Source of the DNA: Minisyncoccota bacterium
GTDB lineage: Bacteria > Patescibacteriota > Minisyncoccia > 2-02-FULL-40-12 > IGHO2-12-FULL-4
NCBI GenBank assembly: GCA_036517795.1
Contig: DATDTF010000011.1
Span: 9,772-73,771, forward strand
DNA: 64,000 bases
Direction of reading: 5' to 3'
The position numbers and the translations under genes are program-made. Position 1 is the first letter of the stretch, and the number at the start of each line of letters is the position of its first letter. Under the pieces are notes generated by a model. The model worked only from the letters and a program-made list of their open reading frames with translations, ran no database searches and was not told the DNA's origin. This document shows positions 1 to 64,000 of this stretch, one piece after another.

Positions 1-319
1 CAAAATCAAAACAACGGAAAAGAATGGCGCGTTGACATTGTATCTATAATAATCAATAAACTTGACAAAAAAGCAAGTATAGTTCACTTTAAGAATGCGT
101 TGGCCAATCACCAGTAATCAAACCAGTTGACATCCCGCAGGACAAAGAATATGCTTAGCCAAGACTACTGAAAAGAAAAGGGCAAATCCCAACAAAAGGC
201 GGGGTTTTCGACTCTATTCCTAGGTAGATTGTGTTGTTTCTTGACAACATTTTTCTAACACTGGGCCATAGAATTGAAAACTCTGTTTTTTTATTTGTCC
301 AAATTTAACGGAGGGGGAT

Positions 320-2026
320 ATGAGAATCTTTTCACTGGCAGCCGCTTTTTACCTGTTGTTTTTCGTATCAGCCTGCCAGATTGGAGCTCATCTTCCCGTC
401 CCAGGCCGCGAAAAAGAAAAACAAACAGAAGAACAAAAAGAGATAGCCAAACAAAAAAACTCTTTCTTAAATAAACTTAATTCTTTGGAAAAGAATTATC
501 ACTACCTGAACAGCAAGATGCTGGAAAAGCGAAGCCGGGGATACAATACCGCTGAAGCCGAGACTACCTTGACCGCCATACAAAAAAGTTTGGCCGAAGC
601 CAAAGATCTGGCTTATTGGGAAAATTTTGAAGAACTTAAGCTGAAGATTGAAGAAATAAAGATACTTAGTGAAAAGGCAGATGCTTTGATTAAGTCCGCC
701 CCTAAATTTGGCGATAAACCCATAAAAAAAGAAAAAGTACAAAGAAAATATGGACTTGACGACAGAGAGTGGGTCAGAGAAATAAGAGGCGAACCGGACA
801 GGTTGAACAAACATTACCGCTCGCCGATGAGGGTTGAGTTAAGGATTTCTGATCCTTCGGCAGAATTAACCAGCTCAAACTGCTGGAGTGGTTTTATGCA
901 TGTTTTCGTTATAGAAAACCCTCCAAATGTAGAGAGTTGGTATTATCCAGAAGACCAAACCATTTACGTCTTCATGGAAACCAACTCCATTGTTGATCAA
1001 TTCATGCTAAGAAGTGATCTGCCTAGCTCAGAAAGAGACCAACTGCTTACTCAGCTCTGCCCAGCACAGACCTACTCTGGCCACAAACTTATCTATGTTG
1101 GCCCACCCATAACCGATGCCAACCAAATCGTAGACCAGGTTTTTGCAGGATCATTCCGTAGCGCCGATATGTTCGGTGTCGGCGCTTTAGATCGACTGGC
1201 CAAAGCCACAGCCGCCCTACCTGACCTTTCCATAGCTTCCATCGCTTTCAATACCAAACTGGAACCACTGAATAGACAGCAAAAAGAAGAGTTCGATAAA
1301 TTTGCTGAACTTGTAAAGATTATCGATCCAGCTGTGGCCAATTTTATGACAGAAACCGGTGCCATCCAAGAATCTTCCGAACCGGAAAATGTGAAAGACA
1401 AAAAAACGAGGGATTTAATGGGACAGCAGTCCGCTAAAACAAAAAAGGTTCTTGAAGCAGTAAACAGAATCTATAAATGGCAAAGGACACTTAATCCCGA
1501 ACCTAAAGATATCGAGCGCCTAAGCAAACTTTTCCCCGAAAACGAGAAGGAAATTAAGGAGATTCTGGAATTATTCAGTCAAAGCTTGGCCAGTCTATCT
1601 GAACAGTTTGGAGACCTTAGCAAAGAACTCCTGAAATTCAAAAACAGCGGTTTTTTAGAGCTGATTTTTCAAAAGGATTATCCGCCGGCAACCTTTTTTC
1701 TGCTGGAGGGCGTCCGTTTTGAAGAAAAAAAACTTGCCAGTGGAGAAGTCCTTGAACTGCCGGACTTATCAGTAAAAATTACAGTTGAATTAAAAACCAG
1801 CAAGAAAGAACCGCCAACCTTGGTCAAAGAAATGCCGGAAATCAAAATTTCTACAGCCAACCAGTTTGTAAACGCGGTCAAAGAATCGCGCCGCTTAGCC
1901 AGTTTTGGTTTAACATTTCCGACAACCCTTAATCCGGGCAATTATCTGATTACCTTTTTAATTAGCGACAATCTGCGAGCAAAAATAGTCAAACAAACCG
2001 TCAATTGGATAGTTTTACCCGACTAA
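320..2026 (+). CDS. hypothetical secreted protein or lipoprotein (568 aa)
   Basis: Long ORF. N-terminal hydrophobic signal with a lipobox-like FFVSAC. Lys/Glu-rich coiled-coil-like body. No family recognised by eye. Confidence 0.45.
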   Translation: MRIFSLAAAFYLLFFVSACQIGAHLPVPGREKEKQTEEQKEIAKQKNSFLNKLNSLEKNYHYLNSKMLEKRSRGYNTAEAETTLTAIQKSLAEAKDLAYWENFEELKLKIEEIKILSEKADALIKSAPKFGDKPIKKEKVQRKYGLDDREWVREIRGEPDRLNKHYRSPMRVELRISDPSAELTSSNCWSGFMHVFVIENPPNVESWYYPEDQTIYVFMETNSIVDQFMLRSDLPSSERDQLLTQLCPAQTYSGHKLIYVGPPITDANQIVDQVFAGSFRSADMFGVGALDRLAKATAALPDLSIASIAFNTKLEPLNRQQKEEFDKFAELVKIIDPAVANFMTETGAIQESSEPENVKDKKTRDLMGQQSAKTKKVLEAVNRIYKWQRTLNPEPKDIERLSKLFPENEKEIKEILELFSQSLASLSEQFGDLSKELLKFKNSGFLELIFQKDYPPATFFLLEGVRFEEKKLASGEVLELPDLSVKITVELKTSKKEPPTLVKEMPEIKISTANQFVNAVKESRRLASFGLTFPTTLNPGNYLITFLISDNLRAKIVKQTVNWIVLPD

Positions 2027-2027
2027 C

Positions 2028-2052
2028 CGAGGCTTTACAGCCTCTTTTTTTT
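2028..2052 (+). terminator. rho-independent terminator
   Basis: GAGGCT..AGCCTC hairpin followed by a T8 run directly after the stop of the 320..2026 ORF. Confidence 0.6.
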
Positions 2053-2092
2053 GTGTTAATTTTTGCCAAGAACTTTGAAAAAGGAGCGCTAA

Positions 2093-2740
2093 TTGAAACT
2101 ACATACTCAAACCACTCAAACCGCTGTAGTTTTCCTAACCACTTTATTGGTTTTTGTTTCCAGTATCTTTACTGAATTCTCTTATGCCGTTGGTGGACCG
2201 CAGGAAAGCTGGCAACAAGAACCGACCGCCACGACAATTAAGATAGTAGACGGTTTCTTCCACCATCTAGATTTGGAAAAAAAACAAATGCTTGTTGCCA
2301 TAGACAGGCAGGGGAAGATACTACAAAGTATCAATCTTGGCCGAATAAAGTCCGTGTATCTTATCCAAGGCAAACCGGAGAAACTCAAGGGACTTCTGAC
2401 GGGCGGCTCAATCGGAGCTATCGTCGGTTTTTCTTCTCTTTTCTGGAAAAGCCTGACCGACTCCAACAAAGACGCGACGGACAATCAAAAAGACAACAAA
2501 CTGAACATCGCTGATTTGGCAATAAGAATCGGCGGCGGAGCGGGAGTTGGTCTGATTATCGGCTACTTCAGGGATCGGGGAGAAGAAAGCATAAGACCTT
2601 TTCCTGTCTACGATCCTGAAATTAGGCAAACCAATCCCCACCCCAGTATTGATTTTGGTAATATTGAAAACTTGGCAAAAATGCTAAGAGAGAAAGAGTC
2701 TTTTGTCCACGTCACTCTCAAAGAAAAGGAAGAAAAATGA
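2093..2740 (+). CDS. hypothetical secreted/membrane protein (215 aa)
   Basis: ORF with an N-terminal signal-like hydrophobic segment and a Gly-rich internal TM-like stretch. Its 4 nt overlap with the next ORF suggests co-translation. Confidence 0.35.
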   Translation: MKLHTQTTQTAVVFLTTLLVFVSSIFTEFSYAVGGPQESWQQEPTATTIKIVDGFFHHLDLEKKQMLVAIDRQGKILQSINLGRIKSVYLIQGKPEKLKGLLTGGSIGAIVGFSSLFWKSLTDSNKDATDNQKDNKLNIADLAIRIGGGAGVGLIIGYFRDRGEESIRPFPVYDPEIRQTNPHPSIDFGNIENLAKMLREKESFVHVTLKEKEEK

Positions 2741-3897
2741 ATAGAAATCTAAAGTTTCCCTACGTTTTTTTGCTTTGTTTTTTAAGTCTTAACCTTTCTT
2801 CACCGGGACAAGAGTCAACACAGTTCAAAGTAGAGGTAAAGAATGTTCACCTGCCCCTGCTAATTTTTGACAGGGGACAGGCAATAAAGCTTAACAAAGA
2901 AAACTTTAGAATTTTTGAGGGTGAAAAAAATGTTAACGGGCAAGTTGTCTGGGCGGAACAAGGGATAGTAAGTTTCAGCAGATATGAAGACCAGGCCATT
3001 GCTCTAGCGGTAGCCATAGACTCAAGCGAGTCTATGATTCCTACTTTTCAACCCAACACTCAACTTGAAGAAAACAAACTGGAGCAAGCCAAAAATGCCG
3101 CCCGTTCACTGTTTCAATCAGTTTTTAGGGAAGAAAAAGACATCGGCTTAGCTTCAGAAATCGCTTATGAAGTTAACTTTCTGGACTCTGGTAAGCTGGA
3201 AGAAGCTTTCGGCGTCAATATCCCAAGGAGTTTCTTTTTTAGAAACACCTATTTCTCCTTCATCAAAAAATACAACACCGTAACCCTTGCCTCAACCAGT
3301 CTTTTCATCAATCAGGACTGGACTGACAATCTAAAAAAAATTGAGATCGGCATAAGCAAAGCCAATCAGCCCGGAGGCAACACACCACTAAGAGACGCTG
3401 CGTTTAATTTAGCCCAACACTTTTCTCATGTTAACGGCGATTTCCTAAGAGTGGCGGTTATTCTGACCGACGGTCTGGACATGCCAGACCCCCAAACAAC
3501 GGGTGAGGTAAAAATCAACAGCCACAGTTTGGCCGAAGTTATAAGTGAACTGCAAAACAACCAAGTGTTGGTTTATACTGTCGGCCTTTACCAGCAGGAA
3601 CCGGCTCTTTTGTTCGGCTCTAATCGGGCAGTTCAGGTGACAGATTTTCTAGAAGAGTTGGCGAAAAACACAGGCGGACTGGCTTTCTTTGAAGCAAACC
3701 TCTCGAGGTTAAGCGCTGTATTTTTCAAAATTGGCGCGATGATTAGAAGTGTTAATTTTTTGAGCTATGAACCGACCAGCAACATTGAGGGCGCGAGACT
3801 AATCAAGGTAGAGACAGGGGGGTGGGATTACAACAAAAAATGGCACAAAAAAAACTACACTCTTTTTCACAGACAAGGATATTTTTACAAAAAGTAA
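2737..3897 (+). CDS. secreted von Willebrand factor A (vWA)-like domain protein
   Basis: Signal peptide. MIDAS-type DxSxS motif (AIDSSESM). Later GGNTPL and ILTDG motifs typical of vWA folds. Confidence 0.45.
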   Translation: MNRNLKFPYVFLLCFLSLNLSSPGQESTQFKVEVKNVHLPLLIFDRGQAIKLNKENFRIFEGEKNVNGQVVWAEQGIVSFSRYEDQAIALAVAIDSSESMIPTFQPNTQLEENKLEQAKNAARSLFQSVFREEKDIGLASEIAYEVNFLDSGKLEEAFGVNIPRSFFFRNTYFSFIKKYNTVTLASTSLFINQDWTDNLKKIEIGISKANQPGGNTPLRDAAFNLAQHFSHVNGDFLRVAVILTDGLDMPDPQTTGEVKINSHSLAEVISELQNNQVLVYTVGLYQQEPALLFGSNRAVQVTDFLEELAKNTGGLAFFEANLSRLSAVFFKIGAMIRSVNFLSYEPTSNIEGARLIKVETGGWDYNKKWHKKNYTLFHRQGYFYKK

Positions 3898-3927
3898 CGG
3901 ACGGCAAAACGCCGTCTTTTTATTTTT
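3898..3927 (+). terminator. rho-independent terminator
   Basis: GACGGC-AAAAC-GCCGTC hairpin plus a T-run 1 nt after the stop codon. Confidence 0.6.
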
Positions 3928-4186
3928 GTGTCGCTTCGCCAATACTGCTTTTTCCGGTCAATTAAAACCAAGCTTCGCAGATATAGCCTTTTCGGTACTT
4001 TCGTCTGCTCCAGCGGCAGACTCACTCGCTGTTCGCCTGGGTTTCAGGAGGAGTTAAGATTAATTATACTCCTCCTGACCAAGCAAACCGCAGGCTCACA
4101 GCGACCTCAAAGACTATATCTGCTACGCTTTCATATTTCACCCAATGTTAACCAAAAACCTCTTGTTTTCCAACATTTTTTGACCA

Positions 4187-4216
4187 TTGACTAGGGTGGT
4201 GTAAATTTGGTATAAT
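4187..4216 (+). promoter_or_regulatory. sigma70-like promoter (TTGACT, 18 nt spacer with TG extended -10, TATAAT)
   Basis: TTGACT at 4187-4192. TGgTATAAT at 4209-4216. About 100 nt upstream of the 4318 ATG. Confidence 0.5.
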
Positions 4217-4317
4217 ATAGATATAGTAAAGCACTTAGACAACCAAGACGAGGGTCGGATATTGAATCTTTAAAAAGGTCCGGCCTTGTCAGCCCAAACG
4301 GGCAAAAAGGAGAGCAA

Positions 4318-5067
4318 ATGAGAGCTTTGAGAATTTGGTTAGGTTTTTTATTGGGATTTCTGATTGGGGTGGTTTTTTTTACCTCAATCGGCTTGGCCCA
4401 GGACGAACTATCCAGGGTCATTAATAGCAATGTCCGGCTCATCGAGCGGAATCATGTCCGTGGGGACGTTGCCAATGCTCGGGCCGGAATCCACAATTTC
4501 ATGTACCATAACCAGTACGGTTATGGTTACGAAAACGACGGCTACTTCTATGGAACCGACCAGTACGGTCGGGGAAACCGTGGGAGGACCCGCATCAGTC
4601 CCATTGAAGTTGGGATTGGTGGAGCCATAATCGGCGGAACCGTCGGCGGATGGAAAGGCGCCGCTATTGGTGGCGTCAGTGGTTATTTCGGGACGAAGGC
4701 CGTAAAAGTCATCGTCAACCACAAAAGAAATAAGAAAGCCGAAAAAGAAGCCGAGGCTATGGCCACCCAAGCAGAGGCGGAAGCTCAAGCCATGCTTGAG
4801 AAAAAGTTTTTCTGGAACGACTTTGAGTCTGTATCCGTCGGGGTTTTCTATCAAGATAACTCCGGCTCACAGTACAAAAAGGTCGGTCCAGGACAACGTG
4901 TTGAGTTGTTCGTTCTGCCCGGTACCGAGATTGGAGTCATGGCCGAGAACATGACAACTCGGGAGGGACGAAATATTAACCTGGAGCTTCGATACGGAAA
5001 TGGTAAACAGAAGCTCCCTGCCAACTCCGGGTGGAGAGTATTCAACCCGGAGACAGGAGGCTATTAG
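4318..5067 (+). CDS. secreted/membrane glycine-zipper protein
   Basis: Signal peptide. GxxxG-rich stretch (GIGGAIIGGTVGGWKGAAIGGVSGYFG) typical of glycine-zipper 2TM domains. Confidence 0.4.
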   Translation: MRALRIWLGFLLGFLIGVVFFTSIGLAQDELSRVINSNVRLIERNHVRGDVANARAGIHNFMYHNQYGYGYENDGYFYGTDQYGRGNRGRTRISPIEVGIGGAIIGGTVGGWKGAAIGGVSGYFGTKAVKVIVNHKRNKKAEKEAEAMATQAEAEAQAMLEKKFFWNDFESVSVGVFYQDNSGSQYKKVGPGQRVELFVLPGTEIGVMAENMTTREGRNINLELRYGNGKQKLPANSGWRVFNPETGGY

Positions 5068-5426
5068 TGAAAGCAAATGTGAAGTGGCAACAGGGGGTAC
5101 TACGACCCTCTACGCCGATCCGAAGAAAAGAATCATTAACATCGACCAGTTGGTTTACATTTCTTCACTGGATGTTGGGACTGGGGGGAATTGCCCTCAT
5201 GGCTTGGATCTTCTTCGGAGGATTCAAGCTGGGGGAGCATTCTTCCGCCACCCCCATCCCAGTAAAAATTGAGGTACCGGGGCTAGAAAAAACTGCTACA
5301 GCGTTGGAGGCTGTAGCGGGGAAGTTGAAAGAAACTCCAACAACCCCATCAGCTTCGGGCGAAGTGGAAGAGGCTGGAGTAAAGCCTATTCCCAAGCCCA
5401 AAAGCTTATGGGAGTTGAATCCCTAG
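5067..5426 (+). CDS. small membrane protein (probable GTG start overlapping upstream stop, TAGTG)
   Basis: AGGAGG RBS at 5055-5060 and an in-frame GTG at 5067. One TM segment (WFTFLHWMLGLGGIALMAWIFFGG). The ORF track's ATG at 5031 lies inside the upstream gene. Confidence 0.3.
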   Translation: MKANVKWQQGVLRPSTPIRRKESLTSTSWFTFLHWMLGLGGIALMAWIFFGGFKLGEHSSATPIPVKIEVPGLEKTATALEAVAGKLKETPTTPSASGEVEEAGVKPIPKPKSLWELNP

Positions 5427-5456
5427 TTCTGTAGTTCTCTGGCCAAGAATTTCGGC

Positions 5457-5485
5457 CACCCTGTCTTAAAAAGACAGGGTTTTTC
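5457..5485 (+). terminator. rho-independent terminator
   Basis: ACCCTGTCTT-AAA-AAGACAGGGT hairpin followed by TTTTT. Confidence 0.6.
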
Positions 5486-5499
5486 ATTGATTGAAAGAT

Positions 5500-5530
5500 A
5501 ATCAATCCAAGGGCAGCCCTTGGATTGATT
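5500..5530. repeat. REP-like perfect palindrome (15 bp arms, AATCAATCCAAGGGC / GCCCTTGGATTGATT) upstream of the transposase
   Basis: Read directly from the sequence. It shares the CCAAGGGC/GCCCTTGG core with the two palindromes at 5713 and 6210. Confidence 0.7.
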
Positions 5531-5555
5531 GGTGTTTTGTTTTATACTTATTGTC

Positions 5556-6260
5556 ATGGAACGTAAAATTATCTTTTCACCAGGAGAGTACTATCATGTT
5601 TATAATCGTGGTGTTGAAAAACGTAAAATTTTTCTTGAGGATAGAGATTATAATCGTTTTTTAAAAATGCTTTTTTTGGCAAATGGGTCTAACCCAATTG
5701 TTTTTAAAACTGTCCAAGGGCTGCCCTTGGATAAACTTGAGCCAGGAGAAAGAGTGGTTGCTATTGGTGCTTTTGTTCTAATGCCCAACCATTTTCATAT
5801 TCTTGTAAAAGAAAGGGTGGCAGGTGGTTTAACAAACTTTATGCTGAAACTTACCACAGGATATGCTATGTATTTCAATAAAAAATATGAGAGAGTTGGT
5901 TCATTATTCCAGAGTAGGTTTAAGGCGGAACACGTTGACGATGACGACTATCTAAAATATTTATTTTCGTATATACATTTGAATCCAATTAAAATTATTG
6001 AGTCGTCTTGGAAAGAAACAGGGATAACGAACATTAAAAAAGCAGAAGTATTCCTCAATAACTACCGATATTCTAGTTACCCTGATTATGTAGCAGGGTA
6101 TAGGCCAGAAAAAAAGATTCTTAACCTGAAAGAGTTTCCAAATTATTTTGAAAATAAACATATTTTCGCCAACTTTCATAAGGAATGGTTGGTTTTAAAA
6201 GCCAACTATCATCAACTATCCAAGGGCTGCCCTTGGATAGTTGATGATTATAAAAAATAA
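5556..6260 (+). CDS. IS200/IS605-family (Y1 HUH) transposase, REP-associated tyrosine transposase (RayT)-like
   Basis: HUH motif MPNHFHILV. N-terminal GEYYHVYNRG. Catalytic-Tyr region FNKKYERVGSLFQSRF. Start trimmed to MERKII. Flanked by, and containing, REP-like hairpins. Confidence 0.7.
   Translation: MERKIIFSPGEYYHVYNRGVEKRKIFLEDRDYNRFLKMLFLANGSNPIVFKTVQGLPLDKLEPGERVVAIGAFVLMPNHFHILVKERVAGGLTNFMLKLTTGYAMYFNKKYERVGSLFQSRFKAEHVDDDDYLKYLFSYIHLNPIKIIESSWKETGITNIKKAEVFLNNYRYSSYPDYVAGYRPEKKILNLKEFPNYFENKHIFANFHKEWLVLKANYHQLSKGCPWIVDDYKK
5713..5731. repeat. REP-like palindrome inside the transposase CDS (TCCAAGGGC t GCCCTTGGA)
   Basis: Same core as the flanking palindromes. It encodes QGLPLD. 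Confidence 0.6.
6210..6246. repeat. REP-like palindrome (18 bp arms) at the transposase 3' end
   Basis: CATCAACTATCCAAGGGC t GCCCTTGGATAGTTGATG. It encodes the C-terminal LSKGCPWIVDD. Confidence 0.7.
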
Positions 6261-6710
6261 ATGCAATTTCTATCAAAAAGCTCAAAACAAACACAAAAAT
6301 TGGCAGAAAATTTGGCTAAGGAAAGTGTTAAAAAATACTTTCAAAAAAAAGGATCCTTGATAGTTGGTTTGGAAGGTGAGCTCGGTGCGGGAAAAACTAC
6401 TTTCGTGAAAGGTTTCGCCAAAGGCCTGGGTCTAAAAAATAAAATTTCCAGCCCGACTTTTGTTTTAATGAAATCCTATAACTTAAAACTTGTAACCTAT
6501 AACAATCTTTACCACATTGACGCCTATAGGCTCAAAGACCACAAAGATTTAATTAAACTGGGTATAAAAGAAATTTTAAATGACCCAAAAAATTTAGTCT
6601 TAATTGAATGGTCTGACAGAGTAAAAAAAATACTGCCAAAAAATTATCTGAAGATTCACATAGACCACATAGACGAGATGACCAGAAAGATCTTAATTAG
6701 GACCTTATAA
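6261..6710 (+). CDS. tsaE: tRNA threonylcarbamoyladenosine biosynthesis ATPase TsaE (YjeE)
   Basis: About 150 aa. P-loop GELGAGKTTFVKGFAKGLG, characteristic of TsaE. Confidence 0.65.
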   Translation: MQFLSKSSKQTQKLAENLAKESVKKYFQKKGSLIVGLEGELGAGKTTFVKGFAKGLGLKNKISSPTFVLMKSYNLKLVTYNNLYHIDAYRLKDHKDLIKLGIKEILNDPKNLVLIEWSDRVKKILPKNYLKIHIDHIDEMTRKILIRTL

Positions 6711-6816
6711 ACCTTCGCAAAAAAAGATTTTATTTAGAACCGAAGGCAAGTGCCTCTTTTGCAGTTCGGCGGCGACAGTCCGACGCAAAAAAGAGGCATC
6801 CCACGAAGGTTTTCTT

Positions 6817-9414
6817 ATGAAAAAGTTAATTCTAATTGACGCCAATGCTTTGGTCCACCGAGCCTTTCATGCTTTGCCGCCTTTAACTTCCCCGCAGGGC
6901 GTGATTGTCAATGCAGTTTACGGCTTTACCTCGGTACTGCTTAAGACCATAAAAGACATGCAGCCGGATTATATGGCTGCCGCTTTTGACTTGGCCGGAC
7001 CGACTTTCCGCCACGAAGAGTTTGAGGAATACAAAGCTCACCGCCAAAAAGCACCTGACGAACTTTATGCACAAATCCCTCTCATCCAAGAAGTTTTAAA
7101 AGCCTTCGGAATAGAAATTTTTACAAAAGAAGGTTACGAAGCTGATGACCTTATCGGTTCTTTGGCTGAAAAAGCTAAAAAAAATCAACAGAATGGCGGA
7201 CTGCAAACAGTTATTCTGACCGGGGATTTAGATACGCTCCAGTTAGTTGAAGATGATAAAGTCGTTGTTTTTACCCTACGCAAAGGAGTAAGCGATACGG
7301 TAACCTACAATGAAAAATCTGTCTTAGAACGTTATGGCCTGGAACCTTACCAAGTTGTGGATTTCAAAGGATTAAAAGGTGATCCGTCAGACAATATCCC
7401 CGGAGTTCCCGGTATAGGCGAAAAAACAGCTATGGCCCTCCTGCAAAAATATGAAACAGTTGAAAACCTATATGACCAGCTTAAGAAAATTAAAGAGTTC
7501 AAAAAAGGTGAGGTCTTGAGCGCCAAGCTGGCCCAGAAACTTAAAGAAAATGAAAAACAGGCAGTCTTCAGTAAAAGATTGGCAACAATCATCACTGATC
7601 TTGATATTGATTTCTCATTGGAGAAAGTAAATTGGAAAAATAAATATAACAAAGGAACAGTTACTCAAGTTCTGAAAAACTTAGGTTTTAACAGCCTACT
7701 TGCTCGCCTTCCGGACGGACAGGCATCCTTACCTGAACTTGACACAATAAAAAACAAAAACCAATCCGAAAATCGGGAAAGTGAGCAAAAGAGCTTGCGT
7801 TTTAATGAACCACAGCCTTTGATTTTACAAACTTCCGACCCGAGTGTCGCTTACTTAAACGGTGACACCACCACACCAGAAAAGATATCTTCAAAACTTA
7901 AAGATATCTTAGAAGATGGAAACATTGCCAAAAGAGGGCATAATCTGAAGCCTGTTGTTAAACTTCTCCTAAACCAAGACATCCGCGTTAAAAATCTTGA
8001 CTTTGACACGGCCCTGGCATCTTACTTGGTGAGACCGGAACTTAAAGACTACGACTTAGACAAAATCTACTTTATGGAGTTTGCCCAATCTTTTACAGAT
8101 ACGGGTTCAGCCTTACCAAAGTTAGTGGAGGTTCTCGGAAAAAAACTAAAAGAAAAAGGGCTGATGAAGGTTTTTGAAGAAATTGAAATGCCTCTTATCC
8201 CGGTTCTGGCGGAAATGGAAAAAAACGGCATCAAGATTAACACAGCCGGCTTGGAAAAATTATCAGAAAAAGTAAATACTGAAATTACCGGCTTGGAAAA
8301 GAAAATTTATGAATTAGCCGGACAAGAATTTAATATCAACTCACCCCAACAACTCGGAGAAATTCTTTTTGACAAGCTTCAACTTAAAACTAGGGTCAGG
8401 AAGACCGGCGGGGGAGCACGTTCAACGGCCGTGTCCGAACTTGAAAAACTGCACGACGAACATCCGATAATTAAGCTGGTCATGCAATACCGCGAACTTC
8501 AAAAACTGAAGACAACTTATATTGAACCGTTTCCGACTCTCGTTGACCCCGAAGATAGCCGCCTGCACACCACCTACAACCAAACAGGAACAGTTACCGG
8601 CAGGCTTTCCAGCCAAGACCCAAATCTCCAAAACATTCCCATTCGCACTGAACTTGGACAAGAGTTTAGAAAAGCCTTTGTTGCTGAAGACAGCTGGCAG
8701 CTTCTGTCACTTGATTATTCTCAAATTGAGTTAAGAGTAGCCGCCTACCTGTCTGGCGATCAAAAAATGATTGCGGCTTTTCAAAACAATGAAGACATTC
8801 ACACCAGAACCGCCGCCGAAGTATTTGAGGTCAGCCCCGATAAAGTTACCCATCAAATGCGTAGAGAAGCCAAAGCCCTCAACTTCGGCATTTTGTTCGG
8901 TATGGGAGTTCTGGGTTTTGCCCGTTCTGCGGGCGTGGATAAAATGCGCGCCAGAGAGTTTATTACAAAATATCTAAACAAGTTTTCAGGCATGGCAGAC
9001 TACATGGAAAAAGCCAAGACTGAAGCCAAAGAAAAAGGCTATGTTCAAACTTACTTCGGCAGAAGAAGGGATTTGCCGGAGATAAATTCCAGCATGCCTC
9101 ACATGGTAGCCCAAGCTGAAAGAATGGCCATTAATGCCCCGATACAAGGGACGGAAGCCGATATTATGAAGCTGGCAATGATAGGGGTTTACAATTTCAT
9201 ACACGAAAGTAAGATTGAAAACGAAGCTAGAATTTTACTTCAAGTCCATGATGAGTTACTGTGTGAAGTAAAGAAAGAGAAGATACGGGAGATATCAGGC
9301 AAATTTAAAGAAATTATGGAAAAAGTATGGACTCCCATCTCAAAAAACAACCAAGCTTCAGTTCCCATAGTAGTTGACGTGAAAATAGGGGAAAACTGGG
9401 CGGAAATGTCATGA
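6817..9414 (+). CDS. polA: DNA polymerase I
   Basis: 865 aa. N-terminal 5'-3' exonuclease (LILIDANALVHRAFHALP). Polymerase motifs DYSQIELR and QVHDELL. Confidence 0.9.
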   Translation: MKKLILIDANALVHRAFHALPPLTSPQGVIVNAVYGFTSVLLKTIKDMQPDYMAAAFDLAGPTFRHEEFEEYKAHRQKAPDELYAQIPLIQEVLKAFGIEIFTKEGYEADDLIGSLAEKAKKNQQNGGLQTVILTGDLDTLQLVEDDKVVVFTLRKGVSDTVTYNEKSVLERYGLEPYQVVDFKGLKGDPSDNIPGVPGIGEKTAMALLQKYETVENLYDQLKKIKEFKKGEVLSAKLAQKLKENEKQAVFSKRLATIITDLDIDFSLEKVNWKNKYNKGTVTQVLKNLGFNSLLARLPDGQASLPELDTIKNKNQSENRESEQKSLRFNEPQPLILQTSDPSVAYLNGDTTTPEKISSKLKDILEDGNIAKRGHNLKPVVKLLLNQDIRVKNLDFDTALASYLVRPELKDYDLDKIYFMEFAQSFTDTGSALPKLVEVLGKKLKEKGLMKVFEEIEMPLIPVLAEMEKNGIKINTAGLEKLSEKVNTEITGLEKKIYELAGQEFNINSPQQLGEILFDKLQLKTRVRKTGGGARSTAVSELEKLHDEHPIIKLVMQYRELQKLKTTYIEPFPTLVDPEDSRLHTTYNQTGTVTGRLSSQDPNLQNIPIRTELGQEFRKAFVAEDSWQLLSLDYSQIELRVAAYLSGDQKMIAAFQNNEDIHTRTAAEVFEVSPDKVTHQMRREAKALNFGILFGMGVLGFARSAGVDKMRAREFITKYLNKFSGMADYMEKAKTEAKEKGYVQTYFGRRRDLPEINSSMPHMVAQAERMAINAPIQGTEADIMKLAMIGVYNFIHESKIENEARILLQVHDELLCEVKKEKIREISGKFKEIMEKVWTPISKNNQASVPIVVDVKIGENWAEMS

Positions 9415-10382
9415 CAAAGATAATTACAATCGGGTTTTTAATTATTGCCGCAGTTGCCGGCTGGTTTCTGTTTTTCAGCGATAATAAAATTGAGGTCAAG
9501 AGAGGTGAAGCCATATTGGAAGGAATGAATTTTCCGGAATCGGACCTAGCCGGCATCAAATGTGAAAAAGCCAAGAACAGGCCCTTGGCCGTAATGCTTT
9601 CTTCTGACCCTGAAACTAGACCCCTTTCAGGCATCGGGGAGGCTGAATTAGTCTTTGAAATGCCCGTAACCGATGGCGGAGTCACAAGAATGATGGCCGT
9701 TTTTCAATGCAACTGGCCAAAAGAAATCGGCTCCATAAGATCATCGCGGTCAGACTTCATTCCATTGGTGCAGGGACTTGGGGCGATTTACGCCCACTGG
9801 GGAGGAGAGAAAGAAGCGCTTTCAGAATTAAACAGCGGAGCAGTTGACAACATCGATGCCATGAAATACGACGGCACAATATTTTACAGAAAAAAGGAAG
9901 CAAAACCTCCGCACAATGGCTTTACCAGCGCAGAACTTTTAAATAAGGCCATCGCCGAACTTGGCTATGGCCTTGGCAAATCATTGAGTTCTTATCCCCA
10001 CCAAAACTCAAAGAGCTCTGGCAACGTCCAACCGCCGAAAATTTACAAAAACGAATTTCAAATCTCTTGGGAATATAACTCTAACAACAACACCTACCGC
10101 CGAAAACGAGGCGGAAAGGATGAAACGGATAAAAACACATCACAACAGGTTGAGACAGAAAATATCGTCATCATGAAAACGACCTGGTCTCCCATCAGCA
10201 AAGACTACATCCGGGTAAAAACTGTCGGCTCCGGTGAAGCAATCTTCTACCAAAACGGGCAGGAAACCAAAGGCTCTTGGAAGAAAGGTTCAGTCAAAGA
10301 GAAGCTTTACTTTTACGACGACACCGGCAAAGAGATAAAATTTACACCCGGAACCACTTGGGTTGAGATAACCATAGACTGA
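9411..10382 (+). CDS. membrane-anchored DUF3048 (YerB-like) protein
   Basis: N-terminal TM anchor. The PLAVMLSSDPETRPLSGIGEAELVFEMPVTDGGVTRMMAVFQ pattern resembles the DUF3048 N-domain. Four-nucleotide overlap with polA. Confidence 0.35.
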   Translation: MTKIITIGFLIIAAVAGWFLFFSDNKIEVKRGEAILEGMNFPESDLAGIKCEKAKNRPLAVMLSSDPETRPLSGIGEAELVFEMPVTDGGVTRMMAVFQCNWPKEIGSIRSSRSDFIPLVQGLGAIYAHWGGEKEALSELNSGAVDNIDAMKYDGTIFYRKKEAKPPHNGFTSAELLNKAIAELGYGLGKSLSSYPHQNSKSSGNVQPPKIYKNEFQISWEYNSNNNTYRRKRGGKDETDKNTSQQVETENIVIMKTTWSPISKDYIRVKTVGSGEAIFYQNGQETKGSWKKGSVKEKLYFYDDTGKEIKFTPGTTWVEITID

Positions 10383-10383
10383 C

Positions 10384-11370
10384 ATGATTAATTTTTTTTA
10401 TGGCCAAGAAAGTTTTTCAGTTAAAGAAGCTGTCAAAAAAAAGACAGCTGATTTTTTAAAACTGAAACCCGGCTTGCTGGTTGAAAAAATTGATCTTGAC
10501 AAAGAGGAGGGGATAAAACCCCTAAAAGACGCTGTAGAAACCAGGTCCATCTTCAACGAAAACAAGCTTATTGTTGCCAACGGCCTATTTGCAAATAGCC
10601 AGACCCGCAAAGACGCTCTGGAGACGTTAAAAGAATATCAAAAAGAACCGGAAAAAAATTTATCTTTTTTGTTTTATGAATGTAGCTCCGGTTTGGAGTT
10701 AAACAAAAAAGACAAAAATCTTTTTAATTTTTTATCTCAAAATGCTCCAAAATCTGCAGAGATACTGCCGCTCAAAAACACTGCTTTGGAAAAATGGTGT
10801 ATAGAAGAGTTTGCTAAAGGAAAAATAAAAATACAAACCCCTGTAGTTAAAAAATTTCTTGCTCTTGTTTCGTATTCCCACGAATGGGCAAAAAACGAAG
10901 TCGCCAAATTGACGGCTTACAAAAACTTTGCCGGCCAAAACACAAACAAAGAAATAAAAGAAGCTGATCTTGATAAAATTGTGACACCAGAACTAGCATT
11001 TAACAATTTTGATTTAACAGATGCCATAGCCAGTAAAAACCACAGAAAAGCTATTCTGTTACTAGACCAATATCTTTCGGAAAACGGAGACCCAAATGCA
11101 ATCTTGGGCCTGATTATTTTTCAATTTAGAGCATTGCTCCGGGTCAAATCACTTATCAAAAAAAATGTTCCCACCAACCGGATAGCCGGTTTGACAAAAC
11201 TTCATCCATTCGTAGCCGCAAAAGCATCTAGTCAGGCCAAAATATTTGACCAAGAAGAACTAAAAAAAATTTACCAACACCTGCACTCCCTAGATCTTGA
11301 ATTCAAAAACGGTCAAACAGAAATTTTATCATCCCTATTCTGTCTCTTACTGGAAATGGGTGTAAAGTAA
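10384..11370 (+). CDS. holA: DNA polymerase III delta subunit (probable)
   Basis: 328 aa. Begins like HolA (FFYGQESFSVKEA) and has a delta-like C-terminal helical domain. Sits immediately downstream of polA. Confidence 0.5.
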   Translation: MINFFYGQESFSVKEAVKKKTADFLKLKPGLLVEKIDLDKEEGIKPLKDAVETRSIFNENKLIVANGLFANSQTRKDALETLKEYQKEPEKNLSFLFYECSSGLELNKKDKNLFNFLSQNAPKSAEILPLKNTALEKWCIEEFAKGKIKIQTPVVKKFLALVSYSHEWAKNEVAKLTAYKNFAGQNTNKEIKEADLDKIVTPELAFNNFDLTDAIASKNHRKAILLLDQYLSENGDPNAILGLIIFQFRALLRVKSLIKKNVPTNRIAGLTKLHPFVAAKASSQAKIFDQEELKKIYQHLHSLDLEFKNGQTEILSSLFCLLLEMGVK

Positions 11371-11400
11371 AAACCCGCTAACTCTGTTAACGGGGTATAT

Positions 11401-12915
11401 TTATTTATCCTTTTCAGTCTTGTGTTTATGACCGTCAAAACTATACAAAATTTGTTTTGAATCCTCGATACTCTCAAGGTAAACTTTTCTGTTCCAAAGA
11501 TAAAATATATTTCTCATTGTGCCCTCTCTATACTGGGGATCCATCTCTAAGCCGCTAAAGTCATGCTTTAAATACAACTGTTGCTGACCATTGTGATTCG
11601 AATTTTGAACTTTTATCGGCATCATCCCATACAAGGTAAATGCATGCTTCAGAAGCATTCTGATGACCTCCGGTCGGCTTTCTGCAATTCCATAAATCGT
11701 GTCGCCTGTTGAAGGATCCTCTTCCGCTTGATAAAGATACAAACGCATCTTTCTGATAAACTCGTCCGTAAAAAATTCCTCAATAATCATCCTATCGCTG
11801 TAGAAAGAGGCAACCTGAAATATCTTTTCTTTGCCTTTCATCGCACCGTTGTCCCAATAGGCTTTTTTTACAGGGTCTTCGCACAACTCAAAATCTCTGC
11901 CAAAACAACCCCTGTCCCAGCGCTCTTTAATATCTTCAAAAAGAGCTAGACCAACACGATACCAATTGAAGTCAGTCCGACTCTCTCTGGTAACAGCTGA
12001 GTGAAAATCGTTGAAAACACCATGGTCGTTTCCATCAAGAAGTTTTTCTTCAAACAACTTGCGCATAATCTGCAAATGCCAGTATGTAGCCCAGCCCTCA
12101 TCAGCCATTTTGGTACGACCCATCGGTGAAAGCGCCCGAGCCTGATTTCTGACAACACCCAGAACATCTTTCTGCCAAGGCTTGAGGGATAGAGAGTGTT
12201 TGATAATATAACCCAAAATATCATAAATCGGCCGTGGCGGGGCAAGTTGAGACAGATGCCTCAAATATTTTTCAATTTGATCTTTTTCTTCTTTGGTTAA
12301 AGGACTCTGAAATTCAGATCCAAAATCAGAATTTCTTTCCAGTTTAGCACGAGTGATTTCTATCAGTCTTTCTCTGGCCAGTTCGTTATCTAATTCTTCT
12401 TCCAAAAAAGGATCCAAGTGTTGCTGCCACTGGATGGACATTCCGGCATCAATTGTTTTCTCAACTTCATCCGCACCGTATTTTTCTTCATACTTCTTAA
12501 AACGGTCAGTGGCATCACGAGCTTCTTGGGCAATGTCGGCAAAAGAACGGCCGTGCTGAACGAGATTATTTCTTAAGAAGTAATCAACGTGACCAAAAAC
12601 GTGAGCAATAACCAGAACCTTTAAAGCAAAAGGGTTGGTTTCAACGACTAAAGCTTTCGGTCTCTCAAAATTCCAAACCTGTTCATATGGGATACCCTGG
12701 CCGGTATGTTCAAAAATAGTACGATGCATATCGTAGTCGCGACCAAAAGACCAGTGAGAAAAGTTTTTGGGAAAATTATAAGCCATACCCTCCAGAACCC
12801 TTTGCGCCGGAACGATCTCAAAATCTATATCTGTAGTGAGAAGACCAAACTCCTCGGCAATTTCTTTGATTCTTTTTTCCAAAAAAATCAGCCTTTCCAG
12901 TTCCAGTTTATCCAT
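11401..12915 (-). CDS. spoVR: SpoVR-family protein
   Basis: 504 aa. Size and motifs consistent with SpoVR/YcgB. Last gene of the prkA-yhbH-spoVR co-directional triad. Confidence 0.65.
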   Translation of the reverse strand: MDKLELERLIFLEKRIKEIAEEFGLLTTDIDFEIVPAQRVLEGMAYNFPKNFSHWSFGRDYDMHRTIFEHTGQGIPYEQVWNFERPKALVVETNPFALKVLVIAHVFGHVDYFLRNNLVQHGRSFADIAQEARDATDRFKKYEEKYGADEVEKTIDAGMSIQWQQHLDPFLEEELDNELARERLIEITRAKLERNSDFGSEFQSPLTKEEKDQIEKYLRHLSQLAPPRPIYDILGYIIKHSLSLKPWQKDVLGVVRNQARALSPMGRTKMADEGWATYWHLQIMRKLFEEKLLDGNDHGVFNDFHSAVTRESRTDFNWYRVGLALFEDIKERWDRGCFGRDFELCEDPVKKAYWDNGAMKGKEKIFQVASFYSDRMIIEEFFTDEFIRKMRLYLYQAEEDPSTGDTIYGIAESRPEVIRMLLKHAFTLYGMMPIKVQNSNHNGQQQLYLKHDFSGLEMDPQYREGTMRNIFYLWNRKVYLESIEDSKQILYSFDGHKHKTEKDK

Positions 12916-14233
12916 TCGTCCACCTCTCCTTTCTTAAAAATTCTTTTAGGGCCGGCAGAAGCTGCTCTTTTGTCTGAATAACAACGCCCAAAAAAGGATC
13001 TGTTTTTAGGGTAATCATGGTAATTTCAGGAGTTGAAACTTGTTGAGTGGAAAACTCTGACTTGATAGCAGACATCAGGCCAGAATCCGGTAGATTTTTG
13101 TTATATTTTTCCGACGGTTCAATTTCACCATAACCGAGCATATTTATTTTTTTGGCAAAAAGCTTTTTAATCTCTCCCATGGTCCGGTCATGATCAAAAT
13201 CCTCTCCGTCAGAAAAATGCCAGACATAGACATTGTATTGGCTGGTAGGGTATTCCTCCTCAACTAAACCATTAGCCAGCTCATAGGCTGTATAGCAATA
13301 AGTACCGCCACTTTCCTGGGTTTTGAAAAAAGTATCTTCATCAACTATCTTTGCTTGGGTATGATGGATAATAAAACGGATCTCTACGTGCTCATAAATT
13401 CTCTGTAAAAAGGTCACCAACCAAAACAACATTGACCTTGCCAGATATTTTTTTTGATCATACATGGAGCCTGAAACATCCATCATGGCAATGATTACCG
13501 CTTGCGATTGGTAACTGATATTAGGATCCACTTTCTCAAAACGCAAATCGTCTTTGGTAAAAACCGGAAAAGGCTCGACCCTTTCAGCTGTCACCTGAAA
13601 GTCGGGGTTACGAAGCATGGCCAAAGCATCACCCAAGTCACCTTGAGACTTCTTTAAAGCGTCAAAACAATTTAATTCCGACAAACCCGTCTCTTGGATT
13701 AGTGAATTCAAAAAGTTCCAAAATCTTTTCAAACCTTCCCTGACAGTAGCCCTGCTGTTAAGAAACGTCCAAGGACCAGACTTGACAATTCCCGTAATCT
13801 TATAGCCAAGTTCCAAAAGAATTGTCTTTAGCTGTTTTTCTTCAAGTTTGGGCAAACCCAAGTCCTCCAGCATAAGATCGATAAGCTCTTCCAGCTCAAC
13901 TTCAGTTTCAATAATATCCTGGCCGTGTTCGGAACCGGGCCTTCCACCAATAACATCCCCGGGCTCTCCTTCGCCTTGACCAATTCCAACGCCGTCACCC
14001 GTTTGACCGGGCCTGAATCTGGGTATCTGAAGACTTTTAACCGGTATCTTTATAATCTTGTTTCTTTTACCGGTTATGATGTTTTCGTTGGCAATAATAT
14101 GCGGAAGGTTGTTTTTTATGACCTCTTTTTGCTTATCTCTGTGACGCTTGGCGTCGGCCTTGCCTTGTTCAGAAACCATATCTGGTATAGTTATAGGCAT
14201 ATCCAATCTCCTTATTCGGTTTTCAAAATACAA
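12908..14233 (-). CDS. yhbH: YhbH/YeaH family protein (DUF444, vWA-like)
   Basis: 441 aa. MMDVSGSM vWA-like motif. Classic partner of PrkA. 8 nt overlap with spoVR. Confidence 0.7.
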   Translation of the reverse strand: MYFENRIRRLDMPITIPDMVSEQGKADAKRHRDKQKEVIKNNLPHIIANENIITGKRNKIIKIPVKSLQIPRFRPGQTGDGVGIGQGEGEPGDVIGGRPGSEHGQDIIETEVELEELIDLMLEDLGLPKLEEKQLKTILLELGYKITGIVKSGPWTFLNSRATVREGLKRFWNFLNSLIQETGLSELNCFDALKKSQGDLGDALAMLRNPDFQVTAERVEPFPVFTKDDLRFEKVDPNISYQSQAVIIAMMDVSGSMYDQKKYLARSMLFWLVTFLQRIYEHVEIRFIIHHTQAKIVDEDTFFKTQESGGTYCYTAYELANGLVEEEYPTSQYNVYVWHFSDGEDFDHDRTMGEIKKLFAKKINMLGYGEIEPSEKYNKNLPDSGLMSAIKSEFSTQQVSTPEITMITLKTDPFLGVVIQTKEQLLPALKEFLRKERWTNG

Positions 14234-14301
14234 AACTTGTCGACCCTAACTCTAAAAATAAAAAACCTCCCTGTCAATAAAGGAGGTTGTGTTATGAAAA
14301 C

Positions 14302-16362
14302 TTATTCACTAAGAAATTCTCTTGCTCTTTCAACCGCTTCGGCGGCACAAAATTTACAATGTCTGTCCTCTTCTCTTCCGGAAGGAGGGTTAGTCAAAGC
14401 CATAAACAAGTTATCAATTCTTCTCTTGTCGCCCTCCTCTTTGGGTCTATCTGTGGCCAAGACGGTGGTAAGTTGAGACTTGCTGTCAGCCAAAAGTTTT
14501 TTCTCTACCGCTCGGGACAATGGGGGATAAGAGTCGTAACCAAAGTTGGGATTTGCAGATTTGAAAACTATAATTTCTCCACGAAAGGTTTCGGCTTCTG
14601 ATTCGGTGATGGGGATATATGACTCAATGGATCTAAGAAATTTGGTGTCAGGCTCTTTTGGCTTTCCGGACATCTGATCACGCGGCACTTCAAAAATTTG
14701 ACCCTTCACTATTTTGCTTTTCTGGCTTCTTTCAAACTGAGCTTCCAGTATGTATTTATCAAATAACTCTCTGGCAAGATCATCATAAGCAGCAAGAAAA
14801 GCTCGGCTGACTGTTTTAACAATGAAATCTTTATACTCGCTGGGTACACCTTTGGCTTCACCAGCGGAAAGAAGAAGCTTAAAACGATCCAAGTCTTCGG
14901 GGGTGTAACCCATTCGATGTTCAAAGCCTCTGCGCAAAGCATAAATAGCTTTTAACGGGGTGAGGCAACCATTGTGGCCGGCCTCTTCAACAAGAGCGGT
15001 GTTCAGTGCGGCCAGCACATCACGAGAACCAACCCCAAACATTCCTTCTCTTTTAGATATGTCTTCGCTATTCTGTCCCTCTTCTAAAAGATGTCGGATG
15101 TCAACCGGTACCTTTTCTTTATTTTCAAGTTCGGTCAGAACTTTGTCACCATTATAGATCTTGAGTTTAGTCAGGCTGTCGATTCCAGTTTGGGACTGAC
15201 TTAGACGAGTCAAAATCGCAAAAGTAGCCGCTAGCTCAAGAGTGCCTGGAGCGATATGAATATTTTTTAACTTAGCGAAATCACTTTCCTGCTGAATCAA
15301 CTTTCTATAAACCCTTACTTCATCTTTCACTCTTGTTGGGTATGGAAAGGGGATAACAAAGAAACGGCTATGCAATCCTTCCTTGCCCGGACCCCTGGTA
15401 TTAAACTCTTTGAAACTTGCAAGGTTGGTATGACCAATAACAACCTCGTCAACAGAAATATGAGGAAAGTTCGAGCCCTCTATCTTAATCTCCTTTTCTT
15501 CAGCGACACTGAAAAAGACAGCCAATTGCTCTTTCTTGGCATTAGTTAGTTCTCTACCTTCAACCAAGCCTCTGTTTGCCTTTGGCAATTCTCCGGAGAG
15601 AGTAAAAGCAAGATGATGGTCATAACCTTTTTCCGGATTAGAGGTAACGCCAATATTCTCGTGGCCAACAAGTTTCGCTATGTCAGAAGCAATATCGTCG
15701 GTCGCTTCAAATGAGCTGATACCTCTTGTGCCTTGAATTGAAAAAGTAAACGTCTCAACAGGGATATCTAACCAACGCACTTCACCAGTGCTCTTGTCGG
15801 AAAATTCCTGTAAAAGATGCCGGCAAACCGGACAAAGGTCTCCCTCAATTTTCACGCCCAACTCGCCCTCAAACTGTTTCCTAAGATAACGCGGCAAAAG
15901 CAACAGAGGCTCCTGATGCATAGGACAGCCTTTTATACTGAAGACGAGCCTGGTATTGTAATCCTCCAAAGCCCCTTTTAGTATTTTAACAAAACTGGAC
16001 TTACCTGAAGCCGGTGGACCCACAAAAAGCAATATTTGCTTTCCGGTAGACAAACGAGCCGCTCCGGTTTCCAGAAAAGAAACAAATTGCGCAGTCGGCC
16101 TTTCTACACCAAAAAGTTTTTCAGAAAAAATACGATATCGCTTTTTTACACCCAGCCATCTTTCCCTTTCAGGGACCTCTTCTACACCGGCCGCTAAACA
16201 AGTTTCCAGCAGACGCGATGGAGAATTTTGGGCAATTAAGGAATCTTTTGTAACCAAACCAATATAATCCCTCAATGTAAGCTCCATGTGTTGCGACTTC
16301 TTAGCCTTTTTCCTGGCAACATCATTAGCATAGATTTGATCTAAGTTTAAATTACCAACCAT
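14302..16362 (-). CDS. prkA: PrkA-family serine protein kinase (AAA+ ATPase)
   Basis: 686 aa. Walker A GPPASGKSS. PrkA-like N-terminus. Downstream yhbH and spoVR. Confidence 0.8.
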   Translation of the reverse strand: MVGNLNLDQIYANDVARKKAKKSQHMELTLRDYIGLVTKDSLIAQNSPSRLLETCLAAGVEEVPERERWLGVKKRYRIFSEKLFGVERPTAQFVSFLETGAARLSTGKQILLFVGPPASGKSSFVKILKGALEDYNTRLVFSIKGCPMHQEPLLLLPRYLRKQFEGELGVKIEGDLCPVCRHLLQEFSDKSTGEVRWLDIPVETFTFSIQGTRGISSFEATDDIASDIAKLVGHENIGVTSNPEKGYDHHLAFTLSGELPKANRGLVEGRELTNAKKEQLAVFFSVAEEKEIKIEGSNFPHISVDEVVIGHTNLASFKEFNTRGPGKEGLHSRFFVIPFPYPTRVKDEVRVYRKLIQQESDFAKLKNIHIAPGTLELAATFAILTRLSQSQTGIDSLTKLKIYNGDKVLTELENKEKVPVDIRHLLEEGQNSEDISKREGMFGVGSRDVLAALNTALVEEAGHNGCLTPLKAIYALRRGFEHRMGYTPEDLDRFKLLLSAGEAKGVPSEYKDFIVKTVSRAFLAAYDDLARELFDKYILEAQFERSQKSKIVKGQIFEVPRDQMSGKPKEPDTKFLRSIESYIPITESEAETFRGEIIVFKSANPNFGYDSYPPLSRAVEKKLLADSKSQLTTVLATDRPKEEGDKRRIDNLFMALTNPPSGREEDRHCKFCAAEAVERAREFLSE

Positions 16363-16479
16363 AACTTCTCCTTAATTTTCAAAGACCACAAAGCTTAAAC
16401 TAGGTTAAAATATATTAAAAAGAATGGCAATATTGACTAAAGGCTTACACTGTTTTACTATTTAACGAGTTTTGCACCC

Positions 16480-18057
16480 ATGAACATAGACTATACTAAA
16501 TTAAGCAAATCTTTAGACCTTTCTGATAAAAAAGAAAGGTTTTTATATCGCCTTTTTGAGGTTTTGCCAGGCTTTTTGGCTTGGCTGACATTGTTTCTGA
16601 TTATCTTTTTATCTTTTGTTGCACCGGCTTTTACTGCCGTTTTTATCATATTATTTGACATCTATTGGCTTATCAAAACCGTCTATCTTTCTTTTCACCT
16701 AAGATACGCCTACAGAAAATTAAGACAAAATTTAACGATCGATTGGCTTGAGCGACTGGAAAAACTGCCAGTCACAGACTATAAATTACAGGAAGTTAAA
16801 TCTTGGCAGGACATCTATCACCTGATAATTTTGCCTCGTTACAAAGAGGGGGGAGAACTGGTTATGGCCTCCATTGAGAGCATACTAAACTCAGCTTACC
16901 CCAAAACAAAAATAATTTTAGTTCTGACTCAAGAGGCTAGAGCCGGCATTGAAGAAAACAAATTAGGCTACGAGTTGGAAAAAGAATATGGCAGCAATTT
17001 TTTTCAGTTCTTGGTTACCGAACACCCGGATAACCTGCAAGGTGAAATAACGGGAAAGGGCTCAAACGCAGCCTACGCCGGAAAAATTGCCAAAGAAAAA
17101 ATCATTGACGCCCTAGGAATCAAATATAATCATGTTATTGTCTCAAACTTTGATATTGACACAGTCGCTCCCAACCACTACTTTTCTCTTTTGACATATC
17201 TTTATCTTACCACCCAAGACTCCTTACATACCTCCTACCAACCCATCCCTCTCTACACTAACAACATCTGGGAAGCTCCGGCATTGGCCCGGGTAGTCGC
17301 TTTCTCTGCCACTTTCTGGCACACAATACAACAAGAAAGGCCGGAGAGACTAACCACATTTTCCAGCCACTCAATGCCTTTTCAGGCTTTAGTTGACGTT
17401 AATTTTTGGCAAACTAATATGGTCTCCGAGGACTCGAGAATTTTTTGGCAATGTTTCTTGAGATACAATGGCAACTACCGGGTTACACCTATGTTCTACC
17501 CTGTTTCTATGGATGCCAATGTTGCTCCGAGTTTTTGGCAAACAATGAAAAACATCTACAAACAACAGAGACGCTGGGGTTTCGGAGTAGAAAATGTGCC
17601 CTATTTCTTTTTCGGTTTTTATAAAAACAAACTGATACCTCTGAAAAAAAAGCTTTACTACATCTTTAATATTCTTGAGGGTTTCCATTCTTGGGCCACC
17701 AACGCGGTTATTATTTTCCTTCTTGGCTGGTTACCAGTAGTAGTGGGCGGCTCAAAATTCAATCAGTCTGTCTTGTCTCTAAATCTTCCTCAATTCACAA
17801 GGGTTATTATGAGCTTAGCTATGATTGGACTCATTTCTTCGGCTGTTTTGTCTGTTGTCCTTTTGCCTCCTCGGCCCCTACACTATCGACGTTTCAAGTA
17901 TCTATGGATGGTTTTGCAGTGGATATTATTCCCCATAACCACGATCATTTTAGGCGCCCTGCCGGGTTTGGAGGCTCAAACCAGACTGATGCTCGGAAAA
18001 TACCTAGGTTTTTGGGTTACTCCGAAAGTAAGCCGACGAAGTCTAAGGAACTCTTAG
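16480..18057 (+). CDS. processive family-2 glycosyltransferase (cellulose/chitin-synthase-like), polytopic membrane protein
   Basis: N- and C-terminal TM bundles flank a cytoplasmic GT2 domain. QRRWGFG (QxxRW) processivity motif. The C-terminal tail runs into a dispersed repeat. Confidence 0.55.
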   Translation: MNIDYTKLSKSLDLSDKKERFLYRLFEVLPGFLAWLTLFLIIFLSFVAPAFTAVFIILFDIYWLIKTVYLSFHLRYAYRKLRQNLTIDWLERLEKLPVTDYKLQEVKSWQDIYHLIILPRYKEGGELVMASIESILNSAYPKTKIILVLTQEARAGIEENKLGYELEKEYGSNFFQFLVTEHPDNLQGEITGKGSNAAYAGKIAKEKIIDALGIKYNHVIVSNFDIDTVAPNHYFSLLTYLYLTTQDSLHTSYQPIPLYTNNIWEAPALARVVAFSATFWHTIQQERPERLTTFSSHSMPFQALVDVNFWQTNMVSEDSRIFWQCFLRYNGNYRVTPMFYPVSMDANVAPSFWQTMKNIYKQQRRWGFGVENVPYFFFGFYKNKLIPLKKKLYYIFNILEGFHSWATNAVIIFLLGWLPVVVGGSKFNQSVLSLNLPQFTRVIMSLAMIGLISSAVLSVVLLPPRPLHYRRFKYLWMVLQWILFPITTIILGALPGLEAQTRLMLGKYLGFWVTPKVSRRSLRNS

Positions 18058-18130
18058 TCTGCCGAAGTTGCTCTGCCGACGTTTTACATCCGTAGTAGTC
18101 TGACAACCTCTTAAGTAAGCCGACGATACC
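18024..18130. repeat. dispersed intergenic repeat (family 2 copy)
   Basis: Reverse-complement match to segments of 22558..22730 (gtctgacaacctcttaagtaagccgacg vs cttacttaagaggttgtcagac). Contains GTTGCTCTGCCGACGTTTTA, which resembles the MITE 5' end. Confidence 0.6.
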
Positions 18131-20329
18131 CTACTCAAAATGCCTAATCTTCTGAAATTTAGCTAACTGATTTTTTAGAGCAGGATAACTTTTAAGATTT
18201 GGATCTTCCTTCAGTAAAAGCTTGGCTTCTAGCCGGGCTTTTTTTATTAGGTCTAAATCAGTCAAAGAAGCCATGGCTAAGTCAGGCAAGCCGGATTGTT
18301 TAGTACCGACAAATTCTCCCGGTCCGCGTAACAACAAATCTTGTTCAGCCAACTTGAAGCCGTCATCGGAAATCTCCAAAGCCCTTAGCCTCTTATTCTC
18401 AAAACGATTATTGCCGCCATTAACCAAAAAACAATACGACTGATGTTCCGCTCGCCCAACCCGGCCGCGAAACTGATGCAGTTGCGACAGTCCGAATCTT
18501 TCAGCATTCTCAATTAACATTACTGTAGCATTGGGAACATCCACTCCGACCTCAACAACCGAGGTGGATACCAAGATCTGATACTTTCCGTTTTTAAAAT
18601 CTTCCATTATTTTTTCCTTTTCTTTAGGCTTCATTTTTCCGTGAAGCATGGCAATCTTAAAATTAGGAAAAACTTTTTGTGAAAGTTTTTCATATTCGGT
18701 AGTGACGGCTTTGACTTCGGCCCACAAAATATTCATCTTGTTTTGTTGGGCAGAAGTTTTTACTGCTTCTTGCGGATTGCTAAGTTCGATGCGGGGACAT
18801 ATAACAAAAGTCTGCCGACCAGACAGAATTTCCTTTTCAACAAAACCGTAAACTTCGGCAGACTTATCTTTTGCAAAAACTTTGGTAATAATTTTCTTTC
18901 GGTCTTTCGGCTTTTCTTTAATTAAGGAAACGTCCAAGTCGCCGTATATAGTTAGCGCGAGTGTTCGTGGTATTGGCGTTGCAGTCATAGAGAGCAAATG
19001 TGGTGTCAAGGGTGCGGGGGATTGGGCGTCCCAGTGCCGATATTGCTTTGCCGGTATTTCTTCCCTTGTCCCTTGTCCCTTTACCAGTTGCATTCTCTGC
19101 TTTACACCAAAACGATGCTGTTCATCTATTATTATCAATCCCAAATTTTTAAATTTAACATCTTTTTGTATAACTGCGTGTGTGCCGACAACTATATCTA
19201 TCTCGCCATTTGAGATTTTCTTTTGCATTAAATTTTTAGAGATTTTTTCTTCAGTAACTTCGTCTATCGGCCACTGTTTTGCCTCACTTCCAGTCAGTAA
19301 ACCCACCCTGGTCCTTAATCTGCCAAGCAACGACTTTATGGTTGCATAATGCTGTTGCGCCAATATCTCCGTTGGTGCCATAAAAACCGTTTGAAAACCC
19401 GAGTTGGCGGTCTGACAGGCGGCAATAATCGCAACGATTGTCTTGCCTGAACCGACATCGCCATTTAATAGCCTATTCATAGGATAACTTCTGCCAAAAT
19501 CTTTCATAATCTCAAAAGCGCAAACCCTCTGATCATTAGTCAAAACAAACGGCAAGCTCCCGACAAACCCTTTTACCAACTCCGGTTTGAAAATTACCGA
19601 AGGCGCTTTAAGTTTGGAAAGACCGCGCCGACCCAAAAGAGACTTGATTTGAAACAAAAGCAATTCATCAAAGGCAACCCTTTTTCTGGCAACTCCAGCT
19701 TCCTCTAAAGATTCCGGAAAGTGAATTGTCTTTATTGCTAGGTCCAAGCTGGGAAAATTATATTTTTTTCTTACGTTTTCCGGCAGATGATCGGAAAACT
19801 TATCTGTAGCACCTAGCAAAGGTTTTATTAAAAAACGAAGGTATCTGGAGGAAATGCCCTCTGTCTCCGGATAGACAGGCACTAGTCTGCCGGTATGGAC
19901 CAAGTCAATCTTGGTCTCAAAAATTTTTTCATACGAAGGGCTGGAAAGATAAATTCCCCGCTTATCCAAAGCCACCTTACCGGATAAGCTGACGAGACTT
20001 CCTTCGACAAGAGAGTTTTCTATATATGGCTGATTAAACCAAACAGCTCTGGTCTGTTCATCACCGTCTTTTATGTGAGCCTCTGTTATGGACATCCGGC
20101 GGCGCCAAATATTAGTCGTTTTTATCTTCGCCACCTCGCCTATGATACTGATCACTTTGCCGACTTCTCCAACCTCACCCAGACCAACTGTTTGAGTGAA
20201 ATCTTCGTAACGGCTGGGAAAATGCCAGAGCAAATCTTTGACAGTTTTAATGCCCAGCCTTTTCAGTCTCGGCAAATTCTTAGGCCCAACTTTAGGCAAT
20301 TTTTCTATAGGAGTAAGCAAATCCAGCAT
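18131..20329 (-). CDS. recG: ATP-dependent DNA helicase RecG
   Basis: 732 aa. Walker A GDVGSGKT. DEQHRFGV. MTATPIPRTL. Carries an in-frame repeat-derived insertion (see findings). Confidence 0.85.
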   Translation of the reverse strand: MLDLLTPIEKLPKVGPKNLPRLKRLGIKTVKDLLWHFPSRYEDFTQTVGLGEVGEVGKVISIIGEVAKIKTTNIWRRRMSITEAHIKDGDEQTRAVWFNQPYIENSLVEGSLVSLSGKVALDKRGIYLSSPSYEKIFETKIDLVHTGRLVPVYPETEGISSRYLRFLIKPLLGATDKFSDHLPENVRKKYNFPSLDLAIKTIHFPESLEEAGVARKRVAFDELLLFQIKSLLGRRGLSKLKAPSVIFKPELVKGFVGSLPFVLTNDQRVCAFEIMKDFGRSYPMNRLLNGDVGSGKTIVAIIAACQTANSGFQTVFMAPTEILAQQHYATIKSLLGRLRTRVGLLTGSEAKQWPIDEVTEEKISKNLMQKKISNGEIDIVVGTHAVIQKDVKFKNLGLIIIDEQHRFGVKQRMQLVKGQGTREEIPAKQYRHWDAQSPAPLTPHLLSMTATPIPRTLALTIYGDLDVSLIKEKPKDRKKIITKVFAKDKSAEVYGFVEKEILSGRQTFVICPRIELSNPQEAVKTSAQQNKMNILWAEVKAVTTEYEKLSQKVFPNFKIAMLHGKMKPKEKEKIMEDFKNGKYQILVSTSVVEVGVDVPNATVMLIENAERFGLSQLHQFRGRVGRAEHQSYCFLVNGGNNRFENKRLRALEISDDGFKLAEQDLLLRGPGEFVGTKQSGLPDLAMASLTDLDLIKKARLEAKLLLKEDPNLKSYPALKNQLAKFQKIRHFE
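19025..19054. repeat. MITE-derived fragment in frame within recG
   Basis: ggcgtcccagtgccgatattgctttgccgg. Its reverse complement matches the MITE 3' end (caatatcggcactgggacgcc). It encodes KQYRHWDAQ, a roughly 16 aa extra segment between DEQHRFGV and MTATPIPRT. Confidence 0.6.
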
Positions 20330-20427
20330 ATAGTCTTAATAACATTTCTACCCATACCTTAAAAGCCTCTCTGTTTGAGATTTAAGCGATTGGAGTAAAA
20401 TGATAAAAGCAGAGACAGTCTCACGAT

Positions 20428-22524
20428 ATGAAAAAAAGTTTCCGTTTAATTCTAGTAAGTTTTGTTATTCTCTTTCTGGAGCTTCTTTTGATTAGGCTGG
20501 TTGAAACAGAAGTTAGGATTTTCGCCTATCTTTCAAATTTAATTCTGCTGGCAATATTCATAGGAACAGGAATCGGAATGTTGGTGAAAAAAGAATTTTC
20601 TTTGGTTCTTTCTTCGGTTTTACTCTTTGCAATTTCAGCGTCGCTTATCTCTGGGTTGTTTTCCGGCATAACTGAAATGATATCTCCTTTAAGCGAGAGC
20701 TTTATCTGGTTTCAGCCGACGCAGACGGATATTGTAGACGTCATTGCCGGTTTCTTTTTAACGGCCGTTTTATTTTTTGCCGTAATGACGGTTTTCATTC
20801 CGCTTGGCCAAAATCTGGGCAGAATGTTTAACAATACCAATCGTTTGATTCTTTGGTATTCCTTAAATGTGGCCGCTGGGGTGGCCGGTATGTGGAGTTT
20901 CTACGGACTATCTTTAATTAGCATCTCTCCCTACATAGGATTAGCCTTCGGTCAAATATTGCTGACCCTTTTGTTGGAAAATAAAAAAGGCCGGATTGTT
21001 TCGGGTGTTCTTGCTATTTTAATGCTGGGTATTGCTTATCAACCTTCCATAGTTCAAGAAGAAAAAACAATTTGGTCGCCATATCAAAAATTAAGCCTAT
21101 CCAGTCAATCGGAGAAATCTGATTTGCCGCCCGGTTATTTATTGAAAGTTAACAACGTTGGCTATATGGGGCTTCTAGATCTTTCTAACGCCTATAAAGA
21201 ACAGGTGGATGAGCGTTTGGCAAACCAAGAACTGCCGAAAAATTTTGACCTACGGTTTGCTGATCAATATGAATTGCCATTTCTTTTTAAACCGGCACCG
21301 GAGCGAGTTTTAATTATTGGCTCGGGCGGAGGCAACGATGTGGCCGCCGCTTTAAGAAAAGGAGCGGACAGAATTGATGCCATTGAGATTGACCCCAAAA
21401 TCGCAGAATTTGGAAAGATTTACCACCCCGAAAAACCCTACCAATCGCCTAAAGTAAATTTAATCATTGATGACGGCCGTTCTTTTTTCAAAGGTAGCAA
21501 GGAAAAATATGACCTTGTAATTCTGGGTCTGGCTGACTCTCATGCCCTCACTTCTTCGTTGACCAATGTCAGGTTGGACAACTTTCTTTACACCCAAGAA
21601 AGCTTTTCCGAAATCAAAAAAATTTTGAAGCCGGATGGAGTGCTAGCCGTTTCTTTTGATGTGCGGCGGCCATGGGTTGGAGCAAGAATAAAAAAAGGCC
21701 TTGCCGATTCTTTCGGCCGTTCTCCCGAAATTTTTAACTTTCAAGACATCAATATTTTCGGCTGGGGAGGGGTACTTTTTTTGGCCCAAAATTCATCGGG
21801 AACAATAGAAGCGGCTTTCCAAAACAATCCTGATTTTGAAAAATTCATAAACAGCCGTAAAGCTGACTTTAACCAAGAAGTTAAACCCTTAACCGATAAC
21901 TGGCCGTATCTTTATCTTGACCAGCCCCGCTTGCCTAAAATTCATTTGATAATTTCAGCTTTGCTTTTTCTTTTTTTCCTGCCTTTCGGCAAAAAACTTT
22001 TTATGGGGAGCCGTTTTAGTTGGCCGATGTTTTTTCTGGGCGCCGGATTTCTGCTCTATGAATTTTTCAATATCAGCCGGACCGGCTTGTTATTCGGCAA
22101 CACCTGGACCACAAATTTATTCACAATTACAGCAATTCTATTTTTTATTTTATTGGCGAATTTTCTGCATGCAAAACGTCCAATACCTTTGAAGGCTTCT
22201 TTTGCCGGGATTATTCTGTCTCTTGCTTTACAATTTATTATTCCGCTTGACTACTTCAACTCTTTTAATTTCTTTTTTAAAACAGTTTCAGCGTCCATTG
22301 TTTTAAATTTGCCGTTTTTCTTTTCCGCCTTGGCATTTATAGCTCTCTTCGCCCGGGCGCGGGAACGATCATCAGCACTCGCCAGCAATCTGATCGGCAG
22401 CGGCATAGGCGGGATACTTTCATTTGTAAGTTTTCTGTTCGGTCTGTCATCGCTTTTGATTGTCAGTCTGATTTTTTATATCTCAGCAATTTTTCTTCTC
22501 TTGTTTCGCGAAAGGGTAAAATAG
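20428..22524 (+). CDS. polytopic membrane protein with spermidine-synthase-like (class I methyltransferase fold) domain
   Basis: Multiple TMs at both ends. Central VLIIGSGGGNDVAAALRK ... DLVILGLADSH ... LKPDGVLAV resembles aminopropyltransferase/SpeE-like domains. Confidence 0.45.
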   Translation: MKKSFRLILVSFVILFLELLLIRLVETEVRIFAYLSNLILLAIFIGTGIGMLVKKEFSLVLSSVLLFAISASLISGLFSGITEMISPLSESFIWFQPTQTDIVDVIAGFFLTAVLFFAVMTVFIPLGQNLGRMFNNTNRLILWYSLNVAAGVAGMWSFYGLSLISISPYIGLAFGQILLTLLLENKKGRIVSGVLAILMLGIAYQPSIVQEEKTIWSPYQKLSLSSQSEKSDLPPGYLLKVNNVGYMGLLDLSNAYKEQVDERLANQELPKNFDLRFADQYELPFLFKPAPERVLIIGSGGGNDVAAALRKGADRIDAIEIDPKIAEFGKIYHPEKPYQSPKVNLIIDDGRSFFKGSKEKYDLVILGLADSHALTSSLTNVRLDNFLYTQESFSEIKKILKPDGVLAVSFDVRRPWVGARIKKGLADSFGRSPEIFNFQDINIFGWGGVLFLAQNSSGTIEAAFQNNPDFEKFINSRKADFNQEVKPLTDNWPYLYLDQPRLPKIHLIISALLFLFFLPFGKKLFMGSRFSWPMFFLGAGFLLYEFFNISRTGLLFGNTWTTNLFTITAILFFILLANFLHAKRPIPLKASFAGIILSLALQFIIPLDYFNSFNFFFKTVSASIVLNLPFFFSALAFIALFARARERSSALASNLIGSGIGGILSFVSFLFGLSSLLIVSLIFYISAIFLLLFRERVK

Positions 22525-22557
22525 TTTTAAAACTGGCCGTCTTTGTTCTATAATAAC

Positions 22558-22730
22558 AAAGAGATTGTCTAACTTCCATGTCGGTTACAATCTCGGTTTG
22601 CAACTTCGGAAGTTAAGAGGTTTGTGAACTTCTATGACTTACTTAAGAGGTTGTCAGACTTCTCTGGTTGCCTAACCTCGGTTTGCAATATCGGCAATTC
22701 AGAGACTTCAGACTTCGTTGGCTTACTTAC
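22558..22730. repeat. dispersed intergenic repeat (family 2, composite copy)
   Basis: Shares about 65 bp with 25925..25990. Has reverse-complement matches to 18024..18130. Contains caatatcgg. Confidence 0.6.
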
Positions 22731-22731
22731 T

Positions 22732-23058
22732 ATGTACTACCCCATCTTTCTTTTAGTTATGCTTGTCACAGCTTTAATTATTGAAAAAGTGTTCCATGAG
22801 CATCTCTTTCACTCTTTTAAAGAAAGGTCCCTGTGCATTATCATAGCCGTTGTAGCAATAATGGTATGGGATTTTTATGGAATACCCAGAGAACACTGGA
22901 TTTTTACAGGCAAAGGTATTTCTGGAATTTTTATTGGACCGATGCCAATAGAAGAAATCGGGTGGACTCTGTTTGTGCCCTATCTTTGGGTCACTATTTA
23001 TATTGCAATACACAGTATTTTTGATAAGAAAAGAAACAAAAACAAATGGAAGAGCTGA
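22732..23058 (+). CDS. lycopene-cyclase-domain (CrtYc/Yd-like) small membrane protein
   Basis: 3-TM protein with HWIFTGKGISGIFIGPMPIEEIGW, the hallmark PxEE-containing motif. Start trimmed to exclude repeat-encoded residues. Confidence 0.35.
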   Translation: MYYPIFLLVMLVTALIIEKVFHEHLFHSFKERSLCIIIAVVAIMVWDFYGIPREHWIFTGKGISGIFIGPMPIEEIGWTLFVPYLWVTIYIAIHSIFDKKRNKNKWKS

Positions 23059-23351
23059 TTATTTTAATTTTTTTGTTTGCGGCAACCGTTGTCTTGGAAA
23101 TAAAGTACAAGCTGGTTTTGTACCACTCAAAAAAAGAAAGAGTATGGACGACTCTGGTTGTGCTTATAATTATGATTGCGGAAGAACAGCTGGCGAGGAT
23201 AAACGAAATCTGGCTTTTCCCCGGCCCGGGAATGACGGGTATCTACATTTACGGTTTGCCGTTAGATTTATATCTTTTTTATGTCATTTTGCCCTATTTC
23301 GTTTTTGTAGTTTTTGAACTCATCCACAAAAAAATGGATAAAAATCGGTAA
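23046..23351 (+). CDS. lycopene-cyclase-domain small membrane protein (paralogous partner)
   Basis: EIWLFPGPGMTGIYIYGLPLDLYLF is the same motif pattern as the upstream paralogue. Overlapping gene pair, like heterodimeric CrtYc/CrtYd. Confidence 0.35.
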   Translation: MEELIILIFLFAATVVLEIKYKLVLYHSKKERVWTTLVVLIIMIAEEQLARINEIWLFPGPGMTGIYIYGLPLDLYLFYVILPYFVFVVFELIHKKMDKNR

Positions 23352-23353
23352 AC

Positions 23354-24427
23354 TCAACTGTGCAACTTTTTATCTCCAAGTTCATGTTTCTTCCACAAGT
23401 CAATATGTGGATTTATAACCCCCGTTTTCTTTTGAATATTTTTACTCCACTTTTGATTACCTAGATACCAAGTCACTGTTTCCGCCAGCATTTTTTTAAA
23501 TTTATATTTTGGTCTCCAACCAAGTTCTTTTGTAATTTTAGCATGGTCAATAGCGTATCGCCTATCATGACCCGGGCGATCAGCTACAAAGGTTATTAAA
23601 CTCTCTGGCTTGTTGAGTATGCCAAGAATCATCTTGGCTATTTCTAAATTGCTATGCTCCTCATCAGCTCCCATGTTATAGACATCTCCTGCTTCACCAT
23701 CAAACAAAACCTTGGTCAGACCCTCAACATGATCCAAAACATATATCCAGTCTCTGATATTTTTGCCGTCGCCATAAAGAGGCAAAGATTCATTTTTCAT
23801 CGCCCTTGAAGTAAAAAAGGGGATTAATTTTTCTGGATACTGATAAGGTCCAAAATTATTAGAGCAGTGAGTGACTACTAGTGGCAATTTCCATGTAAAA
23901 TGATAAGACCGGCAAAGAAGATCTCCGCCAGCTTTAGTAGAGGAGTAAGGTACATTAGGCTGATACTGGGTATTTTCGGTAAATTTTCCCTTTGAGCCTA
24001 TGGACAGACTGCCATAGACTTCATCGGTAGAAACAAATAATGCTTTCTCTATGCCATATTTTTTTATTGCTTCCAGTAAAACAAAAACTCCATAGACATT
24101 TGTGTCTATAAACTCTTTAGCGCCGACGTGAATACTCCTGTCAACGTGAGTTTCCGCAGCAAAGTTAATTAAAAAATCCGGTTTGTATTTTTTAAAAACA
24201 GTCTCAACTTTCTTGGCATCAGCAATATCTCCCTTAACAAAAGTGTAGCGTTTTTTAAATTTTGGGTTTAGTGAAATATCGGAAAGATTTTCCTTATTGC
24301 CGGAATAGGTAAGTTTGTCCAAGTTAATGACCTGCCAATCGGGATAGTTATTTAAAAAATGTCTAACAAAATGTCCGCCTATAAATCCGCAGCCACCGGT
24401 AACTAAAATTGTTTGATGTCTCTTCAT
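23354..24427 (-). CDS. rfbB: dTDP-glucose 4,6-dehydratase
   Basis: ILVTGGCGFIGGHF NAD-binding motif and SDR-extended fold. Start trimmed to MKRHQT because the longer ORF runs into a tRNA. Confidence 0.85.
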   Translation of the reverse strand: MKRHQTILVTGGCGFIGGHFVRHFLNNYPDWQVINLDKLTYSGNKENLSDISLNPKFKKRYTFVKGDIADAKKVETVFKKYKPDFLINFAAETHVDRSIHVGAKEFIDTNVYGVFVLLEAIKKYGIEKALFVSTDEVYGSLSIGSKGKFTENTQYQPNVPYSSTKAGGDLLCRSYHFTWKLPLVVTHCSNNFGPYQYPEKLIPFFTSRAMKNESLPLYGDGKNIRDWIYVLDHVEGLTKVLFDGEAGDVYNMGADEEHSNLEIAKMILGILNKPESLITFVADRPGHDRRYAIDHAKITKELGWRPKYKFKKMLAETVTWYLGNQKWSKNIQKKTGVINPHIDLWKKHELGDKKLHS

Positions 24428-24436
24428 TTTCCTATG

Positions 24437-24523
24437 TGGTGCCGGTGGTGGGAGTCGGACCCACAATCCCTTACGGGCGACGCATCTTAAGTGCGTTGCG
24501 TATGCCAATTCCGCCACACCGGC
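24437..24523 (-). tRNA. tRNA-Leu(UAA), type II with long variable arm
   Basis: GCCGGTG acceptor. D-arm GGCGGAATTGG. Anticodon loop CTTAAGA. Long variable arm. T-arm GGGTCCGACTCCC. Confidence 0.75.
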
Positions 24524-24528
24524 ATTAG

Positions 24529-25023
24529 TTATATAAAGATCTTTTTAGTGTTTTTATCTCTGTTTTTTCCTCTGTGCGTTAACTGCAAGCTATGACAATT
24601 TGGGCAGAGTATCCTTAGGTTTTCTAAACGATTATCGTGCCTATCACCATTAATATGATCTAGTTCTAACGGGATCCTATTATCAACTGACTTTTTTGAC
24701 CATCCACACTCTTCACAACTCATACTTTTAAGATTAACCTGAAAAAGTCTCTTTTTTAACTTAAAGCTTTGATAGGTACTGTTTCTGATTAATATTTTCT
24801 CCAACGGTATTAGTGGTTTTCCGAGTCCACGTAGACCCTTATTCCAAGCCTTGCCTTTAAAATGTTTCGTACTGAAGTTGTTTTCTTCAATATATTTCTT
24901 TAGCTGTTCATAATTACCACCAGCTTCCCTCAACTTCAACTTTGCCAAAACTTGCCTATAGCTAGGAGATTTTTTGACTGCTTCTCGCAGTTGCTCTGTC
25001 GTCCAAGTTCTCTTTTTGCCCAT
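24529..25023 (-). CDS. HNH endonuclease (free-standing, homing-endonuclease-like)
   Basis: INGDRHDNRLENLRILCPNCH and CEECGW zinc-ribbon/HNH motifs. Sits between rfbA and tRNA-Leu. Confidence 0.6.
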   Translation of the reverse strand: MGKKRTWTTEQLREAVKKSPSYRQVLAKLKLREAGGNYEQLKKYIEENNFSTKHFKGKAWNKGLRGLGKPLIPLEKILIRNSTYQSFKLKKRLFQVNLKSMSCEECGWSKKSVDNRIPLELDHINGDRHDNRLENLRILCPNCHSLQLTHRGKNRDKNTKKIFI

Positions 25024-25116
25024 AACTGAATTGTAACAAACGGAAGACGCATGGCAAAGACAAGTTATTAACGTATGCCAATTAAAATACTTTTAACTAA
25101 AGAAAGGTTATCTTCT

Positions 25117-25821
25117 TTACCTTTTCTTCTTAGCCCATTCTATAGCTTGAGCCAAAGAATGAAAAGTGCCGGCATCAACCCAAAAGCCTTTTACAAATTC
25201 TGCTTTCATTTTTTTGTCGTTAATGTAAGCATTATTCACATCGGTAATTTCTAACTCACCACGAACCGACGGTTTAAGCGTGCGGATAATATCAAACACT
25301 TTTGAATCATACTGATATAGACCGGTAACAGCAAAGGGGGAGAGCGCTTTTTTGGGCTTTTCAATTACAGCCGAGACCCGTTTACCTTTCAATGTTGCCA
25401 CACCGAATCTCTCCGGATCAGGAACTTTTTTTAAAAATATTCTTGCTCCTTCCTTAAAAGCTTTTATCGCTTCGGGAAAACTCTCTTCAAAAATGTTGTC
25501 ACCCAAGATTACGGTCATCAAATCTTCGCCGACAAATTCTTCGGCCAACAAAAGTGCGTGGGCAATTCCTATGGCTTCTTCTTGAACTTTGTAAGTAAAA
25601 TTCGCACCAAAGTCCCTACCTGAACCAAGATATTCTATAAAATCCCCCGAATGTTCACGGCCCGAAACAATAAGAATGTCTTTGATGCCGGAGCGAAGCA
25701 AAGTATTAAGAGGATACTCAATCAAAGCCCGATCAAAAACGGGCAACAAATTTTTATTTATCAGGTTGGTTAATGGCCTCAAGCGTATACCATTACCGCC
25801 TGCCAAGATGACACCCTTCAT
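25117..25821 (-). CDS. rfbA: glucose-1-phosphate thymidylyltransferase
   Basis: MKGVILAGGNGIRLRPLT nucleotidyltransferase signature. Start trimmed because the longer ORF overlaps tRNA-Cys. Confidence 0.85.
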   Translation of the reverse strand: MKGVILAGGNGIRLRPLTNLINKNLLPVFDRALIEYPLNTLLRSGIKDILIVSGREHSGDFIEYLGSGRDFGANFTYKVQEEAIGIAHALLLAEEFVGEDLMTVILGDNIFEESFPEAIKAFKEGARIFLKKVPDPERFGVATLKGKRVSAVIEKPKKALSPFAVTGLYQYDSKVFDIIRTLKPSVRGELEITDVNNAYINDKKMKAEFVKGFWVDAGTFHSLAQAIEWAKKKR

Positions 25822-25823
25822 AG

Positions 25824-25896
25824 AGGCGCCGATGGGACTTGCACCCACGAATCGCGGTTTTGCAGACCGCTGCGTTAGCTACTTCGCCACGGCGCC
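25824..25896 (-). tRNA. tRNA-Cys(GCA)
   Basis: GGCGCCG acceptor. Anticodon loop CTGCAAA. T-arm GGGTGCAAGTCCC. Confidence 0.7.
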
Positions 25897-25924
25897 ATCT
25901 TAATTTTTAACTTTTTCAATTAAA

Positions 25925-25990
25925 GACTGTCTAACTTCGACGGTCAAGATAACCTCGGTTTTCAACTTCGGAAGCTAAGAGGTTTCTTTT
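25925..25990. repeat. dispersed repeat (family 2 copy)
   Basis: tgtctaacttcgacggtcaag..cggttttcaacttcggaagctaagaggtttc is near-identical to part of 22558..22730. Confidence 0.6.
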
Positions 25991-26319
25991 ATTCGACGGG
26001 TTACGTTTTCTATTTTCGCCGCCCTTTCTTCTGTTTCGTCCAGGACAAAAAACAATTTGGGTACCGGACGCATTTGCAGTTTCTTGTTAAGTGTTTGTTG
26101 AAAAAAATATATGCTTCTGTTGATACTCTCCAGAGCCTGCCGGCCGGCGTCCAGAGGAAAAACAGAAACATAAACCCTAACGTGGTTTAAATCTTCAGAA
26201 ACAACCGCCCTGGTAACTGTAACCAGAGCTTCAACATCAAGATCAAGTTCGCGATGCAAAATCTTGCCCACTTCATCTCTAATCAAATCATTTATTTTTT
26301 CCCGACGATGAGAGTCCAT
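25975..26319 (-). CDS. rbfA: ribosome-binding factor A
   Basis: 114 aa immediately downstream of infB. RbfA-like N-terminus. Confidence 0.7.
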   Translation of the reverse strand: MDSHRREKINDLIRDEVGKILHRELDLDVEALVTVTRAVVSEDLNHVRVYVSVFPLDAGRQALESINRSIYFFQQTLNKKLQMRPVPKLFFVLDETEERAAKIENVTRRIKETS

Positions 26320-26321
26320 GA

Positions 26322-27893
26322 TTATAGAGATTTTTTAATTCTTTCTTCTTCATAAACCTCCAGGATGTCTCCTTCTTTAACAAACATATTTGGAGCGATT
26401 GGCTGGCCGAAATCAACTCTTAAACCGGCTTCCAAACCTTCTGCAACTTCTTCCACATCCGCTTTTTGCTGTTGAAGCTGTCCGAGTTTTCCTTTCGTTA
26501 TTACATTACTGTTTCTAGTCACCTCAATCAATGCGCCTCTCTTGATTTTACCAGAAATCACTTTTCCTCCCACAACCTGATTTTTAGGGTCCTTTTTGAA
26601 TAAGGCCAACACCTTAAGCCTACCCAAGGAAATTCTATTAATTTCCGGATCTAAAAGGTCGGACATCTTTCTTTTTACCTCCTCCACCAGCTCATAAATT
26701 ATGTCAAAAGATTCTACCACTATCCCATCCCTTTCCGCCATTTGACGGAGAGAACTACTGGCCGGAACATGAAATCCCACCACCATAGACTTTGTCGCTA
26801 TGGCTTTTTTGATGTCACCTTCCGAGATGTTGCCAATGCCAAAATCCACAACTTTGTATCCGACTTCTTCTGATTTTATTGTTCTCAAAACTTGGTCAAT
26901 TGCCTCAAGAGAGCTTGAGACGTCAGCTTTAACTATTAAATTCAGACTTTTATTTTTACTCTTTTCCGGCCCGCTTGCTTGAATAAAAATTACCGGCCGG
27001 CCAAGAATTGAATTCTCTTTAGCTAACTTCAAAGCTTCTTCTCTGGAATCACTTCTCTTCACAACTTCGCCCAAAACCGGAGAGCTGGCCCAACCCAAAA
27101 CTACCGCCGGCTGTGACGGACCAGCCTTAGTCAAATTCCTACCTAAGAAATCCGCCATTGATTTAATTCTAACTGCTTCCGGGCCGGTTATAATCCAGTC
27201 ATTTGTATGAAAGAACCCGCTTTTGACTAAAATGGTAGCCACATGACCGCGTCGATTATCCAAATAGGAATCAATTATAACTCCCGTAGCAGAAGCATCA
27301 TCTGATTTAAGCTCTTCCAATTCGGCTACTAAAAGAATCATCTCCAACAAAGAATCTATACCTTGACCGGTTTTCGCTGAAACTTCTATTACCGGCGTCT
27401 TGCCGCCCCACTCTTCTATGAAAACATTGTTTTCTGAAAGTTCCTGCTTAACCTTCTGCACATTAGCGTTTTCTTTGTCTACTTTATTTATGGCGACAAT
27501 AAAAGGCGTCTTAGTCTCTTCAATAATTTTGATGGCTTCCTTTGTCTGAGGTTTTACACCCTCATCGGCGGCCACAACTAAAATTGCCACGTCAGCCACA
27601 TTAGCACCTCTGGAGCGTATGGCTGAAAAAGCCTCATGACCGGGAGTGTCCAGAAAAGTTATGGTGCGCAAGCTCGGCAGTGCAATATCGGAGGTTGGTT
27701 GGTTGTCTTTAGTTGACACTTCTACCTGATAAGCACCGATGTGCTGGGTAATCCCACCTGCTTCTCCTTCGGCAATTTTGGTTTTACGAATGTAATCCAA
27801 AATTTTAGTCTTACCATGGTCAACATGTCCCAAAACAACCACAATTGGTGGTCTGGTTTGAAAATTTACCTTTTTTTCCTGTGTTTCTGCCAT
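26322..27893 (-). CDS. infB: translation initiation factor IF-2 (short form)
   Basis: G-domain motifs [16 protein letters not shown] and NKVD. Beta-barrel domains. Carries an in-frame repeat insertion before DTPGH. Confidence 0.9.
   Translation of the reverse strand: [523 protein letters not shown]
27669..27702. repeat. MITE 5'-end fragment in frame within infB
   Basis: Minus strand reads caaccaacctccgatattgcactgccgagct and encodes [11 protein letters not shown], absent from canonical IF-2 between GAYxVE and ITFLDTPGH. Confidence 0.65.
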
Positions 27894-27949
27894 ATTAGAA
27901 GTTCAGAAAATATAGCATTTTAAAGTGTTTTGGGCAAATAAAAAAACCG

Positions 27950-28010
27950 TCCCTTAGGGACGGTGTCGGTTGCCTGATACCGGCAACTTTTTATAAGTTT
28001 AGCTACTGGC
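27950..28010 (-). terminator. tandem hairpin terminator downstream of the PBP gene
   Basis: On the minus strand, GTTGCCGGTATCAGGCAAC then CCGTCCCTAAGGGACGG followed by a T7 run. Confidence 0.5.
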
Positions 28011-28076
28011 TGTTATGGTCCAATCCAGAAAAGCCTCCTGAAGCATATTTACCGTCAACAAATTTGCTCACAAGCA

Positions 28077-30071
28077 TTAATTTGCATTGGGGTTTATTAA
28101 TTTCTGAACCTTTTCTTCCACTGACGTAGAAAAAATTTCTTTAGGTTTATCTTTGTATATTTCTTCTATAATTCGCCTGCATATTGGAGCGGCAAGCAAA
28201 CCTCCGGTCTGTCTGGCACCAATGCTTTTGGGCGTGTCATAGCCAAGCCTGACTCCAACCGTATAACCACGAGCACCGGGGGTAAAACCAAAAAACAAAA
28301 CGTCGCGGGATTCGTTTGTTGTTCCCGTCTTGCCGGCAACTTTCTGTTCTATGCCCTTGAAAGTAAGTTTGGCTGTTCCTATTTCCGTAACCGCTCTCAT
28401 CAAAGCCGTCATATCTTCTGCAACCTCGGGAGAAAGAACATTTTTTGCTGCCGGCTCTTTCTGATAAAGAATTTTGCCTTCAGAGTCGGCAATTTCGTAA
28501 ACAATAACCGGTTCGTAGTAAGAACCCTGGTTTGGAAAAACAGAAAAAGCCGCTGTAAGCTCCAGCAGACCCACCGACGAAGCACCGATAGCAGTCGGCA
28601 AATAAGGATCAAGTTTGCTTTTTATACCCATCTCATGAGCCGTTGCTATGACATCTTTGATACCGATTCTGCTGGCTAGAAATATTGTCGCAACATTTCT
28701 AGAAAGCACTAAACCCCGCCAAAGGTCAATAAAACCCATAAAATCCGGGTGTGACTTTTCACGAAAGTTTTTAGGACTCCACCATTTAAGGACTTTGCCA
28801 TGAAAACTTATTTTCCCAGGCAAGTGGATTGGACAGTCACAGATTTTGTCATAGAAACTCCAACCTTCTTTCAAGGCGGTAGCATAAGTAAAAATTTTAA
28901 AAGCCGAACCCGGTTGCCGAATGGCAGACTGTTGGACAGCGCGGTTGTACTTGGTTTCGGCAAAATCATGCCCACCGACAACAGCCACTATTTTGCCGGA
29001 AAAATTCTCAATCACCACTACCGCACCCTCGAGTTTTTCTTTGTCGTTTTTCCAATCCGAGTTTAATTTTGCCAAATGTTCCTTCAGAACTTCGGTTACA
29101 GTTTTCTGTATGCGGCTGTCTATGGTAGTTTTAACTTTCAAGCCGCCATTGTGCCATATTTGGTCCCGGTTGTAGCCTTTTTCCAAGAGTGTTCTTCTCG
29201 CAAAATCTTTGGCATAGTCAAAACTCGGTTCTGTTTTGGAAATGTTCAAGTTAATTGCCTCAAGTTTGAAACGTTCATATTCTTCTTTTGTTATAAATTT
29301 GTTTTCGGCCATCAGCATCAAAACCCGGTTTCTTCTTTCAACAGCCGCTTTTTCCTGATTTATAGGCGAAAACCTAGCGGGGGACTTGATTAACGCTGCC
29401 AAAACTGCCGCTTCAGGGACAATTAAGTCCTTCAACTCTTTGCCAAAATAGTAGCGGCTGGCTTCAACTACGCCGAAACGGCCGTGGCCTAAATAGACAT
29501 AGTTAACATAGGTTTCAAAAATTTCTTCTTTGCTATAATGCTTCTCCAACTGCACAGCCAAACGGGCTTCTTTCCACTTTCTTTTATATCCCATTTCTCT
29601 GTTTTTGAATTCGGGCACCTCATCTTCGTAGAGCAAGCGGGTTAGCTGTTGAGTGACGGTGCTTGCTCCCGAAACCGTCCTTCTGGCCAGCGTGTTGTGA
29701 ACGAAAGCCCTGACTATAGAGATTGGGTCAATGCCGAAGTGATAAAAACTGTAAAAAAACCTTTCATCTTCAGTCGCAAGTACGGCGTTTTTGACAAGCG
29801 GAGGAATATCTTTGAATTTTACCGGATCACGGTTTTCATAAAAGAATCTGCCGGCAATTTTTTCGTCTTTGGAATAGATATAGGAAGAACGGTTAAGTTT
29901 CAGGTCAGAAAGCTTTTTGACATTCGGCAAATCGCTTGTTTTAAGATACACGTACAGGAAAAAAACGCCGCCAGCGGCTATTGCCAAGACGACTATCACG
30001 CAAAACATCAAAAACAAGTAAAGGGCAATTTTCTTAAGTAATTCCACCTGCTGCCTCTTTTCAAAGTTCAA
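28077..30071 (-). CDS. class A penicillin-binding protein (transglycosylase/transpeptidase)
   Basis: N-terminal TM. GT51 motifs (ATEDERFFYS..GIDPISIVRA). Transpeptidase SAFK and KTGT motifs. Confidence 0.8.
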   Translation of the reverse strand: MNFEKRQQVELLKKIALYLFLMFCVIVVLAIAAGGVFFLYVYLKTSDLPNVKKLSDLKLNRSSYIYSKDEKIAGRFFYENRDPVKFKDIPPLVKNAVLATEDERFFYSFYHFGIDPISIVRAFVHNTLARRTVSGASTVTQQLTRLLYEDEVPEFKNREMGYKRKWKEARLAVQLEKHYSKEEIFETYVNYVYLGHGRFGVVEASRYYFGKELKDLIVPEAAVLAALIKSPARFSPINQEKAAVERRNRVLMLMAENKFITKEEYERFKLEAINLNISKTEPSFDYAKDFARRTLLEKGYNRDQIWHNGGLKVKTTIDSRIQKTVTEVLKEHLAKLNSDWKNDKEKLEGAVVVIENFSGKIVAVVGGHDFAETKYNRAVQQSAIRQPGSAFKIFTYATALKEGWSFYDKICDCPIHLPGKISFHGKVLKWWSPKNFREKSHPDFMGFIDLWRGLVLSRNVATIFLASRIGIKDVIATAHEMGIKSKLDPYLPTAIGASSVGLLELTAAFSVFPNQGSYYEPVIVYEIADSEGKILYQKEPAAKNVLSPEVAEDMTALMRAVTEIGTAKLTFKGIEQKVAGKTGTTNESRDVLFFGFTPGARGYTVGVRLGYDTPKSIGARQTGGLLAAPICRRIIEEIYKDKPKEIFSTSVEEKVQKLINPNAN

Positions 30072-30108
30072 TTTTTACTGTTGAATAAGTTATCACTACT
30101 GGAGGTCT

Positions 30109-31233
30109 TTGACAATGGTTGAAAAAAGAGCCGATATTGCTGTAATTGGCGCGGGGGTTGTGGGCTGCGCAATCGCCAGACAGCTGTCTATAACTAGACC
30201 TAGCACAAAAATTGTTGTTTTGGAAAAACTAAGGAGCGTTGGTCTGGAGACCAGCAGTTTAAACAGCGGTGTCTTACACTCCGGCATTCATCAAAATCCA
30301 AACTTTCTAAAGTCAAAACTAGCCAGAGAAGGCAGTAAGATGGCGGCCTATTACATGAAAATCCGCTCCCTGCCGGTGATGCACTGCGGGATGCTGATAG
30401 TGGTTTCTCAAGAGTCTCTAAGGCATGGGCTTTATAAAGAATGGCTAGATTTATGGCAACTGATAAAAAAGGGTAAAGAGCAAAAAATTAACTTAAAATT
30501 TTTGACACCACTTGGAATTAAAAAAATTGAGCCAAACATCAGAGCTCTCGGCGGTATTTTTATTTCCAACGTTTGGGTTATCGACCCGACAACTTTAGTT
30601 AATTCACTTTATAAAGAGGCTCAAGCAAATGGCGTCAGTTTCTTTTTTGAAAGTCCGGTTATTTCAGCAGACAAAACCAATGGCACCTATCTGCTTTCAA
30701 CGCCCAACAAAGAGTTCTCTGCAAAAAAAGTAGTCAATGCGGCGGGTCTTTACGCCGACGAGGTTGCCCGAATGGCCGGTTTTGCGGAATATAAAATCTA
30801 CCCTTGGCGAGGTGAATATTATGAAGTAATAGGAGAAAAGAAAAAATTGGTCAGCCGTTTGGTTTATCCGGCACTGCCCGCCAATTATCCCGGAAAGGGA
30901 ATTCACTTTAGTCCCAGAGTTGACGGCAGATTATTCGTAGGCCCGAATGCCCGACCAGTTCCCAGAAAAAATTTTTACATAGAATGCAAAACTTCTGTTG
31001 CAGAATTTTTAAGGGCTGTCCAGCGCTTCTGTCCGCAAATTAAAGAAGAAGATTTGGTTTGGGCCTATTCTGGCATCCGACCCAAACTGACTAACGCCGC
31101 CGAAGAATCGGACTTTATAATAAAGTTAGACAATCAGAACCCCCACTGGTTGAATCTTGTCGGCGTTGAATCACCCGGACTTTCTTCTGCTATGGCCATT
31201 GCTGAATATGTAGAAAAGCTTTTCAAAAGCTAA
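30109..31233 (+). CDS. FAD-dependent oxidoreductase (DAO family, L-2-hydroxyglutarate/glycerol-3-phosphate oxidase-like)
   Basis: GAGVVGCAIARQL dinucleotide-binding motif at the N-terminus. 374 aa. Confidence 0.55.
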   Translation: MTMVEKRADIAVIGAGVVGCAIARQLSITRPSTKIVVLEKLRSVGLETSSLNSGVLHSGIHQNPNFLKSKLAREGSKMAAYYMKIRSLPVMHCGMLIVVSQESLRHGLYKEWLDLWQLIKKGKEQKINLKFLTPLGIKKIEPNIRALGGIFISNVWVIDPTTLVNSLYKEAQANGVSFFFESPVISADKTNGTYLLSTPNKEFSAKKVVNAAGLYADEVARMAGFAEYKIYPWRGEYYEVIGEKKKLVSRLVYPALPANYPGKGIHFSPRVDGRLFVGPNARPVPRKNFYIECKTSVAEFLRAVQRFCPQIKEEDLVWAYSGIRPKLTNAAEESDFIIKLDNQNPHWLNLVGVESPGLSSAMAIAEYVEKLFKS

Positions 31234-31433
31234 CCCACTTAACAGTGGGTTTTTTATAACTGGCGGAGGGTAGAGGAGTCTCCTTCGCCTCTCGTCGCGC
31301 CGTCGCGCTCCTCGGGCTAGGCACCATCTCGCGGTGACCGCTGGTGCGGTCACATCGCTCCGATGTTCGACTCCCACCACCTCTATTCCAAGACGGATTT
31401 AAACGTGCCTAAAGGCACCTTCAAATCCGTATG

Positions 31434-31515
31434 CGGAGGGTAGAGGAGTCGAACCTCTAAGGGCTTGCGCCCGGCGGTTTTCGAAACCGCTGCCATACCA
31501 TTAGGCGAACCCTCC
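31434..31515 (-). tRNA. tRNA-Ser(CGA), type II
   Basis: GGAGGGT acceptor. Anticodon loop TTCGAAA. 15 nt variable arm. T-arm AGAGGTTCGACTCCTCT. Hairpin terminator at 31383-31425. Confidence 0.75.
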
Positions 31516-31566
31516 AGACTTAGTAAATTAGCATTTTTAAGGTCTTTTTTCAACAAAAAAGCGGAT

Positions 31567-32262
31567 TTATTTCCGCTCATTTATACACTCCTCAAAATCC
31601 CCAAAAAAAGTCGGTACCGGAAAAACCATAACATGAAGACAGTTGTTATAAAACTCGTCTCTGACATGGATAAGGTTTAGATTCTGTAATTCCAGCAGAT
31701 ATTCCTTTAGCCAGCATAGTTCATCTCTTATTAAGTCCTTGGTGCTAATGTCAAAAGTTGCACCGGTAAGATGGCTGGACTGACGGTCAAGATTTTCCTC
31801 GTCCCAAATCGCATTTGGATTCCTTCTGGCCAAAGCTTTCTGATATTTTCTATGCCTAACAAGGCCCGTAATTTTGACTTTCTTTTTACTTCTCTTCTTG
31901 ATCTTCTGGGTATGTTCGTAAAAATCCTTGCTAAGTTGATTGATAAAAACCAAAGTCCAGGGACTTATGAAATGGGTTCTTTTATCCAGACTTGGGTCAA
32001 CAAAAAAATACTGCGTAGATGACGGAACGGAAACCAATTTCTTTAACCGCACGGCTTCTTTAACCTCTGACTCGTTCTCAAACCGCTGAAGTTTCCAGAG
32101 ATCAACCACAAAATTCTGCTTCTCCAACGAGTATTTGCCGAAAAAAGCTTCTTTAAAATCTTTGGCAGAATACTTTGAATTACAGCAACAATAAACCCTT
32201 GCTTCAGTATGTGCTGCTGAACAAAAGAAAAAAAACAAAAAACTTAAAAGAACTTTTGCCAT
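31567..32262 (-). CDS. hypothetical secreted protein (231 aa)
   Basis: Signal peptide MAKVLLSFLFFFFCSAAHTEA. No recognised domain. Confidence 0.35.
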   Translation of the reverse strand: MAKVLLSFLFFFFCSAAHTEARVYCCCNSKYSAKDFKEAFFGKYSLEKQNFVVDLWKLQRFENESEVKEAVRLKKLVSVPSSTQYFFVDPSLDKRTHFISPWTLVFINQLSKDFYEHTQKIKKRSKKKVKITGLVRHRKYQKALARRNPNAIWDEENLDRQSSHLTGATFDISTKDLIRDELCWLKEYLLELQNLNLIHVRDEFYNNCLHVMVFPVPTFFGDFEECINERK

Positions 32263-32295
32263 TGATGCGCTCCGATTTGTAAAGTTTCACCTTTG

Positions 32296-32366
32296 TGGAC
32301 CTACCGGGATTCGAACCCGGGACTAGCCCATGCCATGGGCTCGTGTTACCCCTATACCATAGGCCC
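32296..32366 (-). tRNA. tRNA-Ala(GGC) (probable)
   Basis: GGGCCTA acceptor with G3:U70. Anticodon loop ATGGCAT. T-arm CCGGGTTCGAATCCCGG. The D-stem has one mismatch. Confidence 0.5.
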
Positions 32367-33050
32367 TCTATAGGTTGCATTTAGTACTCTAATTATCGCG
32401 TCAATTTCGTTATATATTCCAGCATTAAGCAAATCAATTTTACAAACTCCTGGATATTTTTTCTTTTTAGTAGGCTTACCGATTGTTCGCTTATCAACTC
32501 TAGCTTTATAAAACTTGTTCTGCGGTATATTAGTAACCTTAGACCAGAAATGCTCTAGTTTTTTAATATTCTGATCAGCCCTACATTGTAGCGTACACCT
32601 AAAACTATCCTCGTAAAATTTAAAGCAAAATCTAAGCAAAACCAGAAAGAGGCTTATTATCTTAGGGTCTGAGTTGGCAAAAGATAAAGACCCTCTCTTG
32701 CCTTTTGATCCTTCGGCTGCATAAAGCAAGGAAAGGGCAATTTTGGCTACATCTTTGTTTTTTAATTTATCTAATAGATATCTATTTTTTTGAAAAAGAG
32801 AACTTAGATATTTTTCTCTTTTGGCCTTATTAACTGCAACCGCAATCAACCTACCACGTTCACCAGACTCTTTAACAATTTTGCATATTTTGTCCTTATA
32901 GTAATCTGGAAGAGATACATTTCTACACCAATAAGATAGCGTACTTTTAGGAATGTCGGACTTTAAAATTGCGCGAATCTCGCTAAAGGTCTTCCCATTC
33001 TTTCTTTCTTTAATAACCCTTTCCTGCAGGTAACTGTGGTTTGAAAGCAT
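32352..33050 (-). CDS. LAGLIDADG-type homing endonuclease-like protein (putative)
   Basis: LSLLYAAEGS matches the LAGLIDADGS consensus position by position. HTH-like N-terminus. The 3' end overlaps the tRNA-Ala 5' end by 15 nt. Confidence 0.35.
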   Translation of the reverse strand: MLSNHSYLQERVIKERKNGKTFSEIRAILKSDIPKSTLSYWCRNVSLPDYYKDKICKIVKESGERGRLIAVAVNKAKREKYLSSLFQKNRYLLDKLKNKDVAKIALSLLYAAEGSKGKRGSLSFANSDPKIISLFLVLLRFCFKFYEDSFRCTLQCRADQNIKKLEHFWSKVTNIPQNKFYKARVDKRTIGKPTKKKKYPGVCKIDLLNAGIYNEIDAIIRVLNATYRGPMV

Positions 33051-33089
33051 GTTTTAATTGTACCACAGAGCTTGTCCACGAGCAAAAAA

Positions 33090-33130
33090 GTAAGTACGCT
33101 CTGACGTTGACTGCTCCGCCGCTGAGCTAC
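33090..33130 (-). pseudogene. tRNA 5'-half fragment (GGGCCTG-TA-GCTCAGCGGCGGAGC), no matching 3' half found
   Basis: Canonical acceptor and D-arm, then the sequence diverges. Lies just upstream of the LAGLIDADG-like ORF. Confidence 0.4.
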
Positions 33131-33140
33131 AGGCCCTTTT

Positions 33141-33530
33141 TTAATAAGTGGAGAATCTTTTTTCTTTAAATTTTTTGTCGCTTTGCTTTTTGCTCTCCTT
33201 GTCATACCAATCTATAATATTTAAAGCGTCTGCGTAGTTTTCATCCATCAATTCTGCCGGTACATCCACCCCTTTAAGCACCTTTTTAATCGCCGCAAAA
33301 ACTTTTTCTCTCTCGAATTTATGGTCTTCGGAAGCAACCATACCAAAACTCGGATTGTTTTTGCGCAACTCTGTCAAGCGTCCTGCCTTGTAGCGTCTAA
33401 AAATATTAATGACATCATTCAGTTCCGAGTCACTCAACTCTTTCAGGCCTCTTGAAAAATCCGACTTAATTTCAACTCTTGGCCCGGAAAACTTATCTTC
33501 TCTTTTTTCTGTTTGCATATTAGTTAACAT
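33141..33530 (-). CDS. hypothetical protein (129 aa)
   Basis: ORF only. Charged, no recognised motif. Confidence 0.25.
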   Translation of the reverse strand: MLTNMQTEKREDKFSGPRVEIKSDFSRGLKELSDSELNDVINIFRRYKAGRLTELRKNNPSFGMVASEDHKFEREKVFAAIKKVLKGVDVPAELMDENYADALNIIDWYDKESKKQSDKKFKEKRFSTY

Positions 33531-33645
33531 TTAAAATTTCAATTGAAAAATATCACAAAAGTGATAGAATGGCAACCGACGGCGTGAAAACTCGGCAAAG
33601 AAAAATATCGGCAGATAAGAGATTTGTGGATTTCGTCAGCTTACT

Positions 33646-33717
33646 GCCCTCGTAGTTCAATGGACAGAACAAGACACTCCTAGCGTCTAGATCCATGTTC
33701 GACTCATGGCGAGGGCA
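33646..33717 (+). tRNA. tRNA-Arg(CCU)
   Basis: GCCCTCG acceptor. D-arm TAGTTCAATGGA. Anticodon loop CTCCTAG. T-arm CCATGTTCGACTCATGG. Confidence 0.7.
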
Positions 33718-33726
33718 CAAAGATAA

Positions 33727-35199
33727 ATGAAACTACCCGAAGAAGTAAAATTGATTTTAGAAAAGCTAACTGAAAACAATTTTCAGGCTTTTGTTGTTGG
33801 TGGCTGTGTGCGCGATTTATTGATGGGCAAAGAACCAAAAGACTGGGACGTAACAACAAATGCCAAGCCCGAAGAAATACAAAAAATTTTTCCTGACAGT
33901 TTTTATGAAAACGAGTTTGGTACGGTAGGCGTAAAGGTTTCAAGGAAAGTAAGCCCTCCGAATGCCGATATTGCAAATTCTCTTCAAGTAGTTGAGGTTA
34001 CTACCTACAGAACCGAGTCCAAATACACCGACAAAAGACATCCCGACAAAATTGAATTTGCCGACAAGCTTGAGGACGATTTAAAAAGAAGAGACTTCAC
34101 TGTTAATGCACTGGCCATGGACAGTGAGGGAAATATTATTGACCTTTTTAATGGGCAGAATGATTTGAAAAAAAAGATTGTTAAGGCCGTCGGCAATGCC
34201 GAAGAAAGGTTCTCTGAAGACGCTTTGCGCATGATAAGAGCAATAAGACTGGCTACGGTATTGGGCTTTGAGATTAAGACTGAAACACTGAAAGCCATCA
34301 AAGCAAAGCACTTACTAATGCAAATAATTTCAAAAGAGAGAATCAGGGATGAATTTGTAAAAATTATAAATTCTCCAGAGGCAAAAGCCGGCATGGAGTT
34401 GTTAAGAGAGACTGAACTAATGAGATATGTTGTTCCGGAAATCCTTGAAGGAGTCGGGGTGGAACAGAACCTCCACCATATTTATACTGTCTGGGAACAC
34501 AACGTCCGTGCTCTGCAATATGCCTGCGATAAAAACTATTCCACCGAAGTAAGGCTGGCTTCTTTACTGCATGATATCGGCAAACCCAGAGCAAAAAGAG
34601 GGGAGGGTAGAAATTCCACTTTTTATGGACACGAAGTTGTGGGAGCCAGAATGACTGCTCAAATTCTTGATCGTTTGAAATTGTCCAAAAACCAGACAGA
34701 TAAAATCACTAAATTGGTCAGATGGCATCTTTTCTATTACAATGTCGGCGAAGTTACCGAAAGCTCGGTTAGACGCTTGGTTGCTAATATAGGCAAGGAA
34801 AACGTTGAAGATTTGATTAAAGTCAGGGAGGCCGACCGTATTGGTTCCGGTACACCCAAGGCCAAGCCCTATAAGCTCCGCCATTTACAGTTTGTAATTG
34901 ATAAAGTGGCCCGAGATCCAATATCTCCAAAGATGCTTAAAGTTAACGGCAACGATATTATGAAACTCTTAGATATGGTTCCCGGACCAAAAATCGGTCT
35001 GATTATGTCCGCATTAATGGACGAAATACTTGACGACCCGACCAAAAATACCAAAGATTATTTAGAAAAAAGGGTAGAGGAACTAAGCAAACTTCCAGAC
35101 AAAGAACTTCTGAACTTGGGTCAGCAGGGAAAATCCAAGCTGGCTGAAGAAGAAGAAAAAGAAGTGGAGAAAATTAAGCAAAAGCATTTTGTAAGTTAA
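33727..35199 (+). CDS. cca: CCA-adding tRNA nucleotidyltransferase with HD domain
   Basis: FVVGGCVRDLLMG...DWDV head-domain motifs. HDIGKP HD motif. Embedded in a tRNA cluster. Confidence 0.85.
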   Translation: MKLPEEVKLILEKLTENNFQAFVVGGCVRDLLMGKEPKDWDVTTNAKPEEIQKIFPDSFYENEFGTVGVKVSRKVSPPNADIANSLQVVEVTTYRTESKYTDKRHPDKIEFADKLEDDLKRRDFTVNALAMDSEGNIIDLFNGQNDLKKKIVKAVGNAEERFSEDALRMIRAIRLATVLGFEIKTETLKAIKAKHLLMQIISKERIRDEFVKIINSPEAKAGMELLRETELMRYVVPEILEGVGVEQNLHHIYTVWEHNVRALQYACDKNYSTEVRLASLLHDIGKPRAKRGEGRNSTFYGHEVVGARMTAQILDRLKLSKNQTDKITKLVRWHLFYYNVGEVTESSVRRLVANIGKENVEDLIKVREADRIGSGTPKAKPYKLRHLQFVIDKVARDPISPKMLKVNGNDIMKLLDMVPGPKIGLIMSALMDEILDDPTKNTKDYLEKRVEELSKLPDKELLNLGQQGKSKLAEEEEKEVEKIKQKHFVS

Positions 35200-35204
35200 A
35201 TTTT

Positions 35205-35276
35205 CGGGCTGTAGTGTACCGGCAACACGGGTCGTTCGGGTCGATCAGACAGAGGGTTCGATTCCCTCCAGCCCGA
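35205..35276 (+). tRNA. tRNA-Pro(CGG)
   Basis: C1:G72 acceptor (CGGGCTG/CAGCCCG), typical of tRNA-Pro. Anticodon loop TTCGGGT. T-arm GAGGGTTCGATTCCCTC. Confidence 0.7.
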
Positions 35277-35368
35277 CAACATGAGTTTATATTTATCAAG
35301 AATAACTAGGCTTGGGCCTATAGCACAGTGGTAATGCGCCGCATTTTCACCCCGTTAGAAATGCCTCT

Positions 35369-35443
35369 GGGCCAGTAGCTCAGCGGCAGAGCACTGCATT
35401 CGCATTGCAGGGGTCGGGGGTTCAATTCCCCCCTGGTCCACCA
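35369..35443 (+). tRNA. tRNA-Ala(CGC) with encoded CCA
   Basis: GGGCCAG acceptor with G3:U70. D-arm TAGCTCAGCGGCAGAGCA. Anticodon loop TTCGCAT. T-arm GGGGGTTCAATTCCCCC. Flanked by a 15 bp inverted repeat. Confidence 0.8.
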
Positions 35444-35610
35444 GCATTTCTAACGGGGCGCAATTGCAATAGAGATGGGGGATTCTCCCTAATTTTTTAA
35501 CGCTCGTTATGCCTTCGGCATAAACACTCGCTAAAATTAGGAGTTAAAGTGAAGTAGTTCATTTTAACTGCCCCTAGGTCCACCAAGAGAAATTAAAGAT
35601 TAAAAAATCA

Positions 35611-35636
35611 CGCGAGAATGCGTGATTTTTCTAAAG
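35611..35636. terminator. bidirectional hairpin terminator
   Basis: AAAAATCACGC-GAGAA-TGCGTGATTTTT lies between the tRNA cluster (+) and nadV (-). Confidence 0.55.
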
Positions 35637-35642
35637 AACTAT

Positions 35643-37034
35643 TTAAACTCGGGCTCTTTTGCGAATTTCTTCAAAGGTCTGGTCAACAAGAAGGACGCCA
35701 TTGCGAAAAACTTCTGTGAGCTGGTTGGGCAAAACATTACCGTCCAACCTTACTGTCTTAAATGTACCATCAACATCTCTAATCAAGGCCAATCGGCCGC
35801 TTTTAGATTTTTTGTCTGGGTCAGTAACTGGGTTTTTAGAAACATCACGCCACTGATCACCAACACAAACCGCACTACACTTAAAAGCAAATTTCTGTGA
35901 GTCCCGATTGACTTTCTGAAGAAGACCACCACCAGAACCGAACGTTATATTATCTGCAGACCAATTTCTGTCTTTAACTGCTTCCAAAACGGAGCCAATC
36001 ATATCGTGGTCAATTCCATCTCCTTGAATAACTCTAACGTGAGGATCCAGTATACGATAACCTTTTTTATTCAGAGAAGAACCAAAAGCTTCACCGAGAA
36101 TATCCAGAATCTCCGGCACGATGTCTGGTGGATTACCACTATCTGGCCTGATAACCACAACACCATTTCTGGACAAAACCTTATCACGTAGTTGCTTGCC
36201 CCAAATATTTCGACAAGCGTTAAAAACATCGTAGCTGTCACTTACCACCGCCACTAAGCCTTCGGGAAACTGGGTAAGCATATTGTCATAAGCATAAACT
36301 TCGTTCTCCCGACCCCAGGAAGTAATAGTGCTATGTTCGGCAGCCGGAACTGAAAAACCGGCCATTTCTTCACCATAATATTCTTCCAGAAGTTCTATTG
36401 CCGCTAAGGTATCCGTCCCCTTGAAGTTAACCAGATGGCTGGCACCTCCAATCGCAGCCGACTCAACACTAGTGCTTCCCCTAAAACCAAAATCATGAAG
36501 CTTAAAGTCAATCAGGTTTGGGTCACCAGTATCTTCTAGGTACTTAAGGATTAGCTTTCTGGACATGCGACTATTTGTACAGACAGTTGAAGGATACCAG
36601 GACTGAACAAGCACTGTCTCAAAGTAACTTGTCAACCACCGGCAGTTTGGATCGGTACTTTCAACAGTCATAAGAACATTGGATACGGGGACAGTTGAAC
36701 CCTCAAGAACCGCCCGGATTGAAAGTGGCGGAGTGCCACCATATTCATTAAGAATATATTTCCAGCCGCGTTCATAGAAAATAGCATTGTTGTTAAAGTG
36801 TCTTGAAAAAAAAGTCGAAGCTTTTTCTAGATTATCTTTAGTAACCCTAGCATTAACAAAGTGCTTTTTCAGAATATATTGAAGGCCAAAGAAAGTAACC
36901 TCCGGCCAGCGCCCGCCACGACTCTCAAAGTAAGAGTGGACGTTGGTAACATTGTGGGGGTACTGAAAAGCATGCGAAACTTTATAACTATCCGTCAGTC
37001 CAATTATGCCAAGCCTTTTAAAGGTGCTTCTCAT
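35643..37034 (-). CDS. nadV: nicotinamide phosphoribosyltransferase
   Basis: 463 aa. N-terminal GLTDSYKVSHAFQYP matches the NAMPT/NadV signature. Confidence 0.7.
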   Translation of the reverse strand: MRSTFKRLGIIGLTDSYKVSHAFQYPHNVTNVHSYFESRGGRWPEVTFFGLQYILKKHFVNARVTKDNLEKASTFFSRHFNNNAIFYERGWKYILNEYGGTPPLSIRAVLEGSTVPVSNVLMTVESTDPNCRWLTSYFETVLVQSWYPSTVCTNSRMSRKLILKYLEDTGDPNLIDFKLHDFGFRGSTSVESAAIGGASHLVNFKGTDTLAAIELLEEYYGEEMAGFSVPAAEHSTITSWGRENEVYAYDNMLTQFPEGLVAVVSDSYDVFNACRNIWGKQLRDKVLSRNGVVVIRPDSGNPPDIVPEILDILGEAFGSSLNKKGYRILDPHVRVIQGDGIDHDMIGSVLEAVKDRNWSADNITFGSGGGLLQKVNRDSQKFAFKCSAVCVGDQWRDVSKNPVTDPDKKSKSGRLALIRDVDGTFKTVRLDGNVLPNQLTEVFRNGVLLVDQTFEEIRKRARV

Positions 37035-37959
37035 TCTTCTCTCCTTTTCTTTCTTTCAAATATTCAACAAGTCTTTGGCCCAGTTCCTTGTGCTCATCCA
37101 CTAAAATTTCCGGAATTTTACTAATCGGAACCTTTATTAATTCTGCAATATCATCGTCCGCTTGAGGCTTACCAAAAACATAAGAGGCCAAATAAAAAGC
37201 GGTCAGAATTTTGTCGCCATGACCTCTGTAACGCCAATCATCAATCCGGAAGGAGCCCAGAAACTCAAGACCGCCTATTTCAACATGAGCTTCCTCGTTT
37301 ACCTCACGCCGAACAGCGACTTCAAAGTTTTTGTCACTCGGATCAAGGAAGCCACCAATAAAGCGGGGACATTTTTCAGCAGGCTTTCGACAAAGCAAAA
37401 CTTGAGCCTCACCTTTTCCGTTTTCCGGCTCCATAAGTATCGCCACGTCTATCGTCTGATGAGAAATCAAACGCCGATTAGTACAGGCATAAATAACACC
37501 CGCTCTGAAGTCCGCCGAATCACGAATATTTTGAGCAATCTCTTCTCTTGTCTCTGTGGCCGAAGGAACAACTACTGTCTCCAGCTCAACAATCGGCCAC
37601 TTACCAAAGTAATGACCGACAAAACTGTCGCGCGAACCGTAAAGAATCGCTTGACTGTTTGGAAATGCTTGACTAATAACTTTATCCAATCGCTTTGACC
37701 ATTCCTGATCAGAACCTGTATCATGAATCGGCATAATAGTTGCCCACGGAAAAGCACTTTGCATCATCCGGGCTCTGGTAGGATAGTCCAGCGGATCTTC
37801 AGCCGAAAGCTGGACAGAGCTGCAACCCAGACAAATTAAAACTTTGCCATGTCTCTTGTGAACTTCCTCTATCAAGTTACTGTGGCCCTGATGAGGCATA
37901 TCCACCTGAAACCTACCGACAATAACCCCAACTTTACTCACAAAAGCACCTCCTTTCAT
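37018..37959 (-). CDS. nadM: bifunctional NMN adenylyltransferase / Nudix ADP-ribose pyrophosphatase
   Basis: N-terminal cytidylyltransferase motif GRFQ..HQGH. C-terminal Nudix box (GGFLDP...REVNEEAHVE). 17 nt overlap with nadV. Confidence 0.7.
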   Translation of the reverse strand: MKGGAFVSKVGVIVGRFQVDMPHQGHSNLIEEVHKRHGKVLICLGCSSVQLSAEDPLDYPTRARMMQSAFPWATIMPIHDTGSDQEWSKRLDKVISQAFPNSQAILYGSRDSFVGHYFGKWPIVELETVVVPSATETREEIAQNIRDSADFRAGVIYACTNRRLISHQTIDVAILMEPENGKGEAQVLLCRKPAEKCPRFIGGFLDPSDKNFEVAVRREVNEEAHVEIGGLEFLGSFRIDDWRYRGHGDKILTAFYLASYVFGKPQADDDIAELIKVPISKIPEILVDEHKELGQRLVEYLKERKGEKNEKHL

Positions 37960-38044
37960 AACAATTTATTAAGAAACTCTTGGCCAATGAAGGCCAAGCT
38001 TTAGCGTCTAAAGCCAAAGCTTGAACTTCATTAAGCCTGAAGTT

Positions 38045-38725
38045 TTAAATTATTTCAACCAGCTTAAGTTTGTCACTTTTAAAACGATAAAGAGCTGCCG
38101 GACGGTTAGCCAGACCTCTTAACTCTTCTTTAACTGGCAGTAATATTCGCAAGGACAATATTTTTTTTCTGAAATTGCGTCTGTCCAGTCTTTTGTGAAG
38201 AATCGTCTCGTATAGATTCTGCAGTTCTGTTAGAGTAAATCTCTTGGGCATGAGAGTGAAGGCTATATTGGTGTAAGTTAATTTGGATTTAAGCCTTTCA
38301 AATGCAAATTTAATTACTTCTGCATGATCATACGCCAAGTGGGGGAGTTCCTTGACCGAAAACCAGCAAGCCTCATACTTTTGATCCGAATCCTTTTTAT
38401 ATTTCAACTTCGCCTCTTGACCCAAACCAAGATAAGCAACCGCCACAACCCTACCTCTCGGGTCTCTGTGAATACCGCTGAAAGTGTAAAGCTGTTCTAA
38501 ATAAGCGTTTTTTACACCACCTTTTCCCCAGAGATGCCTCCAAGCCGCTCGATCAGCCGTCTCTTTAGGATCGATCAAACCGCCGGGCAAACCCCAATGG
38601 TTAGCATAATAAGGAGGACGATCAACTTTAATCAAACGAACCAAAAGCTCTTTATTTTCAAAGGTAAAAAGAGCTGTATCAGCTGCCAAGACCGCAAATT
38701 TAAGTTTTGGTGTCGGTTTTTTCAT
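38045..38725 (-). CDS. nrtR: Nudix-related transcriptional regulator (NrtR-like): Nudix-like domain plus C-terminal winged helix
   Basis: Degenerate Nudix N-domain (HWGLPGGLIDPKE). C-terminal HTH-like segment. Adjacent to NAD salvage genes. Confidence 0.45.
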   Translation of the reverse strand: MKKPTPKLKFAVLAADTALFTFENKELLVRLIKVDRPPYYANHWGLPGGLIDPKETADRAAWRHLWGKGGVKNAYLEQLYTFSGIHRDPRGRVVAVAYLGLGQEAKLKYKKDSDQKYEACWFSVKELPHLAYDHAEVIKFAFERLKSKLTYTNIAFTLMPKRFTLTELQNLYETILHKRLDRRNFRKKILSLRILLPVKEELRGLANRPAALYRFKSDKLKLVEII

Positions 38726-38857
38726 GATTGTTTGTTAGTGTATTATATACACATACTACTCCCGCTTAAAAAACCTGTCAAGCCCAGTAGTCAACTTTAT
38801 ATGTCTGTTGACTTTAATTAGTGTTAGTAATACACTATCTATATTAGTCCATCACCT

Positions 38858-39703
38858 ATGCAAAGTCAAATAAAAACTATCGGTTTCTTTTATAGAGAGA
38901 ATCATTCTCTTAGTAAAGTCTGGGAGAACAAGATTGTAAAATGGCTTAAAAATAAATATCCAAAAGTTAAAGTTGTCCGAAAGCACCCGGAATTTTTGAT
39001 AGTTCTTGGAGGTGACGGCACAATACTGGAAGCAGTGAGAAAATTTGCTAAAAATACAGCTCCCACAATCTTGGGTCTCAATTTGGGTCATGTTGGTTTT
39101 TTAGCCTCAATAAGAAATCCGAAAAACTTTCTGACTGGTCTTGATAAGCTCTTTAAAGAAGGGCCCCGAATAATAAAAAAACTGATGGTGGAGGTTGAAG
39201 TAATCAGAAACAACAAAAAAGTATTCAGAACTAACGCCTTTAACGACGTTGTTGTTGAAAACCCTTTAGGGGTAGTGGAAATTGAGGTTAAAATTGAAAA
39301 AGATACAATTCAATGCGTTAGAGGCACCGGAGTTATGGTTTCTACAGCCAGCGGTTCAACAGCTTTCAACCTTTCAGCTCATGGACCAATCGTTATGCCG
39401 GATATAAAGTGCCTGATTGTGACTGAAATAATGGATCATAACATTCCGACACCCAGCATAATCGTTAAGCGGAACAGGGAAATAGAAATTAAAATCGCCA
39501 GTTTTAGGGAAAGAAAACTGATATCTTTAACCAAAACTAAAGAACCTTTTGATGTACTACTGATTGCCGACGGAGAAAACTTGTTTCCACTAAAAGAAAA
39601 GGATGCGGTTTTAGTCAGACGATCTTCGCGTTTAGTAAAGTTCGCTGAACTGGAAAAAAATTACTTTTTCAAAAGTCTGCAGGAAAAATTTTACTTCGGA
39701 TAG
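38858..39703 (+). CDS. nadK: NAD+ kinase
   Basis: GGDGTILEA motif and NGSTAFNLSAHGPIV. Confidence 0.85.
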   Translation: MQSQIKTIGFFYRENHSLSKVWENKIVKWLKNKYPKVKVVRKHPEFLIVLGGDGTILEAVRKFAKNTAPTILGLNLGHVGFLASIRNPKNFLTGLDKLFKEGPRIIKKLMVEVEVIRNNKKVFRTNAFNDVVVENPLGVVEIEVKIEKDTIQCVRGTGVMVSTASGSTAFNLSAHGPIVMPDIKCLIVTEIMDHNIPTPSIIVKRNREIEIKIASFRERKLISLTKTKEPFDVLLIADGENLFPLKEKDAVLVRRSSRLVKFAELEKNYFFKSLQEKFYFG

Positions 39704-39706
39704 TTT

Positions 39707-39778
39707 GTCCCCGTAGCTCAGCGGAAGAGCGCTTCCCTCCGAAGGAAGAGGCCGACCGTTCAAATCGGTCCGGGGATA
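39707..39778 (+). tRNA. tRNA-Arg(CCG)
   Basis: D-arm TAGCTCAGCGGAAGAGC. Anticodon loop CTCCGAA. T-arm GACCGTTCAAATCGGTC. Acceptor has G1:U72. Confidence 0.65.
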
Positions 39779-39856
39779 CAAATAAATCAGAGGGTCTGTT
39801 TTTTTTATTTTTAATCAGCTTGAAAATGTGCTAATGATAGAAGGTCATAAGCAAAT

Positions 39857-41833
39857 ATGCCTAGTGGTCTTTTTGAAGGTTTAAACGAAAAACAATTAGA
39901 AGCAATACAGACCACGGAAGGTCCTGTTTTGGTTATTGCCGCCGCCGGCAGCGGTAAAACCAAGGTTCTGACTCACCGAATTGCCCACCTCATTCAGCGA
40001 GGGATAAAACCAGAAAACATACTGGCGGTCACTTTCACAAATAAAGCGGCGGGTGAGATGAGAGAGCGAGTTCGCAATTTACTCAAAAACTCTTCTGTTT
40101 TACCGCTACTTGGCACATTCCATTCAATATCAGCAAGGTTGTTAAGAAACGAGCTCGGGAAACTTGATTTGCCTTATGACTCTAATTTCGTGATTTACGA
40201 CACTGAAGACCAGCTGGGCGTTATCAAAAAGGTTATGGAGGAGTTGGAAATTGATAGTAAGAAAACAAATCCTCGGGCTATCCTTTCCAGAATATCGGAA
40301 GCGAAAACAAACTTAGCCGGACCAGAAGAGTATGTGAAATCCGCAAAAGATTTTTTCTCAAAAACAGTCGCCAGGATTTATCCGCTTTACCAAAAAAATC
40401 TTGAAACCAGCAACGCGATGGACTTTGATGATCTTCTTTTTTTGACAGTGAAAATGCTTAAACAAGAGAAAAACATACTGGAAAAATATCAAAACCTCTT
40501 TAGATATATCCTGGTTGATGAATACCAAGACACAAACAAACCACAATATCTTTTTCTGAAAATGCTGGCCCAAAAGCATAAAAATATTATGGCGGTGGGA
40601 GACGACTATCAATCAATATATTTATTCCGCCAGGCTGACATCCGTAATATTTTGAGTTTTGAAAAAGACTATCCGGAAGCTAAAATTGTTTTTTTGGAGC
40701 AAAACTATCGTTCCACCCAAAATATTCTGGCTGCCGCCCAGAACATAATCTCAAATAATAAGTTCCAGCGACATAAAAATCTCTGGACTGAAAATCAGGA
40801 AGGGGAAAAAATACTGCTCGCCGAACTCAGCAACGAAAGGGAAGAAGGCGGATTCATAACCGACGAAATAAAGAAGGGTCTGAAAACCGGCGCTGATTTG
40901 AACGACTTTTGCATCCTGTACCGAACGCACGCCCAGTCGCGTGCAATTGAAGAAGCCATGTTAAAAGCCGGTTTGCCTTACAAAATCATCGGCGGTTTAA
41001 AATTCTATGAGAGAAAAGAAGTTAAAGACATTTTAGCTTATTTGAGACTTCTGCTTAACCCGACAGACAACTTCAGTTTAGAAAGAATACACAACGTGCC
41101 AAGCAGGGGAGTAGGCAAAAAAACTTTTGAGAAGATATTGGAAACACAAAAACAGAAATCTTCCAAAAGCGTTTTTGAACTTTTCAAAGACCATAGAGAA
41201 GAATTAGACAAAAAGGCTTTATCCGGTTTAGCTTCGCTGAGCAAAACCATGAACAGCTTGGAAGAAAAACTGGACGAATTTTACCTCTCAAAACTTATAA
41301 AAAAACTTCTTCAGGAGATTGATTACCAAAAATTTCTTCAGGAAAAAACCGTTGACAGCGAGTCCCGCTGGGAAAACGTAAAAGAGCTTCTGACAGTTAC
41401 GGCAAAATATGACAGTTTGAAATCCCGTGAATCTCTTCCGATTTTTCTGGAAGAAGTTTCACTTATACAGGAAACGGATCAAATCAAAAACCAAGAAAAA
41501 AATGTAACCCTCATGACGATGCACGCTTCCAAAGGTTTGGAATTTCCTACCGTTTTTTTAGCCGGCATGGAAGAAGGACTATTCCCTCATCCCAGGTCGA
41601 CTCTTGATCCGGTTGAATTGGAAGAAGAGAGAAGGCTATGCTACGTCGGAATCACCAGAGCCAAAGAAAAACTTTACTTGACTCATTGTCAAAACCGCAT
41701 GGTTTATGGCTCTTCACAATTCAACCCAATCTCAAGATTTGTTTCTGAAATACCAGAGGACTTTGTCTCCGAAAACGCAAAAAAACCATTTAGGCGAGAT
41801 TTTAATTATGAGGACTTCATAGATTATGATTAA
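39857..41833 (+). CDS. pcrA: ATP-dependent DNA helicase PcrA/UvrD
   Basis: LNEKQLEAIQ..GPVLVIAAAGSGKT Walker A. DEYQDTN motif. 658 aa. Confidence 0.85.
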   Translation: MPSGLFEGLNEKQLEAIQTTEGPVLVIAAAGSGKTKVLTHRIAHLIQRGIKPENILAVTFTNKAAGEMRERVRNLLKNSSVLPLLGTFHSISARLLRNELGKLDLPYDSNFVIYDTEDQLGVIKKVMEELEIDSKKTNPRAILSRISEAKTNLAGPEEYVKSAKDFFSKTVARIYPLYQKNLETSNAMDFDDLLFLTVKMLKQEKNILEKYQNLFRYILVDEYQDTNKPQYLFLKMLAQKHKNIMAVGDDYQSIYLFRQADIRNILSFEKDYPEAKIVFLEQNYRSTQNILAAAQNIISNNKFQRHKNLWTENQEGEKILLAELSNEREEGGFITDEIKKGLKTGADLNDFCILYRTHAQSRAIEEAMLKAGLPYKIIGGLKFYERKEVKDILAYLRLLLNPTDNFSLERIHNVPSRGVGKKTFEKILETQKQKSSKSVFELFKDHREELDKKALSGLASLSKTMNSLEEKLDEFYLSKLIKKLLQEIDYQKFLQEKTVDSESRWENVKELLTVTAKYDSLKSRESLPIFLEEVSLIQETDQIKNQEKNVTLMTMHASKGLEFPTVFLAGMEEGLFPHPRSTLDPVELEEERRLCYVGITRAKEKLYLTHCQNRMVYGSSQFNPISRFVSEIPEDFVSENAKKPFRRDFNYEDFIDYD

Positions 41834-42758
41834 AGATAAAATAGTGAATAAAAAATATCAACCATCTTCCGACATTGCACTGCCGAGCTTTAGCGCCGTC
41901 AGCAAAAGTAAACCAAAAAGGGACTTCGCCAAAGGCGCGGAATGTCAAAGACAAGCTCAACATCGGCATCGGGACGCCAAAAAACTAGGACAAAACTTTC
42001 TAAAAAACACCGGAATACTTAAATCCATCGTTGGGATGGCTGAAATTTCAGCCGACGATATTGTTTTGGAGGTAGGCGCCGGCACGGGTCTGCTCACAGA
42101 GAAGCTAGCCGAAACCGGAGCCAAAATAATTGCTGTTGAAAAAGACCGGAACTTGATTCCGATTCTGGAAACCAAGTTTAAAAATCAAAAAAATGTTACA
42201 ATAATTGAAGGCGATATATTAAGGTTCGACCTTAATCTGACCAAGGTCGAACCTTGGAAATACAAGGTAGTGGGAAACATTCCGTATTATCTAACTTCGC
42301 ATTTGATAAGAAAAGTTTTAGAAGATTGGCCCACACCAAAACTAATTTTGTTCATGTTACAAAAAGAGGTGGCTCAAAGGATAGTTGCCAAACCTCCGAA
42401 AATGAACTTGCTTGCCTTATCTGTCCAGCTTTATGCGGACGCCCAGATAATGAGGAGCGTCTCAAAGAAAAATTTCTGGCCAGAACCAAAAGTTGATTCA
42501 GCTTTAATAAAAATACTGCCTAAAGACCGAGACGCAAAAGAAAAAAATGACATTGAAAAGATTTTGAAATTAGCTCGTTTGGCTTTTAGCGGTAAAAGAA
42601 AACAAATACTAAACAGTCTTTCAACCGGATTAAAAATTCCAAAGGAAAAACTTATCGGTACACTTCAGGAAGCCGGCATTGACAGCAAAAGACGCCCCGA
42701 GTCTCTAGAAATCAGCGAATGGTTAAAACTAAACCAAACTTTATCTTCGCAGTTTTAG
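41826..42758 (+). CDS. rsmA: 16S rRNA (adenine1518/1519-N6)-dimethyltransferase RsmA/KsgA
   Basis: KKLGQNFL start-of-family motif. SAM-binding VLEVGAGTGLLT. The roughly 50 aa N-terminal extension is encoded by a MITE copy. No in-frame ATG lies between the element and the KsgA core. Confidence 0.75.
   Translation: MIKDKIVNKKYQPSSDIALPSFSAVSKSKPKRDFAKGAECQRQAQHRHRDAKKLGQNFLKNTGILKSIVGMAEISADDIVLEVGAGTGLLTEKLAETGAKIIAVEKDRNLIPILETKFKNQKNVTIIEGDILRFDLNLTKVEPWKYKVVGNIPYYLTSHLIRKVLEDWPTPKLILFMLQKEVAQRIVAKPPKMNLLALSVQLYADAQIMRSVSKKNFWPEPKVDSALIKILPKDRDAKEKNDIEKILKLARLAFSGKRKQILNSLSTGLKIPKEKLIGTLQEAGIDSKRRPESLEISEWLKLNQTLSSQF
41868..41976. repeat. MITE-like element, full-length copy (about 109 bp) inside the rsmA 5' region
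   Basis: 5' tccgacattgcactgccgagctttagc ... aaaagggacttcgccaaaggcg ... caacatcggcatcgggacg 3'. Terminal inverted repeats CCGAYATTG/CAAYATCGG. Confidence 0.7.
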
Positions 42759-44305
42759 GTGGTTTGCTTCTGGCTTTTTCTTTGCCTTTTTTTAACCTCG
42801 GCTGGCTGGTGTTTCCCGCTCTGATACTTTTTCTTATCCTTCTGGAAATTCACCCGGAAAAAGCCTTTTCAAACGGCTTTTGGTTTGGTTTGGTTTATTT
42901 TTTGTCCGTCTTCAGATGGTTTTGGGACACTTATCCTCTTGAGGGGCTTGGCTTTGAAAATCCTTATCTTGCCGCCGGTATTTTGGCCTTTGCTTGGCTT
43001 CTGACTGCTCTGGCAATGTCTCTTCTTTGGGCAACGGCATTTTGGCTTTCTAAAAAAACAGAGAAAAAAACAAGCTGGACGGCTTTGCTTGTTTTCCCTT
43101 CAATATTTGTCGTATTTGAATACTTGAGAGCTTTTGTAATTTCCGCCCTCTGGTTCAGTCCGGGCAATATAATTTCTCCGGATTGGACAGCCGGCAACCT
43201 TGCTTACAATTTGCACAGCAACGGCTTAGTTCTCAAAATCTCGTCTCTGCTTGGCATCTACGGCGTTTCTTTTTTTGTCTTTCTCGCCGCCGTTTTAGTT
43301 TTTCTGTTTTTGGAAAAAAAACAATTTAAAAAGCTTTGGGTTTTTGTCGCTGTCTTAATCTTTTTTTCCTACGCCCCTTATCATTGGTTCTCCCCCGACA
43401 AAAGCGAAGAGAAAACAAAAGTAGCGGCCGTCCAAAGCTACATTCCAAGCCAGAAAAACTACAGCCCCAAAGAGCAGCTTTCTTTCTTTAAAAAACAACT
43501 TGAACTTCTGGACAAAATCGCCAAAGAACAACCCGAAACCAAACTGGTAGTTTTTCCCGAGGCCAGCAACTTTTTCACCAATCTAAGTTTATTTGGCAAC
43601 ACTCTAGATGTCGGCTTCTACTTCAATAATTTGTTTCCATCTGAAACTGCTGTTTTAGACAACTCTCATATACAGGAAAACTTTCTGAAAAAATCCAAAA
43701 CCATATACTTGGACTCCAAAAACGGTGTGGTTGGAGATTATGACAAAAAGCTTTTGACCCCGGGAGGGGAGTACGCGCCTTACCTTTTCAGTCTGTTGGA
43801 CAGAGTTTTGGGTATTGACTCTGAAGAACTGAAAAATTTTGAGGGGCTCCAAAGCGGCCGCAAACCGCCCTCCGCCGTAAAAACGGGTAACATAAATTTA
43901 GGCGCACTGGTGTGTTCCGATATTTCTTCGCCGTCCTTGGCCAGAAACATTTCCCTGTCCGGCGGAGAACTTATAGCCGTTCAAGGCAGTTTTGCTTTCG
44001 CCAACGGCTCCAAAGATTTAATCAGCCAAGTCAAAGCCATGGCCGCTTTGCGAGCCGCTGAAAACAACAAACACCTGATATATGCCGCAAATTATGGGCC
44101 GTCTTTTATAGTTTCCGGCAGTGGGAAAATGCTAAAAGAAAGCCGGAACAGAGGTTTTGAGATATTAACAGCTGATGTTGTATTAAATAAAGACAAAACA
44201 ATATATAATAAACTAGGAGATGGGCCGATTTTATTGGCCTCTTTGAGTGTATTGATAACCAGTTTTTTCTTTACTCCCAAAAAAAAGAAAAATGAATACA
44301 ACTAA
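42719..44305 (+). CDS. lnt: apolipoprotein N-acyltransferase
   Basis: About 7 N-terminal TMs plus a CN-hydrolase domain. Candidate E-K-C triad in VVFPEAS, KKLLTPGGEY and GALVCSD. Confidence 0.65.
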   Translation: MVKTKPNFIFAVLGGLLLAFSLPFFNLGWLVFPALILFLILLEIHPEKAFSNGFWFGLVYFLSVFRWFWDTYPLEGLGFENPYLAAGILAFAWLLTALAMSLLWATAFWLSKKTEKKTSWTALLVFPSIFVVFEYLRAFVISALWFSPGNIISPDWTAGNLAYNLHSNGLVLKISSLLGIYGVSFFVFLAAVLVFLFLEKKQFKKLWVFVAVLIFFSYAPYHWFSPDKSEEKTKVAAVQSYIPSQKNYSPKEQLSFFKKQLELLDKIAKEQPETKLVVFPEASNFFTNLSLFGNTLDVGFYFNNLFPSETAVLDNSHIQENFLKKSKTIYLDSKNGVVGDYDKKLLTPGGEYAPYLFSLLDRVLGIDSEELKNFEGLQSGRKPPSAVKTGNINLGALVCSDISSPSLARNISLSGGELIAVQGSFAFANGSKDLISQVKAMAALRAAENNKHLIYAANYGPSFIVSGSGKMLKESRNRGFEILTADVVLNKDKTIYNKLGDGPILLASLSVLITSFFFTPKKKKNEYN

Positions 44306-45284
44306 GACAATCAAAATATTTATGGTCATCCTGTTTGGAGCAGCCGGTTTAGTGTTGGCAAGAGTTGGTATTCTAATTAACAAGGCTTTCCACCCAGCCA
44401 CTGCCGCCATCTCTTTGCCGACTAAGGTTGATTACGAAGACAGCGACGACTTTGACCACGACGGCTTAAAAAATGCCGAAGAAGCGGTTTGGGGAAGCGA
44501 CCCATATAATCCCGATACCGATGGAGACGGCTATCTAGACGGTGAAGAAGTTTTTTCAGACCACAGCCCTACACAAGCAAATGATGACTCTCTTGCCAAA
44601 ACCAGAGAGTTTCTCGGCCTAAATTCAACAGAAAGATTAGCATATCTTGTTACTGGAGGAATATTAAGCGGTGACCTAAAAACCGGCAACCCTCAGATCT
44701 ACGCTCAATCAGTTGACAATACTGCCACAGCTACTGTCTACTCTGTCTTGTCGGCTTTAGAAGACATAAACGTCGGAGAAGAAATTAAAAACTTGGTTCC
44801 TGACTCAAAAGAATCGCAGGAAAAATATTTGAATGAGATTTTTAAAGTCGTATCTGGAGACATAACCGAACTTCTTCTTGGTCAGCCCAAAGAACTTGTT
44901 CTCCTTTTCAGTCCAGATCAAAACAACACAAGCAGAGAAATATATACCGACGAACAAAAAGAGAGAATAAAGACTAAATTCTTGCAACATTCCATAAAAT
45001 TCTCACAAGCTTTTGATCAACTTAATAATACTGAAGTTCCTCAAAGCTTGTCAAACATTCATAAAAAAACTCTAACACTTCTAAAAAAACTTGAACTGTA
45101 TTACCGCTCCATAGCTCTTTCAGCGGACGACCCTTTGAAGCAAATGATTGTTCTCGGCAATTTACAAAGTGTCTATCTGGAAGCCCAGCCCATTATTTTG
45201 GAAATTAACAGCAAGATAAAATCCAACAACCTCACTCCTCCTGACAGTGACTTTTTCGACATAACTCTGCTTTTGAATCAGTAA
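44292..45284 (+). CDS. membrane-anchored secreted protein with thrombospondin-type-3-like Ca-binding repeats
   Basis: Signal anchor. DSDDFDHDGLKNAEE and DTDGDGYLDGEEV (DxDxDGxxDxxE) repeats. 14 nt overlap with lnt. First gene of the T4SS-like operon. Confidence 0.4.
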   Translation: MNTTKTIKIFMVILFGAAGLVLARVGILINKAFHPATAAISLPTKVDYEDSDDFDHDGLKNAEEAVWGSDPYNPDTDGDGYLDGEEVFSDHSPTQANDDSLAKTREFLGLNSTERLAYLVTGGILSGDLKTGNPQIYAQSVDNTATATVYSVLSALEDINVGEEIKNLVPDSKESQEKYLNEIFKVVSGDITELLLGQPKELVLLFSPDQNNTSREIYTDEQKERIKTKFLQHSIKFSQAFDQLNNTEVPQSLSNIHKKTLTLLKKLELYYRSIALSADDPLKQMIVLGNLQSVYLEAQPIILEINSKIKSNNLTPPDSDFFDITLLLNQ

Positions 45285-45292
45285 AATTTTTT

Positions 45293-46384
45293 ATGAGAAA
45301 AAAAATAGTGATTTTAGTGCTCATCTTTTCTCTGGGTTTTAGTGCTCCTCTTTACGTTGCCCGAGGCGCAGCTATGGTTTTGTGGGTGGTCAAAGAGTTT
45401 GGTCTAGATTTGGTCGCCAGAGCTTTATCGAGAAGATTGCTTACAGCTTTGAATGATAGCGTCGTCGAAGCCATCAATCAACTGGGTGTTGAGGGTGGCA
45501 AGCCAGGAGCAACTTTTGTTCAAAACTGGAAAAGATTTTTGGCAGATGCTCAAAGAATAGGTGAAAATCAGTTTCGCAGTCAGTTGAGTTATGTCATTAG
45601 AAACGGCTTTCTTTGCGGTGATTTGCAAGGACCTCTTGCAACAGCCTTTCAAGCAACGGCTGGAGATTACATTAACATTGGTGAACCCGATTTAAATGCT
45701 GAACTTCAGCAAAGCACCCTGACACCATTTCAAACAAAAATAAAGTGTACTCTGCCAAATAGTGTACGAGAGGCTTTCAAAAAAGACTTTGGCAAGGGCG
45801 GAGGCTGGGAAACTTGGTCAAGAATAGTCCAACCTCAAAACAACTTATCCGGTGCACTGACTATCTCCCTTGAAGAACTGGCAAAGCAACGAGCTTCGCA
45901 AGAGTCAGCCAGACAAAATCAAGTAGCAGCGGGCAGTGGTTTTGCCGGAGTGCAAGACAGCTGTAAAGGTTTCGGAGCTAACTCCAAATGCTCTTTTTTG
46001 GGTGAAGTTGTCACACCCGGTGATATGCTAAGTGAGGGTGCCGCTGACTGGCTGGATTCCAACTCCAAATGGTTTGTTTCTTCCGATGAACTTTCGGAAG
46101 TTCTAATCAATATTATTAACGCCGCAGTCGGTAAACTGCAAAACTTTATAGCCAGCAAAACGTTTGGACTGCTTGGGGTACCGGCCGGTTCATCCTCTCA
46201 AGACAACTCTGCGAGTCAAGCCGGACAATACACTGGCAGGGTGCAAAATGATTGTATACCACTATGTATTACCCCAAAGAACAACGGCTGTGACAACACC
46301 AATCTTTTTACTTTTCCTGAAACGATAGACACTTGTTATGCTAAAGCCAAAGCCGAATGTGATAAACAATGCGCCGTACCTTAA
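45293..46384 (+). CDS. secreted protein with Cys-rich C-terminus
   Basis: Signal peptide. C-terminal CIPLCITPKNNGCDN...CYAKAKAECDKQC. Confidence 0.35.
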   Translation: MRKKIVILVLIFSLGFSAPLYVARGAAMVLWVVKEFGLDLVARALSRRLLTALNDSVVEAINQLGVEGGKPGATFVQNWKRFLADAQRIGENQFRSQLSYVIRNGFLCGDLQGPLATAFQATAGDYINIGEPDLNAELQQSTLTPFQTKIKCTLPNSVREAFKKDFGKGGGWETWSRIVQPQNNLSGALTISLEELAKQRASQESARQNQVAAGSGFAGVQDSCKGFGANSKCSFLGEVVTPGDMLSEGAADWLDSNSKWFVSSDELSEVLINIINAAVGKLQNFIASKTFGLLGVPAGSSSQDNSASQAGQYTGRVQNDCIPLCITPKNNGCDNTNLFTFPETIDTCYAKAKAECDKQCAVP

Positions 46385-46492
46385 GCTTAAAAAATGAAAG
46401 GCAGAACAATCTACAAAAAAAATAAAATTCATACTATCAATTTTCATTCTGGCTGTTTTTGTTTTTTCAACATCAAAAACTAACATATCTTT

Positions 46493-48802
46493 ATGTCTTT
46501 ATTTAGTATCAGCGACATAGTAAATTCTGCCATTGCTAAGATTATCTTATACATTCAAGGATTGGTCATGGGCTTCATAGGCACGGCTTTGGCATGGACA
46601 GCCTATGCCCTGGCTTGGTTCCTTAAATTTCAGGGAGGATTTTTTGAAGAGGTCGCCATTGTCAAAACTTCTTGGGAAGTTTTTCGCAACTTCGCCAACA
46701 TGTTTTTCATCTTAATTCTGATTATCATCGCCTTCGCCACTATTTTTGATATTCAAAACTACAACTGGAAGGGTCTGATGGCCAAGTTTATCGTCGCCGC
46801 TCTTTTGATAAATTTCAGTTTGGCAATAGGTGGATTTTTGATAGATGTTTCCAACAACTTATCAAACTTAGTGCTCAACCAGTTTGGTGATATCACCAGC
46901 GATCTGGCCGGCGGTTTTGGAATTACTAAACTAGGCGCCGCTTTGGGCGGAGGCACTAGTAGTATAAAAGCTGTTCTGGAAAAGTCTGCAGGTGACCCAG
47001 AAGCTTTAGCTCTGGGCGTCATAATCTCACTTAGTGGCATGCTGATTGTAGCCGTTATTACCTTACTCTCAATGCTCGCCGCCCTAGTTTTTTCCATGAT
47101 AAGAGTGCCTATTCTCTGGGCACTACTGATTGTCTCACCCCTAGCTTGGATCACCGGAATTTTACCTAACACCAGAGAGTTCAATAAAAAATGGTGGAAC
47201 TGGTTTATCGGCTGGACTTTCTTTCTGCCGACCTACCTATTTGCCCTTATGATGGGCATAGCAATTCTCAAAGGCAGGCCAGACTTAAGCGCCGCCGCAG
47301 TTTTTGCAGAACAGGCAAGCGGACCGGAAGGTCTGCCGACCAGAGCCGCCAACTTCTTTGGTTTCGCATTTCAAGATGTATTCTATTGGGGACTGACTGT
47401 AATTATTCTAATCGGCGGCCTGGCCGCTTCACTCAAGGCCAGTTTTGCCGCCGGCAGCGGCGCCACCAAAGCTTTCGGCAATATCAGTGGGACTATAAAC
47501 AACTGGGCCAAAAGAAAGGCCTACATTCCGGCCATCCAAAAAGCCGGCAAAGAAAAGCTGGCCGAGATTCAGGATACCGGGCTACAAGGCAAAGTCGGCC
47601 GCTTCCTGTATGGCGGCGAGAGGGCAGAGAGACTGCGGGCAGCAAGAGTCGCCGGTCTTTTAGGCAAAAAAGAAGCTATGTCTGAAGCCGAAGCGGCAGA
47701 AGTTCAGAAAAATTATGCCAAATACAAAGCCGAGGGTCTTGATAAAGACAAGACTGCTTTGGACGCTTTAAACAAACAAATTGGTACAGGCAGTCTTAGT
47801 AAATTCCAGGAACTGGCCGCCAGAAAACTGCGTGCTGAAAATGGTTGGGTTGCTGAAGGCAAAGCTGGAGAAACCGAGATAGAAGAAACGATCAGAACTG
47901 CCGGAGAGAATAGCAAGTTTGCACAAGAGTATGTTGACGCTCTTAAAAAGAATGGTTTTGAGGAGGCTCTGGGAAGCCAAGCTCAAGCGGAAGATCTCGC
48001 CAAGAGAACAACCATCTTGCCTCTAAAAAAGGCTATTTTGGAAACCATGATTAAGAATAACCAAATTCTCAGCGACACCATGGCTGAAATGGTTTTAGGA
48101 GTATTCAAAAACGATTCCAAGGCTGTCAAAGATGAAATTGAAAAGGGTTTACAGAAAAATATTAAAAACTTCTCTGACACCAAGAAGAAAAATGACCGAG
48201 CCGCCTATCTCCTTGACGCCAGCAAGAACAAAGGTATTAAACGGATACTAGCGAGGCAAATGTCTGAAGATGGTGAAATAAATACATACCAAAAATACAA
48301 AACTGCCGCCGAACTGTTCGGTGGAGAAAATGAAACCGAATCTAGAGACATGCTTAACAAAATAATTAAAGACAAACCACTTGGTCATGCTGATATTTTG
48401 TTTAGACAGAAACTGGCTAAAGCCGAAGCTGATGATACAATTTTGGTCGCAGATTACGACCCTCTAAGCCCGACCGCGACTACTCCTGCCAGAGAAAAAG
48501 AGTTTGTTGATCAGATTAAAGAAAAACTCCCCAAAATGGGCGCTAAGGCTATCGCCGAGACAGACATAGATATCTGGGAAAGACCTGTTTTTGAGACTGT
48601 TTTGAAAGATAAAATTGGTGAGCTAGAAAGAAAGGAACCAAGCAAACTAGGCAAAACTGGCGGAAGGGGCAAGGCAGGAGCAGGTAAGAGATATCTCTTA
48701 AGAATCATGAAAGTGTTTGAGCTTGACCCCAATCCCGAAAAAGAAGTTATTATGGAAAGAATCATAGCAGCGTCTAAAGCGGCCGGCATGCCCTGGCCTT
48801 AA
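46493..48802 (+). CDS. VirB6/TrbL-like polytopic membrane protein with long charged C-terminal domain (putative)
   Basis: About 8 TM helices in the first 330 aa, Trp-rich, then about 440 aa of Lys/Glu-rich coiled-coil-like region. Position matches PrgH/VirB6 in Gram-positive T4SS operons. Confidence 0.4.
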   Translation: MSLFSISDIVNSAIAKIILYIQGLVMGFIGTALAWTAYALAWFLKFQGGFFEEVAIVKTSWEVFRNFANMFFILILIIIAFATIFDIQNYNWKGLMAKFIVAALLINFSLAIGGFLIDVSNNLSNLVLNQFGDITSDLAGGFGITKLGAALGGGTSSIKAVLEKSAGDPEALALGVIISLSGMLIVAVITLLSMLAALVFSMIRVPILWALLIVSPLAWITGILPNTREFNKKWWNWFIGWTFFLPTYLFALMMGIAILKGRPDLSAAAVFAEQASGPEGLPTRAANFFGFAFQDVFYWGLTVIILIGGLAASLKASFAAGSGATKAFGNISGTINNWAKRKAYIPAIQKAGKEKLAEIQDTGLQGKVGRFLYGGERAERLRAARVAGLLGKKEAMSEAEAAEVQKNYAKYKAEGLDKDKTALDALNKQIGTGSLSKFQELAARKLRAENGWVAEGKAGETEIEETIRTAGENSKFAQEYVDALKKNGFEEALGSQAQAEDLAKRTTILPLKKAILETMIKNNQILSDTMAEMVLGVFKNDSKAVKDEIEKGLQKNIKNFSDTKKKNDRAAYLLDASKNKGIKRILARQMSEDGEINTYQKYKTAAELFGGENETESRDMLNKIIKDKPLGHADILFRQKLAKAEADDTILVADYDPLSPTATTPAREKEFVDQIKEKLPKMGAKAIAETDIDIWERPVFETVLKDKIGELERKEPSKLGKTGGRGKAGAGKRYLLRIMKVFELDPNPEKEVIMERIIAASKAAGMPWP

Positions 48803-48807
48803 ATAAA

Positions 48808-49299
48808 ATGAGAAATATCTACAGTCCAATTGAAGTTGATGACGACTCTTTACTGCTTGACGACGAAAAGCACGAGTTGTTTTACTCAAAAATTAATGCC
48901 TTGCCTCAAAACATTCAAGACTTGCTTTTTTCTTTGGACACAGAGGATAAATTAAAAAATATAGCTGTTCAAACCAAACTAAACCAGAATCAATCCATCG
49001 AGCTGACTCGCTTGGTTAGGGATGTGTTGATAAATGAAATCTATCTTGGAGACATAATCAAAGAGTCACAAAAACGCCTTGTTGTTAGTGAAGAATTTGC
49101 CCGTGAAATTGCCAACCAAATTGTTTCTGTAATTCTTGCTCCTGCCCTTGAAGATATTAAAAAAATTCACGTTGAGAAGTTCGGACGTCCCGCTGCCGAC
49201 GTTGCCACGCCTTCTAACAGCAAGTCACAAATCCCAGAAAGAGACAAGCCCCAGATAATAAACCCTGGCAATATAGTAAATCTTAGAAACAAAAATTAG
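48808..49299 (+). CDS. hypothetical protein (163 aa) in T4SS-like operon
   Basis: ORF only. 6 nt after the upstream stop. Confidence 0.3.
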   Translation: MRNIYSPIEVDDDSLLLDDEKHELFYSKINALPQNIQDLLFSLDTEDKLKNIAVQTKLNQNQSIELTRLVRDVLINEIYLGDIIKESQKRLVVSEEFAREIANQIVSVILAPALEDIKKIHVEKFGRPAADVATPSNSKSQIPERDKPQIINPGNIVNLRNKN

Positions 49300-49301
49300 C
49301 A

Positions 49302-49607
49302 ATGAGGTTTCAAGTTCCACAATTTATAGAGACGGAAGAAAAGATAATCGGACCCTTTACGATTAAGCAGTTCATTTTTATCACTATCGGCGGAATGCTT
49401 TTGTTCTTAATCTTTTTTCTGGTTACTCCCGGCTGGTTTGTGATTTTAGCCATACCCGTCATAGCTATTACTTTAAGTTTAGCGCTGATAAAAGTCGCTG
49501 AAATGCCTCTTTACTTATATCTTGCCCACGCTTTGAGCTTTGCTTTTAACCCGAAGAGGTATATCTACAGACCCGACCAAGAAGAAATAAATCATGGCCC
49601 AAAATAA
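49302..49607 (+). CDS. VirB3/PrgI-like small 2-TM protein (putative)
   Basis: 101 aa, two TM helices. Immediately precedes and overlaps the VirB4 N-terminal ORF by 14 nt, as virB3-virB4 pairs do. Confidence 0.35.
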   Translation: MRFQVPQFIETEEKIIGPFTIKQFIFITIGGMLLFLIFFLVTPGWFVILAIPVIAITLSLALIKVAEMPLYLYLAHALSFAFNPKRYIYRPDQEEINHGPK

Positions 49608-50217
49608 AAACCTGAACACGAAACAATTCGTTGACATTCACGACATTAAAGACGGCGTGGTCATACTTAAAAACGGCTCACTGCGCTTAATTTTAGAAAT
49701 TAGCTCCGTTAATTTTGATTTGAAATCAAGCGACGAACAGACGGCCATTATCAAAGCTTTTCAAAATTTCTTAAACTCACTTGATTTTCCTCTGCAAATT
49801 GTCGTGCATTCACGCCAGCTTGATATTAAAAACTATTTGGCTAAAACCCAAGTCCTTGTTGACCAGCTGGACAACGAACTTTTAAAAATTCAGGGAATTG
49901 AGTACATAAGATTTATAAAAGGCTTGACCGAGCTGGCCAACATTATGTCCAAAAGTTTTTATGTCGTGGTGCCTTTATACATAACTGAAGCCGCCTCAAA
50001 AAAGAGCCTTTTGGAAAACATAAAAAGCGTTTTTGGCACTGCCGCTCAAAAAATAAAGAGTCTTGAAGAACAAGACTTCAGTATATATAAAAGCCCGATA
50101 GAACAGCGGGCTGAAATTATAATGGAAGGCTTGCGCGGTATGGGCCTTGCTTCAAAAGTTTTGGACAAAGAAAGTTTAGTAAAAATATTCTACAATCTTT
50201 TTAACCCAAATGCCTAA
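49594..50217 (+). CDS. VirB4/TrbE-family ATPase, N-terminal domain (separate ORF)
   Basis: VDIHDIKDGVVILKNGSLRLILEISSVNFDLKS resembles the VirB4/TraE N-terminus. Ends 8 nt inside the next ORF. Confidence 0.55.
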   Translation: MAQNKNLNTKQFVDIHDIKDGVVILKNGSLRLILEISSVNFDLKSSDEQTAIIKAFQNFLNSLDFPLQIVVHSRQLDIKNYLAKTQVLVDQLDNELLKIQGIEYIRFIKGLTELANIMSKSFYVVVPLYITEAASKKSLLENIKSVFGTAAQKIKSLEEQDFSIYKSPIEQRAEIIMEGLRGMGLASKVLDKESLVKIFYNLFNPNA

Positions 50218-51982
50218 CGACCCAAACAAAATTACAGAGATAAAAACATCTGAATTTCTGGATGACCAGCTGGCTCCCAGCGCTATTAATATCTCCGGCA
50301 ATAACTTGCAAATCGGCGCCCGGTTTGCCAAGACTTTGTTTTTATCAACTTTGCCTAGATACCTAAACACTCAGTGGTTTTCGCCCGTCATCAATTTAGA
50401 CAGAGTTTTGGACATCTCAATCTACTTTCATCCGGCTGACTCGGGTACTGTTCTAAAAAAGTTAAGAGACAAGCTTGCCCGCTTGCAGGCTGAGGCCATA
50501 GAAGAAGCCAATCAAGGCAAGGTTCGCAACCCCATTCTTGACACGGCCATTTCGGACATTGAAGACTTGCGGGACACTATTCAGCAGGGGACAGACAGAT
50601 TTTTTGAGTTCGGCGTCTATATCACAATTTACGGCCAGAGCGAAAAAGACTTAGATGAGACTGAGTCAAAAATCAGAGGCCTGTTTGAGGCGCAGTTAAT
50701 TTATCTCAAACCGGCAACTTTCAGAATGAAAGAGGGTTTCCTTTCAACCCTGCCTTTGGATAACGACCTTTTAAACGCCCACAGTTCTCTGAACACTCAA
50801 CCCATTTCTTCGGTGTTTCCTTTTGTTTCTTACGACTTAACTTCTGACAGCGGCCTTCTGTACGGCATCAATACCCACAACAACTCCCTGATTCTTTTTG
50901 ACCGTTTTTCTTTGGAAAACTACAACAGTGTCGTTTTCGGCAAATCTGGGGGGGGTAAAAGCTACGTCGTTAAGTTAGAGATTCTAAGAAGCTTAATGTT
51001 AGGCACCGAGGTTTTCATAATTGACCCGGAAAACGAATACAAATACCTAGCTGATACAGTAGGCGGTTCTACGGTCAACATCTCCGTTGCTTCCGATAGC
51101 CACATTAACCCGTTTGACCTGCCTCAACCGGCGGCGGGAGAAGAGTTCAAAGATATCTTTCGGACACACATTTTGGACTTAACCGGTTTGTTTAAATTAA
51201 TGCTGGTAGAGCTTACGCCGGAAGAAAGCTCTTTACTTGACGAGGCGCTGATTCAGTCTTACGCCTTAAAAGACATAACTATGGAGAGCAATAACAGCCA
51301 AGGCGAGGTGCCGCTACTCTCTGACTTCCAAAATATTCTTGAAGGGCTTGCCGGAGCCGAATCTATGGCCATCCGGATAAAAAAATACACCGAAGGAACC
51401 TTTGCCGGATTTTTAAACAGACCGACAAATGTTTCCTTGGACAATAGGTTAGTTCTCTTCAGTATCAGAGACATGGAAGAAGAGTTGAGACCTATCGCCA
51501 TGTACCTTGTCTTAAATTATATCTGGACAAAGGTCCGCACTGTACTTAAAAAGAGAACCCTTGTCGTGGACGAGGCTTGGTGGTTGCTTAAATATGAGAT
51601 TGGCGGAGCTTTTTTGTACAATGTGGCCAAGAGAGCAAGAAAGTACTTTTTGGGACTGACAACAATTTCACAAGATGTGCCTGACTTTCTAAATTCTTCT
51701 TATGGCAAAGCAATCGTCACCAACTCCTCAATTCAAATTTTAATGAAGCAATCCGCCGCCTCAATTGAAGGCGTTAAGCAAACATTTAACCTTACCGATG
51801 CTGAAAAATTCTTTCTGCTGGAAGCCGGTGTCGGACACGGACTATTCTTTGCCGGCTCTAACCACGTCGGCATCAGAGTGGTTGCCTCATACACTGAAGA
51901 CCAAATTATCACTTCCGACCCCCGCCAGATTTTAGAAATTGAGAGAGCGAAAAAAGAGTGGGCCGAACAGCAAAAAACTTAG
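50210..51982 (+). CDS. VirB4/TrbE/CagE-family T4SS ATPase (C-terminal ATPase domain)
   Basis: Walker A FGKSGGGKSY. Walker B and signature LVVDEAWWLL (DEAW). TTISQDVPDF (TQ motif). Confidence 0.75.
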   Translation: MPNDPNKITEIKTSEFLDDQLAPSAINISGNNLQIGARFAKTLFLSTLPRYLNTQWFSPVINLDRVLDISIYFHPADSGTVLKKLRDKLARLQAEAIEEANQGKVRNPILDTAISDIEDLRDTIQQGTDRFFEFGVYITIYGQSEKDLDETESKIRGLFEAQLIYLKPATFRMKEGFLSTLPLDNDLLNAHSSLNTQPISSVFPFVSYDLTSDSGLLYGINTHNNSLILFDRFSLENYNSVVFGKSGGGKSYVVKLEILRSLMLGTEVFIIDPENEYKYLADTVGGSTVNISVASDSHINPFDLPQPAAGEEFKDIFRTHILDLTGLFKLMLVELTPEESSLLDEALIQSYALKDITMESNNSQGEVPLLSDFQNILEGLAGAESMAIRIKKYTEGTFAGFLNRPTNVSLDNRLVLFSIRDMEEELRPIAMYLVLNYIWTKVRTVLKKRTLVVDEAWWLLKYEIGGAFLYNVAKRARKYFLGLTTISQDVPDFLNSSYGKAIVTNSSIQILMKQSAASIEGVKQTFNLTDAEKFFLLEAGVGHGLFFAGSNHVGIRVVASYTEDQIITSDPRQILEIERAKKEWAEQQKT

Positions 51983-51991
51983 TCAACACTT

Positions 51992-52660
51992 ATGGCCGAC
52001 CAAATAGAAGAATCGTCCGAAAATGAAACTGATGAAGAAGAAGCGATAGCTTTAGTTTTTCAAACTGAACAAGAACTAAATTTGGCCAAACAGAGATTGC
52101 TGGCAGTTTCAGAAGAAGGACAAAGCTATAAAAACCCTTCTTTACTAAAATATGGATTTTTATTTTTTGTCGCTGGTGCCATAGATGCCGTTGATTTTTT
52201 GGATTTGACAGGTGCGGGCATAATAATTGCAAAGATAGTTTCTATAGCCGGAACTTGTATTATATATTTCACTTTATGGCTTACCGACAGCCGATTCAAA
52301 AAAGCCCATGAACTTATTGGCAATCTGGAAGAAGCAATCTTGGATGTTCAGCAAAAAGCAGCCAGAGTAAGCAGTTTGGCAATGAGAACATCTCGAGTTC
52401 TTAGCAAGATACCTGGCATGAAAGGATTGGCCAGAAGAATACCGAGAACTATGGTTAAAATTAGACGATTAGCCCGTAAAAACCCGCTTACGAAAGTTCT
52501 AATTGGAGGTGCAATTAACCTCATACCATTTCTGGCAATAATTAATCTAATGATAGTTTGGGTATGGCTAAATTATCACGACGAGAAAAAAGCCTTCAAG
52601 CACGCCCGACAGTCATCACAAGAGGCGTTAACACAAATTGAAATGACGGGAACAGCATGA
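51992..52660 (+). CDS. membrane protein (222 aa), acidic N-terminus, 3 TM, in T4SS-like operon
   Basis: ORF with clear TM helices. Occupies the position of VirB8/PrgL-like proteins. No motif support. Confidence 0.3.
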   Translation: MADQIEESSENETDEEEAIALVFQTEQELNLAKQRLLAVSEEGQSYKNPSLLKYGFLFFVAGAIDAVDFLDLTGAGIIIAKIVSIAGTCIIYFTLWLTDSRFKKAHELIGNLEEAILDVQQKAARVSSLAMRTSRVLSKIPGMKGLARRIPRTMVKIRRLARKNPLTKVLIGGAINLIPFLAIINLMIVWVWLNYHDEKKAFKHARQSSQEALTQIEMTGTA

Positions 52661-52686
52661 TAAAGTAGAGTCAGTGGTAAGAAACT

Positions 52687-52795
52687 CAATTTAATTCCGA
52701 TATTGCTCTGCCGAGCTTTAGCAAGTGTCAGCTGGGATAAAGTCAAAAGGGACTTTGCCAAAGGCGGAGTGTGTCAAAGACAAGAACAATATCGG
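52687..52795. repeat. MITE-like element, full-length copy (intergenic)
   Basis: ccgatattgctctgccgagctttagc...aaaagggactttgccaaaggcgg...caatatcggcattgggacg. About 80% identical to the 41868 copy. Confidence 0.7.
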
Positions 52796-52805
52796 CATTG
52801 GGACG

Positions 52806-53900
52806 ATGAACCAAAAAACAATTCTTACAATTCTAATACTTGTGCTGGCTGGTATAGTAACCTTTTTGGGAGGCTACCTTTTGGCAAACAAAGGCACCGG
52901 ACAAACTGCCAACATAGCCGGACTGAACCGTTTTTCAAATTTCTCCGCCAATAAGCCCGAATCTGAAAAAACCACTACAGTAAAGTTAAACCGCTTGAGC
53001 AGTGTCAAGGTTGTGAGTCCGGCCATTTCTGAAAACGGCAGAAATATTAACTACTTTGAAAAGGGCACGGGAAAAATTTTCTCCAGTGACTTTGCCGGAC
53101 AAAGCATTAATATTATCAACGGCAACATTAAAGAAGACGTTACCGGAGCTGTCTGGTCAAAAAACGGTTGGCAAGCAGTTGTCGCAAGAAAAACTTCCCG
53201 CGGACAAGTTTTTAGCCTGTCTGACTTAAAAATTGACATATTAACAGATCTAAATGAAAAGATGTCAGGAATAACCTGGTCTCCGGACGGACAAAAAATA
53301 GCTTACTTGTTTTTTGACTCTTCAGCAGAAGAAGGAAACATCAGTATTGCAAATCCCGATGGCTCATCCTTTAAAAACGTTCTGCCCACCAGAAATAGCC
53401 AATTAAAAATATCTTGGCCCAGTAAGGATAGCCTTGCTTTCTATAGTCCGAGTGGGGTAGACCGAAGTTTGTTCCTGCTAAATATGGAAACTGGGGAGCT
53501 GGAGAAAATTTTGGAGTCAGCCAACAACTTAAAAACTCTCTGGTCTCCAGATGGCTTAAATTTAATTTATTCTCACAGCAAAGAGGACGGTAGTGTAGTG
53601 ACAAACTTGCTTCAACTTAAAGAAGATAACCGTTCTGTTTTAGATCTCAGCCTGCAGACCAATGCCGATAAATGCGTTTGGAGTTTAAACTCACAAAAAT
53701 TTTATTGCGGAGGAACTAAAGCCGACGGCGCGGAGGAGGGTCTTTATGAATTTGACCTAACTAAAAAGGAATTTGGTTTGGTGTTTCAGTCCAGTTCTGT
53801 CGACCAAATTGAAATTGAAAAACCTTTCTTATCACCAGTAGAAAATTTCATCTTTTTTACAAACGGCTACGATCAGTATCTCTTCTCTATTAGCCTTTAA
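52806..53900 (+). CDS. secreted PD40/TolB-like beta-propeller repeat protein
   Basis: N-terminal TM/signal (MNQKTILTILILVLAGIV). Repeated WSPDGxxIAY / WSPDGLNLIYS motifs. Start trimmed to exclude repeat-encoded residues. Confidence 0.5.
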   Translation: MNQKTILTILILVLAGIVTFLGGYLLANKGTGQTANIAGLNRFSNFSANKPESEKTTTVKLNRLSSVKVVSPAISENGRNINYFEKGTGKIFSSDFAGQSINIINGNIKEDVTGAVWSKNGWQAVVARKTSRGQVFSLSDLKIDILTDLNEKMSGITWSPDGQKIAYLFFDSSAEEGNISIANPDGSSFKNVLPTRNSQLKISWPSKDSLAFYSPSGVDRSLFLLNMETGELEKILESANNLKTLWSPDGLNLIYSHSKEDGSVVTNLLQLKEDNRSVLDLSLQTNADKCVWSLNSQKFYCGGTKADGAEEGLYEFDLTKKEFGLVFQSSSVDQIEIEKPFLSPVENFIFFTNGYDQYLFSISL

Positions 53901-53939
53901 AATAAAAACTGGGATTATATAATCCCAGTTTTTATTACT

Positions 53940-54455
53940 TTATATTATTAGAGGTCGAATCACCACTCTTCTTTCCGGCTCTTCACCGATGCTCTCCGTT
54001 TCCAAATCCGGATGGGAAGCCAATTCAACGTGAATCAAGCGTCTTTCATAAGATGACATTGGATCCAAAGCTTCAGCTTTTTTGCTGACCTTGACCCTGT
54101 TTGCCACTTCCAAAGCCTTTTCTACCACCTGCTGTACTCGCAGCTTTCTATAGTCGTTAATATCAACCATAAAAGAGAAAGGTTTAGGAGACGGGGAAGT
54201 ATTTAAAAGTTTAGTTTTTTTGAAATACAGAAGTTTGATTATGTGTTCGACGGCCTTTATGTTCTGGCCGTTTTTTCCTATCAAAGCGCTCAAGTCTTCA
54301 TTCGAGCTGACGGCAACAACCTTCAGACTTTGATCTTTCTCATTAGAAAAAATATTCACACTTGTTTCATAGCCAAGTTTATCCAGAACGTCTTTGGCAA
54401 CGTTTTCTAAAATTACGGGCTTTTCGTCTATTTTTTCATTTAGATTTTCGTTCAT
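53940..54455 (-). CDS. jag: Jag/KhpB RNA-binding protein (KH + R3H)
   Basis: 171 aa downstream of yidC. R3H-like C-terminus (EPERRVVIRP). Confidence 0.6.
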   Translation of the reverse strand: MNENLNEKIDEKPVILENVAKDVLDKLGYETSVNIFSNEKDQSLKVVAVSSNEDLSALIGKNGQNIKAVEHIIKLLYFKKTKLLNTSPSPKPFSFMVDINDYRKLRVQQVVEKALEVANRVKVSKKAEALDPMSSYERRLIHVELASHPDLETESIGEEPERRVVIRPLII

Positions 54456-54464
54456 TTTAGTAAC

Positions 54465-55199
54465 CTAGCTCGGCAAATTGGGAAATTTTTTGTTTATATA
54501 TAACTGTTCAAACATTGAAAACAAAGTGGTAACCGCCCAATATAAAACAAGTCCGGCTGGCAACTTCCAGCCAATAATTATAATCATAATTGGGAAAAAA
54601 TACAACATTTGCTTATTCATTGCCCCCATGCCAAAACTATCTTTTAAAGCCTCTTTGGAGCCAGAATCTGCCGTTTGTCCTTGCTTTGCAAAACTAAGCT
54701 TGGAGTGAAAAAACTGAAAAGCGCCGGAAATAACGGCCAAAGCCGGGCTGTTTTTTGACAAATCAAAAAAACCGAAAGAGATGCTGTTTATGGTATCGGG
54801 GTTTTTTATAAAACCGTAGAGCAGACCCAAACTCTCCGGCTTAAAGCCGTTGGCAAAAGCTCTATACAAAGCGAACAACACGGGAAGCTGGATTATGAGA
54901 GGTAAACAACCGGAAGCCGGATTAACTTTATTTTCTTTGTAGAGAGCCATGACTGCTTGGGCTTGGGCTGCCTTATCGTCTTTGTACTTCATCTGCAACT
55001 CCTTAATTTTCGGCTGAAGCCTAGCCATCAGTTTTTGTGAACGCAAAGCTTTGACAGACAGCGGCATGAAAATCAATCTTACCAATAATGTCAAAACTAT
55101 TATTGCCAAACCGAAGTCGGACCCTGGAATCAGGTTGTAGATAAAAACTAAAAAATTAAATATTGGTCTGTATAAAGCCTCGTTAAAAATGGTTGACAT
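54465..55199 (-). CDS. yidC: membrane protein insertase YidC/Oxa1 (short form)
   Basis: 244 aa, 5 TM. Conserved position in the rpmH-rnpA-yidD-yidC-jag block. Confidence 0.8.
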   Translation of the reverse strand: MSTIFNEALYRPIFNFLVFIYNLIPGSDFGLAIIVLTLLVRLIFMPLSVKALRSQKLMARLQPKIKELQMKYKDDKAAQAQAVMALYKENKVNPASGCLPLIIQLPVLFALYRAFANGFKPESLGLLYGFIKNPDTINSISFGFFDLSKNSPALAVISGAFQFFHSKLSFAKQGQTADSGSKEALKDSFGMGAMNKQMLYFFPIMIIIIGWKLPAGLVLYWAVTTLFSMFEQLYINKKFPNLPS

Positions 55200-55200
55200 A

Positions 55201-55458
55201 TTAAATCAAGTCTTGGCCGCCCAAAGGATGGCACTTGCTTATTCTTTTTAAACTTAAAATTGAGCCCTTAATCAAACCCTGCTCTTGAATAGCTTCAGTA
55301 AAATAATCAGAGCAGGTAGGATAAAATCGGCAGCTTGTCGGAAAAAAAAGATGAGGAGACACTGCCAACAAATAAGAAAAGTTTCTTTTATAAACTCTTG
55401 TCACTTCTTGCAATATCTTAACGAACAGTTTGTTGTTTAAAATTTTATTAGACATCAC
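55201..55458 (-). CDS. yidD: membrane protein insertion efficiency factor YidD
   Basis: [10 protein letters not shown]...CHPLGGQD motif. Confidence 0.7.
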
Positions 55459-55467
55459 TTAACAGAG

Positions 55468-55809
55468 CTAGACAATATTGGCTTTTCTAAAAATTTCTAA
55501 TAGACTCTCTTTGGCTTCCGAAAATTTATTTTCTTTGAGGCTTGATTGGATGACGACAACGACATCAACATGTACTTTACAAAAAGTAAAAACTGACGCC
55601 AAAACACTAAAAACAATTCTTTTAACCTTATTCCGCAAAACTGCGTTTTGAATAAATTTTGATGGAACTATTACAGCTCCCCGGCAAAACGAAAAACTGT
55701 TTTTAGATACTTTCACCAGCAATAAATGACTTCTAAAACTTCTGCCTGCTTTAAAAATCCGATCTAAATCTTTTTTGCTCTTGATTCTGTGCTTTTTAGA
55801 TAGAGCCAT
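55468..55809 (-). CDS. rnpA: ribonuclease P protein component
   Basis: 113 aa, basic. Located between rpmH and yidD. Confidence 0.75.
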   Translation of the reverse strand: MALSKKHRIKSKKDLDRIFKAGRSFRSHLLLVKVSKNSFSFCRGAVIVPSKFIQNAVLRNKVKRIVFSVLASVFTFCKVHVDVVVVIQSSLKENKFSEAKESLLEIFRKANIV

Positions 55810-55821
55810 GTCATTTTCAGC

Positions 55822-55959
55822 TTAAACAGTAAGCTTGTGCCGGCCTTTGCGTCGGCGTCTTAACAGCACTTTTCGCCCTGATTTTTTCTGTGATCTTTTC
55901 AAAAATCCGTGCTTGTTTTTCCTCTTTTTGGTTTTAGGACGATATAATGTTGATTTCAT
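55822..55959 (-). CDS. rpmH: 50S ribosomal protein L34
   Basis: Not in the ORF track (45 aa). Manual translation gives MKSTLYRPKTKKRKNKHGFLKRSQKKSGRKVLLRRRRKGRHKLTV. Confidence 0.85.
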   Translation of the reverse strand: MKSTLYRPKTKKRKNKHGFLKRSQKKSGRKVLLRRRRKGRHKLTV

Positions 55960-55981
55960 ATAAGTAATATATACTATTCTG

Positions 55982-56092
55982 CCGATATTGCAATTTGCCG
56001 AGTTTTCACACTACCAGCTGGGATTAGGTAATTAGTGACCGCTGACAACGTCGGGCTCGTGAAATTCAAAAAGTTCAATATCGGCATTGGGG
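55982..56092. repeat. MITE-like element, full-length copy between rpmH and dnaA
   Basis: ccgatattgcaatttgccgag...cagctggga...ttcaatatcggcattgggg. Same terminal inverted repeats and central CAGCTGGGA as the 52687 copy. Confidence 0.65.
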
Positions 56093-56206
56093 CGGTCATC
56101 CACTTTTTATAAACAATTTATAAACTAAAGCACTCTGTTTTTAAGTCTGCCTGTTTATCTTAGAATTAGGGAAGAATAAATAATGAGCAACGATAATTAA
56201 TTAACT

Positions 56207-56243
56207 CCCGACATTGACACTGCCGAACTTTAGCACCGTCAAC
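56207..56243. repeat. MITE 5'-half solo copy
   Basis: cccgacattgacactgccgaactttagcaccgtcaac. Confidence 0.5.
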
Positions 56244-56271
56244 TAGAAGAAAGTAATTAGGAAAAACAAAT

Positions 56272-57636
56272 ATGACCAAAGAAGAATTATGGAAAGCTGT
56301 TTTGGGAGAGATGGAGCTTTCTCTTTCCAAAGCCAACTTTACCACCTGGTTTAAAAACACTTCCATATTAGCCAATGAGGGGGTTTTGGTCATAGTCGGA
56401 GTCCCTAACGGATTCATCAAAGAATGGTTAGAAAACAAATTCCATAAACAGATACTGACTTCTATACAAACTTTTTCTCCGGAAATTAGAGAAATTAAAT
56501 ACACCATCGGCAACAGTTTACCCCAATCAACTATCAAAAAGGATTTTTCTCAATTCATTACAGAACGGGTGTTTGAAAACAAACAACCTGCCGATATTAA
56601 TCCCCAAACGAATTTAAACAAAAAATATTCTTTTGACTCTTTTATCGTCGGTTCTCACAATGAGTTGGCTCATGCCGCAAGCTCGGCTGTAGCCAAAAAT
56701 CTCGGTAAGGCTTATAACCCTCTGTTTATTTACGGTGGAGTCGGTTTAGGAAAAACTCATTTATTACAAGCTACCGGCAACAAGATTCTGGAAGACGACC
56801 CGACCAAAAAAGTCCTTTATATTCCTTCAGAAAGAATTACGGCTGAAATTGTTGAGTCTGTAAGAAATAAAAATGTTGAAGAACTTAAAAGTAGGTATGC
56901 AAAACTGGACATGCTTATTGTTGACGATATTCAGTTCATAGCCGGAAAAGAAAAAACTCAAGATATCTTTTTTGCAACCTTTAATGAGCTGTATGGGAAG
57001 AACAAGCAGATCATCTTATCATCAGATAGGCCGCCTAAAGCAATACCTGCATTGGAAGAAAGACTTAGATCCCGTTTTGAAGGGGGAATGATTGCCGATA
57101 TAAACATACCCGACTTTGAAACGAGACTGGCTATTTTGAAGCTAAAAACTAAACAAAAGGATATTATTTTAGATGAAAATGTCCTGGGTTACATAGCAAC
57201 AAATATACAAAAAAATATAAGAGAACTGGAAGGCGCTTTAAACAGAATTATTGCTGTAAGCCAGATTTATAACAAAACTCTGGATGTTAAAGAGGTTAAA
57301 AAACTGCTGGCGACTTACTTGAGTACACCCTATAAAAAAACTACACCTCAATTGATTTTAAAGTCAGTTTCTGACTTCTACAATATTTCGCCAAGCGATT
57401 TAATAAAAAGAAGCCGCAAGAAAGAGGTGGTAAGACCCAGACAGATTGCCATGTATTTATTGAGAGAAGAAACCAAATCGTCTTTTCCGGAAATCGGTCA
57501 GAAGTTAGGAGGTAGAGACCACTCCACAGTAATTCATGCTTATGAAAAAGTAAAAACAGAAGAAGAAACGGATGAAATTACAAAACAAGAGATTGTTTTA
57601 ATCAAAGAAAGAATATATCAATCCTTTGATAAATAA
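56272..57636 (+). CDS. dnaA: chromosomal replication initiator DnaA
   Basis: AAA+ Walker A GGVGLGKTHLL. DnaA N-terminus. C-terminal DNA-binding domain (RPRQIAMYL..GGRDHSTV). Confidence 0.9.
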   Translation: MTKEELWKAVLGEMELSLSKANFTTWFKNTSILANEGVLVIVGVPNGFIKEWLENKFHKQILTSIQTFSPEIREIKYTIGNSLPQSTIKKDFSQFITERVFENKQPADINPQTNLNKKYSFDSFIVGSHNELAHAASSAVAKNLGKAYNPLFIYGGVGLGKTHLLQATGNKILEDDPTKKVLYIPSERITAEIVESVRNKNVEELKSRYAKLDMLIVDDIQFIAGKEKTQDIFFATFNELYGKNKQIILSSDRPPKAIPALEERLRSRFEGGMIADINIPDFETRLAILKLKTKQKDIILDENVLGYIATNIQKNIRELEGALNRIIAVSQIYNKTLDVKEVKKLLATYLSTPYKKTTPQLILKSVSDFYNISPSDLIKRSRKKEVVRPRQIAMYLLREETKSSFPEIGQKLGGRDHSTVIHAYEKVKTEEETDEITKQEIVLIKERIYQSFDK

Positions 57637-57884
57637 GTTAAAATAATTGTTGATAAGGTTGTTAACATTTTTGGGATTACTGGATGACAGTTTGAGTACA
57701 ACTTTCAACTTACAAATATTTTTTGAAAGTTAAGCTATTTTTCTACCAAGGTTATTAAATCTTTATCAACAGTATTTCCTATAAATAAAATATGAAAAAG
57801 ATTTTATTTATCAATGTTTTCTAACTGTTATCCACAATTATTGCTATCTTAATAATAGTAATAATAAATCTTTATCTAATTATT
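57637..57884. promoter_or_regulatory. probable oriC (DnaA boxes plus AT-rich unwinding element) in the dnaA-dnaN spacer
   Basis: Perfect TTATCCACA at 57828-57836. TTATCAACA-type boxes near 57652 and 57771. Long A/T tracts (aataatagtaataataaatctttatctaattattatgattat). Confidence 0.5.
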
Positions 57885-58976
57885 ATGATTATTACAGTCA
57901 ATCAAAAAAACCTTAAAAGAAGTCTGACTTTGGTGGAAAGAATTGTTTCCAAGAATCTTACTTTACCGGTACTCCAAAATATTGTTCTAAAAACAGAAAA
58001 CGGAAGACTAAAAATATCATCAACTAATCTTGAAATTGGGATGAATTCTTGGATTGGAGCAAAAATTGAAGAGGAGGGAGAGATAGCAGTGCCGGCAAAA
58101 GTGTTTTCTGACTTTATTGACAATATACAGGATGAAAAAATAACCATAAATTCCAAAGAACATGTTATTTCAATAAACTCTGACAGTTATAAAACTAAAA
58201 TTATTGGTTTTTCGGCCAAAGACTTTCCAATCATACCAAGGGTAAAAGAAAACAGTTTTATCAAAATTCCGTCACAAGAATTTTTAGAGATACTGTTGAC
58301 CGTTATTGATTCGGTTTCTTTGTCAGAAAGCAGGCCGGAGCTGTCAGGTATTTTAATTAATTTTTCTGCTGACAAAATTGAAGGGGCGGCAACTGACAGT
58401 TTCAGATTGGCCGAAAAAGTTTTAAATATAAAAAATAGCAAACCAGAACAAAGCATCATTCTTCCAAGAGTAACGGCACAAGAGTTGATCAGAATTCTTC
58501 CGGGACTAGAAAATATTTCTATTTCAATTTCAGACAATCAGATATTTTTTGTTTCTGAAGATTTGGAAATTGTTTCAAGATTGATAGACGGTTCTTATCC
58601 AGATTATAAAAAAGTCATACCGGAAAGGCGGATATCAAGAGTACTCGTAAAAAAAGAAGAAATTGAAAAAAGCGTGCGTTTAGCTGGAGTTTTTTCGTCT
58701 CACATTTCCGATATTAAAATAAATGGGGAAAGCGAGGGTTTGAGAATTGCCGCCAAAAATACTGACAAAGGAGAAGCTTCTTCATGGATTAGCAGCGCCA
58801 TTGTCAAAGATGAACCTTTTGAGGTAATGGTAAATTACAGATACTTAATGGATGGTTTAAAAATTATTCCCACAGAAAATATAGTTTTAGAGTTTACAGG
58901 AGAAGGCAATCCTTTAATTATAAGACCAGAAGAAAGAAAAGATATTACTTACTTGATTATGCCTTTGAGAAACTAA
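57885..58976 (+). CDS. dnaN: DNA polymerase III beta sliding clamp
   Basis: 363 aa directly after dnaA. Three-domain clamp size and pattern. Confidence 0.85.
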   Translation: MIITVNQKNLKRSLTLVERIVSKNLTLPVLQNIVLKTENGRLKISSTNLEIGMNSWIGAKIEEEGEIAVPAKVFSDFIDNIQDEKITINSKEHVISINSDSYKTKIIGFSAKDFPIIPRVKENSFIKIPSQEFLEILLTVIDSVSLSESRPELSGILINFSADKIEGAATDSFRLAEKVLNIKNSKPEQSIILPRVTAQELIRILPGLENISISISDNQIFFVSEDLEIVSRLIDGSYPDYKKVIPERRISRVLVKKEEIEKSVRLAGVFSSHISDIKINGESEGLRIAAKNTDKGEASSWISSAIVKDEPFEVMVNYRYLMDGLKIIPTENIVLEFTGEGNPLIIRPEERKDITYLIMPLRN

Positions 58977-58999
58977 GGTTTTTTCTGACCGCAACTTAT

Positions 59000-59284
59000 A
59001 TGGAACTTTTGAAAAAAAGATTTAGCAGTTTAAAAAAAGATTTAGAAGAGAGAACTAAACAGGATAGAATTTTTAGAGAATTATTTAAACAAACATTAAT
59101 AAAAATTTTTAACACAGATAAAAATTTAAAATATGTTAAAAATTTTTATTTAAAATCTAATTTGGTTTTTTTGGAAACAAAAAATAAATCTTTTGCACAG
59201 GAAGTAAGTTTAAGAGAGGCTGAAATTATCAAACAGGTCAATCAAAAATTTATTTTTGCGATAAAAAGAATCGTTATAAAATAA
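59000..59284 (+). CDS. small Lys-rich protein, possibly DUF721/DciA-like
   Basis: 94 aa immediately after dnaN. Weak similarity to DUF721 C-terminal pattern (LVFLETKNKSFAQEVSL). Speculative. Confidence 0.25.
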   Translation: MELLKKRFSSLKKDLEERTKQDRIFRELFKQTLIKIFNTDKNLKYVKNFYLKSNLVFLETKNKSFAQEVSLREAEIIKQVNQKFIFAIKRIVIK

Positions 59285-59290
59285 ACCCAA

Positions 59291-61390
59291 TTAATTAGCA
59301 GGTGGTCCGAAGTTTTTTCTGACTGTTTCTTCCCAGTTTTTAAATTGGGGATCTTGATAAGGATCTGAAGGAAAATCTCCTCTGGGGTCGTTCTTTTTTG
59401 AGTAGTATAAAATGCTGTGTATGTCTTTTGAGTCTCCCGTGTTTATTGGCAAGTAAGAACCATTAAGCATTATTTTATCTACTTCTATCGGATCCGGTTG
59501 TAAAAATTCTTCAGGGGTGCTTTCTTTTAGAGCTGTGGCCAGAAATTCGTGCCAAATAGGCCCGGAAGCAGAGATACCAGCACCTTGTTTAGTCATTGAG
59601 GTATTGTCGTTGTTACCGACCCAAACGCCTACGCTTAATGAGGGCGTGTATCCAAGAACCCAGGCATCCCTGTTTTCTTGAGTGGTTCCAGTTTTTGCGG
59701 CAACAGGCCTATCGGGGAAGTATAGGCTGCTGTTGGCGCCAAAAACAGCTGTACGCGACGAATTGTCAGAAAGGATACTGGTGATAGTTCTTGCTATTTG
59801 GGATTCAATCACCCTTTCTTCTTTCGGTTTGTATTCTTCTAAAATATTTCCTTCAGAATCTTCTATTTTTAGTATTAAAGCGGGGGATTGACGTATTCCG
59901 TCGTTAGCGAATGTCCCATAAGCGGAAACCATATCAATTAGCTTTACTTCGGCTCCTCCTAAAACCAAAGATAATCCAAAATTTTTACGGTTTTCCTCAA
60001 GCGTAGAAATGCCTATTCTCTGGGCGAAGTTAATTGTGTCGTCTATCCCGGCCAAATATAGTGTTTTTACGGAAGGCACATTGAGAGATTGGGCTAGGGC
60101 TTGGCGCATTGTTACCGGACCCCTGAACCTTGCATCATAGTTTTGTGGATGATAACAATCCAACCCGAACGAGTCTTTTTCCTGACTGCTGTCGGCGAGG
60201 CATTGAGGATTAAATTCCGTTTTAAGATCAAAAAGTATGGTTGAGTCGGTATATCCTTTTTCTATCGCTACGGCGTAAGCGAAGGGCTTAAAAGACGATC
60301 CAGGTTGGCGTCTTGCCGTTGCAACGTTAAAGTTACCTTCATTGGCCAAGTCGAAGTAGTCTCTTGAACCAACCATCGCAAGAACATGGCCTGTACGAGG
60401 ATTTATCGCCGTTAAGGCGGCGTTCTTTGCTTTGTACTGCTTTTCGTTTTTTTCCGCATGGCTACTTATTGCTTGTTCAGCGATTCCTTGGAGATTGTAA
60501 TCAAGGGTGGTAAATATTTTTAGTCCGCCATTTTCTACCATTTCTTCTCCGTATTTTTTTATCAAATAGTCTTTTACTAAAATAACAAAATGCGGAGCTA
60601 TGATGTTTTCACGCGAAGGCTTAAAACTAAGTTTTTCGTTGATTGCAGTGTTATGTTGGTTTTCATCAACATAACCAAGAAGGAGCATTTTTTCTAAGAT
60701 ACCGTTTTTTCTTTTCAGCGCTTCGTCCAGATGCTCGCCGTAAGGAGAATAGTAAGAAGGTGCTTTGGGCAAGGCGGCCAGCAAAGCGGCTTCAGCGAGA
60801 GAGATACTATTTGCTTGTTTCCCAAAAAAAGTTTGGCTGGCCGCTTCGACGCCGTAAGAGTTAGAACCATAAGGTATCTGGTTCAGATACATCCAGAAAA
60901 TCTGGTCTTTTGAAAATTTACGCTCTATTTCTATTGAAAGTAACGCTTCTTTGATTTTTCTTGATGTAACGGAAAAAAAGTTTTGACGCTGGTCGCCGAG
61001 CAGAGCATTTTTTATCAGTTGCTGGGTAATTGTTGAACCGCCTTGGGAAATTCTAAATTCAGTAAGGTTTTTTATAAAAGCTCGGATAATTCCCTTAAAG
61101 TCCAGACCTTGGTGGGAATAAAAAGAAGAATCTTCCGAAGCCAATGTGGCGAGTTTTATATTTTCAGGCATTCTTTCCCAAGGGACGATAGTTCTTTTTT
61201 CTTCGCCGTGAATATCATACAAAACAGTATTGCCGGTTCTGTCATAAATCTTGGTAGATTCACTGACCCTTCTTGAGATTATGGTTTCAGGATCTGGCAG
61301 GTCCTTTGCCACATACAAAAACAAGGCGGTAGTCAAGACAAGCCCGATTATCAGCAGCAAAAAAAGGGTAAGTAAAAAAGATTTAAACAT
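59291..61390 (-). CDS. class A penicillin-binding protein (second copy)
   Basis: N-terminal TM. GT51 motifs (ASEDSSFYSHQGLD). Transpeptidase SSFK and KTGT. Confidence 0.8.
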   Translation of the reverse strand: MFKSFLLTLFLLLIIGLVLTTALFLYVAKDLPDPETIISRRVSESTKIYDRTGNTVLYDIHGEEKRTIVPWERMPENIKLATLASEDSSFYSHQGLDFKGIIRAFIKNLTEFRISQGGSTITQQLIKNALLGDQRQNFFSVTSRKIKEALLSIEIERKFSKDQIFWMYLNQIPYGSNSYGVEAASQTFFGKQANSISLAEAALLAALPKAPSYYSPYGEHLDEALKRKNGILEKMLLLGYVDENQHNTAINEKLSFKPSRENIIAPHFVILVKDYLIKKYGEEMVENGGLKIFTTLDYNLQGIAEQAISSHAEKNEKQYKAKNAALTAINPRTGHVLAMVGSRDYFDLANEGNFNVATARRQPGSSFKPFAYAVAIEKGYTDSTILFDLKTEFNPQCLADSSQEKDSFGLDCYHPQNYDARFRGPVTMRQALAQSLNVPSVKTLYLAGIDDTINFAQRIGISTLEENRKNFGLSLVLGGAEVKLIDMVSAYGTFANDGIRQSPALILKIEDSEGNILEEYKPKEERVIESQIARTITSILSDNSSRTAVFGANSSLYFPDRPVAAKTGTTQENRDAWVLGYTPSLSVGVWVGNNDNTSMTKQGAGISASGPIWHEFLATALKESTPEEFLQPDPIEVDKIMLNGSYLPINTGDSKDIHSILYYSKKNDPRGDFPSDPYQDPQFKNWEETVRKNFGPPAN

Positions 61391-61403
61391 GTGGCACGAT
61401 AGT

Positions 61404-61470
61404 CAACCAACTTCCGATATTGCGCTGCCGAACTTTTGCGCTTTGGAAGTTAGGTAGCCAGTTAGATTTA
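61404..61470. repeat. composite dispersed repeat (MITE 5' end plus family-2 segment)
   Basis: caaccaacttccgatattgcgctgccgaacttttgcg followed by ctttggaagttaggtagcc. Confidence 0.5.
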
Positions 61471-61562
61471 AGCATTCGGTTATTTTGCCACAATTAAATG
61501 ACTTTTTCAATCTTCGTACTGAAGTATTTGAATAAAATAGAGCCAAAGGGTATTATTGGATT

Positions 61563-62771
61563 ATGGCGAAAGTTATTACCGATGAATCTAAAATTAATGA
61601 AGTTTTTGGAAGAAATATAGAAGCAGTTTTCCCTTCTGTGGATAAGGCTAAAGAAATTTTTAAGTCTGGACGCAGGCTGACTTTTTATCTGGGAATAGAC
61701 CCAACTGGTCCGGATATTCACTTAGGTCACACTACAAATCTTTTTGTTCTCAAGAAATTAATTAGTCTGGGACATAAAGTGATTTTGCTGATAGGAGACT
61801 TTACCGCTCAAACCGGCGATCCTACAGGCAAAGATACTGCCCGCAAATCTCTTTCGGTCAAGGAAGTTGAAGACAACATGAAGACTTATATAAAGCAGGT
61901 GATAAAAATCTTGCCCAAAGGTTCTTTTGAGTTGAAATACAACAGCAAGTGGCTTGGCAAACTGACATTTAATGAAATAAGAAAACTTGCCCGCCAGGTA
62001 ACTGTTCAACAAATGATTACTAGAGATATGTTTCAAAGGCGGCTAACTGAAAATAAACCAATATCATTGGAAGAATTTCTTTATCCCTTAATGCAGGGCT
62101 ATGATTCGGTTGCGATGAAAGTTGATGGCGAGGTTGGCGGTACCGACCAAACATTTAACATGATGGTCGGCCGAGATTTGGTTAAGTCGTTTCTAGGCAA
62201 GGACAAAATTGTCATTACCACGAAGTTGTTAGAAGATCCGGAGACGGGCAAAAAGTTAATGAGCAAAAGTGAAGGCCACTATGTTTCTCTTAACGATTCT
62301 CCACAAGAAATGTTCGGTCGGGTTATGTCTTTGACTGATAGTGCAATCTTGCCTTTATTTAAGTTTGCAACAGAACTCTCAGATCAGAAAATTGCTGAAA
62401 TTGAAGAGCGGCACAAAAATAGTGAGAACCCCAAAAAGCTGAAAGAAGAATTGTCTTTTGAGTTGGTTAAAATGTATCATGGCGAAAAAGAAGCTCAAAA
62501 AGCCAAGGAAGAATTTAGTAGAGTTTTTAGCCGTCATGAACCTCCCGAAAAAATGGAGGAGATTCAATGGAAAGGAGACATTTTAAACACAAGTTTTATT
62601 GCAGGCATTGTCGTTTCCAAAGGAGAAATCAAAAGACTTGTTGAGCAAGGAGCGGTAAGTTTGGACGATAAAGTTGTTGAAAATTGGAATGAAAATATGG
62701 AAATTAAAGAAGAGGGCTCGATTCTTAAAATAGGCCCAAGAAAATTTTATAAAGTAAAACCCAATAAATAA
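61563..62771 (+). CDS. tyrS: tyrosine--tRNA ligase
   Basis: HIGH motif (DIHLGHTTNL). KMSKS motif (KLMSKSEGH). C-terminal S4-like domain. Confidence 0.85.
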   Translation: MAKVITDESKINEVFGRNIEAVFPSVDKAKEIFKSGRRLTFYLGIDPTGPDIHLGHTTNLFVLKKLISLGHKVILLIGDFTAQTGDPTGKDTARKSLSVKEVEDNMKTYIKQVIKILPKGSFELKYNSKWLGKLTFNEIRKLARQVTVQQMITRDMFQRRLTENKPISLEEFLYPLMQGYDSVAMKVDGEVGGTDQTFNMMVGRDLVKSFLGKDKIVITTKLLEDPETGKKLMSKSEGHYVSLNDSPQEMFGRVMSLTDSAILPLFKFATELSDQKIAEIEERHKNSENPKKLKEELSFELVKMYHGEKEAQKAKEEFSRVFSRHEPPEKMEEIQWKGDILNTSFIAGIVVSKGEIKRLVEQGAVSLDDKVVENWNENMEIKEEGSILKIGPRKFYKVKPNK

Positions 62772-62774
62772 ATA

Positions 62775-62798
62775 ACCCCCCTAGGGGGGTTATTTATT
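62775..62798. terminator. bidirectional hairpin terminator
   Basis: AACCCCCCTAGGGGGGTT perfect palindrome flanked by A/T runs. Lies between tyrS (+) and the acidic ORF (-). Confidence 0.6.
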
Positions 62799-62992
62799 TA
62801 GTTGAGGGTGTCTTCTACTGCTTCAGCATCGCTATCATCCTTAGCTTCTTCGTTGTCGTCTTCTAAATCATCATCATCGTCATCTTCTTTTGGTTCAGCA
62901 GTGTCCTCTACAGGGTCTTGGACAAAGTTATTGTCTTCATCCAACTTCCATGTGTTTGTAATCATTTTGATTTTATTAATAAGTTTAGTCAT
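62798..62992 (-). CDS. small highly acidic protein (64 aa)
   Basis: ORF with about 45% Asp/Glu (DDDDDDLEDDNEEAKDDSDAEAVED). Has its own terminator. Function unknown. Confidence 0.3.
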   Translation of the reverse strand: MTKLINKIKMITNTWKLDEDNNFVQDPVEDTAEPKEDDDDDDLEDDNEEAKDDSDAEAVEDTLN

Positions 62993-63039
62993 ATACGACC
63001 TTGGGATATTGTATTCAAATAAAAATTTATGTCAACTTT

Positions 63040-63516
63040 TTATCCCCACTTTGTGGTATTAGCACAACAAATTGCTATTGCCAAAGCGTCGGCGGCATCG
63101 TCAGGTTGGGGTATTTCTTTTAGTCCCAAAATTAAACTAATGATTTTTTGAACTTGTTTTTTGTCAGCCCGGCCGTAATTAGAAACAGCCTGCTTGACTT
63201 GCAAAGGCGTGAATTCGCTTACTTCCACTCCAAGTTTTTGCAAAGCCAAGAGTATGACACCTTTTGTTTCGCTGACTCGGGTTATGGTCTTGGCATTTTT
63301 AAAAAAGAAGAGCTTTTCAATGCCGGCTTTGTCCGGCTGGTGTTTCTTTATAAGCTTCTCAAAAAAGTCATAAACAGAAGTAATGCGGTTGCTGGTTTCA
63401 GTTCCTGTCTGGACTCTAAAAACTCCATAGTCAAGGCAAAGCAGGCCCTTTGCTCCAGTTTCTACTACGCCGTAGCCTATGATTGTGGTTCCAGGGTCAA
63501 TCCCTAATATTTTCAT
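63040..63516 (-). CDS. ruvC: crossover junction endodeoxyribonuclease RuvC
   Basis: MKILGIDPGTTIIGYGVV N-terminus and RNase-H-like fold length. Confidence 0.85.
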   Translation of the reverse strand: MKILGIDPGTTIIGYGVVETGAKGLLCLDYGVFRVQTGTETSNRITSVYDFFEKLIKKHQPDKAGIEKLFFFKNAKTITRVSETKGVILLALQKLGVEVSEFTPLQVKQAVSNYGRADKKQVQKIISLILGLKEIPQPDDAADALAIAICCANTTKWG

Positions 63517-64000
63517 TGGTATATATTTCCTGAACGTCTTCGTTATTGTCTAATTCTTCAAATAATTTATCCAGCACATTTTTATTATTTTGGTCTTGGA
63601 TTGTGATTGGATACTTAGCAACAAAGTCGTTGTTTTTCTTTTCAAAAGCCCACATAATCGAGCCTGACTGCGCCATTTTCACCCCATGTTTTGAGAGAAT
63701 ATTTTTTATTTCTCCGATTGTCCGGTTTTTGTTATCGGTAATCGCAGTGATAATTATATTTACCGATTCGGGGCCTACCGTTTCAATTAGAAGTTCTTCA
63801 AGTTGTGCTAGGTCTTTTTCAGCTACTCTTTTTAGGGCTCTTTCTATGTTGTCTTTCGGCATGTTCAAAGACCGGGCTTTTTCAACAGCGTTTTTAAGTT
63901 CCATATTTTTTTCCGGATCCGAGCCTTTTCGGGCGGCTATTGATATGAGTTTTGAAATTTTAGAAAAAACCCGACCCTTTTTTTGGTCAGCGATACCTTT
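63497..64000 (-). CDS. yebC: YebC/PmpR-family transcriptional regulator (partial; 5' end beyond window)
   Basis: C-terminal and middle domains match YebC. Translation continues upstream of the ORF-track Met (…KGIADQKKGRVFSKISKLISIAARKGSDPEKN…) to the window edge. Confidence 0.7.
   Translation of the reverse strand, partial: KGIADQKKGRVFSKISKLISIAARKGSDPEKNMELKNAVEKARSLNMPKDNIERALKRVAEKDLAQLEELLIETVGPESVNIIITAITDNKNRTIGEIKNILSKHGVKMAQSGSIMWAFEKKNNDFVAKYPITIQDQNNKNVLDKLFEELDNNEDVQEIYTNENIRD

Follow-up and report, generated by a model that had tools for sequence, protein, structure and literature searches.

MITEs and other palindromic repeats are known from bacterial genomes, with the Correia elements of Neisseria, the Rickettsia palindromic elements and REPINs as examples. 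tRNA genes are the integration sites of another group of mobile DNA, the integrative elements (phages, ICEs), which carry the displaced 3′ part of the gene and leave the gene restored. Williams reportedly distinguished sublocation classes of such tRNA-gene integration in 2002. The CPR bacteria, to which the locus described here belongs, have small genomes. In animals, the Dada DNA transposons insert specifically into tRNA and snRNA genes, and their insertions cluster near the tRNA anticodon arm, with flanking target bases often replaced by sequence that the element carries (PMC8869645). Dada elements have their own transposase, lie in the opposite orientation to the tRNA, rely on multicopy targets and bring no replacement gene (PMC8869645). 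Archaeal tRNA genes can contain multiple or non-canonical introns or be split into separate genes, and intron transposition has been described in the Thermoproteales (PMC10714607, PMC4090602).

We analysed a 64-kb stretch of DNA (hereafter the window) in which one tRNA gene lies nested within the remains of another. A first-pass annotation had described a tRNA-like gene interrupted by a tRNA-carrying insertion, an anatomy that is borne out by the sequence, the predicted fold and the alignment. We propose, with a probability of about 0.68, that a MITE-like cassette carrying a replacement tRNA-Ala(CGC) took over the cognate resident gene. The surroundings of the locus follow a conserved gene order, namely tRNA-Arg(CCU), CCA-adding enzyme, tRNA-Pro(CGG), ..., tRNA-Ala(CGC). 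In the window, the CCA-adding enzyme gene (33727-35199, plus strand) is upstream of tRNA-Pro(CGG) (35205..35277, plus strand; ARAGORN, Rfam 53.6 bits and synteny), which is itself immediately upstream of the nested locus and probably forms one transcription unit with it. The NAMPT gene (35643-37034, minus strand) is convergent with this RNA cluster, and a terminator scan placed a bidirectional hairpin resembling an intrinsic terminator between the two (35602..35631).

Because the 443-nt intergenic region is base-for-base the same in at least eight independent assemblies (nine loci compared), the locus is not an assembly artefact. The CCA-adding enzyme protein of the window is present on 23 contigs, and the insertion was found in all nine contigs of the source organism (9/9). 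Flanking protein sequence shares 73–75% identity with the best-matching MAGs, which assigns the window to the CPR/Patescibacteria (Parcubacteria, Yanofskybacteria-like). A phage origin had been suspected from the CCA-adding enzyme, NAMPT, NadM-Nudix and the many tRNAs, and was rejected as the neighbouring genes match Parcubacteria/Yanofskybacteria MAGs; phage records gave matches at the level of the tRNAs only, and the scans of viral contigs were empty.

The centre of the locus is occupied by an intact tRNA-Ala(CGC) with an encoded CCA (35369..35443, plus strand). The first-pass annotation had located this gene correctly; it is called by ARAGORN and matches Rfam family RF00005 with 67.5 bits (E = 1.5e-12), against a threshold of 29 bits for tRNA membership. 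Read from the sequence, it also bears G3:U70 and A73, and it is the predicted functional gene of the locus. It is identical at 69/73 positions to the inner tRNA of locus L068 and at 66/73 to the tRNA of L002, and is of a foreign type that these loci share, whereas the outer gene is native. The four bases directly upstream (CTCT, 35365..35368, plus strand) form the unpaired 5′ leader of the inner tRNA, as judged from the sequence and from comparison with L068, with which the window has the leader CCTCT in common.

The outer gene is preserved in three parts, all on the plus strand. Its 5′ part (GGGCCTATAGCACAGTGG... / GGGCCTATAGCACAGTGGTAATGCG...; 35314..35345) comprises the acceptor strand GGGCCTA, the D arm, the 5′ strand of the anticodon stem (CCGCA), U32 and U33; a tRNA-like 5′ portion had been noted here previously, with its start placed at 35307 instead of 35314. 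The middle part, delimited by alignment (35459..35491), contains the anticodon CGC with A37/A38, a decayed 3′ strand of the anticodon stem, the variable region and a remnant of the T arm. Directly after the element the outer gene resumes with CGCAA, which gives the loop UUCGCAA; the break is therefore exactly at the U33/C34 boundary, and the outer gene can be identified as a former tRNA-Ala(CGC). The 3′ end (35571..35585) consists of CCCC (T-stem 3′ strand), TAGGTCC (acceptor 3′ strand) and ACCA, and the gene ends in ...CCCCTAGGTCCACCA at 35585. The complementarity of this 3′ acceptor strand to GGGCCTA, which had been pointed out before, extends to 7/7 pairs and includes G3:U70. Both strands recur in the tRNA-Ala(GGC) gene at 32295-32366 on the minus strand, as had been stated for the 3′ strand. 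That the outer acceptor stem is still perfect weighs against the takeover, and implies that the event is fairly recent or that the stem is still under some constraint.

After removal of TTCA plus the element and of a second insertion, the outer gene was aligned with the intact tRNA-Ala(CGC) genes of relatives. Its 5′ 32 nt are identical to the intact tRNA-Ala(CGC) of L013 at 28/32 positions and to that of L006 at 27/32, compared with 23/32 for the inner tRNA of the window itself. The 3′ strand of the anticodon stem reads TGCAA instead of the expected TGCGG and has gained one extra T, so that two pairs are lost and three of five are left. The T arm has shrunk to GGGGGATTCTCCCTA / GGGGGATTCTCCC, and most of its loop is gone. 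On this alignment, the outer gene is shown to be the native tRNA-Ala(CGC) of the lineage, now decayed. The second insertion (35492..35570, plus strand) comprises 79 nt with two hairpins. It interrupts the relic in its T-stem/acceptor region, has a 6-nt direct repeat (TCCCTA / CCCCTA) on its two sides and separates the first TCCCTA copy from the terminal CCCCTAGGTCCACCA. No relatives of this insertion were detected in loci L001-L200 or elsewhere in the window. A strain variant, L209, carries three substitutions (35464, 35555 and 35562), all of which fall in the relic or in the second insertion and none in the arms or the inner tRNA. The homology of L209 to the window stops exactly after ...TAGGTCCACC, i.e. 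at the outer 3′ end, as expected for the end of a former tRNA gene.

One could suppose that both genes work, with the outer gene interrupted by an intron. The hairpin and inner tRNA would then be excised at the RNA level (e.g. by RNase III, RNase P or RNase Z, followed by RtcB-type ligation), and the one locus would give two tRNA-Ala(CGC). In favour of this, removing TTCA and the element restores in the window a 7-nt loop (UUCGCAA) with the anticodon CGC, and the acceptor stem has all its pairs, G3:U70 among them, and is followed by an encoded CCA. The rest of the outer gene, however, does not look like an intron-containing functional tRNA, as its anticodon stem is broken (three of five pairs, plus the extra base) and its T loop is shortened and split by the 79-nt insertion. 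ARAGORN in intron mode detected no outer tRNA-Ala, and 15,200 in-silico splices of the outer gene with one or two excisions gave 20 marginal calls and no Ala(CGC) (0/15,200). Group I and group II introns gave no match at the gathering threshold in the window and none at E ≤ 10 in 35150-35700; across the locus, the Rfam covariance models reached threshold for the tRNA-type inner gene and for no other RNA family. An archaeal bulge-helix-bulge (BHB) intron, defined by two 3-nt bulges spaced 4 bp apart at the exon-intron junctions, was rejected by inspection because the 15-bp stem runs without a break and shows no 3-nt bulges in staggered positions. The intron alternative of the first-pass annotation thus finds no backing here. 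The same applies to its split-tRNA alternative; the outer halves are a decayed native tRNA-Ala(CGC) from which no in-silico splice restores a clean tRNA-Ala. Its remark that CPR genomes have intron-containing RNA genes holds for rRNA, but provides no explanation of a nested locus.

The outer sequence could also serve as a functional tRNA-like non-coding RNA. It might be an alanine-accepting RNA of two pieces that the 15-bp stem keeps joined once the inner tRNA has been excised (compare two-piece tmRNA), or else a scaffold that serves the inner tRNA in processing or termination. G3:U70, A73 and CCA together constitute the alanine identity set. The region also folds strongly: 35307-35585 (279 nt) reaches -115.6 kcal/mol, with z = -6.75 relative to shuffled sequence, and the predicted fold contains the outer acceptor stem, the 15-bp stem and the inner cloverleaf. 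The T-arm remnant and a T-run (35492-35498) make up a weak terminator-like hairpin in the terminator scan (35477-35498), and the relic may now act as a weak terminator. There is moreover a weak, partial match to tmRNA_permuted of 19 bits, against a gathering score of 47. This match, however, covers only the T arm of the inner tRNA. ARAGORN called no tmRNA, and reading the sequence by eye gave no plausible tag reading frame, on which grounds a tmRNA or two-piece tmRNA was rejected; nothing past the inner tRNA reaches an Rfam threshold. The downstream 127 nt (35459-35585) have no homologue in L001-L200 and are missing from the relatives L002, L009 and L027. In these three, tRNA-Ala(CGC) directly follows tRNA-Pro and the outer structure is absent, although they are too diverged from the window to serve as empty sites. 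Strain polymorphisms, too, accumulate in the outer sequence. A function of the outer sequence as an RNA in its own right therefore seems quite improbable.

Takeover by a mobile cassette draws its main support from the inverted-repeat arms. The 15-bp perfect inverted repeat reported in the first-pass annotation is real, and its right arm GCATTTCTAACGGGG was placed correctly (35444..35458, plus strand), abutting the CCA end of the inner tRNA; the left arm CCCCGTTAGAAATGC is at 35350..35364 (plus strand), one base away from where it had been put. Neither arm has a further perfect 15-mer match on either strand of the 64-kb window, which contains a single full copy of the CCCCGTTAGA-type element. 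The first 10 nt of the arms, CCCCGTTAGA / TCTAACGGGG, are the conserved termini of a very abundant palindromic element. A contig scan found the pattern CCCCGTTAGA-N75-105-TCTAACGGGG on at least 120 metagenome contigs, while viral contigs scanned for it gave no match. The loci examined contain 141 copies, which share these terminal inverted repeats as expected of a MITE-like family and have highly diverse interiors. The arms are usually complementary past the conserved 10 nt, in variable sequence.

In 82/141 copies the element is flanked by identical 4-nt sequences (e.g. TAAA, TTTA, TGAA or TTGA), where about 1/256 would be expected by chance; by its sequence, this is the signature of a target-site duplication. 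Only six of 109 testable copies possibly interrupt an ORF, and the family is accordingly intergenic and not an intron of protein-coding genes. Taken together, these features identify the arm family as a candidate mobile element, intergenic and MITE-like, whose actual movement we infer. Paired element ends 0.8-2.2 kb apart were searched for an autonomous IS. Among the loci examined, no family transposase was found, and the ORFs between paired ends are ordinary genes (sigma factor, HigBA, epimerase, nitroreductase). This, like the single full copy in the window, weighs against a takeover by a mobile element.

Two other types of element were considered. GTTAGA/TCTAAC resembles the core sites of an integron attC-like site, but its polarity relative to the stem is opposite to that of attC, and this type was rejected. 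A single-strand element of the IS200/IS605 or REPIN type would fit the constant TTCA described below, but seems the less probable in view of the 4-nt direct repeats in 82/141 copies, which speak for target duplication of the ordinary kind.

The junctions of the tRNA-associated copies are of a different kind, and they too weigh against the takeover. In the window, the flanks differ (TTCA on the left, CGCA on the right), and junction comparison identified TTCA as four extra bases at the left junction (35346..35349, plus strand); the other tRNA-associated copies likewise have unequal flanks. TTCA is found on one side of the element in 7/7 tRNA-associated CCCCGTTAGA-type copies, i.e. the six with an intact tRNA and the decayed copy in L007. 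The other side often reads 'NN AG', with an extra AG two bases beyond, and there is no clean duplication. The single junction rules considered were a 2-5-nt target duplication, TTCA...CARG and an extra AG, and none fits every copy.

Only six of the 141 family copies enclose a tRNA: the window copy (Ala-CGC), L013 and L030 (both Pro-CGG), L108 (Pro-UGG), L143 (Val-GAC) and L178 (Val-UAC). All six (6/6) interrupt the anticodon loop of an outer tRNA gene that runs in the same orientation, and the loop bases left in that gene spell the anticodon of the inner tRNA. L013 and L030 represent CPR genomes other than that of the window, and have tRNA-Pro(CGG) between the window-type arms. ARAGORN, run after removal of the inserted bases, identified outer genes for Val(GAC), Val(UAC) and Pro(CGG). 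Nesting of this type also occurs where the arms are unrelated: in L068 (Ala-CGC), in L119 (Arg-UCU) and in L030, which has a triple nest of tRNA-Arg(UCU). Of these three genes, the outermost holds the second in its D loop, and the second holds the intact one in its anticodon loop. L007 has a decayed nested copy beside an intact tRNA-Pro, and L002 has a window-type inner tRNA with only a right-arm remnant (GCATTTCTAACAGG) and no outer gene. Cognate nesting is thus shown to recur in other genomes, and decay of the outer gene seems to have advanced step by step from the window through L007 to L002.

These loci bear on the possibility that the outer genes are spliced. In L143, L178 and L013 every stem of the outer gene is intact, and the insertions in outer genes are all in D, anticodon or T loops, like archaeal introns, both of which would suit an intron. 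The junctions themselves do not. L143 reads CGTCG TTGA/TTCA-(element)-CAAGT CGACG and L178 reads ACTCG TTTA/TTCA-(element)-CAAGC CGAGT, and no single contiguous excision gives back the cognate anticodon in either; the extra AG blocks this in L143, L178 and L068, and the outer loop of L013 has G33. The outer gene is lost or decayed in the relatives L002 and L007, and the same element is overwhelmingly intergenic elsewhere, with target duplications. Together with the state of the outer gene in the window, this makes an intron that leaves both genes working highly improbable.

A local rearrangement without any mobile element is another way in which such a locus could have formed. Palindrome-mediated duplication or a template switch would have put a tRNA copy inside its neighbour, and the likeness of the arms to a repeat family would be secondary. 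Partial duplications of tRNAs do occur in CPR genomes (L001 repeats 18 nt of a 3′ end, L011 repeats 7 nt of a 5′ end, and L061 and L172 contain truncated 5′ copies), and a clean target duplication is missing at the window copy. The two nested genes have nonetheless diverged (23/32 in the 5′ half in the window, and likewise in L143 and L178), and they differ by compensatory changes in their stems, so that the inner genes did not arise from the outer ones by recent local duplication. At least 120 elements elsewhere have identical 10-nt termini, and the same type of inner tRNA is found in two outer contexts, in the window and in L068. We regard an origin by local rearrangement as unlikely.

If a tRNA-carrying cassette did take over the locus, the course of events could have been as follows. 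A palindromic element (CCCCGTTAGA...TCTAACGGGG) with a complete, foreign-type tRNA-Ala(CGC) at its centre would have inserted between U33 and C34 of the native tRNA-Ala(CGC). The insertion would have killed the resident gene and supplied a replacement in the same orientation. The outer gene would have decayed afterwards, losing two anticodon-stem pairs and part of its T loop and receiving the 79-nt hairpin insertion. The cluster is presumably transcribed from upstream together with tRNA-Pro, and in the transcript the 15-bp stem would pair the leader and trailer of the inner tRNA. RNase P and 3′ processing enzymes could then release the mature tRNA-Ala(CGC), with the outer pieces as by-products. 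Elements with a preference for loops would survive only where their cargo complements the destroyed gene, and the host could not lose them.

Selection of this kind may explain why neither non-cognate nesting nor cargo-less insertion into tRNA genes is seen, if tRNA genes are single-copy as expected in small genomes. The need for the resident promoter could explain the co-orientation of inner and outer genes. The cargo-carrying copies are all inside tRNA genes, and anticodon loops hold nearly all of them. This suggests that the loops of tRNA genes are preferred as targets. Survivorship alone is not obviously enough to account for the absence of these copies outside cognate genes, and a targeting mechanism may therefore exist. 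The pattern raises the question of how a hairpin element ends up only in the loop of the cognate tRNA.

A more general proposition is tentative, and we give it slightly less than an even chance of being correct. In CPR bacteria, and possibly in other subsurface bacteria, self-complementing hairpin-tRNA cassettes may destroy and replace the gene of the same anticodon by insertion into its loop, make the host dependent on them, and leave "Russian doll" relics through serial takeover. This would amount to an undescribed form of drive, or selfish replacement, acting on essential RNA genes. If the pattern holds, a mobile element can colonise an essential gene in a streamlined genome by bringing a working copy of it. 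The pattern would also account for odd tRNA-like fragments and "ghost" intron calls near CPR tRNA genes, and annotators should take tRNA halves around a tRNA as relics and not as split genes. Nested relics could in addition serve as natural markers for dating horizontal tRNA gene replacement. We searched the literature for tRNA introns in CPR bacteria, for tRNA genes that are nested or interrupted, for MITEs inside tRNA genes and for the arm sequence, and found neither nested tRNA genes nor the element described.

Of the described systems, bacterial MITEs resemble the arm family in being small, non-coding hairpins with conserved inverted termini that are abundant, mostly intergenic and flanked by short direct repeats of the target. 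They differ in that the window copy carries a complete tRNA as cargo inside a tRNA gene, that the arms of its family are complementary beyond 10 nt with variable sequence, and that no cognate transposase was found among the loci examined. The integrative elements have in common with the window that mobile DNA targets a tRNA gene, brings sequence for a functional tRNA and leaves a relic; a classic 18-nt direct repeat of a tRNA 3′ end is present in L001, and the homology of L209 breaks at the outer 3′ end. Integrative elements, however, replace only the 3′ portion of the gene, by site-specific recombination that leaves direct repeats, whereas in the window the inverted repeats enclose an entire tRNA, and the old gene has its two halves outside them.

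Group I introns within the tRNA genes of bacteria are likewise inserted in the anticodon loop. The window insertion differs from them in consisting of 113 nt that are mostly tRNA, with no ribozyme core and no Rfam match to such an intron, and splicing cannot restore the outer gene. Disrupted archaeal tRNA genes are similar in that their insertions occur in D, anticodon and T loops, that the elements appear to move between tRNA genes, and that some are nested. Here, in contrast, there is no bulge-helix-bulge, the host is bacterial, the insert is an intact tRNA and the outer genes decay; we know of no splicing endonuclease in this bacterial group. For the Dada transposons, the replaced flanking bases resemble the constant TTCA of the nested copies, but Dada elements are eukaryotic, while here the hosts are CPR bacteria and a replacement tRNA is brought in the same orientation. 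The logic of the takeover resembles that of addiction modules and homing introns, without splicing. The ingredients are therefore known, namely MITEs, mobile DNA that targets tRNA genes and elements that restore a disrupted tRNA. Their combination, in which a whole cognate tRNA within a hairpin enters the loop of the gene that it replaces and nests serially, appears to be new.

A cassette nested within a split tRNA gene also occurs at tRNA-Arg(UCU), in comparison loci from other contigs. On the minus strand of locus L030 (CAYVXU010000001.1, about 3560-3960), tRNA-Arg(UCU) forms a nest of three levels. The D loop of the outermost tRNA-Arg(UCU) is interrupted by a GC-rich hairpin cassette with a second tRNA-Arg inside it, and the anticodon loop of this second tRNA-Arg is itself interrupted by a further cassette, within which lies an intact tRNA-Arg(UCU) (3733-3805). 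In locus L119 (6330-6530), tRNA-Arg(UCU) is nested at two levels between the arms CCCTGCCTGCC and GGCAGG.., and the nest is followed by a tRNA-like 3' half that comprises a T arm, an acceptor strand and CCA. The arms in L119 are similar to GCCTGCCTGCCGGTAGGCAGGG, a common GC-rich palindrome that is present in many of the loci.

Extra hairpin insertions were also observed in relic tRNA genes, that is, in the older outer genes split by a cassette, namely that of locus L068 (about 6945-7020) and the outer tRNA-Pro genes of L108 and L030. In all three loci the D loop of the outer gene is interrupted by such a hairpin. The T loops of outer genes have likewise received insertions, and those of L108 and L030 share the start TCCGACCTGCC. 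The presence of hairpin insertions in both the D and T loops of relic genes indicates that tRNA gene loops have been struck repeatedly.

Partial copies of tRNA genes take several forms. Shortened 5' copies of tRNA-Pro, consisting of the acceptor strand, D arm and an altered anticodon arm, are located just upstream of an intact tRNA-Pro(UGG) on the minus strands of L061 (2750-2980) and L172 (5600-5820). In locus L001 (8186-8460), the 3' end of tRNA-Ala(CGC) recurs about 190 nt downstream of the gene as an exact 18-nt direct repeat (GATTCCCGCCGAGTCCAC) followed by CCA. The arrangement resembles a miniature integration event in the T loop that brought along a replacement 3' end. Locus L011 (about 6210-6296) has a second copy of the opening seven bases of tRNA-Ala(CGC) (GGGCCCG) upstream of the gene. 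Between this copy and the intact tRNA gene lies a 70-nt perfect hairpin, a palindromic insertion at the gene's 5' edge.

L209, a strain variant of the same organism, is collinear with the window through the last bases of the outer tRNA-Ala(CGC) at the main locus (...TAGGTCCACC). Collinearity breaks at 35585/35586, after which L209 is completely divergent from its position 4335 to its end (4391). The old tRNA end is therefore a boundary of genome variation. Adjoining the main locus is an NAD salvage and regulation cluster (35643-39703) that encodes NAMPT, a NadM-like cytidylyltransferase-Nudix protein, a Nudix/NrtR-like regulator and NAD kinase. A phage origin, first suggested by this gene set and the many tRNAs, was rejected because the neighbours are CPR genes.

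A lone end of the MITE-like element, TCTAACGGGA, is found at 24665-24674 of the window, with tRNA-Leu(UAA) (24437-24523, minus strand) about 140 nt away. The search for a partner arm found none, and this end may be what is left of another element. Pairs of CCCCGTTAGA elements bracket small groups of genes: a HigB/HigA toxin-antitoxin pair in L110 (2912-4188), and a sigma-70 factor and a DUF5667 protein in L109 (7079-9243), which hints that these elements may also enclose mobile gene cassettes.

Follow-up and report, generated by a model that had tools for sequence, protein, structure and literature searches.

How does a dispersed repeat come to stand at the 5' end of a conserved gene, and from which codon is that gene then read? 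The question is raised by the rsmA (ksgA) gene of a Minisyncoccota bacterium, within a 64,000-nucleotide stretch of contig DATDTF010000011.1 that is referred to here as the window. A preliminary description of the locus held that an N-terminal extension of the RsmA protein is specified almost entirely by a MITE-like repeat, and that either the repeat supplies the start codon or translation begins at a codon other than ATG. The features discussed are collected in Table 1.

Table 1. Genes, repeat modules and repeat copies in the window
Feature	Position	Strand	Details
uvrD/pcrA-like helicase gene	39857-41833	+	ORF; Pfam UvrD-helicase/UvrD_C, E = 6e-88
rsmA/ksgA ORF	41826-42758	+	310 codons including the repeat-encoded insert; ATG-initiated; all invariant family residues present
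Ancestral rsmA start, by comparison with relatives	41826-41834	+	ATGATTAAA (Met-Ile-Lys); 8-nt overlap with the uvrD stop
Inserted repeat unit	41835-41976	+	142 nt; missing from relatives; net +138 nt = 46 codons
Module 0, AT-rich	41835-41868	+	...GAATAAAAAATATCAACCATCTT; compared with the flanks of 26 full copies
5' module	41869-41903	+	arm CCGACATTGC then CTGCCGAGCTTTAGC; encodes SDIALPSFSAV; nhmmer E = 3e-12
Variable central module, type I	41904-41956	+	...AAAAGGGACTTCGCCAAAGGCGCGGAATGTCAAAGACAAGC; at least 3 alternative centres between conserved ends (alignment A2)
3' module	41957-41976	+	arm tCAACATCGG then CATCGGGACG; encodes QHRHRDA; nhmmer E = 3e-7
Antisense ORF across the element	41817-41969	-	50 codons; considered a by-product of the stop-poor repeat, not a gene
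Conserved RsmA core	41979-42755	+	KKLGQNFL to C-terminus; Pfam RrnaAD, PDB KsgA matches, AlphaFold pLDDT
Tryptic peptide of the RsmA extension			YQPSSDIALPSFSAVSK
Canonical intergenic copy B	52661-52805	+	from TGA of ORF 51992-52660; GGGACG directly before ATG 52806
Copy C	55975-56094	+	alternative central module; 5' of dnaA
Copy D, 5' module only	56197-56239	+	33 nt upstream of dnaA start (56272); nhmmer E = 4e-8
Copy E, 5' module only	61402-61441	+	between divergent genes; nhmmer E = 1e-10
Degenerate 5' module	33580-33625	-	adjoins tRNA-Arg; nhmmer E = 5e-4
infB in-frame remnant, 5' module	27666-27707	-	14-aa insert DNQPTSDIALPSLR; G-domain hairpin loop
recG in-frame remnant, 3' module	19010-19072	-	insert of about 20 aa, GTREEIPAKQYRHWDAQSPAP; nhmmer E = 1e-5
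cca probable remnant, 3' module reversed	33946-33975	-	insert of about 8 aa, ..SPPNADIA..; nhmmer E = 0.002
3' module reversed in hypothetical ORF 48808-49299	49183-49218	-	GRPAADVATPSN; nhmmer E = 9e-6

The RsmA protein

The locus has a single ATG-initiated rsmA ORF, as had been described, and the peptide quoted in that description is found unchanged in its translation. The conserved core does begin at KKLGQNFL, at codon 52 as against the earlier figure of about 55. The RrnaAD domain (PF00398) spans residues 49-302 (E = 5.7e-57), and alignments with KsgA/RsmA structures in the PDB begin at residue 51, the best match being KsgA 6IFS (E = 7.5e-48). Together with this domain, the features that define the class, the SAM-binding GxGxG and the N-[IL]-P-Y catalytic motif, are present. 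In a 36-sequence RsmA alignment every invariant column is retained, including GxGxG and NIPYY; these columns comprise E82, G84, G86, G88 and N151-I-P-Y-Y155. AlphaFold gives residues 1-52 a pLDDT of 42-52 and no secondary structure, and the core a pLDDT above 90 from about residue 57; the methyltransferase core is thus predicted to be intact and the extension to be disordered. Tails of 5-36 residues ahead of GQNFL belong to the natural variation among RsmA homologs, PDB alignments of KsgA/RsmA start at chain residues 1-40, and N-terminal segments of 20-35 residues are found in other RsmA proteins of Patescibacteria.

An insertion confined to one lineage

The closest RsmA relatives (P0002, 81% identical, and P0004, P0006, P0009 and P0011) start MIK(P/F/A)(L/S/K)KKLGQNFL, with only 4-6 residues ahead of KKLGQNFL. 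When the DNA is aligned with that of three relatives (L055, L054 and L001), these show one clean gap of 138 columns. No relative without the element shows the extension, which is confirmed as repeat-encoded and proves to be lineage-specific. The insertion is no assembly artefact because an independent assembly from a second sample (L003, in ENA; 99.3% identical, 24 mismatches) carries it too. These two near-identical sequences are the only ones with the extension and have no difference within the insert, so that purifying selection on the open frame cannot be shown from the pair. A HMMER search with the 46-aa peptide found no match among 1.84 billion representatives, and hence no wider use of the exact peptide is evident.

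That the repeat is real and not a chance likeness is borne out by a repeat search, in which 41846-41984 pairs with 52674-52813 at 71-78% identity. nhmmer models of the two ends of the element match 41858-41898 and 41943-41976 (E-values in Table 1) and 6-8 further places in the window. The length of 109 bp first given to the copy is replaced by a core of 108 nt (41869-41976) within a 142-nt unit, since the 34-nt module 0 upstream of the core also belongs to what was inserted. Both inverted arms are present as described (41869-41878 and 41957-41966). The unit lies 1 nt 3' of the uvrD stop, within rsmA codons 3/4, and specifies codons 4-51. Its core has a GC content of 0.54; the rsmA core stands at 0.39 and the window at 0.41. 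The repeat-encoded segment of the protein is 46 residues long and basic, with a pI of about 10. Module 0 has no stop in the rsmA frame here, whereas in canonical copies it has stops in all three frames. The in-phase stop-free stretch extends over 47 codons and could be a recent event that has still to decay.

The start codon

Judged from the relatives, ATG 41826 is the ancestral rsmA start. The uvrD stop (TAA, 41831-41833) overlaps the rsmA start, and the same junction, gattATGATTAAA, is found in L054 and L055. The 8-nt overlap (ATGATTAA) and Met-Ile-Lys are common to these two and the window, and the two start MIKxxKKLGQNFL. The uvrD product ends in ...NYEDFIDYD*, as it does in L001, L054 and L055. 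A spacer of 190 nt in L001 had raised the suspicion that ATG 41826 merely belongs to the end of uvrD in a different frame; this was rejected because the overlap is ancestral in L054 and L055. Since the ATG lies upstream of the element and is shared with relatives, the start codon does not come from the repeat.

For a start other than ATG, an in-frame codon scan found no candidate. The in-frame start candidates are ATG 41826 and GTG 41844, both 5' of the repeat core, and the next after GTG 41844 is ATG 42036, 3' of GQNFL. The earlier statement that no ATG, GTG or TTG separates the repeat from KKLGQNFL agrees with the scan, in which none of these, nor CTG, ATT, ATC or ATA, occurs in frame between 41881 and 42014; the only near-cognate codons between GTG 41844 and ATG 42036, ATT 41874 and CTG 41880, lie within the repeat. 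An internal start with a ribosome-binding site was looked for and none was found. An SD-like GAGGA stands 11 nt from the rsmA ATG and is itself uvrD coding sequence; an SD-like motif of any kind accompanies only 16 of the 40 long ORFs of the window.

The repeat family and its placement

The element is a member of a modular repeat family widespread in groundwater Parcubacteria. Three full and at least seven partial copies are present in the window, and dozens more in other Parcubacteria contigs. Canonical copies span from the stop codon of one gene to the start codon of the next and form tandem arrays. The upstream stop lies 35-37 nt ahead of the 5' arm, the mode of the family, in 8 of 20 copies, and the distance at uvrD/rsmA is 35 nt. 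In 14 or more independent copies the other end, GGGACG, abuts ATG or GTG with an offset of 0 or -1; the genes so joined include rpsC, rplX, rpsH, rpsM and rpmJ. The frame used by rsmA is free of stops in 10 of 26 family copies, and module 0 of the intergenic type I copies L035, L042, L044 and L051 has stops in all three frames. Matches to the DNA pattern in Proteobacteria (L005, L007, L017, L018, L020, L031 and others) were discarded as coding coincidences (..PDIALPSF..) in GC-rich genomes.

Copies in frame within other genes

Pieces of the element also reside in other conserved genes. The infB insert is absent from the IF-2 orthologs P0122 (86% identical) and P0123 (84%). Its place is a loop flanked by the conserved blocks QHIGAY and ITFLDTPGH, where many lineages have other inserts; P0124-6 and P0133/4 have longer versions at this site, and infB of L023 contains a complete in-frame element. 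The recG insert, in the same reading frame as QHRHRDA of rsmA, lies between the conserved IDEQHRFG and PHLLSMTATP blocks and is absent from the 86% identical RecG of L021. Most orthologs, P0245 among them, lack the probable cca insert, which lies between conserved blocks where length is lineage-dependent and is common to a subclade. For infB, recG and cca taken together, the orthologs without the in-frame pieces are 75-86% identical. Other genomes with in-frame cases are L023 (in infB), L008 (an open frame of 892 codons or more), L033 and L038. In rsmA, infB, L033, L038 and L008 the 5' module gives SDIALPS; the 3' half is read in differing frames. The behaviour that marks elements of the Rickettsia type is thus seen here, in that copies lie in frame in conserved genes and are missing from close orthologs (rsmA, infB and recG, and probably cca), at points compatible with the fold: the disordered N-terminus of RsmA, the infB loop and the inter-block sites of cca and recG.

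What kind of element?

The label of MITE fits in part. The element is small (a unit of about 142 nt, below 500 bp), multicopy, dispersed and without transposase coding capacity, and it has inverted repeats. These are better called sub-terminal than terminal, as they had been described: upstream of the 10-nt arms, CCGAYATTGC and GCAAYNTCGG, which pair in 88% of cells, the conserved module 0 adds about 34 nt, and a further 10 nt (CAYYGGGACG) follow downstream. Comparison of filled with empty sites in rsmA, infB and recG revealed no target-site duplication; a possible 4-nt duplication (ATGA) at copy B is not seen at other sites. In the limited set of loci available, no pair of 5' and 3' modules encloses an ORF of transposase size, and no parent IS was recognized. 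Nor is the element a REP or BIME sequence, a 20-40-nt GC-rich palindrome with a GTAG/CGTC head, for the unit of about 142 nt is modular and, where some copies have a GTAG in module 0, no palindrome comes after it.

Folding as RNA gave a divided result. The plus strand of the rsmA copy (copy A) folds no better than shuffled sequences (z = -0.76); copy B and the minus strands do fold better (z = -2.7 to -3.8), as would be expected of any inverted repeat. Covariation is lacking among 17 full copies (the observed values are reached in 379-434 of 500 shuffles), and RNAalifold finds invariant pairs only and no compensatory pair. Rfam yields only tRNAs and noise in the window at gathering scores and in 41780-42020 at E<=10; the element itself has no match at the gathering score or at E<=0.5. 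A promoter and terminator scan found nothing within the element on the plus strand.

Readings of the rsmA insertion

The probable explanation is an in-frame insertion that is tolerated, like those of the Rickettsia palindromic elements, and through which ribosomes read from the ancestral ATG. The unit of 142 nt, one of a dispersed and modular family of palindromic repeats, inserted 1 nt 3' of the uvrD stop. As uvrD and rsmA overlap by 8 nt in this clade, the usual position after a stop falls between rsmA codons 3 and 4; as the unit has no stop in the rsmA frame and adds a net 138 nt, ATG 41826 still opens an ORF of 310 codons. Translation would begin at this ATG, coupled to the termination of uvrD, and the RsmA so produced most likely carries 46 additional residues, unstructured and basic, between Met-Ile-Lys and KKLGQNFL, the methyltransferase fold being presumably unchanged. 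That this protein is made and active is what we infer. By analogy, the insert would be a tolerated passenger rather than a new domain.

An alternative that we consider unlikely is that rsmA is becoming a pseudogene, its expression or activity crippled by the insertion and the open frame being mere chance in a young insertion. In its favour are the 10 of 26 family copies that are free of stops in this frame though non-coding, and the identity of L003 and the window throughout the insert, which gives no divergence to judge by. KsgA is dispensable in model bacteria, so that loss of RsmA function would not be lethal. Against decay stand a 259-codon core without a lesion, every invariant residue kept, an insert that is in phase and open even through module 0, where the four intergenic copies named above are stopped in all frames, the occurrence of the insertion in two samples, and infB, which cannot be a pseudogene and carries the element in frame. 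It is very unlikely that a non-canonical codon 3' of the element serves as the start of RsmA, or that the extension is removed after translation, leaving a mature enzyme like that of the relatives. These need only 4-6 residues ahead of KKLGQNFL, and the many genes of the window without an SD motif make unusual initiation conceivable; but the scan shows no start or near-cognate codon from 41881 to 42014, the plus strand of the element has neither a promoter-like site nor an SD, and nothing suggests a processing site.

The strikingly regular placement of the family from stop to start codon, the pairing of the arms and the folding of copy B and the minus strands recall an intercistronic RNA structure, such as a processing site, a stabilizer or a means of bringing stop and start side by side, which ribosomes would not read through in rsmA. 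This is highly improbable given the lack of covariation, the shuffle-like folding of copy A, the lack of an Rfam match and the free swapping of the central module among copies; moreover, rsmA has no start codon 3' of the element on which ribosomes could land. The notion of an ancestral or functional domain at the N-terminus of RsmA, whose likeness to the repeat would be secondary, has next to no chance of being right and we regard it as refuted by the repeat match, the relatives without the extension and the 138-nt alignment gap. The segments of 20-35 residues in other Patescibacteria speak for it; against it, the identity of 71-78% is to an intergenic copy 10.8 kb away, the insert differs from the gene in GC content, the extension is predicted to be disordered, and its peptide has no homolog among the 1.84 billion representatives.

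The placement of the family raises a further idea, to which we give a small but real chance: that the family is an intercistronic cassette whose ends are mechanistically tied to the stop codon and the next start codon. The cause may be integration specific for stop/start junctions or an SD-independent coupling in which stop and start are folded together. If this is true, the unusually stop-poor SDIALPS frame could be selected, as it would allow copies to survive in overlaps (uvrD/rsmA) or in essential genes (infB).

Relation to known repeats

The Rickettsia palindromic elements (RPE) insert in frame in genes, and gmk remains active with such an insertion (Ogata et al. 2000, as reviewed in PMC2229807 and PMC10969869). 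The present family resembles them in its size, about 100-150 bp, its palindromic build and its reduced host genome; in both, some copies are intergenic and others lie in frame in conserved housekeeping genes, inserts occupy fold-compatible positions and old copies decay by in-frame deletion. It differs in belonging to another phylum, the Patescibacteria (Parcubacteria), and in having no single conserved peptide; the two are likened by features, not by sequence, and homology is not expected since the phylum differs and the core is GC-rich. To our knowledge, placement at stop/start junctions and tandem arrays have not been described for RPE.

Bacterial MITEs that fuse in frame to ORFs include ERIC (RU-1), YPAL (RU-2), RU-3 and Correia (Delihas; PMC2229807, PMC2759123). 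These too are small, non-autonomous, dispersed elements with inverted repeats, and their stop-free frames fuse to host ORFs and add N-terminal segments such as signal peptides, but the present element has sub-terminal inverted repeats, no TA or other target-site duplication, no related IS found and an exchangeable centre. The pneumococcal BOX and enterobacterial BIME are modular elements that lie between genes within operons; REP/BIME units are 20-40 nt long and associated with RAYT transposases. In all of these, modules occur alone or recombined, here module 0, the 5' module, the alternative centres and the 3' module, although no sequence relationship is evident, and we know of no BOX or BIME family noted for in-frame residence in essential genes. 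Among KsgA/RsmA proteins (Bacillus subtilis 6IFS, Escherichia coli 1QYR, eukaryotic Dim1/TFB1M) the length ahead of GQNFL varies as well, but their N-terminal segment is inherited and not a recent repeat insertion.

Implications

In the literature searched, such elements are not reported for the CPR. Like Rickettsia, the CPR or Patescibacteria, presumed symbionts with very small genomes, carry selfish palindromic repeats in genes that are essential and highly conserved, here those for the IF-2 G domain, RecG, RsmA and probably the CCA enzyme. Gene calling and start-site annotation are affected in thousands of MAGs, and certain puzzling ‘CPR-specific inserts’ of conserved proteins would find an explanation. 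The strict placement of canonical copies from stop to start could point to junction-specific integration or to translational coupling kept over a 143-nt spacer. The family also offers a natural experiment on how much added sequence ribosome-biogenesis and translation factors tolerate.

The rsmA insertion and the ancestral start codon

Judged by the names on its closest RsmA, IF-2 and CCA homologs, the source organism belongs to the Patescibacteria (CPR) and is Yanofskybacteria-like. Its rsmA is a single ATG-initiated ORF of 310 codons (41826–42758). Residues 49–302 match Pfam RrnaAD (E=6e-57) and solved KsgA/RsmA structures align to residues 51–305. The preliminary description placed a repeat at the 5' end of this gene, and the repeat is real: 41846–41984 matches 52674–52813 in a repeat search of the window, nhmmer profiles of the element's two ends match the rsmA copy (E=3e-12 and 3e-7), and the GC content is 0.54 in the repeat core versus 0.39 in the gene. 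The peptide then quoted is also present, within the first 51 codons.

Comparison of rsmA starts in related genomes, which had been proposed as a check, shows that the closest relatives do without the extension. Their RsmA proteins (P0002, at 81%, P0004, P0006, P0009 and P0011; P-handles denote homologous proteins) are 257–267 aa long and start MIK(P/F/A)(L/S/K)KKLGQNFL. Only P0001, a 99% identical RsmA from another ENA sample, shares the extension; its locus, L003 (L-handles denote loci from other genomes or contigs), has no differences from the window insert, so that two near-identical carriers are known. In L054 and L055, which encode P0009 and P0011, the upstream helicase ends ...EDFIDYD*, with an 8-nt overlap between its stop codon and the rsmA start (gattATGATTAAA), identical to window 41822–41834. 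In the DNA alignment, the relatives show one 138-column gap between ATGATTAAA and AAAAA(C/T)T(A/G)GG. The 142-nt insert begins 1 nt past the uvrD stop codon, and about 4 nt of original codons 4–5 are gone. The shared overlap and the single gap identify ATG 41826 as the ancestral start rather than one borne by the element, contrary to the suggestion that the repeat supplies the start codon. The conserved ATGATTAA overlap with uvrD suggests termination-coupled initiation of rsmA. Just 16 of the window's 40 long ORFs are preceded by an SD-like motif, so nothing can be read from this ATG's weak context. The loci of P0002 and P0003 (L001 and L002) keep an intact MIKPLKK/MIRPSRK start, preceded by a spacer in which an unrelated palindromic element lies; in the closest relative this spacer is 190 nt (L001:2256-2447; L002:1-50) and the element's ends are CCACCACGACACCTCT...AGAGGCGTCGTGGTTG.

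A modular repeat family

Alignment of the copies resolves four modules: module 0, about 34 nt, AT-rich and as a rule with a TAA in each of the three frames; a 5' module, CCGAYATTGC-N-CTGCCGAGCTTT...; a central module that exists in at least three or four alternative forms; and a 3' module, GCAAYNTCGGCAYYGGGACG.

Copies and fragments of the element in the window
Feature	Position	Details
Copy A, full	41835–41976	in rsmA
Copy B, full	52661–52805	
Copy C, full	55975–56094	
5'-only copy	56197	
Copy E, 5'-only	61402	
5'-only copy	33580	minus strand
infB	27666–27707	14-aa IF-2 insert DNQPTSDIALPSLR; 5' module, same frame as rsmA
recG	19010–19072	about 20-aa insert GTREEIPAKQYRHWDAQSPAP; 3' module, rsmA frame
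cca	33946–33975	about 8-aa insert ..PPNADIA..; DNA is probably 3' module reversed
ORF	48808–49299	similar reversed 3'-module fragment

Among 185,579 species genomes scanned for the exact pattern, one MAG (CAYILQ01) has many copies and a Yanofskybacteria MAG has one; JGI metagenomes added about 20 CPR contigs (GC 0.38–0.49) from groundwater projects, a census biased towards copies with the exact 5'-module pattern on which it rests. Some of these contigs carry the element in tandem, at a period of 141 or 143 nt. Arrays lie at L026:3884-4272, L013:5413-5874 and L004 (minus strand) 776-950, with periods of 141, 143 and 88 nt; the duplicated unit in L004 takes in the last 7 codons of rpsC, and the three copies in L026 together read without a stop for 141 codons in the frame of rplX.

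A second dispersed repeat (..GTAGAAGTCTGACAACCTCTTAAGTAAG..) occurs at 22562–22709, 25924–26004 and 18076–18119, at times immediately after the main family's 5' module (18055–18119; L032, L040), which indicates module shuffling. Large proteins with repeated GNVGIGT motifs (L023:2-2056, L008:300-700) are encoded by DNA (GGCAACGTCGGCATCGGGACG) closely resembling the 3' module, one frame of which reads (G/N)N(I/V/F/L)G(I/T)GT; the resemblance may be chance, or may hint at where the module came from. Copy C and the 5'-only copy at 56197 (copy D) sit a short way upstream of dnaA (56272–57636), which with dnaN (57885–58976) coincides with the cumulative GC-skew minimum and so likely marks the replication origin (region 54000–58976). 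In L010, a 5' module adjoins a perfect DnaA box (TTATCCACA). At 61388–61456, copy E begins exactly at the start codon of a minus-strand gene (59291–61390); its 22-codon plus-strand mini-ORF (MWHDSQPTSDIALPNFCALEVR) is probably meaningless.

In-frame copies in other genes

The infB insert is missing in two IF-2 orthologs (P0122 and P0123, 86% and 84% identical), and longer forms occupy the same loop in P0124-6 and P0133/4, with the full element in frame in L023. The two closest relatives thus lack what more distant ones have, a patchiness that could reflect precise loss or repeated insertion. This G-domain loop, between QHIGAYQV and ITFLDTPGH (27660–27720), is a hot spot for insertions throughout the Patescibacteria, with unrelated inserts of 6–45 aa in many lineages. 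The recG insert is missing in the 86% identical RecG of L021, and that of cca in most orthologs. In other contigs the element lies within smaller ORFs (L033, L038, L024) and, in L008, within a frame that is open for at least 892 codons and includes hydrophobic, membrane-like stretches. The frame used in rsmA (SDIALPS) is stop-free in 10 of 26 full copies.

An unrelated family of in-frame inserts, absent from the window, occurs in the RecG of L021 (15290–17536; ..TLDPRLFAREFSSRGVADL..) and the RsmA P0005 (..ALDPRLIAREFSGKRAVDL..), about 50% identical over 32 aa. Different internal inserts, e.g. HPVNSAEGGAVKQQFNRV and QVAGYRLQEKDGNKKPETWPLKPET, in the Patescibacteria homologs P0008, P0046, P0067 and P0102 suggest that RsmA gains inserts frequently.

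Origin of the extension

The reading we favor, and hold to be probable, is that a unit of a selfish repeat went in behind the uvrD stop codon, where such units usually lie. On this reading it was free of stops and in phase by chance from the outset, or came to be so, and translation from the ancestral ATG would now include it as a tolerated and disordered insertion at the N-terminus. AlphaFold, with a 36-sequence alignment, gives residues 1–52 pLDDT of 42–52 and no secondary structure, and models the methyltransferase core at pLDDT >90. With 7 K, 4 R and 2 H versus 5 D/E and a pI of about 10, the extension is basic; a search of 1.84 billion protein representatives with its 46-aa peptide returned no match. 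RsmA homologs differ in the length of the segment before GQNFL, from a few residues to about 35. An ancestral N-terminal domain is refuted by the DNA match to 52674–52813, the relatives lacking the extension and the single gap.

Incipient pseudogenisation of rsmA is unlikely; the same 36-sequence alignment shows all invariant family residues kept. Unconventional downstream initiation, or N-terminal processing, is less probable still. No ATG, GTG or TTG lies between repeat and core, as first described: the in-frame starts are ATG 41826, GTG 41844 and then ATG 42036, past the GQNFL motif, and between the last two the only near-cognate codons, ATT 41874 and CTG 41880, are within the repeat. Least probable, and very much so, is an intercistronic function of the element as RNA, with rsmA spared read-through. 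The 10-nt arms pair in 88% of cells; their two variable positions do not co-vary, shuffles matching the observed scores in 379–434 of 500, and RNAalifold finds invariant pairs only. Folding of copy A as RNA, another proposed check, is no better on the plus strand than that of shuffled sequence; the element matches no Rfam family and contains no promoter- or terminator-like sites on this strand.

Relation to known elements and placement between genes

The element resembles a MITE, as proposed, in size and copy number, but has its inverted repeats in sub-terminal position; three comparisons of filled with empty sites reveal no target-site duplication, and the loci examined contain no parent IS. 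By these comparisons two classical features of MITEs are missing. Its likeness to Rickettsia palindromic elements and other MITE-ORF fusions (PMC2229807, PMC10969869) is one of behavior. A literature search of incomplete coverage turned up no account of elements of this sort in CPR bacteria.

Outside ORFs, the GGGACG end directly abuts an ATG (offset 0) or shares its G with a GTG (offset -1) in at least 14 copies, to which come the rpmJ and rplX cases dropped by a gene-length filter. The genes so started, many for ribosomal proteins, include rpsC, rplX, rpsH, rpsM, rpmJ and window gene 52806 (junctions at window 52805/52806 and in L004, L009, L019, L026, L029, L035, L036, L041, L042 and L044). 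Upstream, 8 of the 20 cases in which the distance could be determined have 35–37 nt between the end of the stop codon and the 5' arm (36 nt in copy B, 35 nt in rsmA). The canonical unit therefore takes up the whole interval between one gene's stop codon and the start codon that follows; at uvrD/rsmA, where the genes overlap and leave no intergenic space, the usual post-stop position falls inside rsmA. Target choice, selection or function could each account for this stop-to-start placement, the feature most worth following up.

Follow-up and report, generated by a model that had tools for sequence, protein, structure and literature searches.

A nine-gene type IV secretion operon beside the replication origin of an ultra-small CPR bacterium

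A run of genes resembling a conjugation apparatus lies near dnaA in a 64,000-nt stretch of DNA (the window) from a Candidatus Harrisonbacteria MAG of the class Paceibacteria, and the question is what kind of machine it encodes and whether that machine is conjugative at all. A previous sequence-only reading described nine to ten co-directional genes of a minimal type IV secretion (T4SS)-like operon. The packed, co-directional operon is real, and the count is nine, not ten: nine ORFs, all intact and on the + strand, were confirmed at 44292-53900, with junctions of -14, +8, +108, +5, +2, -14, -8, +9 and +64 nt along the run (Table 1). For g9, ATG 52806 is a more likely start than GTG 52725. The hairpin behind g9 is likely a bidirectional terminator that closes the operon.

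Table 1. Features of the operon; positions are those of the window
Feature	Position	Strand	Basis
g1, 330 aa, single-pass anchored, two bacterial TSP3 Ca-binding repeats	44292..45284	+	Pfam TSP3_bac
g2, 363 aa, secreted or anchored, Cys-rich	45293..46384	+	uncharacterised family
g3, "extended VirB6", 769 aa	46493..48802	+	AlphaFold model, topology
g4, 163 aa, soluble, no TM segment	48808..49299	+	position between g3 and PrgI
PrgI/VirB3-family membrane hairpin, 101 aa	49302..49607	+	Pfam PF12666
TrsD-like protein, 207 aa (VirB4 N-terminal domain as separate chain)	49594..50217	+	NCBIfam
VirB4 ATPase, 590 aa, without N-terminal domain	50210..51982	+	CD1110 (monoderm, MPF_FATA-type) family, NCBIfam
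g8, 222-aa membrane protein	51992..52660	+	ORF and TM prediction
g9, N-terminally anchored PD40/TolB-like beta-propeller	52725..53900	+	Pfam PD40, one TM
Perfect 16-bp-stem hairpin between propeller gene and convergent jag	53901..53936	.	terminator scan, consensus match only

The operon had been placed between lnt and a jag-yidC-rnpA-rpmH-dnaA block, and the flanks are as claimed: UvrD, KsgA and Lnt are encoded upstream, and jag, yidC, yidD, rnpA, rpmH (55822-55959), dnaA and dnaN lie downstream. The locus is origin-proximal, given the rpmH-dnaA-dnaN genes, three DnaA boxes between dnaA and dnaN and a GC-skew minimum at 54-56 kb.

Conservation was assessed in the 80 nearest VirB4 genome loci, plus metagenome loci. 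The 80 best VirB4 loci (53-92% identity) belong almost entirely to Patescibacteria-type MAGs, several of them under other database labels. The synteny check proposed earlier came out in favour of a conserved cluster: PrgI-TrsD-VirB4 was kept in about 70 of the 80 related species genomes, with PrgI directly upstream of TrsD, and the closest loci (26-88% protein identity) retain the full order KsgA-(Lnt)-g1-g2-g3-g4-PrgI-TrsD-VirB4-g8-PD40-Jag-YidC-RnpA-DnaA-DnaN. The claim that the operon is core chromosomal rather than mobile holds, because synteny with ksgA, lnt, jag, yidC, rnpA, dnaA and dnaN extends across species; no difference in GC content was found between the operon and its flanks. These comparisons support vertical inheritance of the operon.

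The protein called VirB3-like belongs to the PrgI family, matching PF12666 over profile positions 2-91 of 91 (E 5.8e-11, 43.2 bits, cut-off 27). The TrsD ORF, which shares 14 nt with PrgI and 8 nt with VirB4, aligned to the N-terminal ~150 positions of VirB4 models, namely positions 98-252 of VirB4_plasma (E 1.2e-7) and 11-149 of CD1110 VirB4 (E 9.5e-7; both NCBIfam); its match to TrsD/TraD NF041427 (E 5.4e-7) lies under that model's cut-off. For the predicted VirB4, a VirB4-family match was obtained with NF045971 (E 1.5e-102, 344.2 bits, cut-off 325, model positions 188-734 of 752). Pfam matches were to P-loop_TraG, AAA_10, DUF87 and CagE_TrbE_VirB, and the motifs read by eye were located intact: Walker A GKSGGGKS at aa 244-251 and Walker B LVVDEAW, with the DEAW, at aa 451-457. 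An identical protein is deposited in GenBank as "conjugal transfer protein TraC" (OGY67681.1). Among the profiles proposed for checking, PrgI, AAA_10, DUF87 and CagE_TrbE_VirB thus matched; TrbL and VirB8 did not. Based on the NF045971 score and the best 80 loci, VirB4 is assigned to the monoderm MPF_FATA type, with Patescibacteria as its nearest relatives.

The split VirB4 of the earlier reading corresponds to TrsD + VirB4 in literature naming. They were encoded separately in 74 of 74 genome loci, with each of the three relative frames represented, and in 25 of 26 metagenome loci, which amounts to 99 of 100 overall, with differing junctions. The one exception, locus L149, carries a natural 793-aa fusion; TrsD and VirB4 are therefore collinear with full-length VirB4. 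Judged from these loci, the split is ancient and conserved.

A VirB6/TrbL-like character had been proposed for g3, and its topology and predicted fold bear this out, while sequence profiles do not. The membrane domain (aa 1-322) comprises ~7 long, mostly hydrophobic helices. A basic, disordered linker (323-353) joins it to an all-alpha solenoid modelled with confidence (~390-769), which is predicted to be cytoplasmic by the positive-inside rule. When the AlphaFold model (pLDDT 84) was compared with 48,164 PDB chains, the best natural-protein matches were DotA and TrwI/VirB6, at 9-11% sequence identity. No significant Pfam match, TrbL included, and no match to PDB sequences was found for g3; among 60 homologues, TrbL matched two (best E 0.0015). 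A PF19590 tag precomputed on about one quarter of the homologues was not reproduced with the local Pfam copy. The model supports g3 as a VirB6-fold polytopic protein, with sequence profiles below significance. The fold of ~7 long helices is common to R388 TrwI (PDB 7o3v) and Legionella DotA (PDB 9ngy), from which g3 differs by its additional C-terminal alpha-solenoid; no VirB5 partner was recognised here. An "extended VirB6" class has been mentioned as poorly understood (PMC12857230), and the solenoid places g3 there.

The first two genes had been read as a signal-anchored protein with TSP3 repeats and a Cys-rich secreted protein, and both descriptions stand. TSP3_bac was matched by g1 with 29.7 bits (cut-off 25); this probably extracellular protein has one TM segment (~aa 11-29) and a C-terminal domain of ~230 aa without a recognised fold. 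The g2 protein begins with a hydrophobic leader and contains 10 Cys, and its family of 3,337 cluster representatives shares invariant positions (GGGW..W..PQNN, plus Glu/Arg/Cys). The g2 family had no Pfam match, and the predicted g2 structure had no fold match in the PDB. In most loci with g2, g1 precedes the g2 stop by ~2 kb, and in P0225 and P0334 it is fused to a g2-like domain (BLASTP E 1e-20 each); by gene order and fusion, g1 and g2 form one module. The T4SS core was present in every sampled g2-family locus with enough sequence to test. Together with the g1-g2 fusions, this supports that the accessory genes belong to the T4SS.

No Pfam or NCBIfam match was obtained for g4. It was recovered by iterated HMM, immediately behind g3, in 17 of 44 genome loci and the majority of metagenome loci, and related loci have a TM-free protein of 139-612 aa between the VirB6-like gene and PrgI. 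In g8 the N-terminal region is acidic and leads into a hydrophobic hairpin, after which come a basic loop and a final TM segment bearing an IP/LP motif. Its close homologues number only 28 in a word-indexed search; the next + strand gene after VirB4 encodes a small (<=350 aa) membrane protein in 77 of 90 loci, and a g8-like layout is, by eye, common to these. No Pfam family, VirB8 included, was matched by g8, and neither it nor nine positional analogues gave a TrbC/VirB2 or pilin match. The PD40 propeller recognised in the last gene was verified (26.9 bits, cut-off 20.9), and g9 also matched the TolB propeller TIGR02800 under its cut-off (E 3.8e-11). A propeller of this type occurs on the same strand, <=9 kb downstream, in 34 of 58 genome loci and most long metagenome loci.

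The novelty implied by the earlier reading does not hold, since the same system has been published (PMC10633639; PMC12102498; PMC12857230). Wang et al. (2023, Cell; PMC10633639), like Quinonero-Coronel et al. (2025, Microb Genom; PMC12102498), described a T4SS that lies close to the origin, has no relaxase, descends from the conjugation machinery of monoderms and includes TrsD, PrgI and VirB6. Its Gram-positive-type core and probable repurposing for host interaction have also been published (PMC10633639; PMC12102498; review PMC12857230). The system in Paceibacteria lies near dnaA/dnaN/rnpA/ksgA/rpmH and has no relaxase, and Candidatus Harrisonbacteria RIFCSP genomes, of the source's group, were scored "Yes" for VirB4 (PMC12102498). 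The present locus agrees in its monoderm-type VirB4, in TrsD and PrgI/VirB3 directly upstream, in the VirB6-like gene nearby, in a cluster that lacks both relaxase and coupling protein and in its position beside dnaA, dnaN, rnpA, rpmH and ksgA. It is a clean example, not a discovery, because such a system was described for the phylum in 2023-2025. It is very probably a Patescibacteria-type T4SS.

Compared with Gram-positive conjugative cores, the VirB4 subfamily (CD1110), the PrgI family and the VirB4 + VirB3 + VirB6 core are shared. The proposed parallel between the VirB6-VirB3-VirB4 order and PrgH-PrgI-PrgJ agrees with the pCF10 annotation, and a separate TrsD-type protein before VirB4 is found in TrsC-TrsD-TrsE (TraC-TraD-TraE) of pGO1/pIP501, the pGO1 subclass (PMC12102498). 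Unlike these plasmid and ICE systems, the operon occupies a conserved chromosomal position; no PrgK/TraG-type wall hydrolase or PrgL/TraM VirB8-like protein was recognised in it by sequence, LPXTG adhesins, a PcfC/TraJ coupling protein, a relaxase and an oriT are missing from it, and g3, with its 380-aa solenoid tail, is three times larger than PrgH (769 vs 266 aa).

The reported absence of a coupling protein, relaxase and integrase was upheld by Pfam/NCBIfam scans of the window ORFs (nearly all of those of >=200 aa). "No VirD4" applies to the 64-kb window only, and the rest of the genome may encode a coupling protein. VirB8-, VirB1- and VirB2-like components were likewise not detected in the window: sequence profiles in Pfam and NCBIfam revealed no VirB1-like hydrolase or VirB8-like (NTF2-fold) protein among g1, g2, g4, g8 and g9, and the only small window ORFs with at least two TM segments were g8 and two lycopene-cyclase-type ORFs. 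A VirB2-like pilin near virB4 is frequent but not universal in the clade, occurring in Saccharimonadia and about half of the assemblies, whereas none was found by sequence in the present window. Because no VirB8-, VirB1- or VirB2-like component was detected, the extracellular part of the model given below is drawn from topology and synteny only.

Three other explanations were weighed. The two overlapping ORFs of VirB4, in different frames, and the lack of detectable canonical VirB8, VirB1 and coupling protein could suggest the remnant of a decaying integrated conjugative element with a frameshifted virB4. Frameshift decay was rejected given the near-universal split, in all frames and with differing junctions; moreover, the nine ORFs are intact and conserved across species down to 25-55% identity, the Walker motifs are preserved, and neither an integrase among the scanned ORFs nor a GC anomaly was found, so that this explanation is effectively refuted. 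A conjugation or mobilisation apparatus that still works, for which coupling protein, relaxase and oriT would have to lie at another place in the genome or on an independent element, is very improbable. Its core is homologous to conjugative Gram-positive systems, and VirD4-like genes, as a rule distant from virB4, have been reported for the majority of Patescibacteria genomes and relaxases for about 100 (PMC12102498). Relaxases are nevertheless scarce (103 of 3,035 genomes), and in S. epibionticum the distant t4cp is non-essential while the T4SS genes are essential (PMC12102498); cross-species synteny with core genes does not fit a transferable element, and the scanned ORFs of the window held neither a relaxase nor a coupling protein.

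Import is the remaining alternative, in which the T4SS takes up DNA, nucleotides or other host molecules (cf. H. pylori ComB and archaeal Ced) and feeds a nucleotide-auxotrophic organism. The absence of coupling protein and relaxase near the locus would suit it, and an uptake role has been proposed in a perspective on the Saccharibacterial T4SS, as competence is dispensable there (PMC11665869). In 30 of 80 loci a UvrD/PcrA-type helicase gene accompanies the T4SS, lying before or after it, but UvrD-KsgA may be mere origin-proximal housekeeping. VirB4 matched CedB and CedD weakly, at the P-loop level, but with 35.7 bits against a cut-off of 700 and 16.6 against 600, over the ATPase core only. 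It is of the conjugative CD1110 type, and no ComB- or Ced-specific component was found. Import is accordingly considered unlikely.

The best explanation overall, with good confidence, is a Patescibacteria-type T4SS derived from monoderm (MPF_FATA) conjugation machinery and uncoupled from conjugation. Among the possible roles the likeliest, at somewhat less than even confidence, is not DNA conjugation but export that is powered by ATP, depends on contact and delivers proteins, or a surface structure, to the surface or interior of the host cell in support of episymbiosis. In a Saccharibacterium, epibiotic growth requires T4SS genes but not comEC (PMC10633639; PMC12857230); essentiality is known for the Saccharibacterium only, not for Paceibacteria, and the role of the Saccharibacterial T4SS has been called "completely unknown" (PMC11665869). 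By analogy with the R388 structure (PMC9259494), TrsD and PrgI would attach VirB4 hexamers at the membrane to an oligomeric VirB6-like protein acting as the membrane channel or the base of a stalk. The 380-aa cytoplasmic solenoid may offer a docking surface and possibly stand in for the coupling protein, and the g1-g2 unit, g8 and the anchored propeller would face outward and build or decorate the wall-crossing, host-contacting part. No substrate, effector or signal was recognisable at the operon.

More tentatively, the accessory genes might encode structural subunits peculiar to the lineage, which in Paceibacteria take the place of VirB8, VirB1, VirB5 and the coupling protein; g1-g2 would be a tip, seated on the VirB6 base, that spans the wall or contacts the host, and the solenoid would be the substrate receptor. 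The machine would then be a feeding or attachment organelle of a structurally uncharacterised kind. Five to six accessory genes are co-inherited in the one origin-proximal operon. The TSP3/Cys-rich module, the membrane protein behind VirB4 and the PD40 propeller go unmentioned in the main text of PMC12102498, and the addition to published work lies in these accessory genes: the g1-g2 module and its T4SS-linked Cys-rich family.

The T4SS operon consisted of nine ORFs, all on the + strand, between lnt and a hairpin, with ORF junctions of -14 to +108 nt, so that neighbours overlapped or nearly abutted. Profile scans gave curated support for three of the nine ORFs, and a fourth match lay below the cut-off of its own model. 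The NF045971 alignment of VirB4, whose CD1110 family is the type of monoderm conjugation systems, spanned model positions 188-734 of 752, and the Walker A (GKSGGGKS, aa 244-251) and Walker B (LVVDEAW, aa 451-457) motifs were both intact. The VirB3-like protein and the VirB4 ATPase proposed in the sequence-only reading therefore both scored above the cut-offs of their families, and that reading was correct at every point checkable by profile scans, ORF coordinates and motifs. The absence of VirD4, relaxase and integrase that it had noted was also confirmed, as no coupling protein, relaxase or integrase was matched among the window ORFs scanned (nearly all of at least 200 aa).

Features of the window and the evidence for their assignment
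Feature	Position (strand)	Length (aa)	Evidence
IS200-like ORF	5529-6260 (+)	243	Y1 transposase domain, E 1.5e-7
PrkA/DUF444/SpoVR operon	11401-16362 (-)		PrkA (AAA + kinase), DUF444 (YeaH-like), SpoVR
Membrane-protein cluster	20428-23351 (+)	698 (first ORF)	spermidine-synthase domain in first ORF, then two small overlapping membrane ORFs
First small ORF	22624-23058 (+)		lycopene cyclase domain, 28.5 bits, cut-off 27
Second small ORF	23046-23351 (+)		no Pfam match
tRNA-Leu	24437-24523		
HNH endonuclease ORF	24529-25023 (-)	164	directly adjoins tRNA-Leu
NAD salvage/regulation cluster	35643-39703		NAMPT/NAPRTase-family enzyme, cytidylyltransferase-Nudix fusion, NrtR-type Nudix regulator, NAD kinase
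KsgA and UvrD/PcrA-type helicase	39857-42758		
lnt	42719-44305		
g1	44292-45284 (+)		single membrane anchor, then bacterial TSP3 Ca-binding repeats (above Pfam cut-off)
g2	45293-46384 (+)		10 cysteines, signal-like leader
g3	46493-48802 (+)	769	VirB6-like (predicted fold, gene position)
g4	48808-49299 (+)	163	soluble
PrgI	49302-49607 (+)	101	VirB3-like membrane hairpin; Pfam PF12666, E 5.8e-11, 43.2 bits, cut-off 27
TrsD-like	49594-50217 (+)	207	just 5' of VirB4; aligns with TrsD/TraD and with the N-terminal 150-190 positions of VirB4 models, absent from the VirB4 ORF
VirB4	50210-51982 (+)	590	ATPase, CD1110 family; NCBIfam NF045971, E 1.5e-102, 344 bits, cut-off 325
g8	51992-52660 (+)	222	membrane protein
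g9	52725-53900 (+)		anchored PD40/TolB-like propeller, last gene of the operon
Hairpin	53901-53936		
dnaA-dnaN spacer	57637-57884		three DnaA-box-like 9-mers at 57648, 57763 and 57828 (perfect match)

No protein resembling a VirB2 pilin, VirB8 or VirB1 emerged from a sequence-level search of the window. Considered as a VirB2-like pilin or as VirB8, g8 gained no Pfam support, nor did nine positional analogues of it, and an NTF2-like VirB8 is unlikely because the soluble parts of g8 appear too short for such a domain. The listed GTG start of g9 puts 27 extra residues ahead of a typical Met-Asn-Gln-Lys and hydrophobic anchor; the ATG at 52806, leaving a 145-nt gap after g8, is more plausible as the true start. 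A promoter scan was uninformative (32 sites vs 24 expected).

The split of VirB4 described in the sequence-only reading was recovered across relatives, since the TrsD-like and VirB4 parts were separate ORFs in all 74 species-representative genomes holding both and in 25 of 26 metagenome loci. The split occurred in all three relative frames with varied junctions. Among 100 related loci, the sole fused form was found in L149 (contig Ga0247727_10002890, 6170-8551), where the TrsD-like part occupies aa 4-220 and the VirB4 part aa 225-791 of one 793-aa ORF, showing the two chains to be collinear with a full-length VirB4. A frameshift or pseudogene, as another explanation of the split, was ruled out by the separate ORFs across loci, the varied frames and junctions and the L149 fusion. 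The split is old and maintained, and the L149 protein either was fused again or preserves the state before the split.

The assignment of g3 was examined by sequence and by predicted structure. g3 had no Pfam or NCBIfam match, a Pfam scan of 60 homologues detected TrbL in just two (E 0.0015), and a profile search of PDB sequences gave nothing significant. A PF19590 tag, precomputed on g3 homologues, was discarded as neither reproducible nor found in the literature. Alignment by hhalign of the N-terminal g3 profile with single PrgH and TrwI sequences likewise gave nothing significant; this approach, using single pCF10 or R388 proteins, was insensitive, with the positive control PrgI reaching 9.6% probability, so that its negatives for g1, g2, g4, g8 and TrsD are uninformative. 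In the AlphaFold2 model (60 homologues), which was confident (mean pLDDT 84), residues 1-322 form about seven long membrane helices; a disordered basic linker follows, and then an all-alpha solenoid of 380 aa, modelled at pLDDT >90. A Foldseek search of the PDB yielded neither a significant match nor a transporter. R388 TrwI/VirB6 chains were among the weak hits (probability up to 0.95), and the remaining top hits were designed helical repeats matching the tail. R388 VirB6 has been described as having seven long helices, of which five are hydrophobic, and as forming the pentameric stalk base that contacts VirB3 and VirB4 (PMC9259494); the g3 model has about as many helices and adds the solenoid. 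The earlier VirB6-like proposal is accepted on predicted fold and gene position, and was not recovered by sequence methods; g3 is placed in the "extended VirB6" type.

The g2 profile matched 3,337 cluster representatives (E<=1e-3) among 1.84 billion proteins, and in 10 diverse members the conserved core matched no Pfam domain; the family is large and without annotation. In a reverse test that started from metagenome g2 relatives (24-75% identity) and inspected their neighbours, PrgI, TrsD and VirB4 were present in 19 of 19 loci having at least 8 kb downstream. In each of the 33 loci with sufficient sequence, a g3-like gene began -130 to +420 nt from the g2 stop, and a g1-like gene lay about 2 kb upstream. 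Two proteins of other organisms found with the profile, P0225 (627 aa) and P0334 (898 aa), joined a g1-like TSP3 N-terminal half (BLASTP E 1e-20 to g1) to a g2-like Cys-rich C-terminal half, which suggests that the adjacent g1 and g2 work as one unit. Related loci also held a TM-free protein between the VirB6-like gene and PrgI and, in 77 of 90, a small membrane protein with a shared layout after VirB4, both of no known family; in 34 of 58 genome loci, an anchored propeller gene also lay downstream in the same orientation. Directly after the small membrane protein, some lineages (L012, L015 and L064) carried arrays of genes for two or three paralogous proteins of ~730-1,060 aa with two TM segments each, which may serve as variable surface proteins or as substrates.

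VirB4, TrsD and DnaA were identical to GenBank entries of a Candidatus Harrisonbacteria RIFCSP groundwater MAG, which already labels this VirB4 "conjugal transfer protein TraC". Of the 80 VirB4 loci closest to it, almost all came from Patescibacteria-type MAGs, several with other database labels; PrgI was found in 70, TrsD in 74 and VirB4 in 80, the trio being present wherever the contig allowed. The closest relatives (protein identity 26-88%) keep the order UvrD-KsgA-(Lnt)-g1-g2-g3-g4-PrgI-TrsD-VirB4-g8-PD40-Jag-YidC-RnpA-DnaA-DnaN. This conserved order, together with a GC content equal to that of the flanks, bore out the core-chromosomal placement proposed from the sequence. The cumulative GC skew reached its minimum at 54-56 kb, and rpmH, dnaA and dnaN lie downstream of the operon; the skew minimum and the DnaA boxes place oriC within 2-4 kb of the operon end. 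The T4SS locus is core, origin-proximal and chromosomal. Within 10-kb flanks of the T4SS core, KsgA occurred in 40 and UvrD in 30 of the 80 loci. These two genes adjoin the core on differing sides (L016-L059): Harrison/Yanofsky-like genomes have them upstream, Moranbacteria-like genomes 3-6 kb downstream of VirB4.

Previous studies have described an essential, relaxase-less, Gram-positive-like T4SS in Saccharibacteria (Wang et al. 2023, PMC10633639), and 3,035 Patescibacteria genomes, Harrisonbacteria RIFCSP MAGs among them, have been surveyed (Quinonero-Coronel et al. 2025, PMC12102498). In that survey the Patescibacteria VirB4 clade was monophyletic and nested in MPF_FATA, TrsD was the most abundant companion of virB4, PrgI/VirB3 and VirB6 lay nearby, relaxases were almost absent, and Paceibacteria systems were located near dnaA, dnaN, rnpA, rpmH and ksgA; a 2025 review counts the patescibacterial systems as newcomers to the T4SS superfamily (PMC12857230). 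The feature is thus real and its interpretation supported, and its kind is already known: it is a correct rediscovery of a system published in 2023-2025, and the suggested novelty was not upheld. The present analysis adds predicted-fold evidence for the extended VirB6, statistics and a rare fusion for the split VirB4, and a definition of the accessory genes inherited together with the core, above all the g1-g2 module and the size of the g2 family, of which the main text of PMC12102498 makes no mention. It also adds that the window search detected no pilin gene in this compact variant, a cleanly bounded Paceibacteria operon of nine genes. Few machines have been demonstrated to be indispensable to the epibiotic life of CPR bacteria, and the patescibacterial T4SS is among them; the g1-g2 module, g4, g8, the anchored propeller and the g3 solenoid tail are co-inherited, uncharacterised families that offer concrete targets for follow-up.

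For the mechanism, the parts list and co-inheritance are established, and the remainder follows the R388 structure (PMC9259494). By analogy, VirB4 hexamers would be held at the membrane through the N-terminal domain, here a separate TrsD chain, and VirB3/PrgI, and would touch an oligomeric VirB6 base, and outward-facing proteins would make or decorate the wall-crossing part. The g3 solenoid is probably cytoplasmic, given the basic linker after the last helix and the positive-inside rule, and could accept substrates there, replacing a coupling protein. Contact-dependent protein export to the host is tentatively favoured, at slightly under even chances, because the core belongs to the conjugative, exporting type, few members of the phylum have relaxases, and S. 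epibionticum requires its T4SS genes but neither comEC nor a distant t4cp (PMC10633639, PMC12102498, PMC12857230). The main rival, import of DNA or nucleotides by the T4SS, has been proposed (PMC11665869) and is considered unlikely here.

Elsewhere in the window, the only mobile-element-like signal was the IS200-like ORF, 38 kb from the T4SS. The PrkA/DUF444/SpoVR operon brings together three genes associated with stress or sporulation, here within a reduced CPR genome, and the remaining clusters are listed in the table.
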